Positions 1 through 64,000 of a stretch of DNA of 64,000 nt are shown piece by piece. A program made the translations under genes and the position numbers. Numbering within the stretch: position 1 is the first letter of the stretch; each line of letters starts with the position of its first letter. Location: assembly GCA_963756875.1 (NCBI GenBank), contig CAVWPA010000003.1:1-64000 (forward strand). The letters run 5' to 3'. Source of the stretch: an uncultured Verrucomicrobiae bacterium. Lineage in GTDB: Bacteria > Verrucomicrobiota > Verrucomicrobiia > Chthoniobacterales > UBA10450. The notes beneath the pieces are model-generated. The model was not told the origin of the DNA and ran no database searches. It saw only the letters and a program-made list of their open reading frames with translations.

Positions 1-2883
1 GAGCAGGCGCCACGAATCCGCTTGTCGGCCGTTATGCCTTCTGGGATTGATGATGAGAATAACAAAATCAACATCAACACATCTTACGGAAAGCCATTTC
101 CCCCGACTATCCTCCAACCGGTTCTACGGCTGGCCGATATACCCACGGAAACCCTCCGTTCACGATATCAGGAACGCCATATACATTAGGGCATCCAATC
201 TCCGTCGAACTAGGGGTCCTTCCCGGCTTGGACGTTGCCGCGCTACGTAATGCAGCTTCTGTTCGACCGCTCACATCGACAGAAGAAATAAAGCAATTTG
301 TGGCCGCGGGCCCGCAGGCATTCTACGAAGCGAACAAATTCTTTCTAACAAGTTTTAATTCTGCTCCTGAATTTAATGCGTTTGGCAAGTCGCGGATTTT
401 CATTGCCGATTCGATGTACTATCCATACGACTACACGAATTCGATCGCAGGTGTAAATACTAACCCCTACTGGGATACCGGGTACGCATACCGATCAGAG
501 CCAACGACGACTGGCGTCGTCGTCGACACGACCGAACCGCTCATCATTCATTCGTACCTAATGGACGATTGGGGCTCGGCGGGTTATGACAAAGCCGGCG
601 GGACGCCGAGTTCTGACTCCCCTATTGCCAACCCTGCCGTAGCCGCCGTTCAGAGGATTGCCAACTACCTAAACACCTCGTGGCCCGGCTACACTGGGAC
701 TTTTGTTTCAAAATACGGTCTACGAGAGGCGGAACAGATTGCTTGGAACATTTATGGAATGGAGGCCGCATCGACTGTTCCAAACACTACTACGACGGAG
801 GGAGCGTGGGCGAATACAACCTATCGCACTACATATGGCCCTCCGAAAAACATGAAATGGTCCTCGTTTCTGTGGGATGGGCCTCGGAAGTGGAGCCCGC
901 ATTCTACCTCAAACACGCAGCCCATTGATTGCTAAAGTTGGGGTTGGTCTATCATTAGCCCAAAGAGGAACAGGAAGTGGTAGTCCATACATGATAGATC
1001 CGGCAACGGGAAAGAGCATTAAAGGAACTACAAAGTATGGGGTCAACGTCACAATGGCCTTTGAATTCTACCTGCCGTCAGGGTATCAAGGGTTTCATTC
1101 GGTAAGTAGTGGTAACGGAGTCGGCTGGGGCTCTAAGTGGAAACGGCCGAGTGTACGTTGTCCATTTTGAGGCTACGATTAACGGTCAACCGGTAGTTCT
1201 TACGAGACAACCGATAAGTCCGCAGTGGCCTACGATGTGAACGGCTCGGACACGAAGATGGTAGTGGATGCGGGTTCGGTTGCCGCTTTAAACCCAAATG
1301 CAGTCGCAAATGACGGTGACAGAAAGGTGAATGCTCTCGCGGTGACTGGCGACTTCGGGACAGGGGATCCCGCCTCTTCGGGTAATTCGACATATGTAGT
1401 CAAATTATGGGATGCTACAATCAAATCCGGGTCCAGCAATTAGCAATATCCGGCTGAGATTTGTTGCGACGACCGCTTCGACAAATTCTGGATCAGCCAC
1501 GACTTGGGATCGCATGCGTACCAAATCAGCCCTATTCGGGATATTGATCATGCGCCCGGTTTTGAAGCGGGTGACGAGGCGAGCTCTGATCCATCTAAAC
1601 ATGGATCAATCCATTTTCCCGACACGATTAGCGTCGATTCGAACCTCGGCTATCAGGGGCCTAGTTTCGGCGGACCCAAAGTTTGGGCTGTAATGGAGAC
1701 GACCGACTCTCGCGTTAACCAATTAGATGGAGACTGGAAGAAAAGCGACCCGGCGAATTATGGAAGCCTTTTCGGTAATACCACCGGCACACGCACGCTC
1801 CCGACCTATCCTGCTTCGTCCGCAGACGGCGACGAAAGTAAACTCGCTTTTCCTGACTGCTCGCAATTTACGCTCAGCGGATTTATTCCAACCCACCGAG
1901 GCGGCAGGCCCCACGATACAGATAAACGAATGAACTCTGTTGGATGGCTTTCTTGTGTCTCGACTGGGATGCAGTCGGGTAAACCTTGGCGGACGCTTAA
2001 ATTTCAGCCAGGCGGCAATGGCGATCCCCCTGACTGGCTTCTAATGGATTTATTCGCGATACCATTTGACGAGCAAGCGCGGATTTATGGAGCGACCTCT
2101 TATTCATACCCCGTTATCAATGACGCCGTGAACAACGTGCGGTTCTCAGCCCTCGGGTTGCCGTTCGCGCTGACTTACATGAATAGCACGGCAGGAAAAA
2201 TCAATATCAATGCCAAGATCTTTCCGGACAGATCGACAAACAGTAATTTTGCGCCGCCAGACCGCACTCTTCCTTTGCAGGCCCTTTTCGAGAACATGTA
2301 CCGAGGAACGACTCAGATAACATCGACCTCCGGCACCGCGGGATATAATTCGAAAACGTTGGCAACCAATGTTCTAAATCAAGTATCATCGTCTGGATCT
2401 CCCTTTTTAGGTCCCTATAAATATGCAGGCGAGATCTGTGAGGTCGCTGGAATTGCTGACACCGGCGCGAATGAATGGGAAAAAGAAGCCATAATTCGAA
2501 ATCTCGGAAGCCTGATAACAACACGTTCCAACGCTTTCGGGGTGTGGGGCGTTGCACAAACTATTAAAAAAGCTCCGCAAAATCTCAGCGGCGGCGGTAG
2601 CAACCCAGGTCAGTTTCAGGCTGGCGATCAGGTGACAGGCGAGAAGAGATTCTATGCGATCATTGAGCGATACATTTGGCCCGGTGTAGACGGTGTGGTC
2701 GGAGACGCTCAGACGGATGCTAGTACGTCATACAATCAATTGGGGAGCGAGCCTTGGCTCGCAAGTCCCACAAATACAACTGATGGCGCAAATCCTTCGG
2801 CATCCGGGTTTGAGCAATCATACAACCCTCAAGCCGCGGTAATTAAATACAGAATTCGTTCGTTCACGTATCTTGATGACTAA
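1..2883 (+). CDS. Verru_Chthon cassette protein A-like large protein, 5'-truncated by the window edge and broken by several frameshifts in the first ~1.5 kb
   Basis: Reading across frames gives GRYAFW-IDDENNKININT near 27-84. The open C-terminal part (1504-2883) has PPDWLLMDLF, STAGKININ, GEICEV, LITTRSNAF and GEKRFYAIIERYI, which resemble TIGR02600-type motifs as I recall them. Fragments 228-935, 877-1170, 1225-1443 and 1412-1500 join by indels. Confidence 0.6.
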
Positions 2884-3529
2884 ATTGACATTTCACTGCG
2901 CTAGCCTCCTTTTCGCGTTGTTGCTGGCTGGAAATTGTTTCTCACAGCAAGAGAATAACGGTCCTCATTTCCGTCCTCTTTCCCCGACCGAGCTTCTAAA
3001 ATTTATCCCGCCTGCGCCCAACGGTTGGAAGGTGACGCTATCAAGAGCATCCAACCAAGTAAGCTCGTGGCTTCTGACAATTGCTGAGAGATCGATGGAG
3101 TATACCCCTCCCCCCCGGCAAAGCGGGCAGACTTCGCCCACGATGAAGACGTCGATCACGCTAATGGATTCGGGAGGCGAGCAGATGTCCGCTGGTCAGT
3201 TTGAGAATTTTAAACCAGGGCTTTCAGGCAACTTGGAAAAGGCGCTAATCAATGGCTGCCCGGTGGTGATCACGAAAGGCCCGAACGGCCAGGAACGGGC
3301 GACTATGAACATCAACAATCGCTTCCTCGTCGTTCTGGTCGTCGAAAACCAATCTCAAGGCGCGGCAAAAACATGGGCATCTGCGGTCGACGTAACAAAA
3401 CTCGTCGCTGCAAGCAGAGCATCGCCGCTTATGTCGAAGCTGCCAAGCGAAGTCCAGATCGAATTCGTGGATGAATTAAATCCAAGTAAGAACCGAAAGG
3501 TTGTTCAAGCTATTAGAACTAGCCGGTGA
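2873..3529 (+). CDS. Hypothetical exported protein
   Basis: 218-aa ORF overlapping the upstream stop, with a signal-peptide-like N-terminus (LLFALLLAGNCFS). Confidence 0.7.
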   Translation: MMTKLTFHCASLLFALLLAGNCFSQQENNGPHFRPLSPTELLKFIPPAPNGWKVTLSRASNQVSSWLLTIAERSMEYTPPPRQSGQTSPTMKTSITLMDSGGEQMSAGQFENFKPGLSGNLEKALINGCPVVITKGPNGQERATMNINNRFLVVLVVENQSQGAAKTWASAVDVTKLVAASRASPLMSKLPSEVQIEFVDELNPSKNRKVVQAIRTSR

Positions 3530-3548
3530 AATTAACCAGCGCGCTAAT

Positions 3549-3857
3549 CTAATGCGGTGTTGGCGATCCATGACTCGGCGCATCCAGCGTGGAATGATGA
3601 TTCGGGTCCCACATCCATGAGCCGGACGCGGTCGCGGCAGGGCGCGGCGGCGTAGCGATAAAGATGTGACGCGGTTGCGCCGGCTGCGCGAGTTGTTGCT
3701 GTTGCCTCGTCACTGTGGATTGCATTGTCGACGCGGCAGCATGCGTTCGCGGCACGGTCGATACGCCATGCCAGTCGTTTACGCGTTGCTCAAACGGAAT
3801 CTTCCAGCCGAAGTAAATCAGCGCGCCAACGATGAAGATCTCAATCAATAAGCGCAT
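3549..3857 (-). CDS. Small membrane-anchored hypothetical protein (WMWDP motif), paralog 1
   Basis: N-terminal TM MRLLIEIFIVGALIYFGW, Pro/Gln-rich linker and WMWDPNHH motif, shared with the adjacent gene. Confidence 0.75.
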   Translation of the reverse strand: MRLLIEIFIVGALIYFGWKIPFEQRVNDWHGVSTVPRTHAAASTMQSTVTRQQQQLAQPAQPRHIFIATPPRPAATASGSWMWDPNHHSTLDAPSHGSPTPH

Positions 3858-3866
3858 GACATCGAA

Positions 3867-4188
3867 TCACTGATCGTAGTGCCGAACGCCGTTGGCATCG
3901 TACCAATAGGTTCGGCCCTGAGCATCTTGGTATCTTTTTGATGGCTCTCTTGAATCGGTACGCCGGTCGATCAAGCGGCGAATGGTGGCTGGGGTCCCAC
4001 ATCCATTCGCCGGACGGAGTTGGCGCCGGTCGGGGAACGTATCGCACTACGGGTGGGCGAGCGGGCGGCGGCTGGACCGCCTGGGGCTTGGCCGGCGGGG
4101 CGATAAATGGAATTCTCTCGCGTAGAGGCGTGTCCCAGGCGAGATAAATCAGCGCGCCGATCACGAAAATTTCCACCAGCAGCCGCAT
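3867..4188 (-). CDS. Small membrane-anchored hypothetical protein (WMWDP motif), paralog 2, with an apparent +1 frameshift near 3958
   Basis: ATG at 4188, MRLLVEIFVIGALIYLAW...WMWDPSHH. Removing one base at 3957-3958 gives the tail DSREPSKRYQDAQGRTYWYDANGVRHYDQ* ending at 3867, just before the next gene. Confidence 0.7.
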
Positions 4189-4232
4189 GACGCCGCCGAG
4201 GCTGCCAAGATCGCACCGGCCACACAAGCACT

Positions 4233-4282
4233 AAACCGCGGATGGCTCCGCCGCAGAGAGCGAAGGGGTAAGAGGTAAGTGC
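4233..4282 (+). repeat. 50-bp direct repeat, copy 1 (left of TA module)
   Basis: aaaccgcggatggctccgccgcagagagcgaaggggtaagaggtaagtgc, identical to 4888-4937. Confidence 0.9.
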
Positions 4283-4358
4283 GAAGAGCAGGGAGCGCGG
4301 AGCAAAGAGCACGGGCCGCGGACCACTGACCACGGACCACTGACTGCCGATCAACTGA

Positions 4359-4544
4359 TCAGTCGAGATCTAACTCTGCTTTTACTTTCTCCCAAGGAAC
4401 GCCGGACTTGCCGTTATTGCGCTTGATGGCGCTGCGAAGCTCCATCAGGTCTTCCATGTCCTCAATACGTTCCTGAAGCCGACGCACCTGCGCAGCGAGT
4501 GACTCCAGCGTGGGCTTTTTAAGCTTGGTCGTAGCTTCACTCAT
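4359..4544 (-). CDS. Putative antitoxin (61 aa)
   Basis: Acidic helical protein (RIEDMEDLMELRSA...VPWEKVKAELDL) whose start overlaps the end of the RelE-like gene. The C-terminal PWE..K.EL pattern is common in RelE/ParE partners. Confidence 0.7.
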   Translation of the reverse strand: MSEATTKLKKPTLESLAAQVRRLQERIEDMEDLMELRSAIKRNNGKSGVPWEKVKAELDLD

Positions 4545-4786
4545 AGGCTCTCTTCCGATCCTTCACAGCGTACACGCTGATCAGATCCTTTTCCAGAGTA
4601 AACAGTACCTCTGAGGCTCCCAACCCGCATACGGTATTCATGTGTGGTCGCTGTGAGCTTCTTGACGTCGCCAGTAAAGCTGGCCTGCAACGCATCGAGT
4701 CGTCGCCCCACACTGCGTCGCTCTTCTTTTGACAAAGCCCTCAGTTGCTGGCGGGCTGCTTCCTTGATCTGCAGACGGTAGCGCAT
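4537..4786 (-). CDS. RelE/ParE-family toxin, apparent +1 frameshift at 4608-4609
   Basis: MRYRLQIKEAARQQLRAL...DVKKL...EYRMRVGSLR. Removing one base restores the RelE-like tail VLFTLEKDLISVYAVKDRKRAYE*. Confidence 0.8.
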
Positions 4787-4887
4787 TGAAAATGTTCCTG
4801 CGGAACACGTTTGTACAGCGGCAGCTGGCCTTCCACCGCAGCCGCACCGGCCAACGGTTGTCGGAACGATCGAAAGAGCACAAGCAC

Positions 4888-4937
4888 AAACCGCGGATGG
4901 CTCCGCCGCAGAGAGCGAAGGGGTAAGAGGTAAGTGC
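4888..4937 (+). repeat. 50-bp direct repeat, copy 2 (right of TA module)
   Basis: Identical to 4233-4282. Confidence 0.9.
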
Positions 4938-5020
4938 AAAAGAGCAAGGAACGCAGCAAAGGGCATAAAACGGAAAACGCCCAACGCGTTCTCGGGAAAG
5001 CTGACAGCTTCCCCTACAGA

Positions 5021-5100
5021 TCCCTTGGCCCCTTAGCCCTTTGCCCTTGCCCTTTGCCTGCCCTTTGCCCTTTGCCCTTGCCCTTTGCCCTTTGCCATTT
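5021..5100 (+). repeat. Degenerate heptamer tandem repeat (TTTGCCC)n
   Basis: Visible run ccctttgcccttgccctttgcctgccctttgccctttg. Confidence 0.85.
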
Positions 5101-5110
5101 GCACGATTCA

Positions 5111-5910
5111 GCATGCATCGTAAGCGGCTTACGATCGGGGAGGTTTTTCACAGAAGATAACCAAGGTAACGAAGGTTTCTCTTTGGTCTCGAAACAGATC
5201 CGACACTTGGTTGCCTTCGCCTGCCCAGCCTGCCCGCCGTGGTGGGCGAACCCTTTCGGAGTTTCCTTCTGTGAACAGTTCTGCCTCTTGCTTATGTGCT
5301 TACCGCTTTGCCCTTCCCGCAGGCGACACGCCTGCCTCTACAGTCCGATTTCTGAGATTCGACGTTGGGCGTTGAGCGTTCGGCGTTTTCTGCATTCCTC
5401 CGCCCTTCGCTCTTGCCCCATTGCTTCTGGCAGCTCCAGGCATGCATCGTAAGCAGCTTACGATCAGGGAGGTTTTTCACAGAAGATAACCAAGGTAACG
5501 AAGGTTTCTCTTTGGTCTCGAAACAGATCCGACACTTGGTTGCCTTCGCCTGCTCGCGAAGGCTTTCGGAGTTTCCTTCTGTGAACAGTTCTGCCTCTTG
5601 CTTATGTGCTTACCGCTTTGCCCTTCCCGCAGGCGACACGCCTGCCTCTACAGTCCGATTTCTGAGATTCGGCGTTGGGCGTTCGGCGTTGAGCGTTCGG
5701 CGTTTTCTGCATTCCTCCGCCCTTGGCTCTTGCCCCATTGCTTCTGGCAGCTCCAGGCATGCATCGTAAGCGGCTTACGATCGGGGAGGTTTTTCACAGA
5801 AGATAACCAAGGTAACGAAGGTTTCTCTTTGGTCTCGAAACAGATCCGACACTTGGTTGCCTTCGCCTGCTCGCGAAGGCGTTCGGAGTTTCCTTCTGTG
5901 AACAGTTCTG
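5111..5910 (+). repeat. Tandem repeat, ~2.5 copies of a 317-329 bp mosaic unit
   Basis: Units begin gcatgcatcgtaagc at 5111, 5440 and 5757 and are near-identical. Full units contain a 19-bp palindrome, a cacagaag...cttctgtg hairpin, a REP-A copy and gcgtt(g/c) heptamers. Confidence 0.92.
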
Positions 5911-6250
5911 TTCCAGCGACGCGGGAAGCTGACAGCTTCCCCTACAGCGCCGACTTCCGACGTCTCGGTTTTGAAACTCGTTCGCAGCCCATGCTCACTC
6001 GTTCCTACCCTTGTCGCTTTACCTTCTATCTCGCGCGTCCCATGCGCTCCATTCACCAAAACCGAGTCGCCGGCTTCCCTAGGCCGATTCGGTGCGAGCC
6101 GCACAGGCGCTAAAACTCACGGCCTCCCGCCGTAAAGTTCGCGCCCGCGAACCGCTGGCCTCCGACCTCCGGACTTCTTTGAGCGACGGTCATAGACCGC
6201 CGCTACAGCCCTTAGCCCCTTGCCCTTCTCGCAGGTGGGGGGGTCCCCCT

Positions 6251-6269
6251 ATCGTAAGCTGCTTACGAT
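6251..6269. promoter_or_regulatory. 19-bp palindrome ATCGTAAGC-N-GCTTACGAT (candidate protein-binding site)
   Basis: Perfect 9-bp arms. Further copies at 5117-5135, 5446-5464, 5763-5781 and 6558-6576 (one mismatch). Function is inferred only. Confidence 0.5.
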
Positions 6270-6559
6270 GCGCGAAGCACTTTTGCATACGCCGGGAAAT
6301 CGCGTTTCTTGATCTGCGGTAAACGTCGGCGCGCGGGTGCGCGGGCAGGATCGATTGCAAATCTCCACGAGTTGATTTCCGCCGGCGACACGCCCGCCTT
6401 GCGAGCGGCACGCCTGGCCTCGCGGATTGCAACCATTTGCCGGGCTTGTGTCTTTGTCAGCTCGCGCCGGCTCGTGCTCCCGCCACGGCGTCCAATTTCC
6501 GCCAGATATTCGCGGACGTCCCTCGCCGGCTGATGTTGCATCCGTTTCATTGGCCGCAT
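6263..6559 (-). CDS. Small basic protein with EYLAEIGRRGG motif (putative DNA-binding)
   Basis: VREYLAEIGRRGGSTSRRELTKTQARQMVAIREARR resembles the GRKGG/KGG-type small helical motif. Start could be 6559, 6550 or 6541. Confidence 0.6.
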   Translation of the reverse strand: MRPMKRMQHQPARDVREYLAEIGRRGGSTSRRELTKTQARQMVAIREARRAARKAGVSPAEINSWRFAIDPARAPARRRLPQIKKRDFPAYAKVLRAS

Positions 6560-6576
6560 CGTAATCGGCTTACGAT
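6558..6576. promoter_or_regulatory. Palindrome copy overlapping the start of the GRRGG gene (candidate operator)
   Basis: catcgtaatcggcttacgatg (6557-6577). On the minus strand it reads ...ttacgATG, into the first possible start codon. Confidence 0.5.
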
Positions 6577-6647
6577 GACAGGCAAATAAAACTCCGAGAC
6601 CGATTTTTCGCTGTTCGTGCAGGCAACACGCCTGCCTCTGCGGCTAG

Positions 6648-7400
6648 CTAGCGCGGTTGCGCTTTGAGCACGTTGATGGCGTCGCGCAGTTCGGCGGCGC
6701 GTTCGTACAGCTCTTTCGCCACGGCGCTTTCCATTTCCCGTTGCATGATCTCCAGCTTGGAGAGCGGCCGCTTCGCCCGCACTTCTTCCAGCCATTCCTC
6801 CAGAAAATGAATCTCCGAACTCTTTGCCACCAGTTCCGGGAAATTCGATTTCTGGAAAAAATCGATGATCGCGTCCCGGCCGCGCTCGATTTGAACCATC
6901 GCTTCGGGAAACTTTCCGTGCGCCAGGAAAATGGAAGCCTTGGCGCGCGTATTCATCATCAACACATAGGGCCGGAACTGTTGCATGGTCCAGGCAAGCT
7001 CTTCGCGGTCGTTGTGCGCGACGACGAAATCGAAAAGGTCGAGGTTGCGCTGAGTGTCGCGCACCACCCCGGCGAAATCGTTGATCTGAAACAGGCTGAG
7101 GTAACGATGATAGTACTGGATGCCTTCCTGCTGGAGCTCGGCGCATTGTTCCGGTGAAAGCCGATACGGCTTGGCCTGATCCGCGGCGCGCGCGGACCGG
7201 CGTTGATGATAATCGAGCAGCGATTCGCAGCCGAACGGCCGGACGCCATCGGGCCGGCCGTTTAATTCCATTTGCAATACGCCGAGATCGATACGCAGCT
7301 GTAATTTTTCGCGACCATCGAGCCCGACGATTTTTCGCACCTTGATCGCGCCATTCTCATGCGGCCAATCCCGCAGAATGGTGTTCAGATCCAAACTCAT
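6648..7400 (-). CDS. UvrB/UvrC (UVR) motif-containing conserved protein
   Basis: C-terminal UVR motif MESAVAKELYERAAELRDAI; N-terminal KLQLRIDLGVLQME..GRPDG.RP. Likely ATG at 7400. Confidence 0.85.
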   Translation of the reverse strand: MSLDLNTILRDWPHENGAIKVRKIVGLDGREKLQLRIDLGVLQMELNGRPDGVRPFGCESLLDYHQRRSARAADQAKPYRLSPEQCAELQQEGIQYYHRYLSLFQINDFAGVVRDTQRNLDLFDFVVAHNDREELAWTMQQFRPYVLMMNTRAKASIFLAHGKFPEAMVQIERGRDAIIDFFQKSNFPELVAKSSEIHFLEEWLEEVRAKRPLSKLEIMQREMESAVAKELYERAAELRDAINVLKAQPR

Positions 7401-7644
7401 CTTAAAGAAATGATCGAACATTTGGTCTCCGATTGTCAATAACCGTTGAAATTTAGACATTGTAGCGGCGAAAATGTGTGAATTTTCGCTCCCCGGTATT
7501 CTGTAGCGGCGCTCTGTGAGCGTCGCATTTTTTCTGCGAAAAACCGGGGTAAATATCTTCCAGCGACGGTCATCGACCGCCGCTACAGCTCCCCGGGGTT
7601 TGGAAGCTAACAGCTTCCCCTACAGTTGATTCTGATCTCTCCCT

Positions 7645-7843
7645 CGCAGGCGGCACGCCTGCCTCTACAGTTCCTCCCCTTCTTCTGTGGTGGCAGCCGT
7701 GCCGGCTGCGTCTCCTTCTGGTCCTCTCCCCTGCAGGCGGCACGCCTGCCTCTACAGTTCCTCCCCTTCTTCTGTGGTGGCGGCCGTGCCGGCTGCGTCT
7801 CCTTCTGGTCCTCTCCCCCGCAGGCGACACGCCTGCCTCTACA
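7645..7843 (+). repeat. REP/BIME-like array (~2.5 units of ~87 bp) upstream of xerD
   Basis: Alternating gcaggcg(g/a)cacgcctgcctctaca and tgtggtggc(a/g)gccgtgccggctgc, the same two REPs that flank the RAYT gene. Confidence 0.9.
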
Positions 7844-7885
7844 GGGCCTTTGCCCTTTCCTCTTTGCGATTTTATCTTCCGCATC

Positions 7886-8776
7886 GTGCAGCAGGAGATC
7901 GACTCCTTCATCCGCTTCCTGGCCGTCGAACGCGGACTTTCGGAAAATTACCAGCTTTCGACGCAGCGTTCGCTGGGCGAGTTCGCAGCCTGGTGCGCGA
8001 CCAGGAAAAAAATCGAGAAGCCCCGCGACGTGGCGTTGCCGTTGATCAGCGAATATCTGGGCGAACGAAAACGCGCCGGTCTCTCCGCGTCGTCGATCAA
8101 GCTGATCGCGGTGGCGTTAAAAATCTTCTTCCGGTTTCTTGCCGGCAAAGGCGAGATCGAGCGCGATCCGGCCGAGGCGCTGCCACTGCCTCGCATCGAG
8201 CGTTATTTGCCGGAGACGTTGAACGAATTGCAGGTGGAACAATTGATCGAAAACATCGACACGAAAGTCCCCCTGGGATTGCGCGACCGGGCGATCGTCG
8301 AGCTGCTTTACGCGAGCGGGCTGCGCATTTCCGAGCTGGCTAATGCGCGCCTGGAAAATTTTCAGTCCGACGAAGGGATCATTCGCGTCGTGGGCAAAGG
8401 GAACAAAACGCGGCTCGTTCCGGTGGGCCGCAAAGCGTGCGAGGCGCTTGCGGCATATTTGTCGGCGGAACGGCCCAGGCTGGTCAAGCGCCGGACCGGG
8501 AGCGAAATTTTTCTCTCCGAACGCGGCACGAAATTAACGACGGCGCGTATCTGGCAGATCGTGAAACGCATTTCGCGGCATTCCGGGATCGACAAAAACA
8601 TTTATCCGCATTTGCTGCGGCACAGTTTCGCGACGCATTTGTTAAGCAACGGCGCGGACCTGCGAATTATTCAGGAAATGCTGGGGCACGCGGACATTTC
8701 CACGACGCAGGTTTATACCCATGTCGATCAACAGCGGCTCAAGGCCGTGCACCGGCAATTTCATCCAAGAGCGTAG
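7886..8776 (+). CDS. xerD: Site-specific tyrosine recombinase XerD
   Basis: ERGLSEN N-terminus, LRDRAIVELLYASGLRISEL, GKGNKTRLVP, YPHLLRHSFATHLL, LGHADISTTQVYTHV, FHPRA end. GTG start at 7886. Confidence 0.9.
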   Translation: MQQEIDSFIRFLAVERGLSENYQLSTQRSLGEFAAWCATRKKIEKPRDVALPLISEYLGERKRAGLSASSIKLIAVALKIFFRFLAGKGEIERDPAEALPLPRIERYLPETLNELQVEQLIENIDTKVPLGLRDRAIVELLYASGLRISELANARLENFQSDEGIIRVVGKGNKTRLVPVGRKACEALAAYLSAERPRLVKRRTGSEIFLSERGTKLTTARIWQIVKRISRHSGIDKNIYPHLLRHSFATHLLSNGADLRIIQEMLGHADISTTQVYTHVDQQRLKAVHRQFHPRA

Positions 8777-8798
8777 GGGGCCCGCCGTTGGCGGGCAA

Positions 8799-9086
8799 GT
8801 TCCAAGCACCAACATCCAAGCTCCAGGGAAGCTCCAAATCCCAAGCTCCAAGGTCTCTAGTGATTCTGACCTTTGTTTCCTTCGTTTCTTTTTGTGAAAA
8901 TCTGCCGCTTCCGTTTTCTTCTGCCGCCGGGGACTCCGAAAGGCTTCGCGAGCGGGCCTCCAGGGAAGCTCCAAATCTCAAACTTCAAAGCGCGCGACGG
9001 CCTCTTCTGTAGTGGCAGCCGTGCCGGCTGCGTTCCTTTTCTTCGTTTCTAGCGACTCGCGAAAGCTTTCGGAGCCGCTACAGTAG
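8799..9086 (+). repeat. Intergenic cluster of heptamer repeats and REP elements
   Basis: ccaagca/ccaagct/ccaaatc heptamers (8799-8851), ctccgaaaggcttcgcgag hairpin (~8934) and GTAG-type REP-B tgtagtggcagccgtgccggctgc (~9008-9031). Confidence 0.75.
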
Positions 9087-9092
9087 GCGCTC

Positions 9093-10802
9093 ATGAAACG
9101 GTTTTTGTTGGTCGTAGTCGCAGTGGTGATAGCGGCGTTTGCGATTTCGTACGGGTTGCGGCGCCTGGCGCAGACCCCGCATGCGGCCGTAACCACGCTG
9201 CTGCCAAAAGAGACGATTGCGTTCGTGCATTTGCCCGATCTGAACCGGACGCGCGACCAATGGCATGAATCGGATATCTACCGAATTTATCGGGAGCCGG
9301 CAGTGCAGGATTTTTTACGGCGGCCAATAGAAAGACTGAAACAAAACGGACAGGTTTCGCAGACTTTGCACGAGGTGGAACAGCTCGAGCCAAAGGATGG
9401 GTTCGTGGCGTTGATTTCGATCGACAACAAGAACCCGAAGCTGGCGGGCGGCTTTCATTTCCGGGGAAGCCAGGGCGAGGCGGATAAAATCGTCGGAAAA
9501 TGGATCGAGCGGCTGGTCCCGAACGCAGGAGAACACGAGAGCGTGCAGTATGAGAAACATAAGATCGAGATCGTGGGCGCGGCGCCGAACCGGGTGGCGA
9601 CCGTTTACGACGGAGATTGGTTTTTTGTGTCGAACGATCTCTCCGAGTTAAAAACGCTGCTCGACCGGGCGGACGGACGCGCGAAAGATCCGAAAACAAC
9701 GCTCACCGCAGACGAAACATTTCGCGCTGCGATGGCGCACATGCCGGCAAGTTACACGCTGCTTTTTTATCTTCAGCCGAGCGTCTTCGCGAAGAAACTC
9801 GCAACGTTTCGCGTCGGGAACGAGTCGCAACTTCTCGCGGACCAGCGCCCGATGCTCGAACAAATGCACAGCATTTGCGCGACGACGCGATTTGAAAACG
9901 GAAAAATCCACGACGTGTTTTTCGTGGGCATGCCGAACCTGCAACCAGACAACGCGCTAAACCGTTCGTCGCTTTATCTCGGAACAAAGGACACGTTTCT
10001 GTACCTGGCGACGTTGTTGAACGCGGAAAAATTAGCCGCGCTCAATCAACCCGCACCGGGTCCGCTGGCAGGCTGGCTCAAAAAACTGTTCGACGCGGCT
10101 TCGCGAAACGGCGTGACCATCGAGGACTGGAAGGCGGCATTCGAACTGGAGCTCGGCTCGCTGGGCGACTGGCCGGAGCGTTCACGCTGGCCATCGCTCG
10201 TCGCCACACTTCCGGTAAAGGATCCGGCGCGTGCCAACAAGATCGTCGACACCTTAACATCTGCCATCGATGAAGACGTTGCCTGGACGAAAACGGAAAA
10301 GGACGGAGTCCATTATTTTTACATGCCGATGCCGAGAAGTCTGCTGGCCTTCACGCCAACGATAGGGTTGTCGGACCGGATGCTGATCGCAGGCTTCGAT
10401 TCGGCGTCGGTGGAAGCGGCCATGAAACGGAGCGCGAAGCCGGCCGGCGAACTGGCAAGCTCATCCACGTACAGATCGGCCGCGCATGCGTTGCCCGCGC
10501 CGACGAGCTTTTCCGCGTACGTCGACCTGCCGCTGTTGTACACACGACTCGACACGGCGCTGCGGCCGATGCTGGTAATGAGCGCGGCGTTCATGCCCGC
10601 GATTTCAAATAACATCGATGTGAACAAACTGCCGCCCCCGGAAGTGATTACAAAACATCTGAGCCCGATCGTTGCATCGCAGCGATACGACGGCGACGGG
10701 TATGTGGCGGAGTCGATCGGACCGATCACGTTGAGTCAGGCAACGATCGTCGCGGTTTTGCCTGCGATCCTTTGGTTTAGCAGCCATCATCCGGCGCGAT
10801 AA
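9093..10802 (+). CDS. Hypothetical membrane-anchored protein (DUF3352-like)
   Basis: 569 aa with an N-terminal TM followed by LLPKETIAFVHLPD, and a C-terminal hydrophobic tail. Family call is tentative. Confidence 0.6.
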   Translation: MKRFLLVVVAVVIAAFAISYGLRRLAQTPHAAVTTLLPKETIAFVHLPDLNRTRDQWHESDIYRIYREPAVQDFLRRPIERLKQNGQVSQTLHEVEQLEPKDGFVALISIDNKNPKLAGGFHFRGSQGEADKIVGKWIERLVPNAGEHESVQYEKHKIEIVGAAPNRVATVYDGDWFFVSNDLSELKTLLDRADGRAKDPKTTLTADETFRAAMAHMPASYTLLFYLQPSVFAKKLATFRVGNESQLLADQRPMLEQMHSICATTRFENGKIHDVFFVGMPNLQPDNALNRSSLYLGTKDTFLYLATLLNAEKLAALNQPAPGPLAGWLKKLFDAASRNGVTIEDWKAAFELELGSLGDWPERSRWPSLVATLPVKDPARANKIVDTLTSAIDEDVAWTKTEKDGVHYFYMPMPRSLLAFTPTIGLSDRMLIAGFDSASVEAAMKRSAKPAGELASSSTYRSAAHALPAPTSFSAYVDLPLLYTRLDTALRPMLVMSAAFMPAISNNIDVNKLPPPEVITKHLSPIVASQRYDGDGYVAESIGPITLSQATIVAVLPAILWFSSHHPAR

Positions 10803-10912
10803 CCGCAGGCAGACTGCGCCATTTCGTCCCGGTCCAGCCAACGGCCTGAGTAAACTGTGCCGGCCAAGAATTATCTGTCAGTCTAACAAAAATGTGCTAT
10901 ATTGGCCGTCCT

Positions 10913-11224
10913 ATGGCTATTCTAAAAAAGAACGCATTTTCTCGTCGAGTTCCTGATCTGGTCACGGAGGAGTTGGTGGCCGTGCTTTCGCGGCGCGCCT
11001 CTTTCGAGTTCAAGGAATTGTTCGACATCGTACATGAAAATCTGCGTGCGCGGAATGCGGCCAGCGGAGGCGAGGAAATGCTGCGCCTGCGTGCTTACGA
11101 GAAGTTGCAAAACCTGGTGGCGCGCGGTGCGGTGAAAAAGAATGGCAAAAAATACAAGGGTCTTCCTTCATCTCTGGCAAAGGCGATTGCGCCGCAAAAC
11201 GGACAGTTTGCAGGGGTAAGATAA
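10913..11224 (+). CDS. Small conserved basic hypothetical protein (possible winged helix)
   Basis: Coherent ORF with GGEEMLRLRAYEKLQNLVARGAVKK, co-oriented with nuoA. Confidence 0.65.
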   Translation: MAILKKNAFSRRVPDLVTEELVAVLSRRASFEFKELFDIVHENLRARNAASGGEEMLRLRAYEKLQNLVARGAVKKNGKKYKGLPSSLAKAIAPQNGQFAGVR

Positions 11225-11254
11225 GATCGCTCACGTTTCGAAGAAAGGCGGCGC

Positions 11255-11626
11255 ATGCTGCAGCAATATCTGCCGGCCCTCCTGCAGGTTATCATAGCGG
11301 TCGGGTTCGCCGTTTCGGCGCTTGTCATTAGCGTTCTTCTAGGGAAGACCGGCCGGCGCACGCGAGCCAAGGACACCGCGTACGAGTGCGGGATGTTACC
11401 GCAGGGAGAGACGCAGCCGCGCTTCGCCGTGAAATTCTATCTGGTGGCGATGTTGTTCATCCTCTTCGACCTCGAGATTGTGTTCATGTATCCGTGGGCC
11501 GTGGTTTACAAGGAAGAGATCGCGCGGAGCAGCACGATTTTCTGGAGCATGCTCAGCTTCATCACAATCCTGATGGTGGGTTACGTTTACGCGCTGAAAA
11601 AAGGCGCGCTCGACTGGCGGAAATAG
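11255..11626 (+). CDS. nuoA: NADH-quinone oxidoreductase subunit A
   Basis: YECG loop, KFYLVAMLFILFDLEIVFMYPWA, KKGALDW end. Confidence 0.95.
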   Translation: MLQQYLPALLQVIIAVGFAVSALVISVLLGKTGRRTRAKDTAYECGMLPQGETQPRFAVKFYLVAMLFILFDLEIVFMYPWAVVYKEEIARSSTIFWSMLSFITILMVGYVYALKKGALDWRK

Positions 11627-11632
11627 CACGTT

Positions 11633-11958
11633 CCTTCTTCTGTGGTGGCAGCCGTGCCGGCTGCGTTTCTTTTTCTCTCTCTTCCCGCAGGCGACACGCC
11701 TGCCTCTACAGGCCTCCCTTCTTCTGTGGTGGCAGCCGTGCCGGCTGCGTTTCTTTCTCTCTCTTCCCGCAGGCGACACGCCTGCCTCTACAGGCCTCCC
11801 CTTCTTCTGTGGTGGCAGCCGTGCCGGCTGCGTTTGCTTTCTCTCTCTTCCCGCAAGCGACACGCCTGCCTCTACAGGCCTCCCTTCTTCTGTGGTGGCA
11901 GCCGTGCCGGCTGCGTTTCTTTCTCTCTCTTCCCGCAGGCGACACGCCTGCCTCTACA
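11633..11958 (+). repeat. REP/BIME array, 4 tandem units (82-84 bp period), left of RAYT
   Basis: Each unit is tgtggtggcagccgtgccggctgc (REP-B), a pyrimidine spacer, then gcaggcgacacgcctgcctctaca (reverse complement of GTAG-REP-A). Units end at 11710, 11792, 11876 and 11958. Confidence 0.95.
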
Positions 11959-11959
11959 G

Positions 11960-12409
11960 TTAGGCGCGATCGATCAGAACGATCTCGCCTTGATGCGGCC
12001 ACTCGTCTGCACGCTCGACCAGACCAGCCCGAACCGGGTTGTCCCGCACATAATTCCACTTTTGAGCGTAGCTCTCATCGCTGCGGAGGATATGATCAAA
12101 GAATCCCGGTTGCCAAAGCTTCGATATCCCGAGAGCGGTCGATATGCCACGTTTAAGTCCTCCAACCCATCGTGAAAGCAAGAAGTGTCGATCGCCACGC
12201 ACAAAAAGATGGATGTGGTCGGGCATAATCACGTAGCGACCAACCGCGACATTGAACCTCTCAGTCGCTTGCAGAGCGTAATTATCCAGCGCATCCTTTG
12301 CGTCACTTAACGAAAGAAATTTCCTGCGATTACGCGTACAAAACGTCACGAAGAAAAGCGGCCCGTCCAAGTAAATAAGATCAAGGCGACGTGGGCGATC
12401 CTTGATCAT
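11960..12409 (-). CDS. rayT: REP-associated tyrosine transposase (RAYT/TnpA-REP, Y1 HUH)
   Basis: FFVTFCT, YVIMPDHIH (HUH), WQPGFFDHILR and YVRDNPVRAGLV..W motifs, with GTAG-REP arrays on both sides. Confidence 0.92.
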   Translation of the reverse strand: MIKDRPRRLDLIYLDGPLFFVTFCTRNRRKFLSLSDAKDALDNYALQATERFNVAVGRYVIMPDHIHLFVRGDRHFLLSRWVGGLKRGISTALGISKLWQPGFFDHILRSDESYAQKWNYVRDNPVRAGLVERADEWPHQGEIVLIDRA

Positions 12410-12418
12410 CCTTCTGAT

Positions 12419-12650
12419 TGTAGCGGCAGCCGTGCCGGCTGCAATTCTTCAGATCCCTCGCAGGCGACACGCCTGCCTCTACAGGCCTCCCTTTCTTCTG
12501 TGGTGGCAGCCGTGCCGGCTGCAATTCTTTTCTCTCTCTTCCCGCAGGCGACACGCCTGCCTCTACAGGCCTCCCTTCTTCTGTGGTGGCAGCCGTGCCG
12601 GCTGCGTTTCTTTTCTCTCTCTTCCCGCAGGCGACACGCCTGCCTCTACA
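12419..12650 (+). repeat. REP/BIME array, 3 units, right of RAYT
   Basis: Units end at 12483, 12567 and 12650. The RAYT-proximal REP-B begins tGTAGcg, the others tGTGGtg. Confidence 0.95.
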
Positions 12651-12661
12651 GTTGCCCGTTC

Positions 12662-13900
12662 CTAAACGTGGATTCGATTCGTCCACAGGTACAAATATGC
12701 GGCCATCGCGTTGATCCCGACTGACACGACAAATAGAACCGCTTCGGTAACCGAGAACGAACCCGGGCCGTTCTCGAGCACCAAAAGAAAAAACCAGGGC
12801 AGAAGGACGATCGCGTAACGGTAGGAAAACTGCCAGCCGCCGGGGTTACCGTGGCACCATAGGACGAGGGTCAACAATCCGATCGCCATCCACGAAAGCA
12901 GCTTGTGCTTTCCGCCTTCGCGAAAGAGGAGAAACAGGAACGGGCTTGCGAGAAAAATGGATCCACCAAACGCATGCGGAAGGAGATAGGGAAAATCGGG
13001 GATATCTTCGAATCCCTCGAACAACATTTTGTGCATGTTCCACGGGATGGCACGGACCGAAAACAATCCATGCCGGTACCACGGTTCCTGGAGCAGGTTC
13101 GGAATGTGGCTGTATCCGAAATCAAAAATGGAGTGAAAACGGGCGAAATTGTATGCCGCTGTGAAAAGCGCAAGGAGGCCGGGCACGACCAGAAAGCGCG
13201 CGAATACCGGAAAACTGGAGCGGAGTCGGAGCATGAAGACCTTTAAAAGCGGCCCCCCGCCGGCCTGAGGCGGCAGCCACAGGTAAAGATAAATTGGCAA
13301 TGTGAGAAGGAGCTCGGTCCGATTCCCGAACGCGAGAGCAAAAAAGGCACCCGCCAAAAGAGGTCGCGGTCGAACCAGCGTGAAATAGAGCGCAGCGGTC
13401 TGGCCGAGGAGAGCAAACCCGAGAGCGACATGCCACGCGCCCCCAAAACCGAGATCGCACCAGGCCCATGTTCCAAAAATGGGAAACAGGGCGAGTAAAA
13501 TCCGCCGCCCGGCCGAGCAGTCGCCGAAACGACATAATCCCCAGAAAAAACAGACACATAACCCTGCGAGCGCCGCCATCACCAGGCGCGCCGGAAAGTT
13601 TGCAACCAATCCAGCCTCCTGTAAAAGCGCGACCGGAACCACGCTAAGAACCGCGCCAAGGGGGAAAACGGAATAATATGCGCCGTCATGGGGCACCATT
13701 TCATTGAGCCAGGAGGGTGGCTGGTTCCGCAGGCCCAAATGGCCATGCAACATCGCTGAAGCGATCCGGGCGGTATAATCGAAGGGTTGTTGCGTCGGGC
13801 TGGTCGAGAGATAAAAAACAACAGCCGCGAGCAGGGAAATCGCCGCGGCTTCCCAGAGGCCGCGCCTTCTGGACCCGGGTTGTATTTCAGCTGCTGTCAC
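12662..13900 (-). CDS. Polytopic membrane protein, probable GT-C-fold glycosyltransferase
   Basis: Many TM segments, YYSVFPLG loop, YNFARFHSIFDFGY and GWQFSYRY motifs. Confidence 0.6.
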   Translation of the reverse strand: MTAAEIQPGSRRRGLWEAAAISLLAAVVFYLSTSPTQQPFDYTARIASAMLHGHLGLRNQPPSWLNEMVPHDGAYYSVFPLGAVLSVVPVALLQEAGLVANFPARLVMAALAGLCVCFFWGLCRFGDCSAGRRILLALFPIFGTWAWCDLGFGGAWHVALGFALLGQTAALYFTLVRPRPLLAGAFFALAFGNRTELLLTLPIYLYLWLPPQAGGGPLLKVFMLRLRSSFPVFARFLVVPGLLALFTAAYNFARFHSIFDFGYSHIPNLLQEPWYRHGLFSVRAIPWNMHKMLFEGFEDIPDFPYLLPHAFGGSIFLASPFLFLLFREGGKHKLLSWMAIGLLTLVLWCHGNPGGWQFSYRYAIVLLPWFFLLVLENGPGSFSVTEAVLFVVSVGINAMAAYLYLWTNRIHV

Positions 13901-14011
13901 GTTGTTTTACTTACCCGGCTTCGGCCAAAATGACGACGAAATATGCAGATAGCCCGGGCCCGGGATTCTCACTTGCGAACCCGCCGGAACCGCCTAATAG
14001 CTAAGTCCGCG

Positions 14012-14329
14012 ATGGTTCATCACGTTGTCCTGTACAAACTTAAGCCTGACGTCACCCCGGCACGCATCGAGGAGATGATGATGAACGCCCGCATGCAGTT
14101 GCTGAAAATCCCGGAAGTGCTCAGCATCAAATGCGGGAAACGGATCGACCCGGAAGTGGCATGGCCGTTCTTTATCGCCATCGATTTCGAATCGATGGAT
14201 AAATTTTCCATCTTCCGGGAGGACCCCGTTTTCGTGAAATTCATGGAGGAGATCATCAAGCCGAATACCTCCGATTCGCTCAGCCTGGATTTCGAGATGG
14301 ACCCGGGCAAGGACGTGCGGTTCTCCTAA
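14012..14329 (+). CDS. Dabb (stress-responsive A/B barrel) family protein
   Basis: MVHHVVLYKLK...KIPEVLSIKCG...DFES pattern. Confidence 0.8.
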   Translation: MVHHVVLYKLKPDVTPARIEEMMMNARMQLLKIPEVLSIKCGKRIDPEVAWPFFIAIDFESMDKFSIFREDPVFVKFMEEIIKPNTSDSLSLDFEMDPGKDVRFS

Positions 14330-14428
14330 ATTGCGGAGTGCGGATCGCGAATTGCGGATTGAAATTGGCGTGTTGAGAGCGAAGCGGTTCTTTTAAGCTC
14401 CGAGATCCGCAATCCACAATCCGCAATG
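14330..14428. repeat. Inverted heptamer-periodic repeat (TTGCGGA / TCCGCAA)
   Basis: ttgcggagtgcggatcgcgaattgcggatt ... atccgcaatccacaatccgcaa. Confidence 0.75.
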
Positions 14429-15322
14429 AAAAAAGCAATTGTTCTCGCCGGCGGCGCCGGGAGCCGTCTTTTTCCAATCACGAAGATTGTCTGCAAGCAG
14501 CTGCTGCCGGTTTACGACAAGCCGATGATCTGCTATCCGCTGGCCACGCTCATGCTGGGCGGTCTGCGCGACATCCTGATCATCTCCACGCCAAAGGATT
14601 TGCCGATGCTGCGCGATTTTTTGGGCGACGGAGAGCGACTTGGAATTCGCCTCCAATATGCCGAGCAGCCCAGGCCGGAAGGGATCGCCCAGGCATTCTT
14701 GATCGGCGCGAGATTTCTTCAGGGTTCGGGCGCGTCACTAATTTTGGGCGACAACATTTTTTACGGAAAACTCGATTTTTACCGGGAGGCGCTGGCCATC
14801 AAAAAGGGGGCATGCATTTTTGCCTATCAGGTCCGCGATCCGGAACGTTATGGAGTCGTTGAGTTCGGACCGGACGGGCGCGCAATTAGCCTGGAAGAGA
14901 AGCCGAAAAAGCCGAGAAGCCAGTTCGCCGTTCCCGGCCTTTATGTTTACGACGAGCAAGTGGTCGATCTTTGCCAAAGTTTGCGACCATCCGCGCGCGG
15001 CGAATTGGAGATCACCGATTTGAACCTGCTTTATCTGAAGCAGAAGGCGTTGCACGTGAAGTTGCTCAGCCGCGGGATGGCCTGGCTCGACACGGGGACT
15101 CAAACCAGCCTGCTCGAAGCGAGCAACTACATCGCCACGGTTGAGCATCGCCAGGGGTTAAAGGTGGCTTGTCTCGAGGAAGTGGCGTTGCGGATGGGTT
15201 TCATCACGCAGTCCGACCTCGCCGCGATTATCGACGGTGTGCCAAAGGGCGAGTACCGGGATTATTTGCAGATGGTTTGCGATGAGGGCGGGACCGCGCC
15301 CGGGCCGGAACCGATAGGGTGA
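14426..15322 (+). CDS. rfbA: Glucose-1-phosphate thymidylyltransferase
   Basis: VLAGGAGSRLFP, KQLLPVYDKPMI, LGDNIFYG, EEKP, RGELEITD, WLDTGT. Confidence 0.95.
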   Translation: MKKAIVLAGGAGSRLFPITKIVCKQLLPVYDKPMICYPLATLMLGGLRDILIISTPKDLPMLRDFLGDGERLGIRLQYAEQPRPEGIAQAFLIGARFLQGSGASLILGDNIFYGKLDFYREALAIKKGACIFAYQVRDPERYGVVEFGPDGRAISLEEKPKKPRSQFAVPGLYVYDEQVVDLCQSLRPSARGELEITDLNLLYLKQKALHVKLLSRGMAWLDTGTQTSLLEASNYIATVEHRQGLKVACLEEVALRMGFITQSDLAAIIDGVPKGEYRDYLQMVCDEGGTAPGPEPIG

Positions 15323-15324
15323 AA

Positions 15325-15440
15325 AACTCCAGGTTCCAAGCGCCAAATCCCAAGGAATATCTAATCACCAAACACCAATCCTCCTTGGAGCTTGGGATTT
15401 GAAATTTTCCCGGGGTTTGGGTTTTGGTGCTTGGAGCTTT
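15325..15440. repeat. Inverted heptamer-periodic repeat (CCAAATC/CCAAGCT family) between convergent genes
   Basis: ccaagcgccaaatcccaagg... paired with ttggagcttgggattt...ttttggtgcttggagc. Confidence 0.75.
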
Positions 15441-15480
15441 TTCCTTTCGGCGTTCCCCACTCCGCACTCCGCAATCCGTT

Positions 15481-16134
15481 TTACTTCGGTTGTTCGCGCA
15501 GAAGGTGGTTCGTGTCCGCCAGCAGCTTTGTCATCGCATCCGCCTCGACCGCATCGTAATAGCCGCGAATTTGACCGTGCCGGTCCACCAATACCATGCG
15601 AGTGCTGTGCACGGGAACCCCCTTTTCGTCGCTACCGTCCGATGCCGCCAACTTAAATCCGTTGCGCGAAATGTTGTAGATTGCGGATTGCGGGCCGGTG
15701 AGAAAATCCCAGCGCCCCGTTTGCGCGCCTAATTGTTTTCCATAGGCACGAAGCACTTCCGGCGTGTCTTTCGCCGGATCGACCGTGAACGAGACGAGGT
15801 GCACGTCGGTTTTTTCCAACGGCTTTTGCAACTCGCTCATTCGCATGCTGATCATCGGGCATGGCCCCGGACAGGTTGTATAAATAAAATCGGCGATCCA
15901 GATCTTTCCCTGCAGTTGGGCGGAGCCGAACGGTTGCCCATTCTGATTTGTGAGTTCGAAGGTCGGGGCCGCTCCGTATGAGGAAATGGCGCGGTGTCTA
16001 AGGGTGCTTACCTCTGCATGCCGCAGCCAGAGCAGCATGGCGAGCGTAAGCACGGGGATGAGAATTAATATGATTTTCCAGGCAAGCGAGACTGGCCGGC
16101 TGGCTCCCCGCGTTTCTGTCGATGCACTGTTCAT
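15481..16134 (-). CDS. SCO1/SenC copper chaperone
   Basis: FIYTTCPGPCP (CxxxC), VDPAKDTPEVL and conserved His in VHSTRMVLVD. Confidence 0.92.
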   Translation of the reverse strand: MNSASTETRGASRPVSLAWKIILILIPVLTLAMLLWLRHAEVSTLRHRAISSYGAAPTFELTNQNGQPFGSAQLQGKIWIADFIYTTCPGPCPMISMRMSELQKPLEKTDVHLVSFTVDPAKDTPEVLRAYGKQLGAQTGRWDFLTGPQSAIYNISRNGFKLAASDGSDEKGVPVHSTRMVLVDRHGQIRGYYDAVEADAMTKLLADTNHLLREQPK

Positions 16135-17046
16135 AGCTTTGTCAGTACCAGAGCCAGGAGCAGAAGCGGAAGATAAATGATGGATGCGATAAAGAGCGAA
16201 CACGCTTCTCGCCGTGTCCGCTTCTGGTGAAACCGCAACGCCATTACCATGAACGCGCCACCCAGCGCGAATGCAATCGGGACGTAAATTGCGTTTGTCA
16301 GGCCGAGATAACCGGGCACGCCCGCGACGATCAAAAGCAGCAAACAGAAAAGAACGCTTTGGCTGGAACTGCGCGCCGCGGTCTCGTCATCGCTTGAAAC
16401 CATCTGGAAACCGGCCCGCGCGTAATCCGCTCGATACATCCAGGCCAGCGCAAAAAAATGCGGCAATTGCCAGAAAAACAGAATCGCGAATAAACTCCAG
16501 GCTCCAAGGCCGAGTTCCCCGCGCGCCGCAGCACCACCCGATCATCGGTGGAAGGGCGCCCGCAACGGCCCCGATCAATGTGTTCGTCGTGCTGATCCGT
16601 TTCAGAGGCGTGTAAGCAAAAATGTAAAGAGCGATGGTGCCGACGGCCAGAAAGGCAGTCAGCGGGTTGGCCGCGATTCCCAGGTAAACAATTCCGCTCA
16701 CCGCCAGGACCACGCCAATAATCAACGCGTCCCGCGCACGCATTCTCCCTGCCGGTATCGGGCGCATTTTTGTTCGCTCCATCAGGGCATCCAGCCGCCG
16801 TTCCCACCATTGATTGAGCGCGGCGGCGCTCCCCGCAGCCAGCGCTGTCCCAAACACCGTATGGAAAAGCCCTGCGTAATCGACCGAACCTTCCGCGCCA
16901 AGATAGTACCCGACCGCCGTGGTGAGTAGGACCAGCGCCGTGAGTCGCACTTTCACCAACTGGGCAAAATCGGCGGCGGCACCGACGCGCGATACTTCGG
17001 CAAGGGCGCCAACATCGACGATTTCGCTATCAATCGCCGTTTTCAT
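16131..17046 (-). CDS. ctaB: Protoheme IX farnesyltransferase (heme O synthase), +1 frameshift near 16530
   Basis: NQWWERRLDALMERTKMRPIPAG, YTPLKR, GALPPMIGW. One-base removal joins it to FFWQLPHFFALAW..DYARAG. Span is 3n+1. Confidence 0.9.
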
Positions 17047-18071
17047 GCAATCTCCGCTCCCTTCGCTTCCAATGGCGCGCCTGCTTTTTCATCGCGTTGC
17101 GCTTGCAGGATCCGCCAGCAAATGGCCCAAATGCTCACTCCAAAAGATAGCATGGTTGCGCCGACCGCGACATGGGCCGTCGCGATATCGGCAGCCTTGT
17201 TGCTCCAAATTGTCCAGGCGCCGAGGGTCACCTGCAGAAAAACGAGAGCGACCCACAGAATCGCCAAACGCCTCAACGCGGCAACGCGGCGTGCATCTCT
17301 CCAAACACGCAGACAGAACGCGATCACCGCGATGGTGATCAGCAGAGCCAGAAACCGGTGCGCCATTTGTAGCCAGATCTGAGCGGCGGTCACCTCGGAG
17401 AAGCCGTGCGCATCTCGCCAAACGTTGATTTTTGTCAGCGCGCTCGCGCTCGTATCGGGAATCCACGCACCATTTGCGGTCGGAAAATCGAGAATGGAAA
17501 GATCACGATGTTGGTGCCGCATCGTCGCTCCGAGCGCAAGCTGGGTATAAATGGCAATGGTCGTGGCGATCGCGATGGTCTTGATTCCCATAAACTTCTT
17601 CGGGTCGACCGCCATTCGTGACAACGATCGCCAGAAGTTCGTGGTCATCAGCGCGATCAGGACAATGAGTCCAAGGAACGCCTGGGCGATGCAGGCGTGA
17701 AAAATTCCGATCTGATCTTTGAGCATGGTGACACGCAAACCACCCAGTATCCCCTGCAAAATCACGCCGGCGACCGCGATCAGACCGAGAGTCCGGATTG
17801 TTTGGCGATCCTGGCTTCGCCAAAGCCAGATGGCGAGGATGATGGTCAGCACACCTACGGTTGAGGCGATGAGCCGATGCGTATGCTCGAAAAAGATTCC
17901 GCCGATCCATTTGGAAACGGGGAACAAAAACATGTTGTAGCCAAACGTGGTTGGCCAATCGGGCACGGCCAGTCCGGCCCCTTTGCTGGTCACCATTCCG
18001 CCGCTGCAAATGAGAAACAGCGTGGCAACTGCTGTGAACCAGGCGAAGCGATTACACCAGCGCGCCGACAC
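17043..18071 (-). CDS. ctaA: Heme A synthase (COX15/CtaA)
   Basis: GLAVPDWP, FEHTHR, QGILGGLRV, FHAC, MAHR and AHV motifs. Start is uncertain (GTG 18071 chosen). Confidence 0.88.
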   Translation of the reverse strand: MSARWCNRFAWFTAVATLFLICSGGMVTSKGAGLAVPDWPTTFGYNMFLFPVSKWIGGIFFEHTHRLIASTVGVLTIILAIWLWRSQDRQTIRTLGLIAVAGVILQGILGGLRVTMLKDQIGIFHACIAQAFLGLIVLIALMTTNFWRSLSRMAVDPKKFMGIKTIAIATTIAIYTQLALGATMRHQHRDLSILDFPTANGAWIPDTSASALTKINVWRDAHGFSEVTAAQIWLQMAHRFLALLITIAVIAFCLRVWRDARRVAALRRLAILWVALVFLQVTLGAWTIWSNKAADIATAHVAVGATMLSFGVSIWAICWRILQAQRDEKAGAPLEAKGAEIA

Positions 18072-18127
18072 GGAAGCTGTCGATTCTGGCCCCAAAATCC
18101 GTCTCTCCCGCTTCCAGGCCCAGCCTT

Positions 18128-19006
18128 CTACCGACCGCCGGGAGAGGGCGAAACAGCCGGCCCGGGCGGGTTGTTCTGGGGTTTTGTGGCTGAACTCGAC
18201 GCCTTGGGCGGAGGCGGAGGCGCGCTGGATGTTGCGGCGAGTTCGGCGCGTTCTTTCAACCAGGCCTGATAATCTGCCGGCGTGTCCACGACGAGCGTTC
18301 CTTTCATGCCGTAATGACCGAGCCCGCACAGCTGGCCGCACACGATTTCATAAGTTCCGGTTTTAATTGGCGTAAACCAGACCGGAATCAGCGAGCCCGG
18401 GATGGCGTCGCCAGCGATCCGCATCGCGGGCACGCAGAAGTCGTGGATCACGTCCTTGGAAGAAAGCTGGACGATGACCGGACGATCGATCGGTATGTGC
18501 AGTTCGCCGCTGGTGACGATATCGTCTTTACCGTCCGGATCGTTTGGATCGAGCCCGACCGGATTCGAGGTGCTGACTAAATCCACAGAGCGCCGCCCAA
18601 ACCGGCCATCCGGTCCGGGCAGAAGGAAATTGAAATTGAACTGTTGCGCCACCATGTGAACGAGGACTGCGTTTTTCCCGGGCGGAAATTCATTGACTCG
18701 CTTCGCCCAAAGAGGGATCGCAAAGCCGAGAAGCAGCACCGCCTCGATCAGCACCACTGAGAATTCCAAGTGTGTGGAAATGCCGCTGCGCACGCCTTCA
18801 TGATCGGCACGCGGATGGCGCCCCTTGCGGAAGCGGATTAAAACCACAATGAAAAAAACGGACCACCCAACGAAAAGCGCGCCCATGAACCAATGGGCGA
18901 ATTCCAGGATGTGATCGATCTGGAAGCCGTGCTCCGACGCATTGGGCGGCTGCCCAAGGAACTCGTTGATGAGTGCCAGGCTATTGATCAGCGCCAGACT
19001 ACTCAT
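18128..19006 (-). CDS. coxB: Cytochrome c oxidase subunit II (CuA), no fused cytochrome c
   Basis: DVIHDF, DAIPG and CGQLCGLGHYGM CuA motif; no CxxCH. Confidence 0.92.
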   Translation of the reverse strand: MSSLALINSLALINEFLGQPPNASEHGFQIDHILEFAHWFMGALFVGWSVFFIVVLIRFRKGRHPRADHEGVRSGISTHLEFSVVLIEAVLLLGFAIPLWAKRVNEFPPGKNAVLVHMVAQQFNFNFLLPGPDGRFGRRSVDLVSTSNPVGLDPNDPDGKDDIVTSGELHIPIDRPVIVQLSSKDVIHDFCVPAMRIAGDAIPGSLIPVWFTPIKTGTYEIVCGQLCGLGHYGMKGTLVVDTPADYQAWLKERAELAATSSAPPPPPKASSSATKPQNNPPGPAVSPSPGGR

Positions 19007-19259
19007 ACTTTTCCAGCTCTTCCTCGGTCAATTCCTGGTGCGGCTCGAGCGGCATCCGTCCGTGACGCCAAATATGCAGACTGAACGCGCCGATCCCGCC
19101 GAGGACCGACATCGCAGCGCCAAAGAGAAACCAGATGGCGACCGCCATGTGCTCGGTCGATTTGCCATCCTTGGCGCCGTAGCAAAAGGCGCAGCCCATC
19201 GCCTGGCCAAGGGGCGAGAAGATCGCCAACAACAGAATTGATAAGATTTTAGCTTTCAT
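18999..19259 (-). CDS. Small membrane protein with CxxC in the oxidase operon
   Basis: Signal-like N-terminus, GCAFCYG, one TM. Overlaps both neighbours. Confidence 0.7.
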   Translation of the reverse strand: MKAKILSILLLAIFSPLGQAMGCAFCYGAKDGKSTEHMAVAIWFLFGAAMSVLGGIGAFSLHIWRHGRMPLEPHQELTEEELEKYE

Positions 19260-19465
19260 ACGATGATGCGGAGCCGCTTCATTTTTCGATAGAACCAGAC
19301 GCCGTAAACGACGAGACCGACGGCACAGACAAAAGAGGCGATGGCTCCAGCCAGGAAAACCGGCGCCCCTTCCACCATGTCCACCCAGATGCACCAGGCC
19401 CCGCAACCGAGCGCCAGCAGCGTCGAGAAAACAATAAAAACGATATGGAAACCTTTTAGCGACAT
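19256..19465 (-). CDS. Small two-TM hypothetical protein in the oxidase operon
   Basis: MSLKGFHIVFI..., abutting subunit IV. Confidence 0.75.
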   Translation of the reverse strand: MSLKGFHIVFIVFSTLLALGCGAWCIWVDMVEGAPVFLAGAIASFVCAVGLVVYGVWFYRKMKRLRIIV

Positions 19466-19807
19466 TTAACGGTGGACCGGGTCATACCAGGCAAGAAACG
19501 TAAGCCAAAAAAGTCCAAGCACAAAAAAACCGGTGAAAATCAGGACGCGATAAACGAGACGTTTCTCCGCGGCGAGATGCATGAAAACAGTGGCGACCAG
19601 GCCGGCTTTTAACATCGCCAGCAGCATGGCAACGGCCACATTCGCCTTGCGCGTTCCAAAATCGACGTAGGAAAGCGCGACCGTCAGGGCGGTGAAGGTG
19701 AGCAGGAGTACGCCGACCACTAAATAGCCTTTCACGTGCTTTCGCACGTTATGCGCGTATTCCTCGTGCTCGGCCGGGTCCTGGGAAATATCGGGCGGGT
19801 TGTTCAT
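19466..19807 (-). CDS. coxD: Cytochrome c oxidase subunit IV family protein
   Basis: KAGLVATVFMHL motif, three TMs. Confidence 0.88.
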   Translation of the reverse strand: MNNPPDISQDPAEHEEYAHNVRKHVKGYLVVGVLLLTFTALTVALSYVDFGTRKANVAVAMLLAMLKAGLVATVFMHLAAEKRLVYRVLIFTGFFVLGLFWLTFLAWYDPVHR

Positions 19808-19810
19808 CTG

Positions 19811-20686
19811 TCAGAGTAGATAAAAGAGCGGAAAGACGAAAATCCAGATCAGATCGACAAAATGCCAAAAGAGGCCGGCGACCTCGACACGATTGGCAAG
19901 ATGCTCCGGGTTGCGTTGATAAAGTTTTTTACTGACCGGCAGCCACATGTAAATGAAGACCAGCACCCCGGCCAGAACGTGCAGGCCGTGCAATCCGGTA
20001 ATCGTGAAATAGCTGGCGAAGTAATCGCTGTGCGTCGGCAAAAACATGGTGGCCCGTTCCACGTCCGCTTTCTCGATTTTGGCGATTTTGTCCGTCGGCG
20101 GCCTGTAAAGAAAATGGGGCCGATCCATGGATGGGTTGTCCGGATACGCGTTCACCGGATCGAGCGCGATTTCGTATTCCTTGATGTTGGGATTTTTCAG
20201 GGCCTCGAGATTGTGAAGGTGGCCGGTAATCTCGATGCGCGGCGGAAGCCCTTTCTCCTCCAGGCGATGATTGCCCAGGTAGGGTTCGTATTTTTCCAGA
20301 GCGGCAGGTTTAATGTAAGCGCCGAAGTGCTCGAATTTTTGCGGCCATTCGTAAGCGAGTTTAACGGTCAGGAAGATGATGCCGCACAAAATGGTGGCCA
20401 GCATATACCACCAGTAAGCGCGGTACCGGCGCATTTTCAGCGCGGCCCAGGCCAGGACGACCGTGACCGAAGAGATGATCAGGATGGCGGTGTTCATGGC
20501 CCCGACAGGGACATTGAGCAGGCCGTGCGGCCACGTTCCCGGCGCCGCATCGAGCCGCAGAAAAATGTAAGCGGAGAAGAGACCGCCGAAGAGCATCACT
20601 TCCGAGGCAAGGAAGAGCCAGATGCCGATCTTGGCGTTCCAAAGACCTGTGTCCGGGCGCGTGGAAACTGTGTACGGTATTTCCAT
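19811..20686 (-). CDS. coxC: Cytochrome c oxidase subunit III (short type, with soluble insertion)
   Basis: GIWLFLASEVMLFGGLF, NTAILIISS, TGLHGLHV, FWHFVDLIW. Confidence 0.93.
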   Translation of the reverse strand: MEIPYTVSTRPDTGLWNAKIGIWLFLASEVMLFGGLFSAYIFLRLDAAPGTWPHGLLNVPVGAMNTAILIISSVTVVLAWAALKMRRYRAYWWYMLATILCGIIFLTVKLAYEWPQKFEHFGAYIKPAALEKYEPYLGNHRLEEKGLPPRIEITGHLHNLEALKNPNIKEYEIALDPVNAYPDNPSMDRPHFLYRPPTDKIAKIEKADVERATMFLPTHSDYFASYFTITGLHGLHVLAGVLVFIYMWLPVSKKLYQRNPEHLANRVEVAGLFWHFVDLIWIFVFPLFYLL

Positions 20687-20691
20687 TTGTC

Positions 20692-22572
20692 TCAGGAGGC
20701 CAGAACCGGTTCGGCGACTCTGTGAGGCCTGCGCTCGGACGGCTCTACCGGTTCGTTTTGCATCGTGAAATCGCGGTCCCGTCCCGGAAGGCTGTATTCA
20801 TATGGGCCGCGATAGGCGACCGGCGTCGTGACGAAATTCCCGTGCGGCGGCGGAGAGGGCGCGGTCCACTCGAGCGTGGTGGCTTCCCACGGGTTATCGT
20901 TCACTTTCTTGCCGTGTTTGATGCTCCAGAAGAAATTGATGATGAACGGAATCTGCGCCAGGCCCATGGTCCATGCAGCCCACGAGATTGGCGTATTCCA
21001 TTGGAACCCGCTCAACCCCCAGACGTGCTCGCCGGCAAGCGTCCAGCCCTGGCCTCCATCGTACCAACGGCGGTGCATGCCGAGCATTCCCTGCAAGAAC
21101 ATGGGCAGAAAGATCACGTTCATGCAGATGAGCGAAGGCCAGAAATGCACCTTGCCCCAGAACTCGCTCATCATGCGGCCAGTCGCCTTCGGGAACCAAT
21201 AATAAATCCCCGCGAAAAGCGCGAAGATGGTGCCCGGCGCGACGATATAGTGGAAGTGCGCGATCACGTAGTAGGTGTCGTGGAGATATAAATCGGCCGA
21301 ATTAAACGCGAGCGGGATTCCGGTCAGCCCGCCAATTCCGAACATTGGCAGGAAGGCGGTGGCGAACAGCATCGGCACATTGAAACGAATCGAGCCGCCC
21401 CAGAGCGAAATGAAAAACGCGCTTAGAATGATGACCGACGGAATGGAGATCAGCAGGGTGGTGGTTTGGAAAAACGCGCTGACAGTCGAACCCATCCCGG
21501 TGAGCCACATGTGGTGCGCCCAGACGACGAATGAGAGGAACCCGATCGTGAGCACGGAAAAAACGAGGGACTTGTAACCCCAAAGCGGCTTGCGCGAATT
21601 GTTGGCCAGGATTTCGGCGACGATCCCCATGGCAGGCAGGATGAGCACGTAAACTTCCGGATGTCCGAGGAACCAAAAGAGGTGCTGCCAGAGGATCGGG
21701 CTGCCGCCTCCACTGATGTTGAGCGGCGTTCCATTTACCACCAGACCGCTGGGCAGGAAAAAGCTGGTGCCGGCGACTCGATCCATGATCTGCATGACGA
21801 TTGCGGATTCCAGCGGCGGGAAAGCCAGCAGGAGCAGGAACGCCGTGACGAATTGCGTCCAGACGAAAAACGGCAGCCGCATCCAGGTCAACCCCTTGGC
21901 GCGCAGTTGAATGATTGTGGTAATGAAATTGACCGCGCCGAGCAGCGATGAGCTGATCAGAAAAATAAAGCCGATAAGCCAGAGCGTGGTGCCGTTGAGA
22001 ACTGGAATGAACCCCGGGCCTTTGTCAGCAATCGCGGCCAGAGGCGTGTAGGAAGTCCAACCGCTTTTTGCCGCGCCGCCCGGAACAAAGAAGCTCGAGA
22101 GCATGATCACTCCGCCGACGGCAAAAGCCCAGAAACTGGCCGCGTTTACTTTCGGAAAAGTCATGTCGGGCGCGCCGATTTGCAGGGGAACGACGAAGTT
22201 GCCGAAAGCCGCGAAGGCGACCGGCACGATACCCAGAAAGATCATGATCGTGCCGTGCATGGCACCCAGCGAATTATAAAACTCGGACGTCATTTTCCCG
22301 TCCGGCATGGTGTTCGGCCCAAAGACATGGCCGAGCAGGTTTCCGATCACTGGCAGGGACTCGCCCGGATAGGCCAGTTGCCAGCGCATCAACATCATCA
22401 GGCTGAACCCTAAGAAAAGGAATATCAGGCCGCAGAGGCCGTATTGAATGCCAATTACCTTGTGGTCGGTCGAAAAAATGTATTTCCGCCAAAAACCGAG
22501 CTCATGATGTTCGTGACCGGCGTCGTGTGTGTGAGGATCGTGATCGGTCGCAAGAGAAGCGGAGGCATCCAT
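20692..22572 (-). CDS. coxA: Cytochrome c oxidase subunit I, A1-type, catalytic ligands intact
   Basis: STDHK, MHGTIM, GHPEVY, WAHHM, HDTYYVIAHFHY. Confidence 0.96.
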   Translation of the reverse strand: MDASASLATDHDPHTHDAGHEHHELGFWRKYIFSTDHKVIGIQYGLCGLIFLFLGFSLMMLMRWQLAYPGESLPVIGNLLGHVFGPNTMPDGKMTSEFYNSLGAMHGTIMIFLGIVPVAFAAFGNFVVPLQIGAPDMTFPKVNAASFWAFAVGGVIMLSSFFVPGGAAKSGWTSYTPLAAIADKGPGFIPVLNGTTLWLIGFIFLISSSLLGAVNFITTIIQLRAKGLTWMRLPFFVWTQFVTAFLLLLAFPPLESAIVMQIMDRVAGTSFFLPSGLVVNGTPLNISGGGSPILWQHLFWFLGHPEVYVLILPAMGIVAEILANNSRKPLWGYKSLVFSVLTIGFLSFVVWAHHMWLTGMGSTVSAFFQTTTLLISIPSVIILSAFFISLWGGSIRFNVPMLFATAFLPMFGIGGLTGIPLAFNSADLYLHDTYYVIAHFHYIVAPGTIFALFAGIYYWFPKATGRMMSEFWGKVHFWPSLICMNVIFLPMFLQGMLGMHRRWYDGGQGWTLAGEHVWGLSGFQWNTPISWAAWTMGLAQIPFIINFFWSIKHGKKVNDNPWEATTLEWTAPSPPPHGNFVTTPVAYRGPYEYSLPGRDRDFTMQNEPVEPSERRPHRVAEPVLAS

Positions 22573-22709
22573 TTCAGTAAAAATTAGGCTGCTAATATCG
22601 AAAGAGAAAGACGCATTGCAAAGTCTGAAATCGATAAAAATCTCGACCTTGATCCGCAGTTGCTCTGGACAGCGCTTATCATCAGTGGATCAAAAAGTTT
22701 TCGATTCAG

Positions 22710-23414
22710 CTATTTCGGGACGGAAGTTGCCTGCTCGCTCCACCACCTCGATAAGCGACCTTCCGGGATCCTCGGGATCGCCCTGCCAGCCAAATCGTAG
22801 TGCGAAGTGTCGTTGAACAAAGTCAGCCGCGCCTGGGTTGCGTCTTTGAAATCGACGATGTTTAGCGCAGCCGGTTTTTGATCGAGATTATCGCGATATC
22901 GCCGCGGATCGAAGCCAAGCAGCGAACTGAGCAAGAGCCGGATCGTGGCCTTGTGCGACACCACCAAAATGCATTTTCCGCAATGTTCGCGCACCAGATC
23001 GATGAGCACCGGAAGTGCGCGCGCTGTCACGGCAAGGCCGCTTTCGCCACCGGCCGGCGCAAAAGTATATGGATCCTTCTCCCACTCCGCAGCTTCCTCC
23101 GGAAATTTTTCATCCACTTCGCGCCGGGTCATCTGTTCCCAGTGACCATGTGAGATTTCGCGCAATCCGTCGCGCGTCCGAACCTCGAGTTTGTGTGGAG
23201 CAGCGAGAATTTGCGCGGTCTCCACCGTACGACTCAGTGGCGAGGCATAAATGGCGACAACCTTTTCGGCGCTCAGCCGTTCCGCCAGTCGCCGTGTCTG
23301 TTCGCGGCCTTCCTCGGACAACGCCACGTCGGTCACACCAGCGAAGCGGTCTTCTCCGCTCAACACGGTCGCGCCATGCCGAACCATGAAAACACGCGTC
23401 GTTGCCGAGCTCAT
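22710..23414 (-). CDS. Histidine phosphatase (phosphoglycerate mutase) family protein
   Basis: VRHG, ASPLSR, GGES, VVSH, FNDTSH. Confidence 0.9.
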   Translation of the reverse strand: MSSATTRVFMVRHGATVLSGEDRFAGVTDVALSEEGREQTRRLAERLSAEKVVAIYASPLSRTVETAQILAAPHKLEVRTRDGLREISHGHWEQMTRREVDEKFPEEAAEWEKDPYTFAPAGGESGLAVTARALPVLIDLVREHCGKCILVVSHKATIRLLLSSLLGFDPRRYRDNLDQKPAALNIVDFKDATQARLTLFNDTSHYDLAGRAIPRIPEGRLSRWWSEQATSVPK

Positions 23415-23519
23415 ACGAATCGTTTGCTCATCGTGTAAATTTTGCCAAAGGCAATCGTTGCCTGGCCTCTCTAACAAGTTATAAAACCCCGTTTAAGCCC
23501 CGCCAGCCGGACAACCCCC

Positions 23520-24503
23520 TCAGCGGTCGTCGCGCGGAAGCGTCGGCCCAATCGCGTAAAAGAAAATGGGAATCAGTGTCGCGGCGACAGCCGCCGCAAT
23601 CGTGAAAATATTGATATAGAGACCGGCCGCTCGACCGCTGAAAGTTCTCGAGAGTCCGAAAATTGCGAACAGTACCAAGGCACCGATCGCTATCGCCTCG
23701 CAGACAAGAAAGCGGACCAGCTTGCGTCTCGATTTTCCCGGGTAGAATGGACCCGGATCTGACAACTCGAACTCGATTTGCTCGGCCGCGGAAACGTCGG
23801 CCGCAGCGCGAATCGAAACCGGAGCCACCGGAGGGGCCGGGCGTTGGGATGAAGGTTGGATCCCGGTCGCGGCTGGACGCGGTGCTGAAACCTGCACCGC
23901 ATGATTTGGCACCTTGTTGACTTTCACCGGTTGAACAGGATCTCGCGACCGGGGAAGTTCGCGCTTTTGAGGCACGCCATTCAACGGGTTCGCCAGAGGA
24001 ACTTCTTTCTTGTCCGCGGGCCCTTGCTCCGGCGCGACCAGATGCGTGTTGTAGCGAACCTTACGCTTCAAATGGACTGCTGCGGGGATATTCGTGCGAG
24101 CCGGTTCCCTTTTCACCATGGGTGGAAGCGGGGTAACCGAGCGCGGCATTTCGCGCGTTCCCTGCGGCGGAGTTTGCGAAACAGTTGGTCGTTTTTCCAG
24201 CTTGGCCTCCGGCGGAGCCGGGATCAGTTTGCGCTCGCGCGGCGCCTCCGCTCGCGGAACTGGCGACTCCGGTGGACTCTGCGAAACGGTCCGTCGTTCT
24301 TCCGGCTTTGCCTCTGGCAGAGGAGAAACCTTTTCGCGCCGGGCTTCCGATCCCGGAGCCGGCGGCTCCGGAATGGGTTCGCTGTGCGGCCCGGGCCTCG
24401 CGGCCGACGAAGGTAATATTTTCTCGCCCGGCTTCTTCGAACAACGAACCGTCCGGACGAAATAATCGGGGAAACTGTAGGATTCTTCCGGGATGAGTGA
24501 CAT
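23520..24503 (-). CDS. Pro-rich hypothetical protein with two C-terminal TMs
   Basis: Low-complexity Pro/Glu/Arg region followed by two hydrophobic helices. Confidence 0.6.
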   Translation of the reverse strand: MSLIPEESYSFPDYFVRTVRCSKKPGEKILPSSAARPGPHSEPIPEPPAPGSEARREKVSPLPEAKPEERRTVSQSPPESPVPRAEAPRERKLIPAPPEAKLEKRPTVSQTPPQGTREMPRSVTPLPPMVKREPARTNIPAAVHLKRKVRYNTHLVAPEQGPADKKEVPLANPLNGVPQKRELPRSRDPVQPVKVNKVPNHAVQVSAPRPAATGIQPSSQRPAPPVAPVSIRAAADVSAAEQIEFELSDPGPFYPGKSRRKLVRFLVCEAIAIGALVLFAIFGLSRTFSGRAAGLYINIFTIAAAVAATLIPIFFYAIGPTLPRDDR

Positions 24504-24628
24504 TGCTACTAGTACCAATAAGGATTATCGATTGGCGGTCGTTTCGTCAACGAAAAGACCTGTAAAATGCGTGTCGGAAATCGCCCGGCACGCGTGAGAA
24601 AGTTCCGCTCGCGAGTACATTTGGCCGC

Positions 24629-25687
24629 GTGGAACAGGATTCCAAAGCGCGAACCATTGCGCACCTCGATATGGATTGCTTTTACGCGGCCATCGAGGTG
24701 CGCGATCGACCCGAGTTACGCGGCAAACCTGTTGCCGTCGGCGGCGCGCGGGAACGTCGCGGAGTTCTGACCACCTGCAACTACGAAGCGCGCAAATTCG
24801 GTGTGCATTCCGCCATGCCCACTTTCATGGCGCTTCAGCGTTGTCCCAGTCTCATCGTCCTCCCGACGCGATTCGATGTTTACCGGCGCGAAGCCGCGGT
24901 CATCCGGGAAATCCTGCGCCGCTTTACGCCGCTGGTGGAACCACTCTCCCTTGACGAAGCATATCTCGATCTGACAGCCCATCCGGGCGCCCCCGGCCCG
25001 CTGGTCGAGGTCATCCGCAATTTGATCTTTCAGAAGACGAAATTGACCTCATCGGCCGGAATCGGGCCTAACAAGTTGATTGCAAAGATTGCCAGCGAAA
25101 TAAACAAGCCGAACGGCCAGCTCGAGGTGAAGCCGGAACAGGTCGCCGAGTTCATGGAGAAGCTGCCAGTGCGAAAAATCTGGGGAATCGGCGAAAAAAC
25201 CGAGAAGAAGCTGGAGGAGCTCGGCGTGAAAACCTGCGGCGATTTGCAACGCTTCACCCGCCCCAAGCTCGTCGATCTTTTCGGGAAATTCGGCCTGGAG
25301 CTGTACGACCTTTGTCGTGGGATCGACGATCGCCAGGTCGAGCCGGACCGCCCGCGCAAGTCGCTGAGCACGGAGGAAACTTTCTCGATCGATCTGGAGA
25401 CAATCGAGCAATGCGAAGAGCGGCTGGAAGAATTGTTTGGCGAATTAATGGCCGACCTGGCGCAAAAGGAAGCGGCGCGCTCCGTCAGGAAAATTTTCGT
25501 GAAATTGAAGTTCGCCGATTTTACGCGAACAACCGCGGAACGGGCGGGCCTCGAACCTTCACTTGGTGCCTTTCGCTCGCTGCTGAGGGAAGCGTTTGCG
25601 CGCACCGGCAAAAAGGTGCGATTGATCGGGCTCGGCGTTCGGTTGGCTGAAACCGCGCGGGCGGATGCGCAGATACCGTTGTTTTAG
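24629..25687 (+). CDS. dinB: DNA polymerase IV
   Basis: HLDMDCFYAAIE, NYEARKFGVHSAM, SLDEAYLD, NKLIAKIAS..NKPNG, WGIG. Confidence 0.95.
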   Translation: MEQDSKARTIAHLDMDCFYAAIEVRDRPELRGKPVAVGGARERRGVLTTCNYEARKFGVHSAMPTFMALQRCPSLIVLPTRFDVYRREAAVIREILRRFTPLVEPLSLDEAYLDLTAHPGAPGPLVEVIRNLIFQKTKLTSSAGIGPNKLIAKIASEINKPNGQLEVKPEQVAEFMEKLPVRKIWGIGEKTEKKLEELGVKTCGDLQRFTRPKLVDLFGKFGLELYDLCRGIDDRQVEPDRPRKSLSTEETFSIDLETIEQCEERLEELFGELMADLAQKEAARSVRKIFVKLKFADFTRTTAERAGLEPSLGAFRSLLREAFARTGKKVRLIGLGVRLAETARADAQIPLF

Positions 25688-26022
25688 GGCCGGTTCAAAA
25701 ACAACCAGGCGACCAGTGCGAGCGTGCCGACCAAAGCCAGAATGAACAGGATCTGGCGTTTCGTAATCAGCGAGCCGGAGGACTCCGCCGTGGGAAGCGT
25801 TACCTCACCGTTATTTTCAATCACGCTCATCACATCGTCGCAGAGTTTTCGGACGTTTTCGTTTTGTCCGGCCAACTCCTGGCCATTGACGATGATCTTT
25901 CTGCCGACCACGCCGCTCGCAATTGACTTATCCATAGCGGCGCGAACTTCAGGCGGCAGCTGGCCCGGATCGGAATACTCCTCTCCCTTGTACCGGATTT
26001 TCGTCTTGATGTTGACGTTCAT
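25684..26022 (-). CDS. Hypothetical protein with C-terminal TM
   Basis: MNVNIKTKIRYKGEEYSDPGQLPPEVR... The longer ORF-track version overlaps the oxidoreductase and is unlikely. Confidence 0.65.
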   Translation of the reverse strand: MNVNIKTKIRYKGEEYSDPGQLPPEVRAAMDKSIASGVVGRKIIVNGQELAGQNENVRKLCDDVMSVIENNGEVTLPTAESSGSLITKRQILFILALVGTLALVAWLFLNRP

Positions 26023-26130
26023 CGCTTTGCTCCAATCAAAGCATTGGAAAGCATTTCGTCTGCCATTCGGAGCCGGCACGCCGCGGGTGTTCTTGTAATT
26101 CACGGAACGCGGCCAATCTTTGGAAAGGAA

Positions 26131-29103
26131 ATGACCTCCCACCAGGAAAAGAGAATTGCGGGCGCCGGCTGCGAGGTGCGGTTTGATAATCTGACCCGCC
26201 AACTCTATGCGACCGATGCATCGATCTACCAGATCGAGCCTGCCGGCGTCGCCTTTCCGCGCAACGCTCAGCAGGCCAGCGCCGTCATCAGAGCGGCGGC
26301 AGACGAAAATGTTTCCATCACCCCGCGCGGCGCGGGCACCAGCCTTGTTGGCAACGCCATTGGCGAAGGATTGATCGTCGATTTCTCGCGGCACAACCGC
26401 CAGATTGGCGGTCTCGACCTCGACAATCGCACGATCCGCGTCGGCGCAGGCGTGGTGCTCGACCAGCTCAATGGCTTTCTCAAACCGCACGGGTTTTGTT
26501 TCGGTCCGGACGTAGCTACCAGCGCACGCGCCACGTTGGGCGGAATGATCGCGAATAATTCTTCCGGTGCGCGGGTACCTGTTTACGGAACGACCGCCGA
26601 CCACGTTGTTTCGACCGAAATTGTCCTGGCGGACGGACGAATCATCCATGTCGGTCCGGGACACGAGACACTGAACGATGAGCGCAATAGGATCAGTGAC
26701 CTCGTTCGAGCGAACACGGATGAAATGGCGAAGCGCTGGCCGCCTGGTCTGCTCAAACGCTGGCCCGGTTACGGAATCGAACGGTTTTCGCGCGCCGCAA
26801 ACAATCTCAATGAGATCTTGGCCGGCAGCGAAGGAACGCTTGCCGCGATTTTTTCGGCACAGCTGAAAATCTCTCCCATCCCACGGGAAAAAGGAGTTGG
26901 TCTGCTTTTCTTCGCATCCGTCGCGGATGCGATGCAGGCAACGGTAGAGCTTTTAGATCTGAAGCCCGCCGCGATCGAACACATCGACCGGCCGTTGTTC
27001 GATCAAACGAAAAGCCAGCTCCATTTTCAGCCAGCGCGCGATTTACTCGAGCTCGATTCCAAACCGTGCGAGGCGATCCTGATCGTCGAGTTCTACGACG
27101 AGGTCGCGGAACGATTGTCAATCCTGCAATCGCGGAAGCTCGGTTTGCGCACGAGGGTTTGCCGCGACGAGGGCGAGATGAATCTTGTTTGGTCGGTGCG
27201 GAAGGCTGGCCTCTCGCTGGTGACCGGTCGCGTCGGCGCGGCCAAGCCGGTGGCGTTCATCGAGGATGCGGCGGTTCGTCCGGCGCAATTACCGGAATAC
27301 GTGCGGGGCTTGCAATCGATCATGCGGCCGCTTGGACTCGAAGCGAGTTACTATGGACACGCCGCCTCCGGCTTGTTGCACGTGAGGCCCGTTCTCGATC
27401 TGCATAATGCCGCGGACCTGAAAAAGTTCCGGCAGGTCGCGGATCAAACTTCGGCACTCGTGAGACAGTTCAAAGGCTCGCTTTCTGCCGAGCATGGCGT
27501 CGGCATGGCACGCGCCGAGTACATGCGCGAACAACTTGGCGATCGATTGCTCGACGTCATGCGTGAAATCAAGCGGGCATTCGATCCAAGGGGCGTTTTT
27601 AATCCCGGCAAGATCTTCGAGGATGGCCGGCACAAAATCGACAATTTCCTGCGCGATAATTTCACGCGACCGATCGAACTGCCGTTTGCGCCCCGGCTTG
27701 CGTTTGCGTTTAAAGACCGCTCCTTCGTCGGGAATCTCGAGCAATGCAATGGCTGCGGCGGCTGCCGCAAAGAGACGCCGATCATGTGCCCCACGTTCAT
27801 GGCCACGGGCGACGAAATCATGTCCACGCGCGGTCGTGCCAACATCATCCGCGCCGCATTGCAGCTGCGGGCAAATGGACGGGGTTTTCCGGCTGAGGCC
27901 GCGGACCCTCACGACCGTGCTGCAACACGCGCGCCCCTCCCTCAGGGGGAGGGTACAGTGAGAGCATCTGGCGGTTTTACGTTCGGGCAAGATCCCCTAA
28001 AATCGGCGGAGCTCGATGCGGCCCTGAGCAATTGTCTCTCCTGCAAGGGCTGCACGCCGGAGTGCCCGTCGAACGTGAATCTGGCGCTGCTCAAGGCGGA
28101 AATGCTTTACGCGCGCCATCGGCGTGACGGATTACCCTTGCGTGAGCGGATCTTTAGCAATCCGGATTTGTTAGGCCGCTTGGGCTGCGCGCTGCCCTCC
28201 GCTGCCAATGCGCTTCTCGATTTTCGGCCGGTCCGCCAATTGATGGAACAGATGCTCGGCATTTCGGCGAAGCGATCGCTGCCGCATTATGCGAGGGAGC
28301 GGTTTGATAAGTGGTTTCAAAGAAGGATTCGTCGGCTCGACGGAGTCTCGCCCCACCGGCAAAAGGGGAAGGTTATTCTTTGGGACGATACGTTTGTTCG
28401 TTATCACGAGCCGCACATCGGGATCGCGGCAACGAAGGTGCTCGAAGCATTTGGCTTTGAAGTTTCGTTGCTTCGCAACCGAAAATGTTGCGGACGGCCC
28501 GCGTTTAGCCAGGGGAATCTCGACACCGCGGCAAAGTCCGCGCAACACAATGTCGGCCTTCTGTCATCATTCCAATACTCCAATACTCCGATTATTTTCC
28601 TCGAGCCGTCGTGCTGGTCGATGTTCGTGGAAGATTATCGCGAATTAAAAATCGATGGCGCGGAAAAAATTGCGCCGCGTTGTTTTCTCTTCGAGAAATT
28701 TGTCGATGATTTGCTGGCGCGCGAGCCGGACGCGCTGCGATTCAAAAAGGGTGAAGTCCGGGGAAATCCCGGCGAGCCGAACATCGCGATCCATGCACAT
28801 TGCCACACCAAATCGATCACGAACCCGGAATTCATGGCGCGACTGGTCGAGCGTTTGCCAGGACGAAATGCGAAGTTGCTCGAAACCGGTTGCTGCGGAA
28901 TGGCTGGCGCCTTCGGTGCGCTGGCGGAAAAATACGATCTTTCAGTTCAAGTTGGCGCTGATTTGCTCGGCAAAATCAACAAGCAACCGGCTGGAACTGA
29001 AATCGTCGCGTCGGGAACGAGTTGCCGGCACCAGATTGCCGACCTCGCGCAGAGGCACGCGAAGCACATGGCCGAAGTGATCGCGGAAGCGATCGCGGAT
29101 TGA
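26131..29103 (+). CDS. FAD-binding/Fe-S oxidoreductase (GlcD-GlcF / D-lactate dehydrogenase-like fusion)
   Basis: YATDASIY, RGAGTSL, SAEHGVG, CNGCGGC, CLSCKGC..ECP, CCG domains. Confidence 0.92.
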   Translation: MTSHQEKRIAGAGCEVRFDNLTRQLYATDASIYQIEPAGVAFPRNAQQASAVIRAAADENVSITPRGAGTSLVGNAIGEGLIVDFSRHNRQIGGLDLDNRTIRVGAGVVLDQLNGFLKPHGFCFGPDVATSARATLGGMIANNSSGARVPVYGTTADHVVSTEIVLADGRIIHVGPGHETLNDERNRISDLVRANTDEMAKRWPPGLLKRWPGYGIERFSRAANNLNEILAGSEGTLAAIFSAQLKISPIPREKGVGLLFFASVADAMQATVELLDLKPAAIEHIDRPLFDQTKSQLHFQPARDLLELDSKPCEAILIVEFYDEVAERLSILQSRKLGLRTRVCRDEGEMNLVWSVRKAGLSLVTGRVGAAKPVAFIEDAAVRPAQLPEYVRGLQSIMRPLGLEASYYGHAASGLLHVRPVLDLHNAADLKKFRQVADQTSALVRQFKGSLSAEHGVGMARAEYMREQLGDRLLDVMREIKRAFDPRGVFNPGKIFEDGRHKIDNFLRDNFTRPIELPFAPRLAFAFKDRSFVGNLEQCNGCGGCRKETPIMCPTFMATGDEIMSTRGRANIIRAALQLRANGRGFPAEAADPHDRAATRAPLPQGEGTVRASGGFTFGQDPLKSAELDAALSNCLSCKGCTPECPSNVNLALLKAEMLYARHRRDGLPLRERIFSNPDLLGRLGCALPSAANALLDFRPVRQLMEQMLGISAKRSLPHYARERFDKWFQRRIRRLDGVSPHRQKGKVILWDDTFVRYHEPHIGIAATKVLEAFGFEVSLLRNRKCCGRPAFSQGNLDTAAKSAQHNVGLLSSFQYSNTPIIFLEPSCWSMFVEDYRELKIDGAEKIAPRCFLFEKFVDDLLAREPDALRFKKGEVRGNPGEPNIAIHAHCHTKSITNPEFMARLVERLPGRNAKLLETGCCGMAGAFGALAEKYDLSVQVGADLLGKINKQPAGTEIVASGTSCRHQIADLAQRHAKHMAEVIAEAIAD

Positions 29104-29135
29104 TTTTGTTCGAGGAGCCTGCAGCGACGGGCGCT

Positions 29136-29924
29136 TTAGTTTTGCGGTTTGGGTGGAGCGCCCGGTTTGGGCGGTTCGCCGGGCTTTGCCGCGGGTTGCG
29201 GACCCGCGGCTTCCCCACCGGGAAGCTCGGCAACCGCGGGAACCGCCAGAATGTCCGGCTCAACGTACGACTCTGGATGATCAGCCAGCTCTTTGCGCAA
29301 AGCCGCAATTTGTTCCTTGGTAACCGCACTGGCATGATTACCCCAGGAACTTCGTTCGTAGGTGAGGACATCGGCAATCTTTTGGTCGGTCAATGTCTTG
29401 TCCCACGGCTGCATCACCGCGGTGCCAAATTTCTGGCCCTTTACGGTAACCGGCCCGTGCAAACCTTTGAGGACAATCATGGCCATTCGTCGCGAACCGC
29501 CGGTTGTAAACTCCGAGCCGGCGAGCGGCGGATATTGTCCCGGCACACCAAGCCCGTTGGCTTGATGGCAGGTCTGGCAATTGGCGGAGAAAATCTTTTT
29601 GCCGCGTTCAGCCGACGTGAGTTCGACGGCCGGTCCTCCACCGCCCGGACCGATGGCCGCACCTTTCCTGCTGGGTGGCGGGCCGCCCAGCGGATCCAGG
29701 CTGTCGCCGCTAAAACTTCCCGAGTACCGTCCGAGGTAAGCGCCGCCGAAAAAGATTGCGAGCCCGTAAACGACGATCAACCACATCGAAAGCGGTTCAA
29801 GGCCGACACGCGGCTCGCGTTTTTCGCGCTGAATTGCAGCGTGCACCTCCTGCACGTCGGCGGTTTCGCCGTAGTCCGTCCCCTGGCGTCTAAGCGATGA
29901 TGGATCGAAAGGCTGACCGTTCAT
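29136..29924 (-). CDS. Membrane-anchored monoheme cytochrome c
   Basis: One TM, CQTCH, YPPLAGS, Met in AVMQPW, YERSSWGN. ATG overlaps the ccoO-like stop (ATGA). Confidence 0.9.
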   Translation of the reverse strand: MNGQPFDPSSLRRQGTDYGETADVQEVHAAIQREKREPRVGLEPLSMWLIVVYGLAIFFGGAYLGRYSGSFSGDSLDPLGGPPPSRKGAAIGPGGGGPAVELTSAERGKKIFSANCQTCHQANGLGVPGQYPPLAGSEFTTGGSRRMAMIVLKGLHGPVTVKGQKFGTAVMQPWDKTLTDQKIADVLTYERSSWGNHASAVTKEQIAALRKELADHPESYVEPDILAVPAVAELPGGEAAGPQPAAKPGEPPKPGAPPKPQN

Positions 29925-30826
29925 TTCGCTTTCGCTCCTTTCGGTGCTGCGGGCGATGCAGCCGGTGCAGCGGCGGGCGACCCGGCAGGAGCCGCCGCCG
30001 GTCCGGGCGCCGTCTTCACTTCGTTGAGCGGGTGCGATTGATTGAGGGACATTAAATACGCGACGAGGCATTTCGCGTCGTATGTGGGAACAATTTCCCA
30101 ACCAGCGGGCGGAGCATCGGAACCGGTGAGATCGAGCGCGTCATTGGAACGCTCGCCATCGATATGGCGCTTCTCGTAAAGGAACCGGTACGCCGGCATG
30201 TCCGAATCAACATAGAAACTGCGCGGCGAATAAAGATGCAGATGTTGCCACGCAGCGGAGTACTTTGGCGGGCTACCGGGTGTCGATTGGATTTGAGGAG
30301 GCGTCGCCACCGGGGCCGGGGCCTTTGCGGCAGGGGGCGAAGCCTTCGCGGCCGAAGTTGGAGCTTTCGCGGCAGGAGCTGGAGCTTTCGCGGCGGGAGA
30401 TGCGGCAACCGGCGACCCAGCCGGACTGGGGGCTACCGATGGCGCCGGACTTTCTTCTTCAGCCGGCGCGCGTTGGCCGATGTTCGCCAGATCCTGGCCG
30501 ACTCGTTCCTTTCCAAGAAGAACCGGACGCGCAAAAATGTAATCACGCGGAGCGCTGCGGCGCTCGCCCCATTTGCGCTCAATATCCGGGCCGGCATAAT
30601 CGGCGCGAACCTGCTCGCTATGACAATAGACGCAGCCGTTCGCGGTATAGACATGTCGGCCGCGCTCGACCATTCCCGATTGCGGCATTGGATAAATGTC
30701 AGTGCCCTCTTCGTCCGACTGCGGTTCGAGATGCCCGATCTGGAAATTTGGAATCACTGTCAAGCCGACCCAGGAGAAGGCGAACGTTCCGAAAAGTCCG
30801 ATCAAAAGCGAAAATAGACCTTTCAT
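29921..30826 (-). CDS. cbb3-type subunit II (CcoO/FixO)-like monoheme cytochrome c with Pro/Ala insertion
   Basis: GRHVY..NGCVYCHSEQVR, RVGQDLANIG, HLYSPR, SDMPAY. Confidence 0.88.
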   Translation of the reverse strand: MKGLFSLLIGLFGTFAFSWVGLTVIPNFQIGHLEPQSDEEGTDIYPMPQSGMVERGRHVYTANGCVYCHSEQVRADYAGPDIERKWGERRSAPRDYIFARPVLLGKERVGQDLANIGQRAPAEEESPAPSVAPSPAGSPVAASPAAKAPAPAAKAPTSAAKASPPAAKAPAPVATPPQIQSTPGSPPKYSAAWQHLHLYSPRSFYVDSDMPAYRFLYEKRHIDGERSNDALDLTGSDAPPAGWEIVPTYDAKCLVAYLMSLNQSHPLNEVKTAPGPAAAPAGSPAAAPAASPAAPKGAKAK

Positions 30827-32310
30827 AAGTGTCCCTCGGTTCCCTCCGCCTCAACCGGGTTTAGAAAAGTCGGCACGCTCGAAGTACGGCCCAGACCGAA
30901 AAGCATCAGACCAAAATGGAACGCGAAAACAAAGTGCGACACCGTGAGCAAAAGTCCGGAAAGCGTGCGCCCGCGCAGGTATGGCAGGACGCTTTGCGTG
31001 CTTTCGATGAACGGGAGCGTGGGGTCATTCATGCTTGAGCCTTGTGCAATACCGCCAAACAGCAGCATCAGCGTCATCAGGCCGATGCCATAGGCCGCCG
31101 ACCAAAAATGCAACTTAATCAAAGTGGCATAACGCCATTCGCACGCGACCAGCCGCGGGACGATGTAGTACATCGATCCAAACATCACCATGGTGAAGAA
31201 CGCGTACAGGCCGAGATGCGAGTACGCGATGCTCACTTCGGTGAAATGCAGATACTGTGCGACCGAACGGAGCGACATGAGAATGCCCAACACGCTGAAA
31301 ACCGTGTACCACATCGCGCCGAAGACCGTGAACCGCAGGGTCGGACTGTAGCGCATCACAGGAAAATAACCCTGCATGGTCATGTGATGATTGAGGCCGA
31401 CCGTGGCCACGGGAATGATGGTCAGGATGGTCGCGGCGATGCTCGCGGTGATCATCCAGGCCGGAAACGGTCCGTCGACCAGGCGTTGCATACCGGTCCA
31501 GCTCGCGAAAAGCGCATAGGTCCAAAATCCAATCGTTGCGAGGTGATAACTGTAGACCGGCCGGCCGATTACCTTGGGAATCATGTAATAGGCCGTGCCG
31601 AGCCCGATCGCGCCGAACCAAAGAAAGAGAAGGTTGTTTGCGTACCACCAGCCCACCGCAGCCTGCAGAACGCCCTGGACCGGAACCACGAAAAGCATCA
31701 GTTGCGCAGCGGCGTAAAGCCACGGGAACCAAAGAAACGCGCCGAGCAAATACCATTGGGTAATATAGATTTGGTCGCCCCGACGGAAACGGAACATCAA
31801 AACAGCCCATGAAATGATGAGCGTGTAAGCGACGAAGAGAACGATCGCTGCATAAGGCGGGAACTCGAGCCATTGGAAGCCGGTGCTGTCGCCAAGTAAA
31901 ATCCCGCCGACGCCCAGCAATACGCCGAGGTTCCAAAAGCAAGCGCCGGTAACCAGCAACAGTGGACGCCGCAAAGTAGTGCGGCACAACCGGGCCATGA
32001 GCCAGATCGCGGTGCCCATCCCCGCCATCGAGGCCCACCCATACACCATCACGTTCATGTGCACAGGACGCAGCCGGCCCCACGTGAGAAAGCTCACGTT
32101 CGAAAGCCAGTCGGGCGAATGCATCTTGAACGAAACGAACCCGGCCAGAACCGTCCCGATAAGAAGCCAGACGATTGCCGACGCATAGAACATCAGCACC
32201 GGCACTCGCGTCGAGGCATCGATCAATGCCCGTTCCAACTGCTCGGCGTCGCCGGCAGCGGCGGAAACCGACGGCGCTTTGAGCGGTATGTCAGCTGCAG
32301 TCGCGTTCAT
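30823..32310 (-). CDS. cbb3-type subunit I (CcoN/FixN)-like protein lacking the CuB and heme b3 ligands
   Basis: WGRLRPVH, WWYANN, YYMIPK...PVYSY, WTGMQRL and HFTEVSIAYSH align to CcoN motifs, with substitutions at the catalytic His positions. Confidence 0.88.
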   Translation of the reverse strand: MNATAADIPLKAPSVSAAAGDAEQLERALIDASTRVPVLMFYASAIVWLLIGTVLAGFVSFKMHSPDWLSNVSFLTWGRLRPVHMNVMVYGWASMAGMGTAIWLMARLCRTTLRRPLLLVTGACFWNLGVLLGVGGILLGDSTGFQWLEFPPYAAIVLFVAYTLIISWAVLMFRFRRGDQIYITQWYLLGAFLWFPWLYAAAQLMLFVVPVQGVLQAAVGWWYANNLLFLWFGAIGLGTAYYMIPKVIGRPVYSYHLATIGFWTYALFASWTGMQRLVDGPFPAWMITASIAATILTIIPVATVGLNHHMTMQGYFPVMRYSPTLRFTVFGAMWYTVFSVLGILMSLRSVAQYLHFTEVSIAYSHLGLYAFFTMVMFGSMYYIVPRLVACEWRYATLIKLHFWSAAYGIGLMTLMLLFGGIAQGSSMNDPTLPFIESTQSVLPYLRGRTLSGLLLTVSHFVFAFHFGLMLFGLGRTSSVPTFLNPVEAEGTEGHL

Positions 32311-32359
32311 TGGAGGCTGGCAAGATTGGCGTCTTCAAGTTGAATTGAGGTCGAAATTT

Positions 32360-32908
32360 TCATGGTGTTTTCGCTGGAGCCGGTGGCACTGACACGGCCG
32401 GCGAGGGCGATAAAATCGGCGCAGTCGAAGCCGGCGCTTGCGGCGGTGCCGCTGGGGAGGGCGACACAGGCGGCTTTACGGCAGGAGGGGGCAGCGGGCT
32501 GCTTGTAGCGGTTGTTTGCGGAGATACGGCCGGAGATGCTGCCGGCGCTGCTGTGACGGACGGTTGCGGCGGTGGTGTGGCGATCGGATAGGCCGGCTCC
32601 GGTTTTTTATTGGCCAGTTCCGCGATGGTCAGTTCAATCGCGTGCGATATTGGAATTCGCACGACGCCCTTCTTCTTGTCCATCCAACCGTAGGTGGTGA
32701 GCGTTTTCGCATTTTCCTCGCGCAACGCCTTGAGTTTCTGTTCGCGATTTTTAGCACGAGTTTGTTCGTATGTGTCGCCGCGCGGCGTGGGACCGATGAC
32801 CGCCAGCACGATCACGCCAAAAATCACAAACAGCAGCACAACACCCAGCCACGTGGAAAACGGCGCGGGCGATTGAACAGCCTGGCGAGTGGATTCGAAA
32901 TCGTTCAT
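32360..32908 (-). CDS. ActG-like single-TM accessory subunit of ACIII
   Basis: One TM, YGWMDKKKGVVRIPI..A motif, Pro-rich tail. Lies directly after actF. Confidence 0.6.
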   Translation of the reverse strand: MNDFESTRQAVQSPAPFSTWLGVVLLFVIFGVIVLAVIGPTPRGDTYEQTRAKNREQKLKALREENAKTLTTYGWMDKKKGVVRIPISHAIELTIAELANKKPEPAYPIATPPPQPSVTAAPAASPAVSPQTTATSSPLPPPAVKPPVSPSPAAPPQAPASTAPILSPSPAVSVPPAPAKTP

Positions 32909-32909
32909 G

Positions 32910-34112
32910 TCAGTTCACCAATTTTAACGATTCGATCAGACGCGGATCGCGCACGGGAAAGAGCGACGTCCTGGGAAGAATGCGCAGATAAACAAAGGTG
33001 AGTGTCGCGCCGATGGCGATGGGGGCGATAAAATCCCAGACGCTCAGATGCACGCCAGTGCCGTGGAACGCAGGCAGAATGACGATGTACATGTCGAGCA
33101 ACTGCATGAAGACGATCCACGCAGCGACGTAAGCGAGCTGGTGGGGATGTTTCTTGATAGAGCGCAACAACAGAATGGCGAACGGGCCGAAGAACCGCCC
33201 GATTACCAGGAGCATGGTCAGCCACCACCAGGACTGCGTGTTCCGGGCGAGGAAAAATTGCGTCTCTTCCGGCATGTTCGCGTACCAGATGAGCATGTAC
33301 TGGCCGAATCCGATGTAGGCCCAGAAAACGGTGAAGGCGAACATCCATTTTCCCATGATGTGATAGTGCTCCACTGTGACGACTTCTTTTAAGTACCCGG
33401 CGCGGCGGAGCGCAGTAATGACAAGAACGAGGAGCGCCATCGAGCTGCCGGCCGTGCCGGCGAAGATGTAAACGCCGAACATGGTGGAAAACCAGTGATA
33501 GTTAAGGCTCATCAGCCAATCGAACGCGCCAAACGTGAGACAAAGGGCAAACGCCGGCAGACTCGCGAACGCCACCTGGCGCATGCGGATCGTGCATCGC
33601 GGGTTCCCATCCTTATCCTGCCGCACGGAGAAGCGCCGGAGCAATTGCGAAGCGATGATGAAAAAGCCCAGGAAAAAGACCGCGCGCCCGAGAAAGAAAT
33701 CCCAATTCAGATAAGCCCGTTTGGAATCAAGATTTGCTTCCTTGCCCGGCGGAATGTTCATCCATTCGTAAAGATGATGCCGGAGGAGAAGAATCGGGAT
33801 AAACAAAACCGCGAGCACCGCGATCAGGACAGCGATGTTTTCCAGCTGACGGCGCACCACCACCGACCACTCCGCATCGGTGGCGTGGTGAACGATTGTC
33901 CAGAAAAAACAACCGGCGCACAGGGTGAAATAAAAGGCAAACGCGAAGAGCCATGAAAAACCGAATTGGGCCGGTTCGATGGCCGCGCCGACACCGCAGA
34001 GCGCCAAAGCCACCAACGCGATCAACCCGACCAGCACGGAAAGCCCGGCGAAGCGGCTCCTTTCAAAATACTCGCCTTCCGGCGTCGGCAATGGCTGCGA
34101 ACGGTCGCTCAT
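32910..34112 (-). CDS. actF: Alternative complex III subunit ActF
   Basis: WSVVVRR, DWLMSL..HWFSTMFG, FWAYIGFGQYMLIWYANMPEE. Confidence 0.9.
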   Translation of the reverse strand: MSDRSQPLPTPEGEYFERSRFAGLSVLVGLIALVALALCGVGAAIEPAQFGFSWLFAFAFYFTLCAGCFFWTIVHHATDAEWSVVVRRQLENIAVLIAVLAVLFIPILLLRHHLYEWMNIPPGKEANLDSKRAYLNWDFFLGRAVFFLGFFIIASQLLRRFSVRQDKDGNPRCTIRMRQVAFASLPAFALCLTFGAFDWLMSLNYHWFSTMFGVYIFAGTAGSSMALLVLVITALRRAGYLKEVVTVEHYHIMGKWMFAFTVFWAYIGFGQYMLIWYANMPEETQFFLARNTQSWWWLTMLLVIGRFFGPFAILLLRSIKKHPHQLAYVAAWIVFMQLLDMYIVILPAFHGTGVHLSVWDFIAPIAIGATLTFVYLRILPRTSLFPVRDPRLIESLKLVN

Positions 34113-34816
34113 TTCTTTTCCTTCTCCAAGTCAGCCCGGTGTTCGGGCGGGACATCGACAATGGCCGCGTGCTGACTGCGTTGCAGGGCACGCAAGTAAG
34201 AGATGATCGCCCAGCGATCCTCGACCATGAGATTCGAGCCGTAAGCCATCATGGTGTTTTTCCCGTGCGTGATGGTGTTAAAAATTTCGCCGTCGGCCAT
34301 GTTCCGAATCCGATCGTCCTGCAAGCTCACCACCGTCGCGAGCCCGTATTGTTTCGTAATGCCGTTCCCTTCGGCCGTCGCGCCGTGACACATGACGCAA
34401 GTGATGTTGAAGCGCTGCTGGCCGCGTTCCAATAGTTCCGGAGTCACCGGGACCGGAATGCCGGTACCCCAGTCGTTGCCCATCCTGCCGGTATCGTAGT
34501 AATCCGTGCCAACGCTGAATCCGATGGCCCCCTGTGCTTCACGAACTGGCACCGGTGCCGGAGGCGTGGCGATTGCCTTCGGCTTCGGCATTTCGTAACC
34601 CATCGGCTCCGTGCCGGGGACAGGTTCGCGAGATCCCCGGGAGTCGGCAAAGAAGTTTAACGGCGCTTGTGCGTTCACTCTCATCTGCCGCACCATGTCG
34701 GGAAACACCTCCAACGGCGCGCCGGTGCTCTTTTGTCCGCGAAACCCGAACACTGCGATAACCGCAATCGTGAACAAAACAAAAATGAGCAGGAAGCCGC
34801 GCAACAGCATATTCAA
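34109..34816 (-). CDS. actE: Alternative complex III monoheme cytochrome c ActE
   Basis: FPDM..Q, FFAD, PVPGT, CVMCHG, DGEIFNTITHG, DRWAI. Confidence 0.9.
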   Translation of the reverse strand: MNMLLRGFLLIFVLFTIAVIAVFGFRGQKSTGAPLEVFPDMVRQMRVNAQAPLNFFADSRGSREPVPGTEPMGYEMPKPKAIATPPAPVPVREAQGAIGFSVGTDYYDTGRMGNDWGTGIPVPVTPELLERGQQRFNITCVMCHGATAEGNGITKQYGLATVVSLQDDRIRNMADGEIFNTITHGKNTMMAYGSNLMVEDRWAIISYLRALQRSQHAAIVDVPPEHRADLEKEKK

Positions 34817-35363
34817 TCCTCGTGCACGATGGTGATGTGCTCGCCGCCGCTTTTCTCAAGCAACTCGCGGGCTTCAATCTCAGTGAAACGCGGATCGCGC
34901 GCTTCGATCACCAGGAAAAATCCGTCGTTGGTTACGCGGCTGAAACGGTCCCAGTTAAACATCGGATGATGCGGACGCGGCAGGCCGTTCATGACCAGCA
35001 CCGCGAAAAACGCGGCAAAAGCCGAAAAGAGAATGGTGGCCTCGAACATGATCGGGAAAAAAGCCGGGACGGTGAAAAAATTTGTCGGCTTGCCGTGCAC
35101 ATCGAGGGGGTAAAGGTACGACGACGGGCCAAATTCGATCAGCGCGGCGGTGAGCAGCCCCGAGATTCCTCCGGCCAGCACGACGGCACTCAGCCACGAT
35201 TTTCCCAGTCCCATTGCTTCGTCCATTCCGTGGATGGGGAAAGGCGAATGCACGTCCCAGCGTTTAAAACCAGCGTCGCGCACCGTCTTGGCCGCCTGGT
35301 AGAGCGCGGCTGCGCTCGGATATTCGGCAGCCATCCCGTAAACCTTGTGACCGGCGGGCGTTC

Positions 35364-35367
<4 letters not shown>
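34813..35367 (-). CDS. actD: Alternative complex III subunit ActD (DUF3341)
   Basis: [38 protein letters not shown]. Confidence 0.92.
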
Positions 35368-36824
<1,457 letters not shown>

Positions 36825-36865
36825 TGGTTAGGTTTGCAAGGCCGACGATTGGAATTCGCCGGATT

Positions 36866-37016
36866 GGGTAGCGCACGCGTCTCGTGTGCCGGTTTCGGCG
36901 TCTCGCCGAAACGAACTTTTCTTTGGATTCCACACGCAGCCATCGATCGGAACGAACAAGGAAAGTTCGCGAACCCGAGACGGCTTCGCCAGCACGCGAG
37001 ACGCGTGCGCTACCCG
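36866..37016. repeat. REP-doublet (long imperfect inverted repeat) between actB and actC
   Basis: gggtagcgcacgcgtctcgtgtgc ... gcacgcgagacgcgtgcgctaccc. Confidence 0.85.
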
Positions 37017-37036
37017 GAATTTGGGATTTATCATCA

Positions 37037-40000
37037 TCATGCCTTTTTCTCCGGGCTGGCCACGCCGATATTTGCCGCATCGGGCATTTTGGGATTGGGA
37101 TTGCGAATTCGGGCGAGATAGCTGGCGCGTGTATTCACGTTCAAATATTCGAGCAGCCGATAATTGCGGTCTTGTTTCTTCATCTTCGAGACCTCGGTCT
37201 CCGGATCGGCGACGTCGCCAAACACAAGCGCCTGCGTCGGGCAGGCCTGCGCGCATGCAGTCGTGAACGAATCGCGTGGAATCAGCGTCTTGTCCGAAGG
37301 GCCGGCCCGCCTGTGTGCGGCAATTTTCGCTTCCTCGATGCGTTGCACGCAGAACGTGCATTTCTCCATCACGCCGCGCATGCGCACCGTCACGTTCGGA
37401 TTTTTCTGCATCTTCACGATATCGGGCGCGCCCTTGGTCGTTAACGGCGCGAAGTATTCCTCATAGATGCCGAACTCGCCGGCGATTTTCTTTTTGCCCA
37501 CCGGCCGCTGGTTGTAATCGAAAAAGTTGAACCGGCGCACTTTGAACGGGCAATTGTTCAGGCAATAGCGCGTGCCGATACAGCGGTTGTAGACCATCAC
37601 ATTGAGGCCATCCTCGCTATGAACAGTCGCGTTCACAGGGCAGACGGTTTCGCATGGCGCGTTCTCGCAATGCTGGCACATCATCGGTTCGTGCACGATC
37701 TCCGGGTTTTCCGGCCAGTCGCCGTTGTCTTCGTCGAATGGCTTCGCGCTCGCGTAATAACGGTCGATTCGGATCCAATGCATGGCGCGGCCGTGCGCGA
37801 CCTGCAATTTGCCGACCACCGGGATGTTGTTCTCCGCCTGGCAGGCGATCACGCAGGCGCTGCAGCCGGTGCAAACGTTGAGATCTACGGACATTCCCCA
37901 CTGCTGCGGCGCGGTCAGCGGCGGATGCGTATAGAGCGTCGGTAACTTCGCTTCAGAAACCTGGACGGCCGAGAGTTTCTTCGCGAACTCGTTGTCTTCG
38001 CGATATTTGTCCAGCGTCGCCTCCCGCACCAGACCGCGGCCTTCGATGCTCCAGTGGTCCTGCGTGACCGAAAGCGCGTATTTTTTTCCAACCTTCGTCA
38101 CTCGCACCGCTTCGATCTCCTTGCCGTCGGCCACGACGAAATGCGGATTCGTAGCCGTGCGCAGAAGATACGCGTCGAACCCGCCGCGCCTGGTCAACTT
38201 TGTCTTGGTCCGCACTCCGCCACCCGCGTAAGGAAGGAAGTCCGATCCCGGCATTTTCCGGCCGTACCCCAGCGGAATCGTAACCGAATTCTCGGCGTGC
38301 CCGGGGCAAACCAGGGCGGCGATCACCAGCTCGCGCAGGATTGGTTTTCCTTTCGGATCGCGCGCGGTATCGGTAATCGCGACCTGAACGAGGTCGCCGC
38401 TTTCCACATTCAAGCGCTTGGCAAAATTAGGGCTCATGATCGCCCCGTTGTCCCAGGTCAGTTTCGTGATCGGATCGGGCAATTCCTGGAGCCAGCCATT
38501 ATTGCTGTAGCGGCCATCATCTATCCCATAGCTGCGTACAAAGACGATCTCGGGAGATTCCGCGGCCGCCGGCGGCGCCGACGTCCAGAATTGCTGAGCA
38601 AAATCGCCGGTAGCGTTCGCATTGAAAGTCGCCGTCCGATCCTCCGGTGAAACATGTCCCGCAAATCCGTCGCGCAGGAAAATCGACCAGGCAGTTGCGA
38701 AATCACCGGGAGGATTGGTGGCGCGAAATGTTTCCTGGACAAGCTCGGGCCCCTGCACTTTCGGGCCTCCCGCCAGCGCGTTCATCAATTCGATTTCACT
38801 TAACCCGCCAAAAAGCGGGAGAATCATCGGCTGGATCGACAGGTAGCTTCCATCGGCAGCCAGCGCGTCACCCCACGATTCGAGGAAATGCGCAGCCGGA
38901 ACATGCCAGCTGCTCAGCTCGGAAGTGGCGTCCTCGTGATAACCGAGTCGCACCACCTCGGGCACTTTCTTCTGCAAATCGGCCCAATCAATCGGTTGTT
39001 TGGTTTCAGGATCCACCGCCACTCCGCGCGGCGCATTGAACACAGGGTCGCCGCCAAAAATGAACAGCTGTTTGATCCGGCCCGCCCGAATCTCTTCCGC
39101 GAGTTGCAGGATGCTTTTTGTGTTCGGATTGCGCGGAGATTCGCGAAAAACGATGGTGCGGCCCAGGTTTTTCAGCGCGGAATTGATGCCATAAACCAGC
39201 AGTTGCACCACCACCGGCTGGTGCGAGCCGGCAACCACCAGGCTAGCTCCGCTTTTGCTCACCAGATCGTTGACCGCTTCAATCAGCCATTTCTCATCGA
39301 ACGAGGCCACGCTCGCCGGCGCCGTCATCTTTCCCAGCAACGAAAACAAACTCGAGTCCTGGGTCGCGGCCGCGATTTTTCCCGCCAGCAAATAGGCGAA
39401 CGCGGGAATCTGGCTCGCCGGCAAACGCAACCGGTGATCGGCCATCGCGCCGGTGACGCTAAAACGATTTTCCACCACGTAGAGACGGTTCATGGTCTCC
39501 CTGGCCGAACGAATGCGCCGCCGTGATGTAAAGCCGCGCACCGCCGCCAGATCGCCTTCCCCGCAATCGAGGAAATCGCTATCGAGCGACATCACGACGT
39601 CTGCGCGCTCAAAATGTGGAATCAGCCGCAGGTTATCGCCGAAACTAATGCGCGTAGCGTAGCTCTGAGCGTCGCTGAGCGCGGGCTCGTAAGCGCACCA
39701 AATCATTTTTGGAAAAGCTTTTTCCAGACTCGCCCGCAACCTCTCTCGCGTCGGCGAGTCAGTCTCTTCAACCAGGAAAGCGAGGCCATCGCCGCCTTCG
39801 CCAGCCATCTTTCCGCGCAGCGTTTCAATGTAAGCGTCAAACTGCGCGCGATCGGAAGTCTCGCCTTTGTGCACGAAAAAGCGCGACCGGTATGGATCGT
39901 AAAGATCGAGCACCGTTGCCTGGGCAAAGGCATCGGTGGCGCCGTTGCTGGCAGGATGAAGCGGATTGCCTTCCAGTTTGGTTGGACGGCCATCGACCGT

Positions 40001-40343
40001 TGTGGCAACGAGCGGAATCGCACCCGTGCGCCGCGGCATGGCTGTCGCGTAATAGAGAAATTTTCCGGGAATCGTCCACTCGGCGCTTTTACTAAACGGC
40101 ACCAGGTGCGCTTCCGGCCGGCGGCAACTGGTCAGGCCAACTCCCGCCAGCGCCATCGATGCTCCCATCAATCTCAAGAAATCGCGCCGCGACCACTCGT
40201 CCCCCTGCAGCTCAGATGCGCCCGCTGGAAACTCGCGCTCGAGCCATTCGCGAAATTCCGGCGTGTTGCTGAATTCACCGAGACTGCGCCAGGTACTTTT
40301 TGCCGCTGGACGACTCGGGCGGATGTTGAACGACGCGTTTCAT
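37037..40343 (-). CDS. actB: Alternative complex III subunit ActB (Tat-exported molybdopterin-like + Fe-S), +1 frameshift near 40292
   Basis: Removing one base gives MKRVVQHPPESSSGKKYWRSL...EFP...SRRDFL (Tat)...LTSC. Also KLEGNPLHP, CTGCSACVIAC, CQHCENAPCETVCP, CIGTRYC.NNCP, EKCTFC. Span is 3n+1. Confidence 0.93.
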
Positions 40344-40351
40344 TGCAAATT

Positions 40352-40476
40352 CCGGGGAGCGCACGCGCTCCGCATGCCGGCGATCGCGCCCTCGCGATCG
40401 CGAACTTTTAGCAATTGAAATGAGATTTCGGCGAGGGCGCCGAAATCAGCACGCGGGGGCGCGTGCGCTCCCCGGA
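40352..40476. repeat. REP-doublet between actA and actB
   Basis: ccggggagcgcacgcgctccgcatgc ... gcacgcgggggcgcgtgcgctccccgg, related to the 36866 element. Confidence 0.85.
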
Positions 40477-40509
40477 ATTCCCGTGGCTGAACGATGGATA
40501 GTTGCAAGC

Positions 40510-41235
40510 TCATCGGTGGCATCCCTGGCAATTGGTTGGCGGCTTGATGTTCCATTTCTCCTTCAATGTTTGCCCAATCTCCTTTTGCGTAAGTTCCTTT
40601 TTCTTCGACCAGTCTCCTCTCGCCTCTTTGGGCTGCCCGTATTTCGCGACGAACTCCGCCGGCTTCACGTCGCTTGTTTTCCAATCGAGATTGAAAACCT
40701 GGTCGTCCGGCCGCAAGAAATTTTCCGGGTGCCGGTGGCATCCGAGGCACCACGCCATGCTGAGCGGCTGGGCGTCGTAAACCACCGGCATGCGATTCAC
40801 CGGCCCGTGGCAGCTAAAGCAGCTGATCCCGCGATTCACATGAATCGAGTGGTTAAAAAAAACGTAATCAGGCGTGCGATGGATTTGCACCCAGCTGATT
40901 GGCTGGCCTGATTTCCAGCTGGCACGCACCGGCTCAAGCTTCGGATTCTCTTTTTGAACCTGGCTGTGGCAGTTCATACACGTTTGCGTGTTCGGCAAAT
41001 TGGAATGCGCGGCGACTTCCACAAAGCTGTGGCAATAACGGCAATCCATCCCCAGTTGGTTCACGTGAATATCGTGTGGGAAAGGCACCGGCTGGACCGG
41101 CTGGTAACCGACTTTCGTGTACTTCGGCGTCACGTAGTACCAGGTGGCCCCTATCGCGGCGCAGCCGATGATGGTGCCGGCCACGGTCATTTGCAGCGGC
41201 AGCCAATTGGTCCAGCGTGGGAAAAAATTTGCCAT
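40510..41235 (-). CDS. actA: Alternative complex III pentaheme cytochrome c ActA
   Basis: One TM, QPVPFPH, five CxxCH (CRYCH, CMNCH, CFSCH, CLGCH, CQGCH). Confidence 0.95.
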   Translation of the reverse strand: MANFFPRWTNWLPLQMTVAGTIIGCAAIGATWYYVTPKYTKVGYQPVQPVPFPHDIHVNQLGMDCRYCHSFVEVAAHSNLPNTQTCMNCHSQVQKENPKLEPVRASWKSGQPISWVQIHRTPDYVFFNHSIHVNRGISCFSCHGPVNRMPVVYDAQPLSMAWCLGCHRHPENFLRPDDQVFNLDWKTSDVKPAEFVAKYGQPKEARGDWSKKKELTQKEIGQTLKEKWNIKPPTNCQGCHR

Positions 41236-41650
41236 AGAAATCAGCGGACGCCCTGGCTGCCTGGCCGCCAATCTAAAAACGAATCAAGATTAAGATTAGA
41301 ATGTGCCGGATTCAGACGGTGCAAAGGTTGAGGTTGTCGCTCGTCCGAGGGGAGGGCAGAACTCTATAAATGCACAGAACGCTGGCAAAAGAAAATTCGT
41401 CGCGCAATTTCATGTCGATCTGAAGCCAATTGGCCACGTTGTTCGATACAGAAAAGTGGCGATTTGGCAAAACTGATCACGTCAAAAGTTCATCGCACCG
41501 TCAAGTGAAAGCGCGTTTTTATCCGTAATTTCTTCCCCGGTCCGATTCACCGAGATTGCGCGCAATGAAGGCCATTAAGGGACACGCTCTGTCGTGTCCG
41601 AAATTTTTTGGGCGTCGACCGCGCGGCACTCCCCACTTCCGCGGCCAGGC

Positions 41651-42055
41651 TCAGCGTCCGAGCAGATAAATCGCAGCCAGCGCCACGAGAAAATATGGAA
41701 CGAGAATGGCGGCGCCGGCGTATTCCTTCGCCATGCGCTGGCCGAAAAAGAGCGCAGTGACCGCAACGGCGGAAACTATCGCACCATAGAAAGCGATTGC
41801 CGGATTGTGTGAAAAAATCAGCACGACGAATCCGATCCCGCTCAAGATTCCCGCCGCGCACTCCAGAATGGTCAGCAAGAACAGCAATAGCGAAACCATT
41901 CCGGCAAACGGACTCTTCGCGAAATGTCCGTTCAACCAATCACGGTTCCCCTTCCAATTTAAAATCTTATCGATTCCGGATTGCAGGAAAGGGATCGCAA
42001 GAAAAAGCGAAACGAGGAGCTGAAGCAGATACAGCGTCAAGCTGGACATTTGCAT
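41651..42055 (-). CDS. DoxX-family membrane protein
   Basis: FLQSGIDK, HFAKSPF, FFGQRMAKEYAGAA. Confidence 0.8.
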   Translation of the reverse strand: MQMSSLTLYLLQLLVSLFLAIPFLQSGIDKILNWKGNRDWLNGHFAKSPFAGMVSLLLFLLTILECAAGILSGIGFVVLIFSHNPAIAFYGAIVSAVAVTALFFGQRMAKEYAGAAILVPYFLVALAAIYLLGR

Positions 42056-42163
42056 AAACGAATCTTACCACGACTTGCTCGGCAAAATCGATAATCGATT
42101 TAGAGGGACATGCGCTGTCGTGTCCCAAATATTTGGGCGCCGACGGCGCGGTCGCCCTCCAAC

Positions 42164-43372
42164 TCAAGAGTACAAATACTCGTCGTGATACTCGCGCTGA
42201 GGCGCGAACTGGACGTTTTCGTTCCCGGTTTCGGGATACTCGAAGATTTTACCTTCGTAATTGCGGATCACGATTTTCTCGTTGTCGTGATAGAGGACAT
42301 AGCCAGGGTTGATCGGCACCTTGCCGCCACCGCCGGGAGCGTCGATCACGAATTGCGGGACGGCGTAGCCGGTGGTGTGGCCGCGCAGGCCCTCGATAAT
42401 TTCGACGCCTTTCGCGACGGAAGCCCGCAGGTGCGACGAACCGTTGATGAGATCGCACTGGTAAATGTAGTAGGGGCGCACGCGGCACATGAGCAACTTG
42501 TGAACGAGCGTTTTCATCGTCTCCAGATCGTCGTTCACGCCGGCGAGCAGAACGCTTTGATTGCCGAGCGGGACCCCGGCATTCGCCAGACGCTCGAGCG
42601 CTTCTTTCACTTCGATCGTCAGTTCCCGCGGATGATTGATGTGCACGCTCATCCAGAGCGGATGATGTTTCGCCAGAATCGCGCAAAGCTCGGGCGTAAT
42701 CCGTTGCGGAAGAAAAATCGGAACCCGCGTGCCGATGCGCAAAAATTCGATGTGCGGAATCGCGCGCAGGCGCGAAAGGAGCTTGTCGATCTTGTCGTCG
42801 CTGAAGATCAAGGCGTCGCCGCCGCTTAGAAGAACATCGCGCACTTCGGTGTGCTGTTCGAGATAGCGAAACGCCTCTTCAAAATCGGTATGCAATTCCT
42901 GCTCTCCGACGCCGCTCACGACGCGGCTGCGGGTGCAATATCGGCAATAGCTCGCGCAGCGATCGGTCACCAGAAACAGCACCCGGTCCGGGTAGCGATG
43001 CACCAGGCCGGGCACGGGCATGTGCGAATCCTCGCCGCAGGGATCGATCATGTCGTACGGCGACGTCCAGGTTTCTTCGATACGCGGAATGACTTGGCGC
43101 CGGATCGGATCGTCCGGATCTTTGGCGGGCGGAATCAGGTTGAAAAAATGCGGCGTGACAGCGAGGGCGAGCTTGTCGCCGGAAAGCAGCACGCCGCTGC
43201 GTTCCTCGTCGCTTAGATCGAGATGTTGCTCAAGTTGACCGAGCGACGTGACACGGTTTTTGAGCTGCCATTTCCAATCGTTCCAGAGCTCTGGTTGCAC
43301 GTCCGGCCAGTAACCGGGCGCGTGCGTGACGAACTCTTTTCCATCGCCATTCCCTGCGGCAAAAGTGCGCAT
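42164..43372 (-). CDS. KamA-family radical SAM protein (lysine 2,3-aminomutase-like)
   Basis: WNDWKWQL, GLVHRYPDRVL, CASYCRYCTR, SGGD, NQSVLL.GVND, DAPGGGGK. Confidence 0.92.
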   Translation of the reverse strand: MRTFAAGNGDGKEFVTHAPGYWPDVQPELWNDWKWQLKNRVTSLGQLEQHLDLSDEERSGVLLSGDKLALAVTPHFFNLIPPAKDPDDPIRRQVIPRIEETWTSPYDMIDPCGEDSHMPVPGLVHRYPDRVLFLVTDRCASYCRYCTRSRVVSGVGEQELHTDFEEAFRYLEQHTEVRDVLLSGGDALIFSDDKIDKLLSRLRAIPHIEFLRIGTRVPIFLPQRITPELCAILAKHHPLWMSVHINHPRELTIEVKEALERLANAGVPLGNQSVLLAGVNDDLETMKTLVHKLLMCRVRPYYIYQCDLINGSSHLRASVAKGVEIIEGLRGHTTGYAVPQFVIDAPGGGGKVPINPGYVLYHDNEKIVIRNYEGKIFEYPETGNENVQFAPQREYHDEYLYS

Positions 43373-43501
43373 TGTGAGTTGAGGACGAAAACGCTAACGC
43401 CGTTAACAACCGTGTCAACGAAGGCACATCACGGTGCGTGACGCACCACCGTGTTATCGCGGAAGAGCGCCCCGCCGGCTGTTGCCAAACTCAATCAATC
43501 T

Positions 43502-44872
43502 TTATTTCACCGTCACCAGCGTGCCAATTGGAATTTCGGCGAAAAGCCTGCGAGCCGCGTCGCCGGGCAACCGAATGCAACCGTGCGAAGCCGGATGATT
43601 GGGAACGAATCCCTCGTGCATTCCGAAGTCCAGGCAACTCAGGCGCATGAAATAGGGCATCTCTACCTTATAGATGGTGGAGCGATGGCTCCGCTCCTTA
43701 TCGGTGATCACATAATCCCCGACCCGGGTCGAGTATCCCTGCCGGCCGGTCGAACAGATCGTGTCAAACACCGACACGCCGTCTTTAATAAGAGCCACGT
43801 GCTGCGATGCGAGCGAGATTTCGACGCGAAGGCGGTTCGGCGACGGCCCGCTGCCGAGGAGCAACTGGGTCGATTGCCAGTTTCCGATTTCGGCCGCGAA
43901 ATAAAGCGCCATCATTTTGTAGCGACCGGTCTTGCGGTTCCGGTCCGCGCCGGCCTCGAGCAGTGCGCGCACATAATCCGTTCGACCCGTGCCTGCCGCC
44001 AGCATGAGGACCGTCACGTTCCTGTCGTCTTCGATGTAGTTACGAAACGATTTGGGAAGCGACGCAAGAAACTCCCTGTCGTACTTGGGCGGAAGAGTAG
44101 TATTCGGATCGGCCCCGCAATCCAGAAGAGTGGCAAACCGGGAAGCGTCGTTCGCCACAATTGCATAAGCAAGAAGCGGCACCTTTTTGCCCTCCGGCGT
44201 GGGTGGAGTAGCATGCTTGCTTAGGAGCAGGCGAATCAAATCCCTGTTATCGTCCTCCAGAACGGCATTGAGCGCTCGTTGCGTTCCAACCTTCCAATCC
44301 GGCATAAGCGGAAGACGCTCTACGATGACACGAATGATTTCTTCATCGCCAGTGGCCAGGGCCGCTCCCAGCAAATCGTTGCCCGAGCCTTCGAGAACCG
44401 GCATTACTGACAGGAGAAACTTCACCGACTCCGTTTGTCCGGCCGCAATGGCGTAATAAAGCGCCGATCGCCCGCTCCGGTCCTTCGACTCGATATCCGT
44501 CACACGACCGACGAATTCGCGCAGCATGTCGGTCCTGCCCTGCATGGCCGCCGCCATCAGGGGCGTGAACCGGTTTTCATCCGCCAGATCCAGATTCGCC
44601 CCGGCATCAAGAAGCCGGCGCGTCGTCTTCCAATCGTGCTGCATCGCCGCGGCCAGAATGAGCGGACAATCATGATCGGCCCGCGCGTTCGGATTCACAT
44701 GCTTGTCGATATAAAGATCAATCAGCGACGTGCGATGCGCGGCGATGGCGCGGACAAATTCGTCTGCGGAGATGGAACTCGGGGCGCGAGGTTCTGGCCC
44801 AAGCGGTCCGGCCGCGACAAGCAGGAAACCCGCTACCGCGCCGATGAAGAAATTAGGCTTGAACGCACGCAT
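43502..44872 (-). CDS. Ankyrin-repeat protein fused to an L,D-transpeptidase (YkuD) domain
   Basis: TPLMAAA/SALYYA/GADPN ankyrin repeats; C-terminal CSTG, MPYFMRL, GMHEG...SHGCIRL. Confidence 0.88.
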   Translation of the reverse strand: MRAFKPNFFIGAVAGFLLVAAGPLGPEPRAPSSISADEFVRAIAAHRTSLIDLYIDKHVNPNARADHDCPLILAAAMQHDWKTTRRLLDAGANLDLADENRFTPLMAAAMQGRTDMLREFVGRVTDIESKDRSGRSALYYAIAAGQTESVKFLLSVMPVLEGSGNDLLGAALATGDEEIIRVIVERLPLMPDWKVGTQRALNAVLEDDNRDLIRLLLSKHATPPTPEGKKVPLLAYAIVANDASRFATLLDCGADPNTTLPPKYDREFLASLPKSFRNYIEDDRNVTVLMLAAGTGRTDYVRALLEAGADRNRKTGRYKMMALYFAAEIGNWQSTQLLLGSGPSPNRLRVEISLASQHVALIKDGVSVFDTICSTGRQGYSTRVGDYVITDKERSHRSTIYKVEMPYFMRLSCLDFGMHEGFVPNHPASHGCIRLPGDAARRLFAEIPIGTLVTVK

Positions 44873-45003
44873 AAAGAGTGTGAAACACGCCCAGATATGC
44901 TACACGGTATGTCAAGCAACTCGAGGGTCAACTTTGTCCGCCCCGTCTGACTCGAAATTCCCCTTAAACCGGGCGAATCAATCGAACAAGCTGGCGGCGC
45001 GGC

Positions 45004-46560
45004 GTGGATGATGAATCCACGAACATGGAAGGAGAACCGAGGGCGAGCCAATCAATGAACGTTGCCCGTAAAATGCTGTCCAAGTTCCAACATATGCGCT
45101 TATCGCCGATCTTCGCCTTACTTCTCGCCGCCAACGTGATGCCAGCCATGGCGGCCACGCCGGAAGGCACAGCCACGGTCTCGCCCATGACCGCCGCAGC
45201 CGGCAAGGATGTTGTGCACCAGCTGAACAACGCTTTTGCGAGGGTTTTTGACGAAGTCGCGCCGAGCGTCGTGATCATTGAGGTCTCGAAAAAGAACGAC
45301 GGCAGCGAGGGGTTTTCGTTTGACGACCTCTTTTTCCAAGGGCCGCCGGATCAAAACAATCCACATCAAAACCTCCACAATTTGCAACCGATCCAAAGTG
45401 AGGGCTCCGGATTCATCGTTCGGCCGGACGGTTACATTTTCACCAACTTTCATGTGGTAGAAGGCGCCGACCAGATCGAAGTGAAGCTCAAGGACGGGCG
45501 CGAATTTTCAGCCAAGACCGTCGGCACCGACGAAAAGACGGATGTTGCTGTAATTAAGATCAACGCCAAGGATTTGCCGGTGGTGAAGCTGGGCGACAGC
45601 GACGCCGTGCGCGTCGGCCAGTTCGCCTTTGCAATCGGCGCGCCGTTCAAGCTCGATTACACTTTCACTTACGGCGTGATCAGCGGCAAAGGCCGGAGCA
45701 AATTAATCGCGACGGGCGGCTACTCGATTTCGGATTACATCCAAACCGATGCCTCCATTAATCCGGGCAACAGCGGCGGACCGCTCTGCGATATTGACGG
45801 GAACGTGATCGGCATGAACGCTCTGATCAACGGGTTGAATCGCGGGCTCGGGTTCGCCATTCCAATCAACATGGTCAAGGATGTGGGCGGCCAGCTCATC
45901 GCCGGGCACAAAATCGTCCGCGCCTGGCTCGGCATCCGCATCGAAACGCTCGGCGACGATCCGTCGATCCGGGATTTGTTCAAGGGTCTCGACCGCGGCG
46001 TCGTGGTACGCACCATTGAGGCCGATGCGCCCGCTTACAAAAGCGATCTGCGTCCATTCGACGTGATTACTCAGGTCGACGGTAATCCGGTCACGACCGA
46101 TTCGGAATTGCAACACGAGGTCCTGAAAAAGAAGGTCGGGGAGAAAGTCGAACTGACGGTGTGGCGCAAGGGCCAGACGATCAAAATCCCGGTGACGACC
46201 GGCGAATTGCCTGACGAAATCACGCGCGCCTCAAACGAGCCGGTGGAGCCGGTGCAACCGCGCCAGGAAGATCTGGGTAAATTCGGTCTGCAAGTCCAGG
46301 ACTTGAGCAAGGAAGTTGCCCAACGTCTGCACCTCGGTGTTCAAAAAGGGGTCATTGTAACCGACGTGACCGACAACAGCATCGCTGCCGGCCAAGGACT
46401 CGAGCGACAGGACGTGATTACTGAGGTGGATGGCAAGCCAGTTACCGACGTGCGGTCATTTCGCGACGCACTCAGCAAGGCAGATCCCGGGCGCGGCGTC
46501 CTTCTTTACGTGGACCGCAAAGGGAGCAAAACCTTCGCCGTGCTCAAGGCCGGCGGTTAA
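45004..46560 (+). CDS. DegP/Do-family serine protease with two PDZ domains
   Basis: GSGFIV, TNFHVV, DVAVIKI, IQTDASINPGNSGGPL. True start may be a later Met. Confidence 0.93.
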   Translation: MDDESTNMEGEPRASQSMNVARKMLSKFQHMRLSPIFALLLAANVMPAMAATPEGTATVSPMTAAAGKDVVHQLNNAFARVFDEVAPSVVIIEVSKKNDGSEGFSFDDLFFQGPPDQNNPHQNLHNLQPIQSEGSGFIVRPDGYIFTNFHVVEGADQIEVKLKDGREFSAKTVGTDEKTDVAVIKINAKDLPVVKLGDSDAVRVGQFAFAIGAPFKLDYTFTYGVISGKGRSKLIATGGYSISDYIQTDASINPGNSGGPLCDIDGNVIGMNALINGLNRGLGFAIPINMVKDVGGQLIAGHKIVRAWLGIRIETLGDDPSIRDLFKGLDRGVVVRTIEADAPAYKSDLRPFDVITQVDGNPVTTDSELQHEVLKKKVGEKVELTVWRKGQTIKIPVTTGELPDEITRASNEPVEPVQPRQEDLGKFGLQVQDLSKEVAQRLHLGVQKGVIVTDVTDNSIAAGQGLERQDVITEVDGKPVTDVRSFRDALSKADPGRGVLLYVDRKGSKTFAVLKAGG

Positions 46561-46614
46561 GACGGCCCTGATATTCGCCGGTCGGCATCAGACTTAACGT
46601 CCGAGACTGTCGTC

Positions 46615-46836
46615 CTAGCTTTTGCGGGCGCCAATCACGACCAGGACGATTCCCCCGACCAGACAAATGCCGCTGACCGCGGGAGGAAAACTGATCCCGT
46701 GTCCTTCTTCGTGGGTGATCTCCAGAGGTCCGAGCTGCGCGTCCTTCTTTTTGGTCGTCCAGCCCAGGCCGCCCCAGGCAAAGCCGGCAATACCGATGGC
46801 GATGAGAATGATCCCGACAATTACGGTGACTTTCAT
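46615..46836 (-). CDS. Small two-TM protein (DUF3185-like)
   Basis: TM-loop (AQLGPLEIT)-TM architecture. Confidence 0.7.
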   Translation of the reverse strand: MKVTVIVGIILIAIGIAGFAWGGLGWTTKKKDAQLGPLEITHEEGHGISFPPAVSGICLVGGIVLVVIGARKS

Positions 46837-46846
46837 ATGAAGCGCC

Positions 46847-46996
46847 CTACAACACTCGCCGGCCTTGGATTAACCGGATAATGAGCACCACTACCGCGAT
46901 CACCAGCAAAATGTGAATGAATCCGCCCAGCGTGTAGGAAGTAACCACGCCGAGCAGCCAGAGTATGAGCAGAATAAAAAAGATGGTCCAAAGCAT
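46847..46996 (-). CDS. lmo0937-family small membrane protein (49 aa, below the ORF-track cutoff)
   Basis: Manual translation MLWTIFFILLILWLLGVVTSYTLGGFIHILLVIAVVVLIIRLIQGRRVL*, with an aaagga RBS upstream. Confidence 0.88.
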   Translation of the reverse strand: MLWTIFFILLILWLLGVVTSYTLGGFIHILLVIAVVVLIIRLIQGRRVL

Positions 46997-47242
46997 AGGA
47001 TTCCTTTCGTTGAGTTTCCCTTAATTCGTTTTCGGGATGATTAATGCGCTTATTTTCGTTGCTCCTCGTAGTCGTTGCGGGCTCCAGTTGTCAAGCTCTA
47101 AGCCGCTGTAAAGGCTGACCTCCCGGCGGCGCCCGCGCACGGGCACGTTATCAAACTCGGCAAGGGAAGCCGCTACAGTTGTTGTAGCTGCTGCCGCTGG
47201 CTGCGGCAGGGGACTACGAAACACCGCGCTCGTCGACCGCGA

Positions 47243-49036
47243 CTACAGCCCGGATCTGAGCGTATCTACAACGGCACGCAAATTCCAGCCGCTCGCCTCA
47301 AGCTGCGAACGGGCCGAGTCATAGTCGCATTGCGCCAGCTCGGCCACCATCCGTGTCGCTCGATCGCGCAACTTCGTGCTGGATGCATGCAGATCGATCA
47401 TCAAATTGCCGCGCACCTTGCCGAGCGCGATCATCGCGCCGGTGCTGATAATGTTGAGCGCGATTTTTGTCGCGGTTCCCGCTTTCAAGCGCGTAGATCC
47501 GGTCAAAATTTCGGGACCGACTGCAAGCGCGATCACAAGATCCGCGGTTCCTGCAGGGGCGGCCGTGCCGGCCGCTACAGCGCAGTCCGGATTACACGTC
47601 AACAAAATGGTCTTTGCGCCCAACGACTTCGCGTGAGCCAAGGCGCCAAGCACAAACGGTGTCCGGCCACTGGCCGTGACGCCGACAACCAGATCCGCGC
47701 CCTTTATTCCGCGCGAATCCATCGCAAGTGCGCCGCCGCTTTTTGCGTCCTCCGCGCCTTCCACGCTGCGCGATAACGCTGGCGCCCCGCCTGCGATGAT
47801 TCCCTGAACCAGCTCTGCCGGCGCACCAAACGTCGGCGGAATCTCACTGGCGTCGAGAACTCCAAGCCGGCCGCTTGTTCCCGCCCCGACGTAAAACAAT
47901 CGCCCCCCCTTGCCAAGCGCGCCTGCGGCCATTTCCACAGCGCGGGCAAGATCTCCGCTCGAACCACGCAGGGCCTCCTGCACGAATTTTTCCTCTTCGA
48001 CAAACAGCGCGACCAGTTCCCGCGCGCCCATTTTCTCCAAGTTTTGCGAACGCGGGTTCGATTGCTCGGTTAGCGCATTGGCAAGAGTATCGATTTGTTC
48101 GTCGGCTGGTTTCCACTGAAGGTTTGCCGGCTCCGGCATCTCGGTAGCGAGCCAGGCCGCCCCCATCTCGGGTGCGCGCTCTGCATTCGCAACGCGTGCA
48201 TCGGGGAGGTTCTTTTTTAACCTCCGGCGAAACGCATGAGTATAGATCGAGTCGCGATAAAAAAGGCCGCCCAGCAGCATCACTTTGGGGGCAAGCAGAT
48301 GCAGCCGCGACGCCAGAGTCTCCGTGTATTCGCAGAGAACACGCGCCCCTTCCTCGACGATTTCCATAACCGCTGCGTCGCCTCCGGCGGCCGCCTCGAA
48401 GATCACCGGTGTCAGACTGGCCACCTGCATTTTGTCCGCCGTCTGGGCCCAGCGGACCAGCTCGTCCAGATTATTCAGTGCCAGGGCCTGCAGGATTTTG
48501 GCGGCGAATTGCAATTCGCCGCGGTGTAAATCGTATTCGCGTAGAATCAACCGCAGCGCCTGGATGCTGAGAAAATATCCGCCCCCGGCATCTCCGAGGA
48601 CGTGCCCCCACCCGCCTGCGTTCTCGACCCGATCGCCGCGTTTCCCGGTGACCGAAGATCCGCTGCCGGCATTCACCACAATCCCGTCGTTGTGTCCAAG
48701 CGCCGCGGCAAATCCCGATTCCCGATCGCTGCCTGTCACAATCGCGGCGCCCGGCCAAATCTCGCGGCAAAGACGTGAGAGCGACTGGCGATCTTCTTCG
48801 GTACCACAACCGGCGAGAAAAATTCCGGCCCGATCGATTTGCTTCGGGAGTTCCGCAAAAATTGCGTGCAACCGCTCAGGCGTGGCGAGACGAAAATTCG
48901 ATGGCGGCAGTTTTCCCTGGTCGATAGCTCGCAACTGCGGAGCGGAGTCTCCGCTTTCGGCTACGGCTTCCACCAAAACCCAGGCTGTTTTAGTTCCGCC
49001 TCCTTCGGCCCCGAGGATTCGCTCGCTCGGTTTCAC
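47243..49036 (-). CDS. murQ: BadF-type N-acetyl-amino-sugar kinase fused to N-acetylmuramic acid 6-phosphate etherase
   Basis: N-half EGGGTKT, NAGSGS, GGWGHVLGD. C-half TEQSNP, GAGTSGRLGVLDASEIPPTF, EGAED, GSTRLKAGTA, GKVRGNLMID. Confidence 0.92.
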   Translation of the reverse strand: MKPSERILGAEGGGTKTAWVLVEAVAESGDSAPQLRAIDQGKLPPSNFRLATPERLHAIFAELPKQIDRAGIFLAGCGTEEDRQSLSRLCREIWPGAAIVTGSDRESGFAAALGHNDGIVVNAGSGSSVTGKRGDRVENAGGWGHVLGDAGGGYFLSIQALRLILREYDLHRGELQFAAKILQALALNNLDELVRWAQTADKMQVASLTPVIFEAAAGGDAAVMEIVEEGARVLCEYTETLASRLHLLAPKVMLLGGLFYRDSIYTHAFRRRLKKNLPDARVANAERAPEMGAAWLATEMPEPANLQWKPADEQIDTLANALTEQSNPRSQNLEKMGARELVALFVEEEKFVQEALRGSSGDLARAVEMAAGALGKGGRLFYVGAGTSGRLGVLDASEIPPTFGAPAELVQGIIAGGAPALSRSVEGAEDAKSGGALAMDSRGIKGADLVVGVTASGRTPFVLGALAHAKSLGAKTILLTCNPDCAVAAGTAAPAGTADLVIALAVGPEILTGSTRLKAGTATKIALNIISTGAMIALGKVRGNLMIDLHASSTKLRDRATRMVAELAQCDYDSARSQLEASGWNLRAVVDTLRSGL

Positions 49037-49106
49037 ATTTCGTTATGCTTAGACCCTTTGCGGAAAATTGAAAGCTCCAAAAGGAGGGATGCCGCACAGC
49101 GGCGTA

Positions 49107-51444
<2,338 letters not shown>

Positions 51445-51472
51445 ATTCGGAGGAGAGAAAAAGCGGTCGTCT

Positions 51473-52555
51473 TTACCGCGGCCGCGCCTGCAAGCTCAAT
51501 GGCATGGCCTGGTTGTTCAGCGGAGGAGCAGCAAGAAGTGGCAAGCGCTGACGTCTGGCGTCAGGATGAACGGCAGCCTGAATATTAAACGTCAATTTCT
51601 GGCCGTTCCGCACAACCGTTACCGGGACGAGATCGCCCGCTGTGAGAAAAAACGAAGCGTCCAGAACGTCTTCCGGCTCGTGGACCTTTATCTTGCCCAC
51701 CTGCAAAAGGATATCGCTGGGGCGCAATCCCGAATCGTTCGCCGGCGTGGTGCCGATAATTTCGGTAATCTTCGTGTGAGAGCCGTCCACGGCGTTTGCC
51801 GCCCTGGATACGGTTGCTCCGATCCAGCCGTGGCGCACTTCACCGAAGCGGACGAAATCGCTTCGGATCTTCTCGGCGACTTCAACCGGCACGGCGTAGC
51901 AGGCGGAACCGTTATCGAGACTGCTAACGACAATTCCCACCACTTCGCCTTTCAAATTCAAGAGGGGGGCGCCGGACTCGCCGCGTTGGGCCGGCAGATT
52001 CACGCGCAGATGCGTCGTGGAAAAATATTGGCCAAGATATTTGTGATCGAATCCGGCAATCATGCCGAAACTGGGCGTCTCGGGAAGATCGAGCGGGTAG
52101 CCGATGGCGACGACGGGTGTAGCGACCTCCATCTCCCTCGACTTGCCGATTGGCAGCGCCGGCGTAACGAGGTCCACCTTTAGCATGGCCAGTCCGCTGC
52201 GGATATCAGCCACCACCTGGCGAGCGGGGTAGCTTTCGCCGTTATATTCAACACTGAAGTCATCCGCTTCGCCGCCGACTGTATAAGAAGTGTAAAGCAT
52301 GCCGGTGGGATCGATAAAAAAACCGGTTCCACACAATTCGCCATGGCGGTCGATCGCGCGAACCTTGACGACCGCTTTGGCAGCCTGTTCAAACACGCCC
52401 CGCACCTGCCGGCTAATCGCGGTCGCTGTGGTCTGTTCTTCGCCGGCGCACAGTGCGCCGGGTGCCATTGCGCAACCCAGAACGACGAATGTCGCGGCCA
52501 GCTTCGCCCCGGGTAGAAGGGAAAAGGGGCGCCTAGAACTTGAAAGTCGTCTCAT
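51473..52555 (-). CDS. S1C/HtrA-like protease-fold protein with PDZ
   Basis: GTGFFID, AIGYP, RGESGAPLLNLKGEVVGI. Catalytic His and Asp positions look substituted (YTSYTV, SGLAML). Confidence 0.8.
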   Translation of the reverse strand: MRRLSSSRRPFSLLPGAKLAATFVVLGCAMAPGALCAGEEQTTATAISRQVRGVFEQAAKAVVKVRAIDRHGELCGTGFFIDPTGMLYTSYTVGGEADDFSVEYNGESYPARQVVADIRSGLAMLKVDLVTPALPIGKSREMEVATPVVAIGYPLDLPETPSFGMIAGFDHKYLGQYFSTTHLRVNLPAQRGESGAPLLNLKGEVVGIVVSSLDNGSACYAVPVEVAEKIRSDFVRFGEVRHGWIGATVSRAANAVDGSHTKITEIIGTTPANDSGLRPSDILLQVGKIKVHEPEDVLDASFFLTAGDLVPVTVVRNGQKLTFNIQAAVHPDARRQRLPLLAAPPLNNQAMPLSLQARPR

Positions 52556-53039
52556 AACTCACGGGAACACTGTCGAGCACGTAACGCGGAGGCGTCGCGG
52601 CCAGGTGAGTGTGGACGCTTTCAATGGGGTTGTGAAGCGGCTGCGTGCTAAAGAACCGAGTCGTCACTGGAGAGGCGAGATTCCATTCCGCGTCCATGCT
52701 TCCTGATGGGGCAATCGCTTGCCCATGCACAGCTGGCCGATCTTGCACAGCAACCCTGGCTGGCTCAGAAGGCTGATAAATTTTGAGAGAAATAAACGCG
52801 GCGCAAATCAGCACGGCCGTCGCGGCGGCGGGATAGGAAATCACCGTGGACAGATTCAGCCCGCGCACAAAACCCTGTGCGCGATCCAAACAGAGACGCC
52901 AGAGCGGTTGACGAAGCAGTTCGTCGCGCTGACGACGATGAAACTCGTGCAGGAAATTCTCAAAGTAACCCGGAGGCGGCTGCTCGTATCTCTTCAGCCG
53001 AAGCAATCTTGCAATCTCGTTGTCGTTAAATTCGTCCAT
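52533..53039 (-). CDS. Putative anti-sigma factor (single TM)
   Basis: LLRLKRYEQPPPGYFENFL N-domain plus one TM, directly after the ECF sigma. Confidence 0.7.
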   Translation of the reverse strand: MDEFNDNEIARLLRLKRYEQPPPGYFENFLHEFHRRQRDELLRQPLWRLCLDRAQGFVRGLNLSTVISYPAAATAVLICAAFISLKIYQPSEPARVAVQDRPAVHGQAIAPSGSMDAEWNLASPVTTRFFSTQPLHNPIESVHTHLAATPPRYVLDSVPVSYETTFKF

Positions 53040-53050
53040 GGATGCGCCGG

Positions 53051-53740
53051 TTAAGAAACAGGGTTTTTTCTGAATTCGTCCAAATAGCTTTGCAGTTGCC
53101 GGTTCGCGTAAAAGAGCCTGGAACGTACCGTTCCCTCCGAAACACGCAAGATCTTACTAATCTCTGCGTGGGGCATCCCTTGTATGTGAAACATGGTTAC
53201 CACGGCTCTGTGTTCTTCAGACAATTTCATCATCGCCTCGTTCAATCTTCTTTGGAGCTCTGAGAGGTCTGCCTCCCGCACCGGACTGTTGGTGGCCGTG
53301 GCCTCCAGGAACTCCCTGTCGTTCTGAATACTGGCATCGACGTCGTCCAGGCTGAGCTGATAGCGCCGGCCCCGTTTCTTCAGGAAATTCAGGGTCATGT
53401 TGACGGCTATGGAGTGGATCCAGGTGTAAAAGGAGGATTTCCCGCGAAAACCGCGGATTGCCTTGTATGCCTTCGAAAACACATCCTGTAGAAGGTCGTT
53501 CGTGTCCTCGTGGTTGGAGGTCATATTATAGACCAAGCCATAGAGACGCGGTGTGTACTTCACCACCAAATCGTCAAACGCACTGGCGTCACCCGCCTGT
53601 GTGCGCGCTACTAGTTCTCGATCTTCATCCCTGCGTGGTTGATCCATCGCTTTCCTTTTAGACTTAGCACCGGTCGGGATACCCGACGACAATAAATCGG
53701 TTATCCGACGAGCAACCGGGAGAGCAGCAGAAGCGTTCAT
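53051..53740 (-). CDS. ECF sigma-70 factor (RpoE-like)
   Basis: GDASAFDDLV, DLLQDVF, FRGKSSFYTWI, SEGTVRSRLFYA. Start at 53740 or a later Met. Confidence 0.92.
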   Translation of the reverse strand: MNASAALPVARRITDLLSSGIPTGAKSKRKAMDQPRRDEDRELVARTQAGDASAFDDLVVKYTPRLYGLVYNMTSNHEDTNDLLQDVFSKAYKAIRGFRGKSSFYTWIHSIAVNMTLNFLKKRGRRYQLSLDDVDASIQNDREFLEATATNSPVREADLSELQRRLNEAMMKLSEEHRAVVTMFHIQGMPHAEISKILRVSEGTVRSRLFYANRQLQSYLDEFRKNPVS

Positions 53741-53759
53741 CTCTTCAATCAACCGCAAA

Positions 53760-54470
53760 TCAGCTCCGGCGGTCGCCGCGCACCGAAAGCAACCAGAGCA
53801 GGTTCCCAAGCGCCGCGATAAACGCCGCCACGTACGTAAGCGCCGCCGCGTTCAGGACTTTGTTTACGCCCGCGACTTCCGCGCCGGGCTGGACGATCCC
53901 CATTTGTTTCAAAATAATTTTTGCGCGTCGCGACGCGTCGAACTCCACCGGCAGGGTGATCAATTGGAAGACGAGCAGCACGATATAGCAATAGATGCCC
54001 AGGGTGATGAGCCCCGTCATTCGAAAGAACAGCCCGCCAAAGATGACAAAAGGCAGCATCTGCGAAGCAATCATGGTCATGGGGACAATTGCCATCCGCA
54101 TTTTGAGCGGCGCGTAGGCCTTCGCGTGCTGAATGGCGTGGCCGGTCTCGTGTGCGGCAATCCCAAGCGCGGCGACCGACGGCGTGTTGAAAACGTTGCT
54201 CGACAGACAAAGCTTCTTTGTTCGCGGGTCGTAATGGTCGCCCAGAAATCCGTTGATCTCTACAACGTCGACGTCCGGAATATGCGCAGCCTGCAGAATC
54301 TCTCGCGCGCATTCGGCGCCGGTGATGTTCGAACTCGCCCGCACCGCCCCCCATTTCTTAAACGCGCTGCTGACGCGGATCTGCGCCCAGATACCGACGA
54401 TTGCCGGCACAATGATATAAAGCAGCCAATGATGGCCGAGAAAAAAGCCGCCCCCGTAAGGATAAAACAT
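53760..54470 (-). CDS. Neutral zinc metallopeptidase (YugP-like)
   Basis: DHYDP, AAHETGHAIQH, TLPVEFDASRRA, AALTYVA. Confidence 0.92.
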   Translation of the reverse strand: MFYPYGGGFFLGHHWLLYIIVPAIVGIWAQIRVSSAFKKWGAVRASSNITGAECAREILQAAHIPDVDVVEINGFLGDHYDPRTKKLCLSSNVFNTPSVAALGIAAHETGHAIQHAKAYAPLKMRMAIVPMTMIASQMLPFVIFGGLFFRMTGLITLGIYCYIVLLVFQLITLPVEFDASRRAKIILKQMGIVQPGAEVAGVNKVLNAAALTYVAAFIAALGNLLWLLSVRGDRRS

Positions 54471-54646
54471 GCCAGTTCTAATTTAACGCTTCAAAGCGGA
54501 TTGTCACTTCGCTGCTGGTCTAGATTAGACGCTCCAAGGCTTTCTTCGTTCATTCTGAGCCGGTTAAGCCACTGCGGCGCCACCCTGTTAATTCATTCCG
54601 GTCCCGCCGTGGCAGGATCAGGATGACGGCGCGCAAGTATGCACGA

Positions 54647-55780
54647 TCAAATTTCCAACTGCTTCGGAAACCGCGATAGAACCTTGCAACCGGTTTTTGT
54701 CACCACCACCACGTCCTCCAGACGCGCGCCGCCGAGGCCGGGATAATACAACCCCGGTTCGACCGTGATCACTTGCCGCTCCTTCAGCGTCACTTTTTGC
54801 AGACGGGGATATTCATGAATCTCCAGCCCCAGTCCATGGCCGGTTCCGTGAAAAAAGCCCACCTGTTTCCCGTTGCGCACTCCGGTCGGAAACCCCCGCT
54901 TTGTGAAAAACTCCTGAATTGCCTTGTGAATCGGCATCCCCTCCACGCCCGCTTTGATCCTCTTCAGCGCAAGCGCCTGGCCGGCTTTCACCGTTTCCCA
55001 GAGCTTTCGCTGTGTGTCGCTGGCGCGCCCGCGCACGACCGTCCGGGTCATGTCGCCGAAATACCCTGTCTTCGCGTCGCGCGGGAAAATGTCGAGTATG
55101 ATTAGTGAATCTGAATAAAGCGGCCCGAAGCCCCGCTCGTGCGGATCGCAGGCCTGATCTCCGCCGGCGACGATGGTTCCGGCAGTGACTCCACCCGCGC
55201 GCAAGATCGCGGTATCGATTTCCGCTCGCAAAACTTCCGACGTGAGCGGTTTGTTCGACCAGCGCAATTGTTTCCCTCCTCTTCCCTTGGAAGCCTTGAG
55301 GACCTCCATGGCGCGCCGGAGACCGACCTCGGTGATCCGCAACGCCCGGCCGATCATTTCGATTTCCGCGTTCGTTTTCGCTTCGCGTTCCGGCCAGAAT
55401 GATCCATTCGTAGCGCGAACGCGAATCCTGTTTGCCGTGAGCTCTTCCGCCAGACCAAGCGGGAAACTCGCGGGGACAACGGCGGATTTCACGCCGCGTT
55501 CGCGAAGAAAATAAGCGACAACCTTCTCATACGGCGGCGCTTTGGCCGCTTTTCCCTGAACTTCCTTCTCCAACTTGTTCAGAGAAACGAATTCGTCGGC
55601 GTCTGCCGTTTTACGACCACGACCGATTTCCAGGTTGCTTAACACCATCGTGCGCTTCCCGTTCTTCTGGAGGAAAATAAAAGGATCCGGCGCCCAGAAC
55701 TTTGTCGCATAGAGCATATCCGCATCCTGCTCGCTTGCCGAGACGATCAACCGTGTCGCTGCCTTAACTCTTCTACCCAT
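54647..55780 (-). CDS. Xaa-Pro peptidase (M24) family protein
   Basis: DIFP, YFGDMTRT, HGTGHGLGLEIHE, TVEPGLY, RLED. Confidence 0.92.
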   Translation of the reverse strand: MGRRVKAATRLIVSASEQDADMLYATKFWAPDPFIFLQKNGKRTMVLSNLEIGRGRKTADADEFVSLNKLEKEVQGKAAKAPPYEKVVAYFLRERGVKSAVVPASFPLGLAEELTANRIRVRATNGSFWPEREAKTNAEIEMIGRALRITEVGLRRAMEVLKASKGRGGKQLRWSNKPLTSEVLRAEIDTAILRAGGVTAGTIVAGGDQACDPHERGFGPLYSDSLIILDIFPRDAKTGYFGDMTRTVVRGRASDTQRKLWETVKAGQALALKRIKAGVEGMPIHKAIQEFFTKRGFPTGVRNGKQVGFFHGTGHGLGLEIHEYPRLQKVTLKERQVITVEPGLYYPGLGGARLEDVVVVTKTGCKVLSRFPKQLEI

Positions 55781-55800
55781 AACAATATTCTCCTCTGCCC

Positions 55801-58800
55801 TCAGTTTCGTCGTCTGCGCACTTCCAATTGCCGGCGCAAAATCCAGTGGAGAAGCGCAAGCAATCCAATCGACGACCCGATCAAAACAATGGTGTTGAAG
55901 ACGAAGACCCCAATCTTAATCCCCAGGTAACGCTTCTCCGCCCCAAAGAAAACATTGGGTCGATTGCCGCGGCGATAGTCGTTTTGCTCCATCTCTGCAT
56001 TGGAGATCAGGTCGGAAACCTTTTGGTTTGCGTACAGCTGCTCGGCAGTCACCGGACCATCCGCCCCTTTGAAAAGCGCGCGGTCAAAAGGCCGTTTACC
56101 GTCCAGCACCTGGTCGATCAGGCGGAGATAATGATCGATATCCCGTGCCGACTTCGCTTCCAACCCGGAAAGCATGGCCAATACTTCTTTCAAATCGTCC
56201 AGCCGCTTCGTTTCCGGGCCGTCCTCCTTGTAGTTGGCGACGAGACGATCGATCTCTTCCTGCGCCTGATCTTGTCGCTTGGTAAGCGGGTTGAGCTTGG
56301 CTTGGGCGACGATCATTTCCTCGTAAGACCAGCGCATCGCGATGAATTGGCAGACAAAGGGCACCTCCAGCTTGCTGTCCATCCTCTTGCCCCGATCTGC
56401 CGTGGGATGTTCGTGAAACCACCGGCTAAAGGAATAAACCAGCGCCAGATTACGGTTCATGTCCTCATATTTAATCAGCGCGCCACCCATGATGATCTGC
56501 GGAATAAGAACGAGCGGGACGATGTTGGCCGCGGTCTTGGGATCGGCCACCAGCGACGAAATGAGCAGGCCTAACGAAATGCCGCCCATTGCGGTCATGA
56601 GCATGATTCCAAGATCGATCCAGAACATGCCGCGGATTTGCAAAATATAGTTGCCGATCAGGACATACAGAAAGCATTGAACGAGCGCGAAGATGCCAAG
56701 AGTAAGCGTCTTCGAGACGATGTAATACGACAACCGGACATCCAGGTTGCGCTCGCGTTGCAGGACCACCCGGTCGCGAATGATATCGTCGGCGCTATTG
56801 GTGAGACCGAGAAACATCGCGACCACCAGACTGAGGAACAGATAAGTCGGGATGTGATACGCCGAGGCGAAATCGTAGTGGCCGCTGTCCGAGTAACGCA
56901 GAATCGTGGCGATCAGCAACGCCAGAACCGGCGACACTCCGAGCGTAATGATGACGTTTGCGCGATTGCGCAATTTACTGATGAACGCGCGCCGCAGGAG
57001 TGTCCGAAATTGCGTCCATTCGTCATGCCAGCGAATTGGGATCCGTTTCTTCTGCGTCAGCGCGAGTGGCAGTGCGGTCGCTGGCTCTCTGCGCAACGAA
57101 ACCTGCTTAACATCCTGAATCAGCCGGAAAGCCTCATACTTGTCTCGCCAGAACTCGGGCGAATAACGGCGGGCCGGCACCAGCTGGCTCCGCGAGTTCT
57201 CCTCGTAAATGATGTCCCCGCTTAAATCGCGGAGCGGCGTCTCCAGCACATCGAAAATGAACTCCGGCCGGGTGGTTCCACAGGATGGACATGCGCCCAA
57301 CTCGGCCCCGAATTGGTGCTGATGCTCCGCCTCGGCAAAATAGCGAAGCATGTCGGACGGCGTCCCGAAGAAGACCAGCCGCCCTCCCTTGTCGAGCAGG
57401 ATCGCCTTGTGAAACATCTGAAAAATCTTCGAGCTCGGCTGATGGATTGTGACGATGATGATCTTGTTGTGCGCCATGCTCCGAATAATCTCGATGACGT
57501 GCTCGGAGTCCTTCGAGGAGAGCCCGGAAGTCGGTTCATCGAAGAGGTAAACATCCGACATACCGATCATGTCGAGGCCGATGTTGAGCCGTTTGCGCTC
57601 GCCGCCGCTCAACGTTTTCTTCACCGCGCTTCCGACCACGGCGTCACGGCGTTCGCCTAATCCCAGCTCGACCAATTTCGCTTCCAGGCGGCGCATCCGA
57701 TCGCGGCGCGAAAGGTGAGGCGAGCGGATCGCAGCCGCGAATTGCAGGTTTTCACCAATGGTCAGGTGTTCGTCGAATGCGTCTTCCTGCGGAATGTAAC
57801 TGATGTATCGCTTCAGCGCGTCCAGGTTCCGATAGAGCGGCTGGCCGTTCAGTAAAACATTGCCGCCGGTCGGCTGAAGCTGGCCGGCCAGCACTTTCAG
57901 CAGCGTGCTTTTCCCTGAACCGCTCGCTCCCATCACGCAAACCAGCTCGCCGCGATTCACGGAAAACGAAATTCCATCCAATCCTGTCTCGCCGTTGCTG
58001 AAGAGATGCGTAATATCGGCCACGTCGAGCGAGCGAATAATGTTGCGCTCTTCCTCGATGATTCGCTCGGAAAAATTGCAGCGGAGAAATTGTCCGACAT
58101 CGATCCGGATGGTGTCGCAATCCTGGAGCGCCGCCGTGGTGCGCACGGTGGTATTCCCAACCGTAATCGGCCGGTCGGCCTCGATCACTTCGAGGCGCCC
58201 AACGCGTTTGTCGTAATCGCAAAAAATCTTGAGCAACACGTCGCCGCTCGTTCCCGGCGACAGAAGAATGTCGTCCGCTTCCAGCAGGCTCGGATTGTTC
58301 GAGACGAGATATTCCGACTTTGAAGCCTTGAGTTGAAAACGGCCGCCGAGCGCGCGGGCCCGGCGCCGCAGGTCCATAAAATCCAACTCGCTGTCGTTAT
58401 GGAAAACAATCCTGTCCTCGAGTGCGGCTTCCACTTGCGCGCCGGACTTGAGTTTCACTCCATTGAGCACCGCATCGACGTCGCGCAAGGCTTTTACGCG
58501 CACCTTCAACCCGAATGTGATTTCCAGCGCGCTCTCGCGCGTCCGCGCGCGCTCGAACGAGACTTCGTCCGAATCTTTGTTCACGCGAACGAAGATCTGT
58601 GGAAGCGAGACGTTCTTCTTCGCGTTGAAATATTGCGCTAATTCCTGATACGAGAGCACCTGGTCGCCGACCAAAATGCGCTGCCCGGGATAAATTCGGC
58701 AGAAACCGCCGCGCACCAGCGGTCGCCCGCGCACCGACACGTTTTGTCCGCTGTAATTCTTCAGCAGAATGAGATCGTGGTAACGGAACGCCAGAAGCCG

Positions 58801-59418
58801 GTCGTTTTCTGTGAGCGTCTTTAGCGTAACATCCGCCTTGCCGTTTGCGCCAAATGAGAGCGACTCCAGTGGGGATGCGCCGCGCTGATAAATTGAAGGA
58901 TCGGAATCCTCGGAGGCATTGAGTTGATAAACGATGTCGATCGCCTGCGCAGCCATCCCGAGCTGCGACATGAAGGAATAAAAGGCCACCACCTGCTCCT
59001 GCTTGAGTCCCGCTTGCGAGATCAGATCGTAAAGCTGCACCCCAAGCATGATTTTTCGCTCCGTACTCAACTGCGCGCCGAGCTTTTGCGCCATGGCCGA
59101 GAGATCCTGTTGCTCGTAAAGGGCCTGGCGAAAAAGCTGACGCAGTTCGGAGTAAACCGCTTCCGGGTAGTCGTAACGCAAAAATCCGAGGCTGGAGTCG
59201 ATCTCCTCTTCCAGCAAAACGCCGTCGGCCTTCGAAAAACTCGCCAGCACTTGAATGAGCAATGGCAAAAGATTCGGTCCTTCCGAAACGCTGCGCGGTT
59301 TACGAAGAGCTCGCCGCATCCAGCGCCGTCCTCTTCGCTGAATGCGATAGGCGAACGGGGTGACTTTTTGCACCGCCCGATCAATCTTGTCGGCAAACGT
59401 GTTGACCAACTGCGTCAT
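55801..59418 (-). CDS. Fused ABCG-type exporter: TerB-like N-domain, FHA-like repeats, ABC ATPase, ABC-2 membrane domain
   Basis: KADG..EEEI TerB-like start, GASGSGKST, LSGGERKRL, FDEPTSGL, TIHQP, then a multi-TM domain. N-terminal domain calls are tentative. Confidence 0.85.
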   Translation of the reverse strand: MTQLVNTFADKIDRAVQKVTPFAYRIQRRGRRWMRRALRKPRSVSEGPNLLPLLIQVLASFSKADGVLLEEEIDSSLGFLRYDYPEAVYSELRQLFRQALYEQQDLSAMAQKLGAQLSTERKIMLGVQLYDLISQAGLKQEQVVAFYSFMSQLGMAAQAIDIVYQLNASEDSDPSIYQRGASPLESLSFGANGKADVTLKTLTENDRLLAFRYHDLILLKNYSGQNVSVRGRPLVRGGFCRIYPGQRILVGDQVLSYQELAQYFNAKKNVSLPQIFVRVNKDSDEVSFERARTRESALEITFGLKVRVKALRDVDAVLNGVKLKSGAQVEAALEDRIVFHNDSELDFMDLRRRARALGGRFQLKASKSEYLVSNNPSLLEADDILLSPGTSGDVLLKIFCDYDKRVGRLEVIEADRPITVGNTTVRTTAALQDCDTIRIDVGQFLRCNFSERIIEEERNIIRSLDVADITHLFSNGETGLDGISFSVNRGELVCVMGASGSGKSTLLKVLAGQLQPTGGNVLLNGQPLYRNLDALKRYISYIPQEDAFDEHLTIGENLQFAAAIRSPHLSRRDRMRRLEAKLVELGLGERRDAVVGSAVKKTLSGGERKRLNIGLDMIGMSDVYLFDEPTSGLSSKDSEHVIEIIRSMAHNKIIIVTIHQPSSKIFQMFHKAILLDKGGRLVFFGTPSDMLRYFAEAEHQHQFGAELGACPSCGTTRPEFIFDVLETPLRDLSGDIIYEENSRSQLVPARRYSPEFWRDKYEAFRLIQDVKQVSLRREPATALPLALTQKKRIPIRWHDEWTQFRTLLRRAFISKLRNRANVIITLGVSPVLALLIATILRYSDSGHYDFASAYHIPTYLFLSLVVAMFLGLTNSADDIIRDRVVLQRERNLDVRLSYYIVSKTLTLGIFALVQCFLYVLIGNYILQIRGMFWIDLGIMLMTAMGGISLGLLISSLVADPKTAANIVPLVLIPQIIMGGALIKYEDMNRNLALVYSFSRWFHEHPTADRGKRMDSKLEVPFVCQFIAMRWSYEEMIVAQAKLNPLTKRQDQAQEEIDRLVANYKEDGPETKRLDDLKEVLAMLSGLEAKSARDIDHYLRLIDQVLDGKRPFDRALFKGADGPVTAEQLYANQKVSDLISNAEMEQNDYRRGNRPNVFFGAEKRYLGIKIGVFVFNTIVLIGSSIGLLALLHWILRRQLEVRRRRN

Positions 59419-59491
59419 GATGATATTTGGGCCGAAAATTTACCGAGAACCGACGGAGAAGCAATGCGCGGACGCACATCGCACGGAGGGC

Positions 59492-59575
59492 TGGAGTATT
59501 GGAGCGGTGGAGTATTGGGAGCGGACGCGGTAGACGTTGAAGGTAATCATTCCTCCATCACTCCAAAACTCCAGC
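59492..59575. repeat. Inverted 8-mer-periodic repeat (GGAGTATT / ACTCCA)
   Basis: ggagtattggagcggtggagtattggga ... ctccatcactccaaaactcca. Confidence 0.7.
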
Positions 59576-59672
59576 CCTCCCGTCCGCGCCCGCGGCTCGG
59601 CGTGCCACCTGCTCTTTGCATTGGAAAAACGTTCATGATAACTTCCTAGTTTGCGAGTGAATCGCACAGTTT

Positions 59673-61706
59673 ATGCCACAGCCCGATCGTAAACCCCAAC
59701 GAGATAACAAGCGCGGAAACGAGCCCAGTTTTAACTGGCGCGGCGTAATCCTGGTCGCTATCGCTTTCGCTTTTTTCGGGCTTGCCCTGCTTTTCTATCG
59801 CGGTGGCTATCAAACCTACGAAGAAGTCCCTTACAATCGCTTCATCGAGCTGCTCGATAACAAGCAGATCGTGAACGACAAGAATTCGCCGCTGGTGCTG
59901 GCAGTCGAGGAAGGCCAGCCCACTCAAACGTTGCGCGGCAATTACCTAAAACAGGGCGCCGGCGGCGCGCCGCCTCAGCAAGTGCCGTTTCGCACCGCTG
60001 TTTTTCTGAATTTCGAGAAGAACCTCCAGGAGAAGCTGAACGCAGCCGGCATTGAGCCCGCCGTCATGACCGATTCGCACCTCTTTGGACAAACCATCCT
60101 CAGCTTCGGGCCGATCGCGCTCTTTTTGCTTCTTCTGTACTTCCTCTTCCGTCAACAGATCCGCATGGCCGGCAAAGGAGCGCTCAATTTCGGCAAATCC
60201 AAGGCGCGCATGCTGGCGCGGGACAAGAACAAGATCACGTTTCGCGACGTAGCCGGCGTCGAAGAAGCCAAGGATGAAGTGCAGGAGTTGGTCGAATTTT
60301 TGCGCGATCCGAAAAAATTCCAGAAACTCGGGGGACGCATTCCAAAAGGCGTATTGCTGGTCGGGCCTCCTGGCACCGGAAAGACCCTGCTCGCCCGGGC
60401 CATCGCCGGTGAAGCGGATGTGCCGTTCTTCTCGATCAGCGGTTCGGATTTCGTAGAAATGTTCGTGGGCGTTGGTGCGTCCCGGGTTCGCGACATGTTC
60501 GAGCAAGGGAAGAAATCGGCGCCCTGCATCATTTTTATCGACGAAATCGACGCGGTCGGCCGGCACCGCGGCCATGGCGTCGGCGGCGGCCACGACGAGC
60601 GCGAGCAAACTTTAAATGCGTTGCTGGTCGAAATGGATGGATTCGACACGCAGGAAGGCGTGATCATCATCGCCGCGACAAATCGTCCGGATGTTCTCGA
60701 TCCCGCATTGCTGCGCCCGGGACGCTTCGACCGGCAGATCACGGTAAATCTGCCGGACGTAAAAGGACGCGAAGAAATTTTGCGTGTGCACTCCAAAAAA
60801 GTGAAACTGGCCGAGGGGGTCGATCTGGCAGTGGTCGCGCGCGGCACGCCGGGCTACTCCGGAGCGGAGCTTGCCAATGTCATCAATGAAGCGGCGTTAC
60901 TGGCCGCCCGTCGCGGTTTAAAGGGAATCACGCTTGCCGAACTCGAAGAAGCGCGCGACAAAGTCCGCTGGGGCAAGGAACGCCGCAGTCTCGCGCTCAG
61001 CGAAAAGGAAAAGCAGAACACTGCGTACCACGAAGCCGGCCACGCGCTCCTGCTCGAGCTGCTACCGCACACGGAGCCGTTGCACAAGGTTACGATCATT
61101 CCGCGCGGTCCGTCGTTGGGATCGACCATGTGGCTGCCGGAGGAAGACAAATACACGAATCGGAAAAACGAATTGCTCGCAGGCCTTGCCGTGAGCATGG
61201 GCGGCCGCGTGGCCGAGGAAATTGTTTTTGGCGACATCACAAACGGGGCGCGCGGTGATATCAAATCGGCCACTGCGATCGCGCGCCGGATGGTTTGCGA
61301 ATGGGGAATGAGCGAGAAGATGGGCATGGTCGAATATGGCGAGCACGAGGATTATGTTTTCCTTGGTCGCGACATCTCTCGCGCGCGCGATTACAGCGAA
61401 GCGACCGCGGAACAGATCGACCAGGAAGTGCGCAAGCTGCTCGATGACGCCTATCAAACGGCCAAGCACACTCTCATTGCCCATCGCAACACGCTCGAGG
61501 TCATTGCCAAAGCGCTGCTCGAATTCGAAACGCTCGACGGTTTGCAGATCAAGGAGATCCTCGAACATGGACGCCTGATCAATCCGCCGGCGGCTCCCGC
61601 ACCGCCAAGCGGTCCCAAAATGCCGCCCGAGAAACCGCCCAAACAAGTCATCGCACCGGATGTCGCACCGCCGCTCCCGGGCGCCCTGGGCGGCGCACCC
61701 GCATAG
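59673..61706 (+). CDS. ftsH: ATP-dependent zinc metalloprotease FtsH
   Basis: Two TMs, [39 protein letters not shown]. Confidence 0.97.
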
Positions 61707-61896
61707 CTGACGGACGGGTTCTTCTGGCGAACAAACAGGATCGAACACCCCTGGAGCCGGGTCGGGCGGTTTGGAGAATCCCAGGGCATCAAGTCGCACC
61801 ACCCGGGCCGGTTGTTAGACAGATCGGAAAGAGTGAACGATCCGACGCCTTCGGTCGTCTGATGTTGACCGTATTACCAGCGGGATTCTGCAAAAA

Positions 61897-62358
61897 ATGT
61901 CCGAACGCGATTTTGAGAACGATTTGGAAGCGGATATTTGCGTCCATCTTTTCACTGTATCGTCGGCGATGGTCGGTGTTTGCCTGACGGTGATCGGCCT
62001 TATTCGCGTGGTTATCACCCTGGGAAGAATCGACACCCTCGCGGACGATCTCCTCTCGTTAGATGCTTTGTTTTTTCTCGTTGCCTGCCTTCTGTCCTAC
62101 TCGGCGCTACGAACACGAAGCGCCCGGCGCATGCACCGGGTGGAAAGAATCGCCGACGTCACGTTCATCGCGGGGATGCTCCTGATGACCGCGATTTGCT
62201 GCATCATCACCTACCGGATTGCGATGCCTGCAAAAAAAGTCAGCTTTGTTGCGCAGACTACAAGTGTTGCGAAGGCTGATGACGGCCTGCATCCCCGCAG
62301 TGTCCCGCACGCGCTGTGGCTGAACGAATTGAGCGGTCAAAGGCCGCCGCTACGCTGA
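61897..62358 (+). CDS. Hypothetical membrane protein
   Basis: Three hydrophobic helices, HLFTVSSAMVGVCLTVIGL. Confidence 0.7.
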   Translation: MSERDFENDLEADICVHLFTVSSAMVGVCLTVIGLIRVVITLGRIDTLADDLLSLDALFFLVACLLSYSALRTRSARRMHRVERIADVTFIAGMLLMTAICCIITYRIAMPAKKVSFVAQTTSVAKADDGLHPRSVPHALWLNELSGQRPPLR

Positions 62359-62364
62359 CAACAA

Positions 62365-62730
62365 TTATTTCGGCGAACGCGAGTTGACGTGTGTTTTCAC
62401 TTCGCGGCGCTGGATGTCCACCAGGTGCCGCAACTGTCGCTCCATGGTTCTGAAAGCGTCATGGATCACTTTCGTAAGCGGCTCGTGCGAGGCAGTGTCC
62501 ATTTGCCTTTCGTCGGCGACCAGCTCGTGGCCCCGCGACACGGTCACATCAATGCGGACGCGAAATTGGTTTCCCTTGTGATGCGTGTGATTTGGCTGCT
62601 CGATCGCGACGTCGCACCGGTTGATATGGTCGCAAAATTTCTCCAGTCGCGTCGCATAATCCAAAATGAGATCTTCGATTTTGTCCGATTTTTCCAGGCC
62701 GCGGTAGGTGATCTTAATTGGTAGCTGCAT
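62365..62730 (-). CDS. HPF/RaiA-family ribosome-associated protein
   Basis: MQLPIKITYRGL..S, C.VAIE..HHKG, RVRIDV, IHDAF..MERQL. Confidence 0.85.
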   Translation of the reverse strand: MQLPIKITYRGLEKSDKIEDLILDYATRLEKFCDHINRCDVAIEQPNHTHHKGNQFRVRIDVTVSRGHELVADERQMDTASHEPLTKVIHDAFRTMERQLRHLVDIQRREVKTHVNSRSPK

Positions 62731-62832
62731 ATTTATTGGACATTAATGCGCTGTTTGCCGTTGAGCGAAGCAAAAATCCATCTGCGATATGATACTCGAG
62801 GCCGGGTCAGGAACGAGCATTCAGGATCTTTT

Positions 62833-63297
62833 TTAAATGGGCCGAAGCGACCGGACATGGGACGGCAGTTTGGACGGCTCCACTTTCACCAGATCGGATT
62901 TCACATGCTCTACAATTCGATTGCGCGCAGCAGGCGGCAAAAGATCTACAATGGCGGAGTAAATTTCCGCCGGCGCGGCGAACGACCAGCCCTCTTTGCC
63001 GCTTTTGTCTGTGATCTTGGCGATTTGATCAGCCAGTTGTCTGCAAATGCGGCGATCGGTTTCGGTTTCAAGCTGCGTCCGCTCGGCAATGGAATTTGCA
63101 TGACGTGCGCTGATGCCGTCGCTTACTGGAAATCTCCCGGCCAAATCGGTCACCTTGTCGATCAATTTTCCATGCGCATCCGTGACGTTAAACGCCTGGA
63201 CCAGCTGCAGGCTGGGGCCGCGCGTCGGCGTTTCACTCACCCGATAGGCCTTTAAACTGCCGCGATCTGCAACAATAACCAGAGAGGTGGGTGTCAT
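62833..63297 (-). CDS. Host-attachment / baeRF-like (release-factor-fold) protein
   Basis: IVAD.G..KAY, TDLAGRF, AAPAEI, KSDLVK pattern. Confidence 0.7.
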   Translation of the reverse strand: MTPTSLVIVADRGSLKAYRVSETPTRGPSLQLVQAFNVTDAHGKLIDKVTDLAGRFPVSDGISARHANSIAERTQLETETDRRICRQLADQIAKITDKSGKEGWSFAAPAEIYSAIVDLLPPAARNRIVEHVKSDLVKVEPSKLPSHVRSLRPI

Positions 63298-63426
63298 AAG
63301 CGAAATGAGTCATGAGGAACCGGGCGCCGATCCATCGATCTATGACTTTCTATAATAAATTCGATTGTCGGGGCAACCCCGCGCTTTTCAGAATTCGATT
63401 CCAATCCATCTGACAATAGTCGCTTA

Positions 63427-64000
63427 TCATTCCTTTTGCCCGCGCTCTTCTTCCGCACTCACCGGCGGGGGAAGTTCGACATGGCGTTTTTTCCATGATT
63501 CACGTCGCGCCTGAGGCTGCAATCCTCCGGCAAGCTTAAACAGACATGCCGCGCGTTCGGCTGAATTGAAATCGTCGCCGGACGCGAATTTTTTCGTCGC
63601 TGCCAGGAATCCCTCTTCATCGACTGTATCGAGAATAAGCTCCCATTCGACATGTTCCTCGCCGGGCAAAACAAACGGGACCGGTTCATGGTGCGCATTG
63701 ATCAGAAGCAAAAAAGTTTCGTCGCGAACCGGTTCGCCTTGAAAATCTAAAATGTCGGGGGAGTCACCGCTCAGCAACACGCCGAGGCAACGGACAAAGG
63801 GCGAATTCCATTCCTCATCGCTCATCTCTTCGCCGCCGGGATTCAACCACATCACGTCCCGAATTTCAGATCCGGGAATTCTGTGCCCTTGAAAAAATTT
63901 CGGCCGCCGAAAAACCGGGTGTCCCTTGCGAAGCCCGATTAGTTTCTTCGTGAACTCGAGCAGCCGGCTTTGCTTTTCGTCGCGCTGCCAGCTCAACCAA
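63427..64000 (-). CDS. glgX: Glycogen debranching enzyme, C-terminal part (gene starts beyond the window)
   Basis: LRKGHPVFRR..FFQG, DVMWL.P.G.EM...W, FLLLINAH..F.LP, WELILDT. Confidence 0.88.
   Translation of the reverse strand, partial: WLSWQRDEKQSRLLEFTKKLIGLRKGHPVFRRPKFFQGHRIPGSEIRDVMWLNPGGEEMSDEEWNSPFVRCLGVLLSGDSPDILDFQGEPVRDETFLLLINAHHEPVPFVLPGEEHVEWELILDTVDEEGFLAATKKFASGDDFNSAERAACLFKLAGGLQPQARRESWKKRHVELPPPVSAEEERGQKE

Follow-up and report, generated by a model that had tools for sequence, protein, structure and literature searches.

The CcoN-like gene that is the subject of this analysis lies in a window of 64,000 nucleotides (positions 1 to 64,000 of contig CAVWPA010000003.1, assembly GCA_963756875.1) from an uncultured Verrucomicrobiae bacterium, a soil bacterium, and all of the genes of the window described below are on the minus strand. 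The gene (30823..32310) is an unbroken reading frame of 495 residues whose product has a 12-helix haem-copper-oxidase fold; an earlier note made from the letters of the sequence had described this frame as intact, which it is, although the note did not give the strand. The next gene (29921..30826) encodes a CcoO/FixO-like monohaem cytochrome c of 301 residues (PF02433 FixO, E 2.9e-17), which keeps the motif CVYCH (residues 65-69) and a Met-Pro motif (M210 P211) and has a family-specific Ala/Pro-rich insert (approximately residues 125-190) and a C-terminal tail. The position of CcoP is taken by a membrane-anchored monohaem cytochrome c of 262 residues (29136..29924, motif CQTCH), whose start is an ATG that overlaps the stop of the FixO-like gene, while the list of open reading frames has a longer TTG frame extending to 30101.

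Upstream of the CcoN-like gene, on the same strand, is the actABCDEF set of alternative complex III (ACIII). Profile matches identified the multihaem cytochrome c ActA (40510..41271), the NrfD-like quinol-binding membrane subunit ActC (35364..36824) and the monohaem cytochrome c ActE (34109..34816), and ActB (37037..40177), the Fe-S subunit of 1046 residues, was recognized by its Fe-S domains and ActD (34813..35367) by its match to PF11821 (E 2.4e-56). The polytopic membrane subunit ActF (400 residues, 32910..34112) had no Pfam match and was assigned by its position, its weak similarity to ActC and its similarity across 13 loci. A 182-residue protein, p182 (32360..32908), has a single membrane helix at its N terminus and a tail rich in Pro and Ala, and sequence searches of Pfam, NCBIfam and the PDB gave it no match of note. 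Its gene separates actF from ccoN in 12 of the 13 fetched loci with assembled upstream DNA. The order actABCDEF-p182-ccoN-ccoO-cytochrome c was found in 13/13 such loci, whether their CcoN was canonical or ligand-deficient. A look-up of RNA data covering 29136-34112 listed none.

The window also holds an intact A-family (aa3) oxidase (18128..22572), with CoxI (20692-22572, His ligands visible), CoxIII (19811-20686) and CoxII (18128-19006, with a CuA motif and without CxxCH). These genes are approximately 6.5 kb from the cco-like genes, with unrelated genes between them, unlike the arrangement in several relatives. The aa3 enzyme is the only intact O2 reductase that we found in the genome, which is 87.6% complete; the B-family oxidase gene is frameshifted, and searches of the genome at this completeness found no cytochrome bd, second cbb3 or CcoG. 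Contig 3 encodes two additional small class I cytochromes c at 390.9-391.8 kb, and the idea that the CcoO-like module is the only cytochrome c available was dropped on that account.

Replacement of catalytic ligands in a maintained gene

The CcoN-like protein was aligned by phmmer with Pseudomonas stutzeri CcoN (3mk7_A, E 3.6e-41), its residues 38-465 falling onto residues 14-454, and each ligand position could be mapped from this alignment. Both haem b histidines are kept, as H84 (=H60), the last residue of the motif RPVH, and H365 (=H347). All three CuB histidines are replaced, H207 by N225 (in WWYANN, residues 221-226), H257 by Q275 and H258 by R276, as are the cross-link tyrosine, Y251, by A269 (A269, Q275 and R276 all being in ASWTGMQRL, residues 269-277) and the proximal histidine of haem b3, H345, by Y363 (in IAYSH, residues 361-365). 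The P. stutzeri numbering used in the earlier note, the spacings of 50 and 88 residues that it gave, and its description of five catalytic residues lost with the two haem b histidines present were all upheld by the alignment. Judged by these residues, the protein has lost the oxygen-reducing chemistry of CcoN, the ligands for copper and haem b3 being gone. It matches Pfam COX1 (E 1.7e-57) and scores 163.9 bits against the ccoN equivalog TIGR00780 of NCBIfam, below the cut-off of 583.15; despite this, source databases label its close homologs "cbb3-type cytochrome c oxidase subunit I," which is the miscall that the note had foreseen from automated annotation.

The binuclear-centre ligands are absent from all 120 close homologs, none of which retains a CuB or haem b3 histidine, and from all 22 family loci (query included). 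N225 occurs in 120/120 homologs, and Q275 and Y363 each in 119/120. Among the 22 family loci, N225 is present in every one, positions 275 and 276 are each the same in 21, position 363 is Y in 20, F in one and W in one (the F in one genus and the W in another), and position 269 is A, S or G. Because the same replacements are found in the 120 homologs and the 22 family loci, chance, strain-specific decay and read error are ruled out. The median pairwise omega was 0.098 (174 of 190 pairs with dS <2), with a dS of at least 1.0 in every pair, and since this value is accompanied by a conserved operon and a confident fold model, we conclude that selection maintains the gene and that it is not in decay. 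Three family genomes (G009, G014, and G022) seemed to be without the gene; in these actC is approximately 2.7-4.7 kb from a contig end, leaving room only for actDEF, and the absence is an assembly break.

Changes outside the ligands were identified at positions where 13 or all of 14 canonical sequences agree and the family differs. In addition to the five ligand positions, these include T233G, S258A, E146Q, F77W, S294T, and T360S, and two conservative changes, V183I and L265Y, while 48 scaffold positions are unchanged between the family and the 14 canonical sequences. The first three correspond to P. stutzeri T215 (T in 13/14 canonical sequences), S240 (S in 13/14) and E122 (E in 14/14), where the query has G233, A258, and Q146; we take T215 and S240 to belong to the proton channel and E122 to the Ca site. 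Within the family, the 71 canonical-invariant positions have a median of 0 changes, with exceptions at H355 (22 changes), H365 (21), E146 (18), H84 (16), and R448 (13). The replaced positions N225, Q275, and Y363 have 0, 2, and 3 changes, respectively, and the median column has 2.

An AF2 model of the protein (pLDDT 91.6) superimposed on 3mk7_A in Foldseek with TM scores of 0.86/0.91 and an rmsd of 2.2 Å, a confident CcoN-type fold. When the family-conserved histidines were placed on the model topology, no alternative His triad was found in the periplasmic half. The others conserved in the family (256, 308, 309, 401, 459, and 465) are predicted to lie toward the cytoplasmic ends of the helices, and H308/H309 and H401 are also found in canonical relatives; the substitute histidines that the note had considered as a means of completing a CuB site thus appear to be absent from the periplasmic half of the model.

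Canonical and ligand-less relatives in the same operon

The query protein has the same 12-helix fold, bis-His haem b positions and CcoO-type haem c partner as P. stutzeri CcoN (3MK7/5DJQ), from which it differs in being without the CuB histidines, the cross-link Tyr and the haem b3 His and in the replacement of the Ca-site Glu and the channel Thr/Ser. Much nearer comparisons come from its own order. The canonical ACIII-linked CcoN proteins of other families (L027-L034, L044), at 49-55% identity, occupy the same operon position and likewise have the HH pair at 308/309, but unlike the query they keep all seven ligand residues; six have ccoS directly upstream, and their CcoO proteins (203-211 residues) are without the Ala/Pro-rich insert of the query family. 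Conversely, the fully ligand-less CcoN-like proteins found beside ACIII in the same phylum (L039-L043, L073-L082, and most of P0121-P0270) are encoded in the same operon and have the same loss of the binuclear centre and the same conserved scaffold residues as the query, with the Q/T-R/K pair at 275/276 common to the query and the nearest of them; in contrast to the query they lack at least one of the two haem b histidines as well. As nine fully canonical and five fully ligand-less order-mates share this operon, the query family seems to stand at a halfway stage, with canonical CcoN on one side and the fully cofactor-less forms on the other. The state in which the binuclear centre is gone and both haem b histidines are kept was found in the query family and otherwise only in the representative P0141.

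In a FastTree tree, a single clade (SH-like 97) held 139 of the 142 ligand-deficient rows, and the backbone of a quick IQ-TREE tree of 50 rows was unresolved. The AU test rejected neither a clade of the family with the canonical order-mates (p 0.44) nor a clade of all deficient rows (p 0.53), and consequently neither a single nor a repeated loss of the ligands is favored.

Loss of ccoS, the gene for the cofactor-insertion and maturation factor CcoS, accompanies loss of the ligands. FixS/CcoS was identified in 6 of 41 related genomes, and all six have a canonical CcoN with the gene directly upstream of ccoN, whereas CcoS (PF03597) was found in 0/25 family genomes (the query genome G000, 87.6% complete, and 24 others) and in 0/5 fully ligand-deficient order-mates. 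In the laboratory, a cofactor-less CcoN scaffold has a precedent in the Rhodobacter capsulatus ccoS mutant, in which CcoNOQP is reported to assemble without the CcoN cofactors and to be inactive (Koch 2000; Kulajta 2006; both as cited in PMC8267372), although this is a mutant phenotype in which the CcoN ligands are all present and not an evolved state. The literature that we covered, chiefly papers outside subscription journals, yielded no description of a ligand-less ACIII-linked CcoN.

Possible roles of the retained protein body

The CcoN-like and FixO-like proteins were modeled as a complex with a score of 0.88 (the best of three controls being 0.00). This passes a mark that 116 of 157 solved complexes attain, as do 2 of 215 mismatched pairs, although the pass may reflect likeness to, or memory of, solved cbb3 complexes. 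The runs had at least 92% of contacts in common, with a partner pLDDT of at least 66. Of the 34 positions that are near-invariant in the wider ligand-deficient family, 12 fall within the predicted interface of 80 residues (Fisher p 0.008). The haem motifs are strictly kept in both cytochrome c partners, and in the FixO-like partner C-x-Y-C-H and Met-Pro are present in every family locus in which the whole gene was captured.

We consider the gene to be a probable descendant of the order's ACIII-linked cbb3 oxidase, whose O2 chemistry would have gone with the CuB ligands, the cross-link Tyr and the haem b3 ligand, the proton channel and the Ca site being degraded and no CcoS having been found in the family genomes. 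Selection would then be keeping the 12-helix membrane body and a docking surface for the CcoO-like cytochrome c, which still appears to bind haem, and together with the adjoining anchored cytochrome c the module would probably form a membrane-held cytochrome c station that passes electrons from ACIII towards the aa3 oxidase. Rather than a high-affinity oxidase, the protein is probably a carrier that supports cytochromes c structurally. We infer, with the balance tipping modestly in favor of this more specific reading, that it is a non-catalytic scaffold for the haem c subunit, in a module relaying ACIII electrons towards aa3, and that its haem b site is dispensable; the bis-His site is still in the query sequence and may be occupied, the family suggesting that it can be dispensed with. 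The earlier note had proposed a repurposed haem-copper-oxidase fold as opposed to decay. Of this, the maintenance of the gene without its O2-reducing centre is supported; the two haem b histidines as a firm feature and a Tyr-ligated haem are not.

Several observations run against the scaffold and relay proposal. A relay is not required, in that ActE or ActA could reduce the carrier directly; the genome has two more small class I cytochromes c at another site; and the aa3 genes are not adjacent in the window. N225 and Q275 show a degree of conservation that a pure filler would not need. In addition, the haem b site may be functional and not vestigial, both histidines being kept in 16 of the 21 assessable family genomes.

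This last point leads to a reading that we regard as doubtful and yet deserving of real weight, namely that the protein is a working one-haem electron-transfer protein, in which haem b on H84 and H365 would take electrons from the CcoO-like haem c and serve as a relay or buffer, which would account for the retention of the two histidines; this corresponds to the electron relay of the earlier note. The retention in 16/21 genomes has persisted at dS values of at least 1, and among the close homologs H84 is present in 100/120, H365 in 97/120 and both in 93/120. Across 138 members, both histidines are present in 106, neither in 19 and one only in 13, and thus joint loss is commoner than single loss. 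R81 is found in 106/106 members with both histidines and in 26/32 of those without, and S360, like R81, is released only where a haem b histidine is lost; R448 was counted with them, yet it is present in 96/106 members with both histidines (17/32 without). The co-variation of R81 and R448 points to a haem b site maintained as a unit. Nevertheless, by number of changes position 84 is 58th and position 365 is 30th among 461 columns, the 32/138 members without at least one of the histidines keep intact genes, CcoS was not found in any of the 25 family genomes, and a haem b would be without an onward acceptor once haem b3 and CuB were gone. The joint loss of H84 and H365 is suggestive only, because the independent-pairs test of their coupling had just four supported pairs (three the same way, none opposite; median p 0.25). 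Although the earlier note had treated the two histidines as a kept feature, approximately one fifth of the family has lost them, and they belong to the fastest-changing of its formerly invariant positions.

An unlikely role, in our view, is that of a supercomplex adaptor, in which the CcoN body would be kept mainly to dock ACIII to aa3 or to act as an assembly platform, and not for electron transfer through its own cytochromes. Such a role would suit the position of the genes, which always follow actF/p182 and have the aa3 cluster beyond them, within the fetched stretch, in 10 of 14 fetched loci, and supercomplex structures have been determined for cbb3 as well as for ACIII (structure titles; PMC8552683). 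The strict retention of the haem motifs in both cytochrome c partners, however, points to electron transfer, and in the query window aa3 is not adjacent.

We give less credence still to a new catalytic site, in which a second haem on Tyr363 would face a polar distal pocket formed by R276, Q275, and N225 and carry out chemistry other than O2 reduction, on peroxide, NO or an anion for instance. The haem-b-retaining branch would in that case be a new, copper-free enzyme facing the periplasm, with electrons passing from ACIII through the CcoO-like haem c and haem b to the Tyr363 haem, which we judge just as improbable; we know of no haem-copper-oxidase relative with copper-free chemistry on peroxide, NO or an oxyanion. 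N225, Q275, and Y363 are stable within the family, these three and R276 are all polar and in place of former metal ligands, and Arg/Lys at 276 recurs in the nearest ligand-deficient relatives. Against this, one genus of the family has F at position 363 and another has W, and in the nearest relatives with Q/T-R/K at 275/276 the residue at 363 is Q, L, F or M, a variability that counts against the Tyr-ligated haem suggested in the earlier note. Conservation at these positions does not exceed that of the median column. The Glu of the Ca site, which in cbb3 links both haems, has been replaced at a position that varies within the family, the proton channel has lost T215 and S240, and the family genomes gave no CcoS.

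The idea of a decaying pseudogene or sequencing artefact, for which one might cite the splitting of the gene between two frames in 2/22 family loci (G008 and G015) and the frameshift in the genome's B-family oxidase gene, has next to no probability given the intact frame in the query and in 20/22 family loci, an omega of approximately 0.1, 183 of 495 columns invariant across the 120 homologs and replacements that are identical across genera.

In genome and metagenome studies, "cbb3 oxidase" genes are taken as evidence of high-affinity microaerobic respiration, and the query gene cannot serve in this way. Of 151 genomes sampled evenly across the phylum, 31 carry an ACIII-linked CcoN, and in 12 of these it is ligand-deficient. 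One order has, in one operon, three states of the same gene (canonical, binuclear-centre-less with the haem b ligands, and fully ligand-less), which constitute a natural series in which to study the passage of a respiratory enzyme to a non-catalytic subunit and the need that the cell may have for the body that remains.

Ligand loss in an intact CcoN-like protein and across its family

The CcoN-like gene (window 30823-32310, minus strand) is an unbroken open reading frame of 495 aa with a Pfam COX1 match (E 1.7e-57), and its top match in a phmmer search of all PDB chains was Pseudomonas stutzeri CcoN (3mk7_A, E 3.6e-41). The alignment pairs H84 with P. stutzeri H60, N225 with H207, A269 with Y251, Q275/R276 with H257/H258, Y363 with H345 and H365 with H347, which bears out the motif positions and residue pairing of the earlier note and confirms its observation that an intact CcoN-like frame has lost the ligands of the binuclear centre; the interpretation placed on that observation is supported in part. 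Structure prediction gave a confident AlphaFold2 model from an alignment of 125 homologues (pLDDT 91.6, pTM 0.92, twelve long helices), to which the closest structure was again 3mk7_A (TM 0.86/0.91, rmsd 2.2 Å).

A search of 41 related genomes found the gene in 21 of the 24 from the same family (UBA10450). No match was obtained in G009, G014 and G022, where the contig carrying the genes of alternative complex III (ACIII) stops just beyond actC-F. In these fragmented assemblies (G009:C27, G014:C54, G022:C86) the break falls no more than about 2.7 kb past actC, near low-complexity genes, and Ala/Pro-rich stretches may impede assembly and cause the ccoN-like gene to be missed in MAGs. The binuclear-centre ligands are absent from all 22 family loci, a count that includes the query and two unpublished genomes (G002 and G007): N225 occurs in 22, Q275 in 21 and R276 in 21, and position 363 is Tyr in 20, Phe once and Trp once. 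The codons of the four replaced histidines (AAY, CAR, CGN and TAY) are each one nucleotide from a His codon. In 120 clusters of close homologues (identity 84-100%, query included), N225 is found in 120, Q275 in 119, Y363 in 119 and R276 in 103. The gene is under purifying selection: for 20 family genes compared at 460 codon columns, without the two that are frame-broken, the median pairwise Nei-Gojobori omega is 0.098 (174 of 190 pairs, those with dS < 2; the value is approximate, as the smallest pairwise dS of 1.0 puts synonymous sites near saturation). Both the conservation of the N/QR/Y substitutions and the dN/dS below 1 that the earlier note looked for were thus found, and its contention that this is not decay holds: ligands gone from every family locus and an omega this low do not describe a strain-level accident. 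In two genomes the match to the gene is divided into two segments that differ in frame (G008:C1:1647248-1648721 and G015:C119:1643-3058); these may be pseudogenes or assembly errors.

When 14 canonical sequences (all seven ligand residues kept) were compared with 20 family sequences, 13 positions were identical in at least 13 of the 14 canonical sequences but had a different family consensus. These are the ligand changes H225N, Y269A, H275Q, H276R and H363Y, together with T233G, S258A, E146Q, F77W, S294T, T360S, V183I and L265Y. T233, S258 and E146 align in 3mk7_A with T215, S240 and E122 of P. stutzeri CcoN, which we take to be proton-channel and Ca-site residues. Another 48 positions are kept in both groups. 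Inside the family (138 rows), parsimony gives a median of 0 changes for the 71 positions that are invariant in canonical sequences, the fast-changing exceptions being H355 (22 changes), H365 (21), T357 (19), E146 (18), G452 (18), H84 (16) and R448 (13).

Retention of the haem b histidines, advanced earlier as a kept feature, is true of the query (H84, H365) but is not secure in the family. Of the 120 close homologues, 100 have H84 and 97 have H365; 16 of 21 assessable family genomes retain both, and the two columns rank 58th and 30th, respectively, of 461 for changes (median 2 per column). The joint states in 138 rows (both histidines 106, neither 19, one only 13), and the tracking of these states by R81 (106/106 members with both, 26/32 lacking at least one), R448 (96/106 and 17/32) and S360 (99/106 and 16/32), are evidence that, where it persists, the haem b site forms a genuine unit, although relatedness inflates these co-variation tables; an independent-pairs test gave 4 supported pairs, 3 the same way and none opposite (median p 0.25). 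In our reading the query protein probably still forms this site, and the family pattern shows that the role for which the protein is retained is independent of it.

Three states of ccoN in one order

A homologue is present in 14 of 16 genomes of the same order (Chthoniobacterales) outside the query's family. Nine of these 14 order-mates have the full canonical HHYHHHH at the seven positions, and five have lost nearly all ligands, including one or both haem b histidines. All 14 fetched loci (each up to 19 kb) share the gene order ccoN-ccoO-cytochrome c; ACIII lies upstream in all 13 loci with assembled upstream DNA, a gene for a 182-aa protein was detected in 12 of those 13, and in 10 of 14 the fetched DNA also includes aa3 CoxI. 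Of 151 genomes sampled evenly from the phylum, 31 have ACIII-linked CcoN (E <= 1e-60), all of them in a single taxonomic class; 19 are canonical and 12 ligand-deficient, and within this sample the loss of the binuclear centre with both haem b histidines kept was confined to the query's family. Deficient forms are many and diverse, since only 6 of 150 representatives of the 50%-identity clusters nearest the query, with the columns covered, have the full ligand set.

In a FastTree phylogeny rooted on fused CcoNO sequences the canonical forms are basal and 139 of 142 deficient rows form one clade (SH-like 97). An IQ-TREE analysis of 50 rows left the backbone unresolved, AU tests rejecting neither arrangement; in it the family groups (SH-aLRT 89, unstarred) with deficient sequences that have Q/T/N then R/K at 275/276. 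This grouping hints that the binuclear centre may have been lost before the family arose.

Matches to PF03597 (FixS/CcoS) were found in six of the 41 related genomes, all with canonical CcoN, in each case on the strand of ccoN, 100-250 bases ahead of it and inside the ACIII-cbb3 operon (G035:C280:8260-8391, G038:C3:50883-51002, G026:C10:2137-2250, G040:C119:15747-15860, G027:C3:201564-201656 and G036:C68:29359-29448). None was found in the query's own genome (G000, 87.6% complete), the 24 family genomes or the five fully deficient order-mates. Three canonical genomes also gave no match, and the contigs of two of them end inside ccoN. In the window the gap between the 182-aa gene and the ccoN-like start is only 49 bases. 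PMC8267372 reports that CcoNOQP is still assembled, as an inactive complex, when CcoS is missing.

An additional ccoNO fusion gene is present in five order-mates (G027:C10, G025:C101, G040:C87, G035:C254 and G031:C11), with open frames of 810-866 aa that are 26-28% identical to the query, the full ligand set in the three translated, and a FixG-like gene a few kb downstream. FixG_C was detected only beside this fused operon and not above cut-off in the query's family; the operon itself was not found in G000.

The CcoO-like partner, the operon and a proposed role

ActA, ActB, ActC, ActD, ActE and ActF of ACIII are encoded upstream of the query on the same strand, followed by the 182-aa membrane protein (window 32360-32908, minus strand), for which Pfam and NCBIfam gave no family and the PDB no meaningful sequence match. 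It has a single helix, is conserved in its place between actF and ccoN, and may be a so far overlooked subunit of either ACIII or the cco module. Downstream lie a FixO/CcoO-like monohaem cytochrome c (window 29921-30826, minus strand), with CVYCH and Met-Pro kept, and an anchored monohaem cytochrome c. The C-x-Y-C-H and Met-Pro motifs are retained in every family locus with the whole CcoO-like gene captured, and the protein has gained an Ala/Pro-rich insert, measuring 273-394 aa in the family versus 203-211 aa in canonical relatives. Across loci L006-L026 this low-complexity Ala/Pro/Ser-rich insert ranges from almost none (locus L013) to about 200 aa (L020), and a C-terminal tail of this kind is also present; both are lacking in canonical order-mates. 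Comparable tails occur on the anchored cytochrome c and the 182-aa protein.

The predicted complex of the CcoN-like and CcoO-like proteins scored 0.88 (best of three controls 0.00), passing a mark that 116 of 157 solved complexes attain, against 2 of 215 mismatched pairs, with at least 92% of contacts agreeing between runs and partner pLDDT of at least 66; because cbb3 complexes are solved, resemblance to them may be all that this pass shows. Of the 34 positions near-invariant in the wider family, 12 lie in the predicted interface of 80 residues (Fisher p 0.008), including G78, R79, W186, W222, W263 and G273, which fits a docking surface as what selection preserves.

Three haem-copper-oxidase loci were identified in G000 (2.69 Mb, 3 contigs): the query gene, an aa3 oxidase and a B-family gene with one frame switch; cytochrome bd was not found in this 87.6% complete assembly. 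The B-family subunit I (contig 1, 382950-384303) is split over two overlapping frames (ORFs L003 1444-2529 and 2090-3151), the single switch lying at about L003 2195-2205 in a non-homopolymer stretch; this reflects a true frameshift or else a fault of the assembly. The subunit II encoded upstream of it combines a cupredoxin with a cytochrome c. The intact aa3 oxidase, further along the query's strand, comprises CoxI (His ligands visible in translation), CoxIII, CoxII and haem A synthesis genes. About 6.5 kb of unrelated genes lie between it and the cco-like genes (window 22710-29103), among them ORFs resembling a histidine phosphatase and, on the plus strand, a FAD/Fe-S oxidase (1019 aa), as well as genes for a DinB-type polymerase and a membrane protein rich in Pro. 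This is unlike several order-mates, where aa3 genes follow within about 1 kb.

We infer that the non-catalytic CcoN body would keep the CcoO-like cytochrome c membrane-bound next to ACIII, the two forming with the anchored cytochrome c a station towards the aa3 oxidase, whose CoxII is of the CuA type, without CxxCH or a haem c domain. Counting against this role are the two other small cytochromes c in G000 and the fact that aa3 is not adjacent to the cco-like genes in the window.

Close homologues are labelled "cbb3-type cytochrome c oxidase subunit I" at source. Phylum genome papers mention ACIII-adjacent "cbb3 oxidase" genes, their ligands uncommented in the sections available (PMC6688271, PMC13608581), and the accessible part of a superfamily survey (PMC11214002) lists families without the active-site Tyr, none of them the query's. 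The literature searched, which did not extend to subscription papers on ACIII gene clusters, held no description of a ligand-less ACIII-linked CcoN. New in this analysis are the intermediate state, with the binuclear centre gone and the haem b histidines kept, the order-mates with a canonical ccoN in this operon, the loss of ccoS alongside the ligands and the evidence for a dispensable haem b site.
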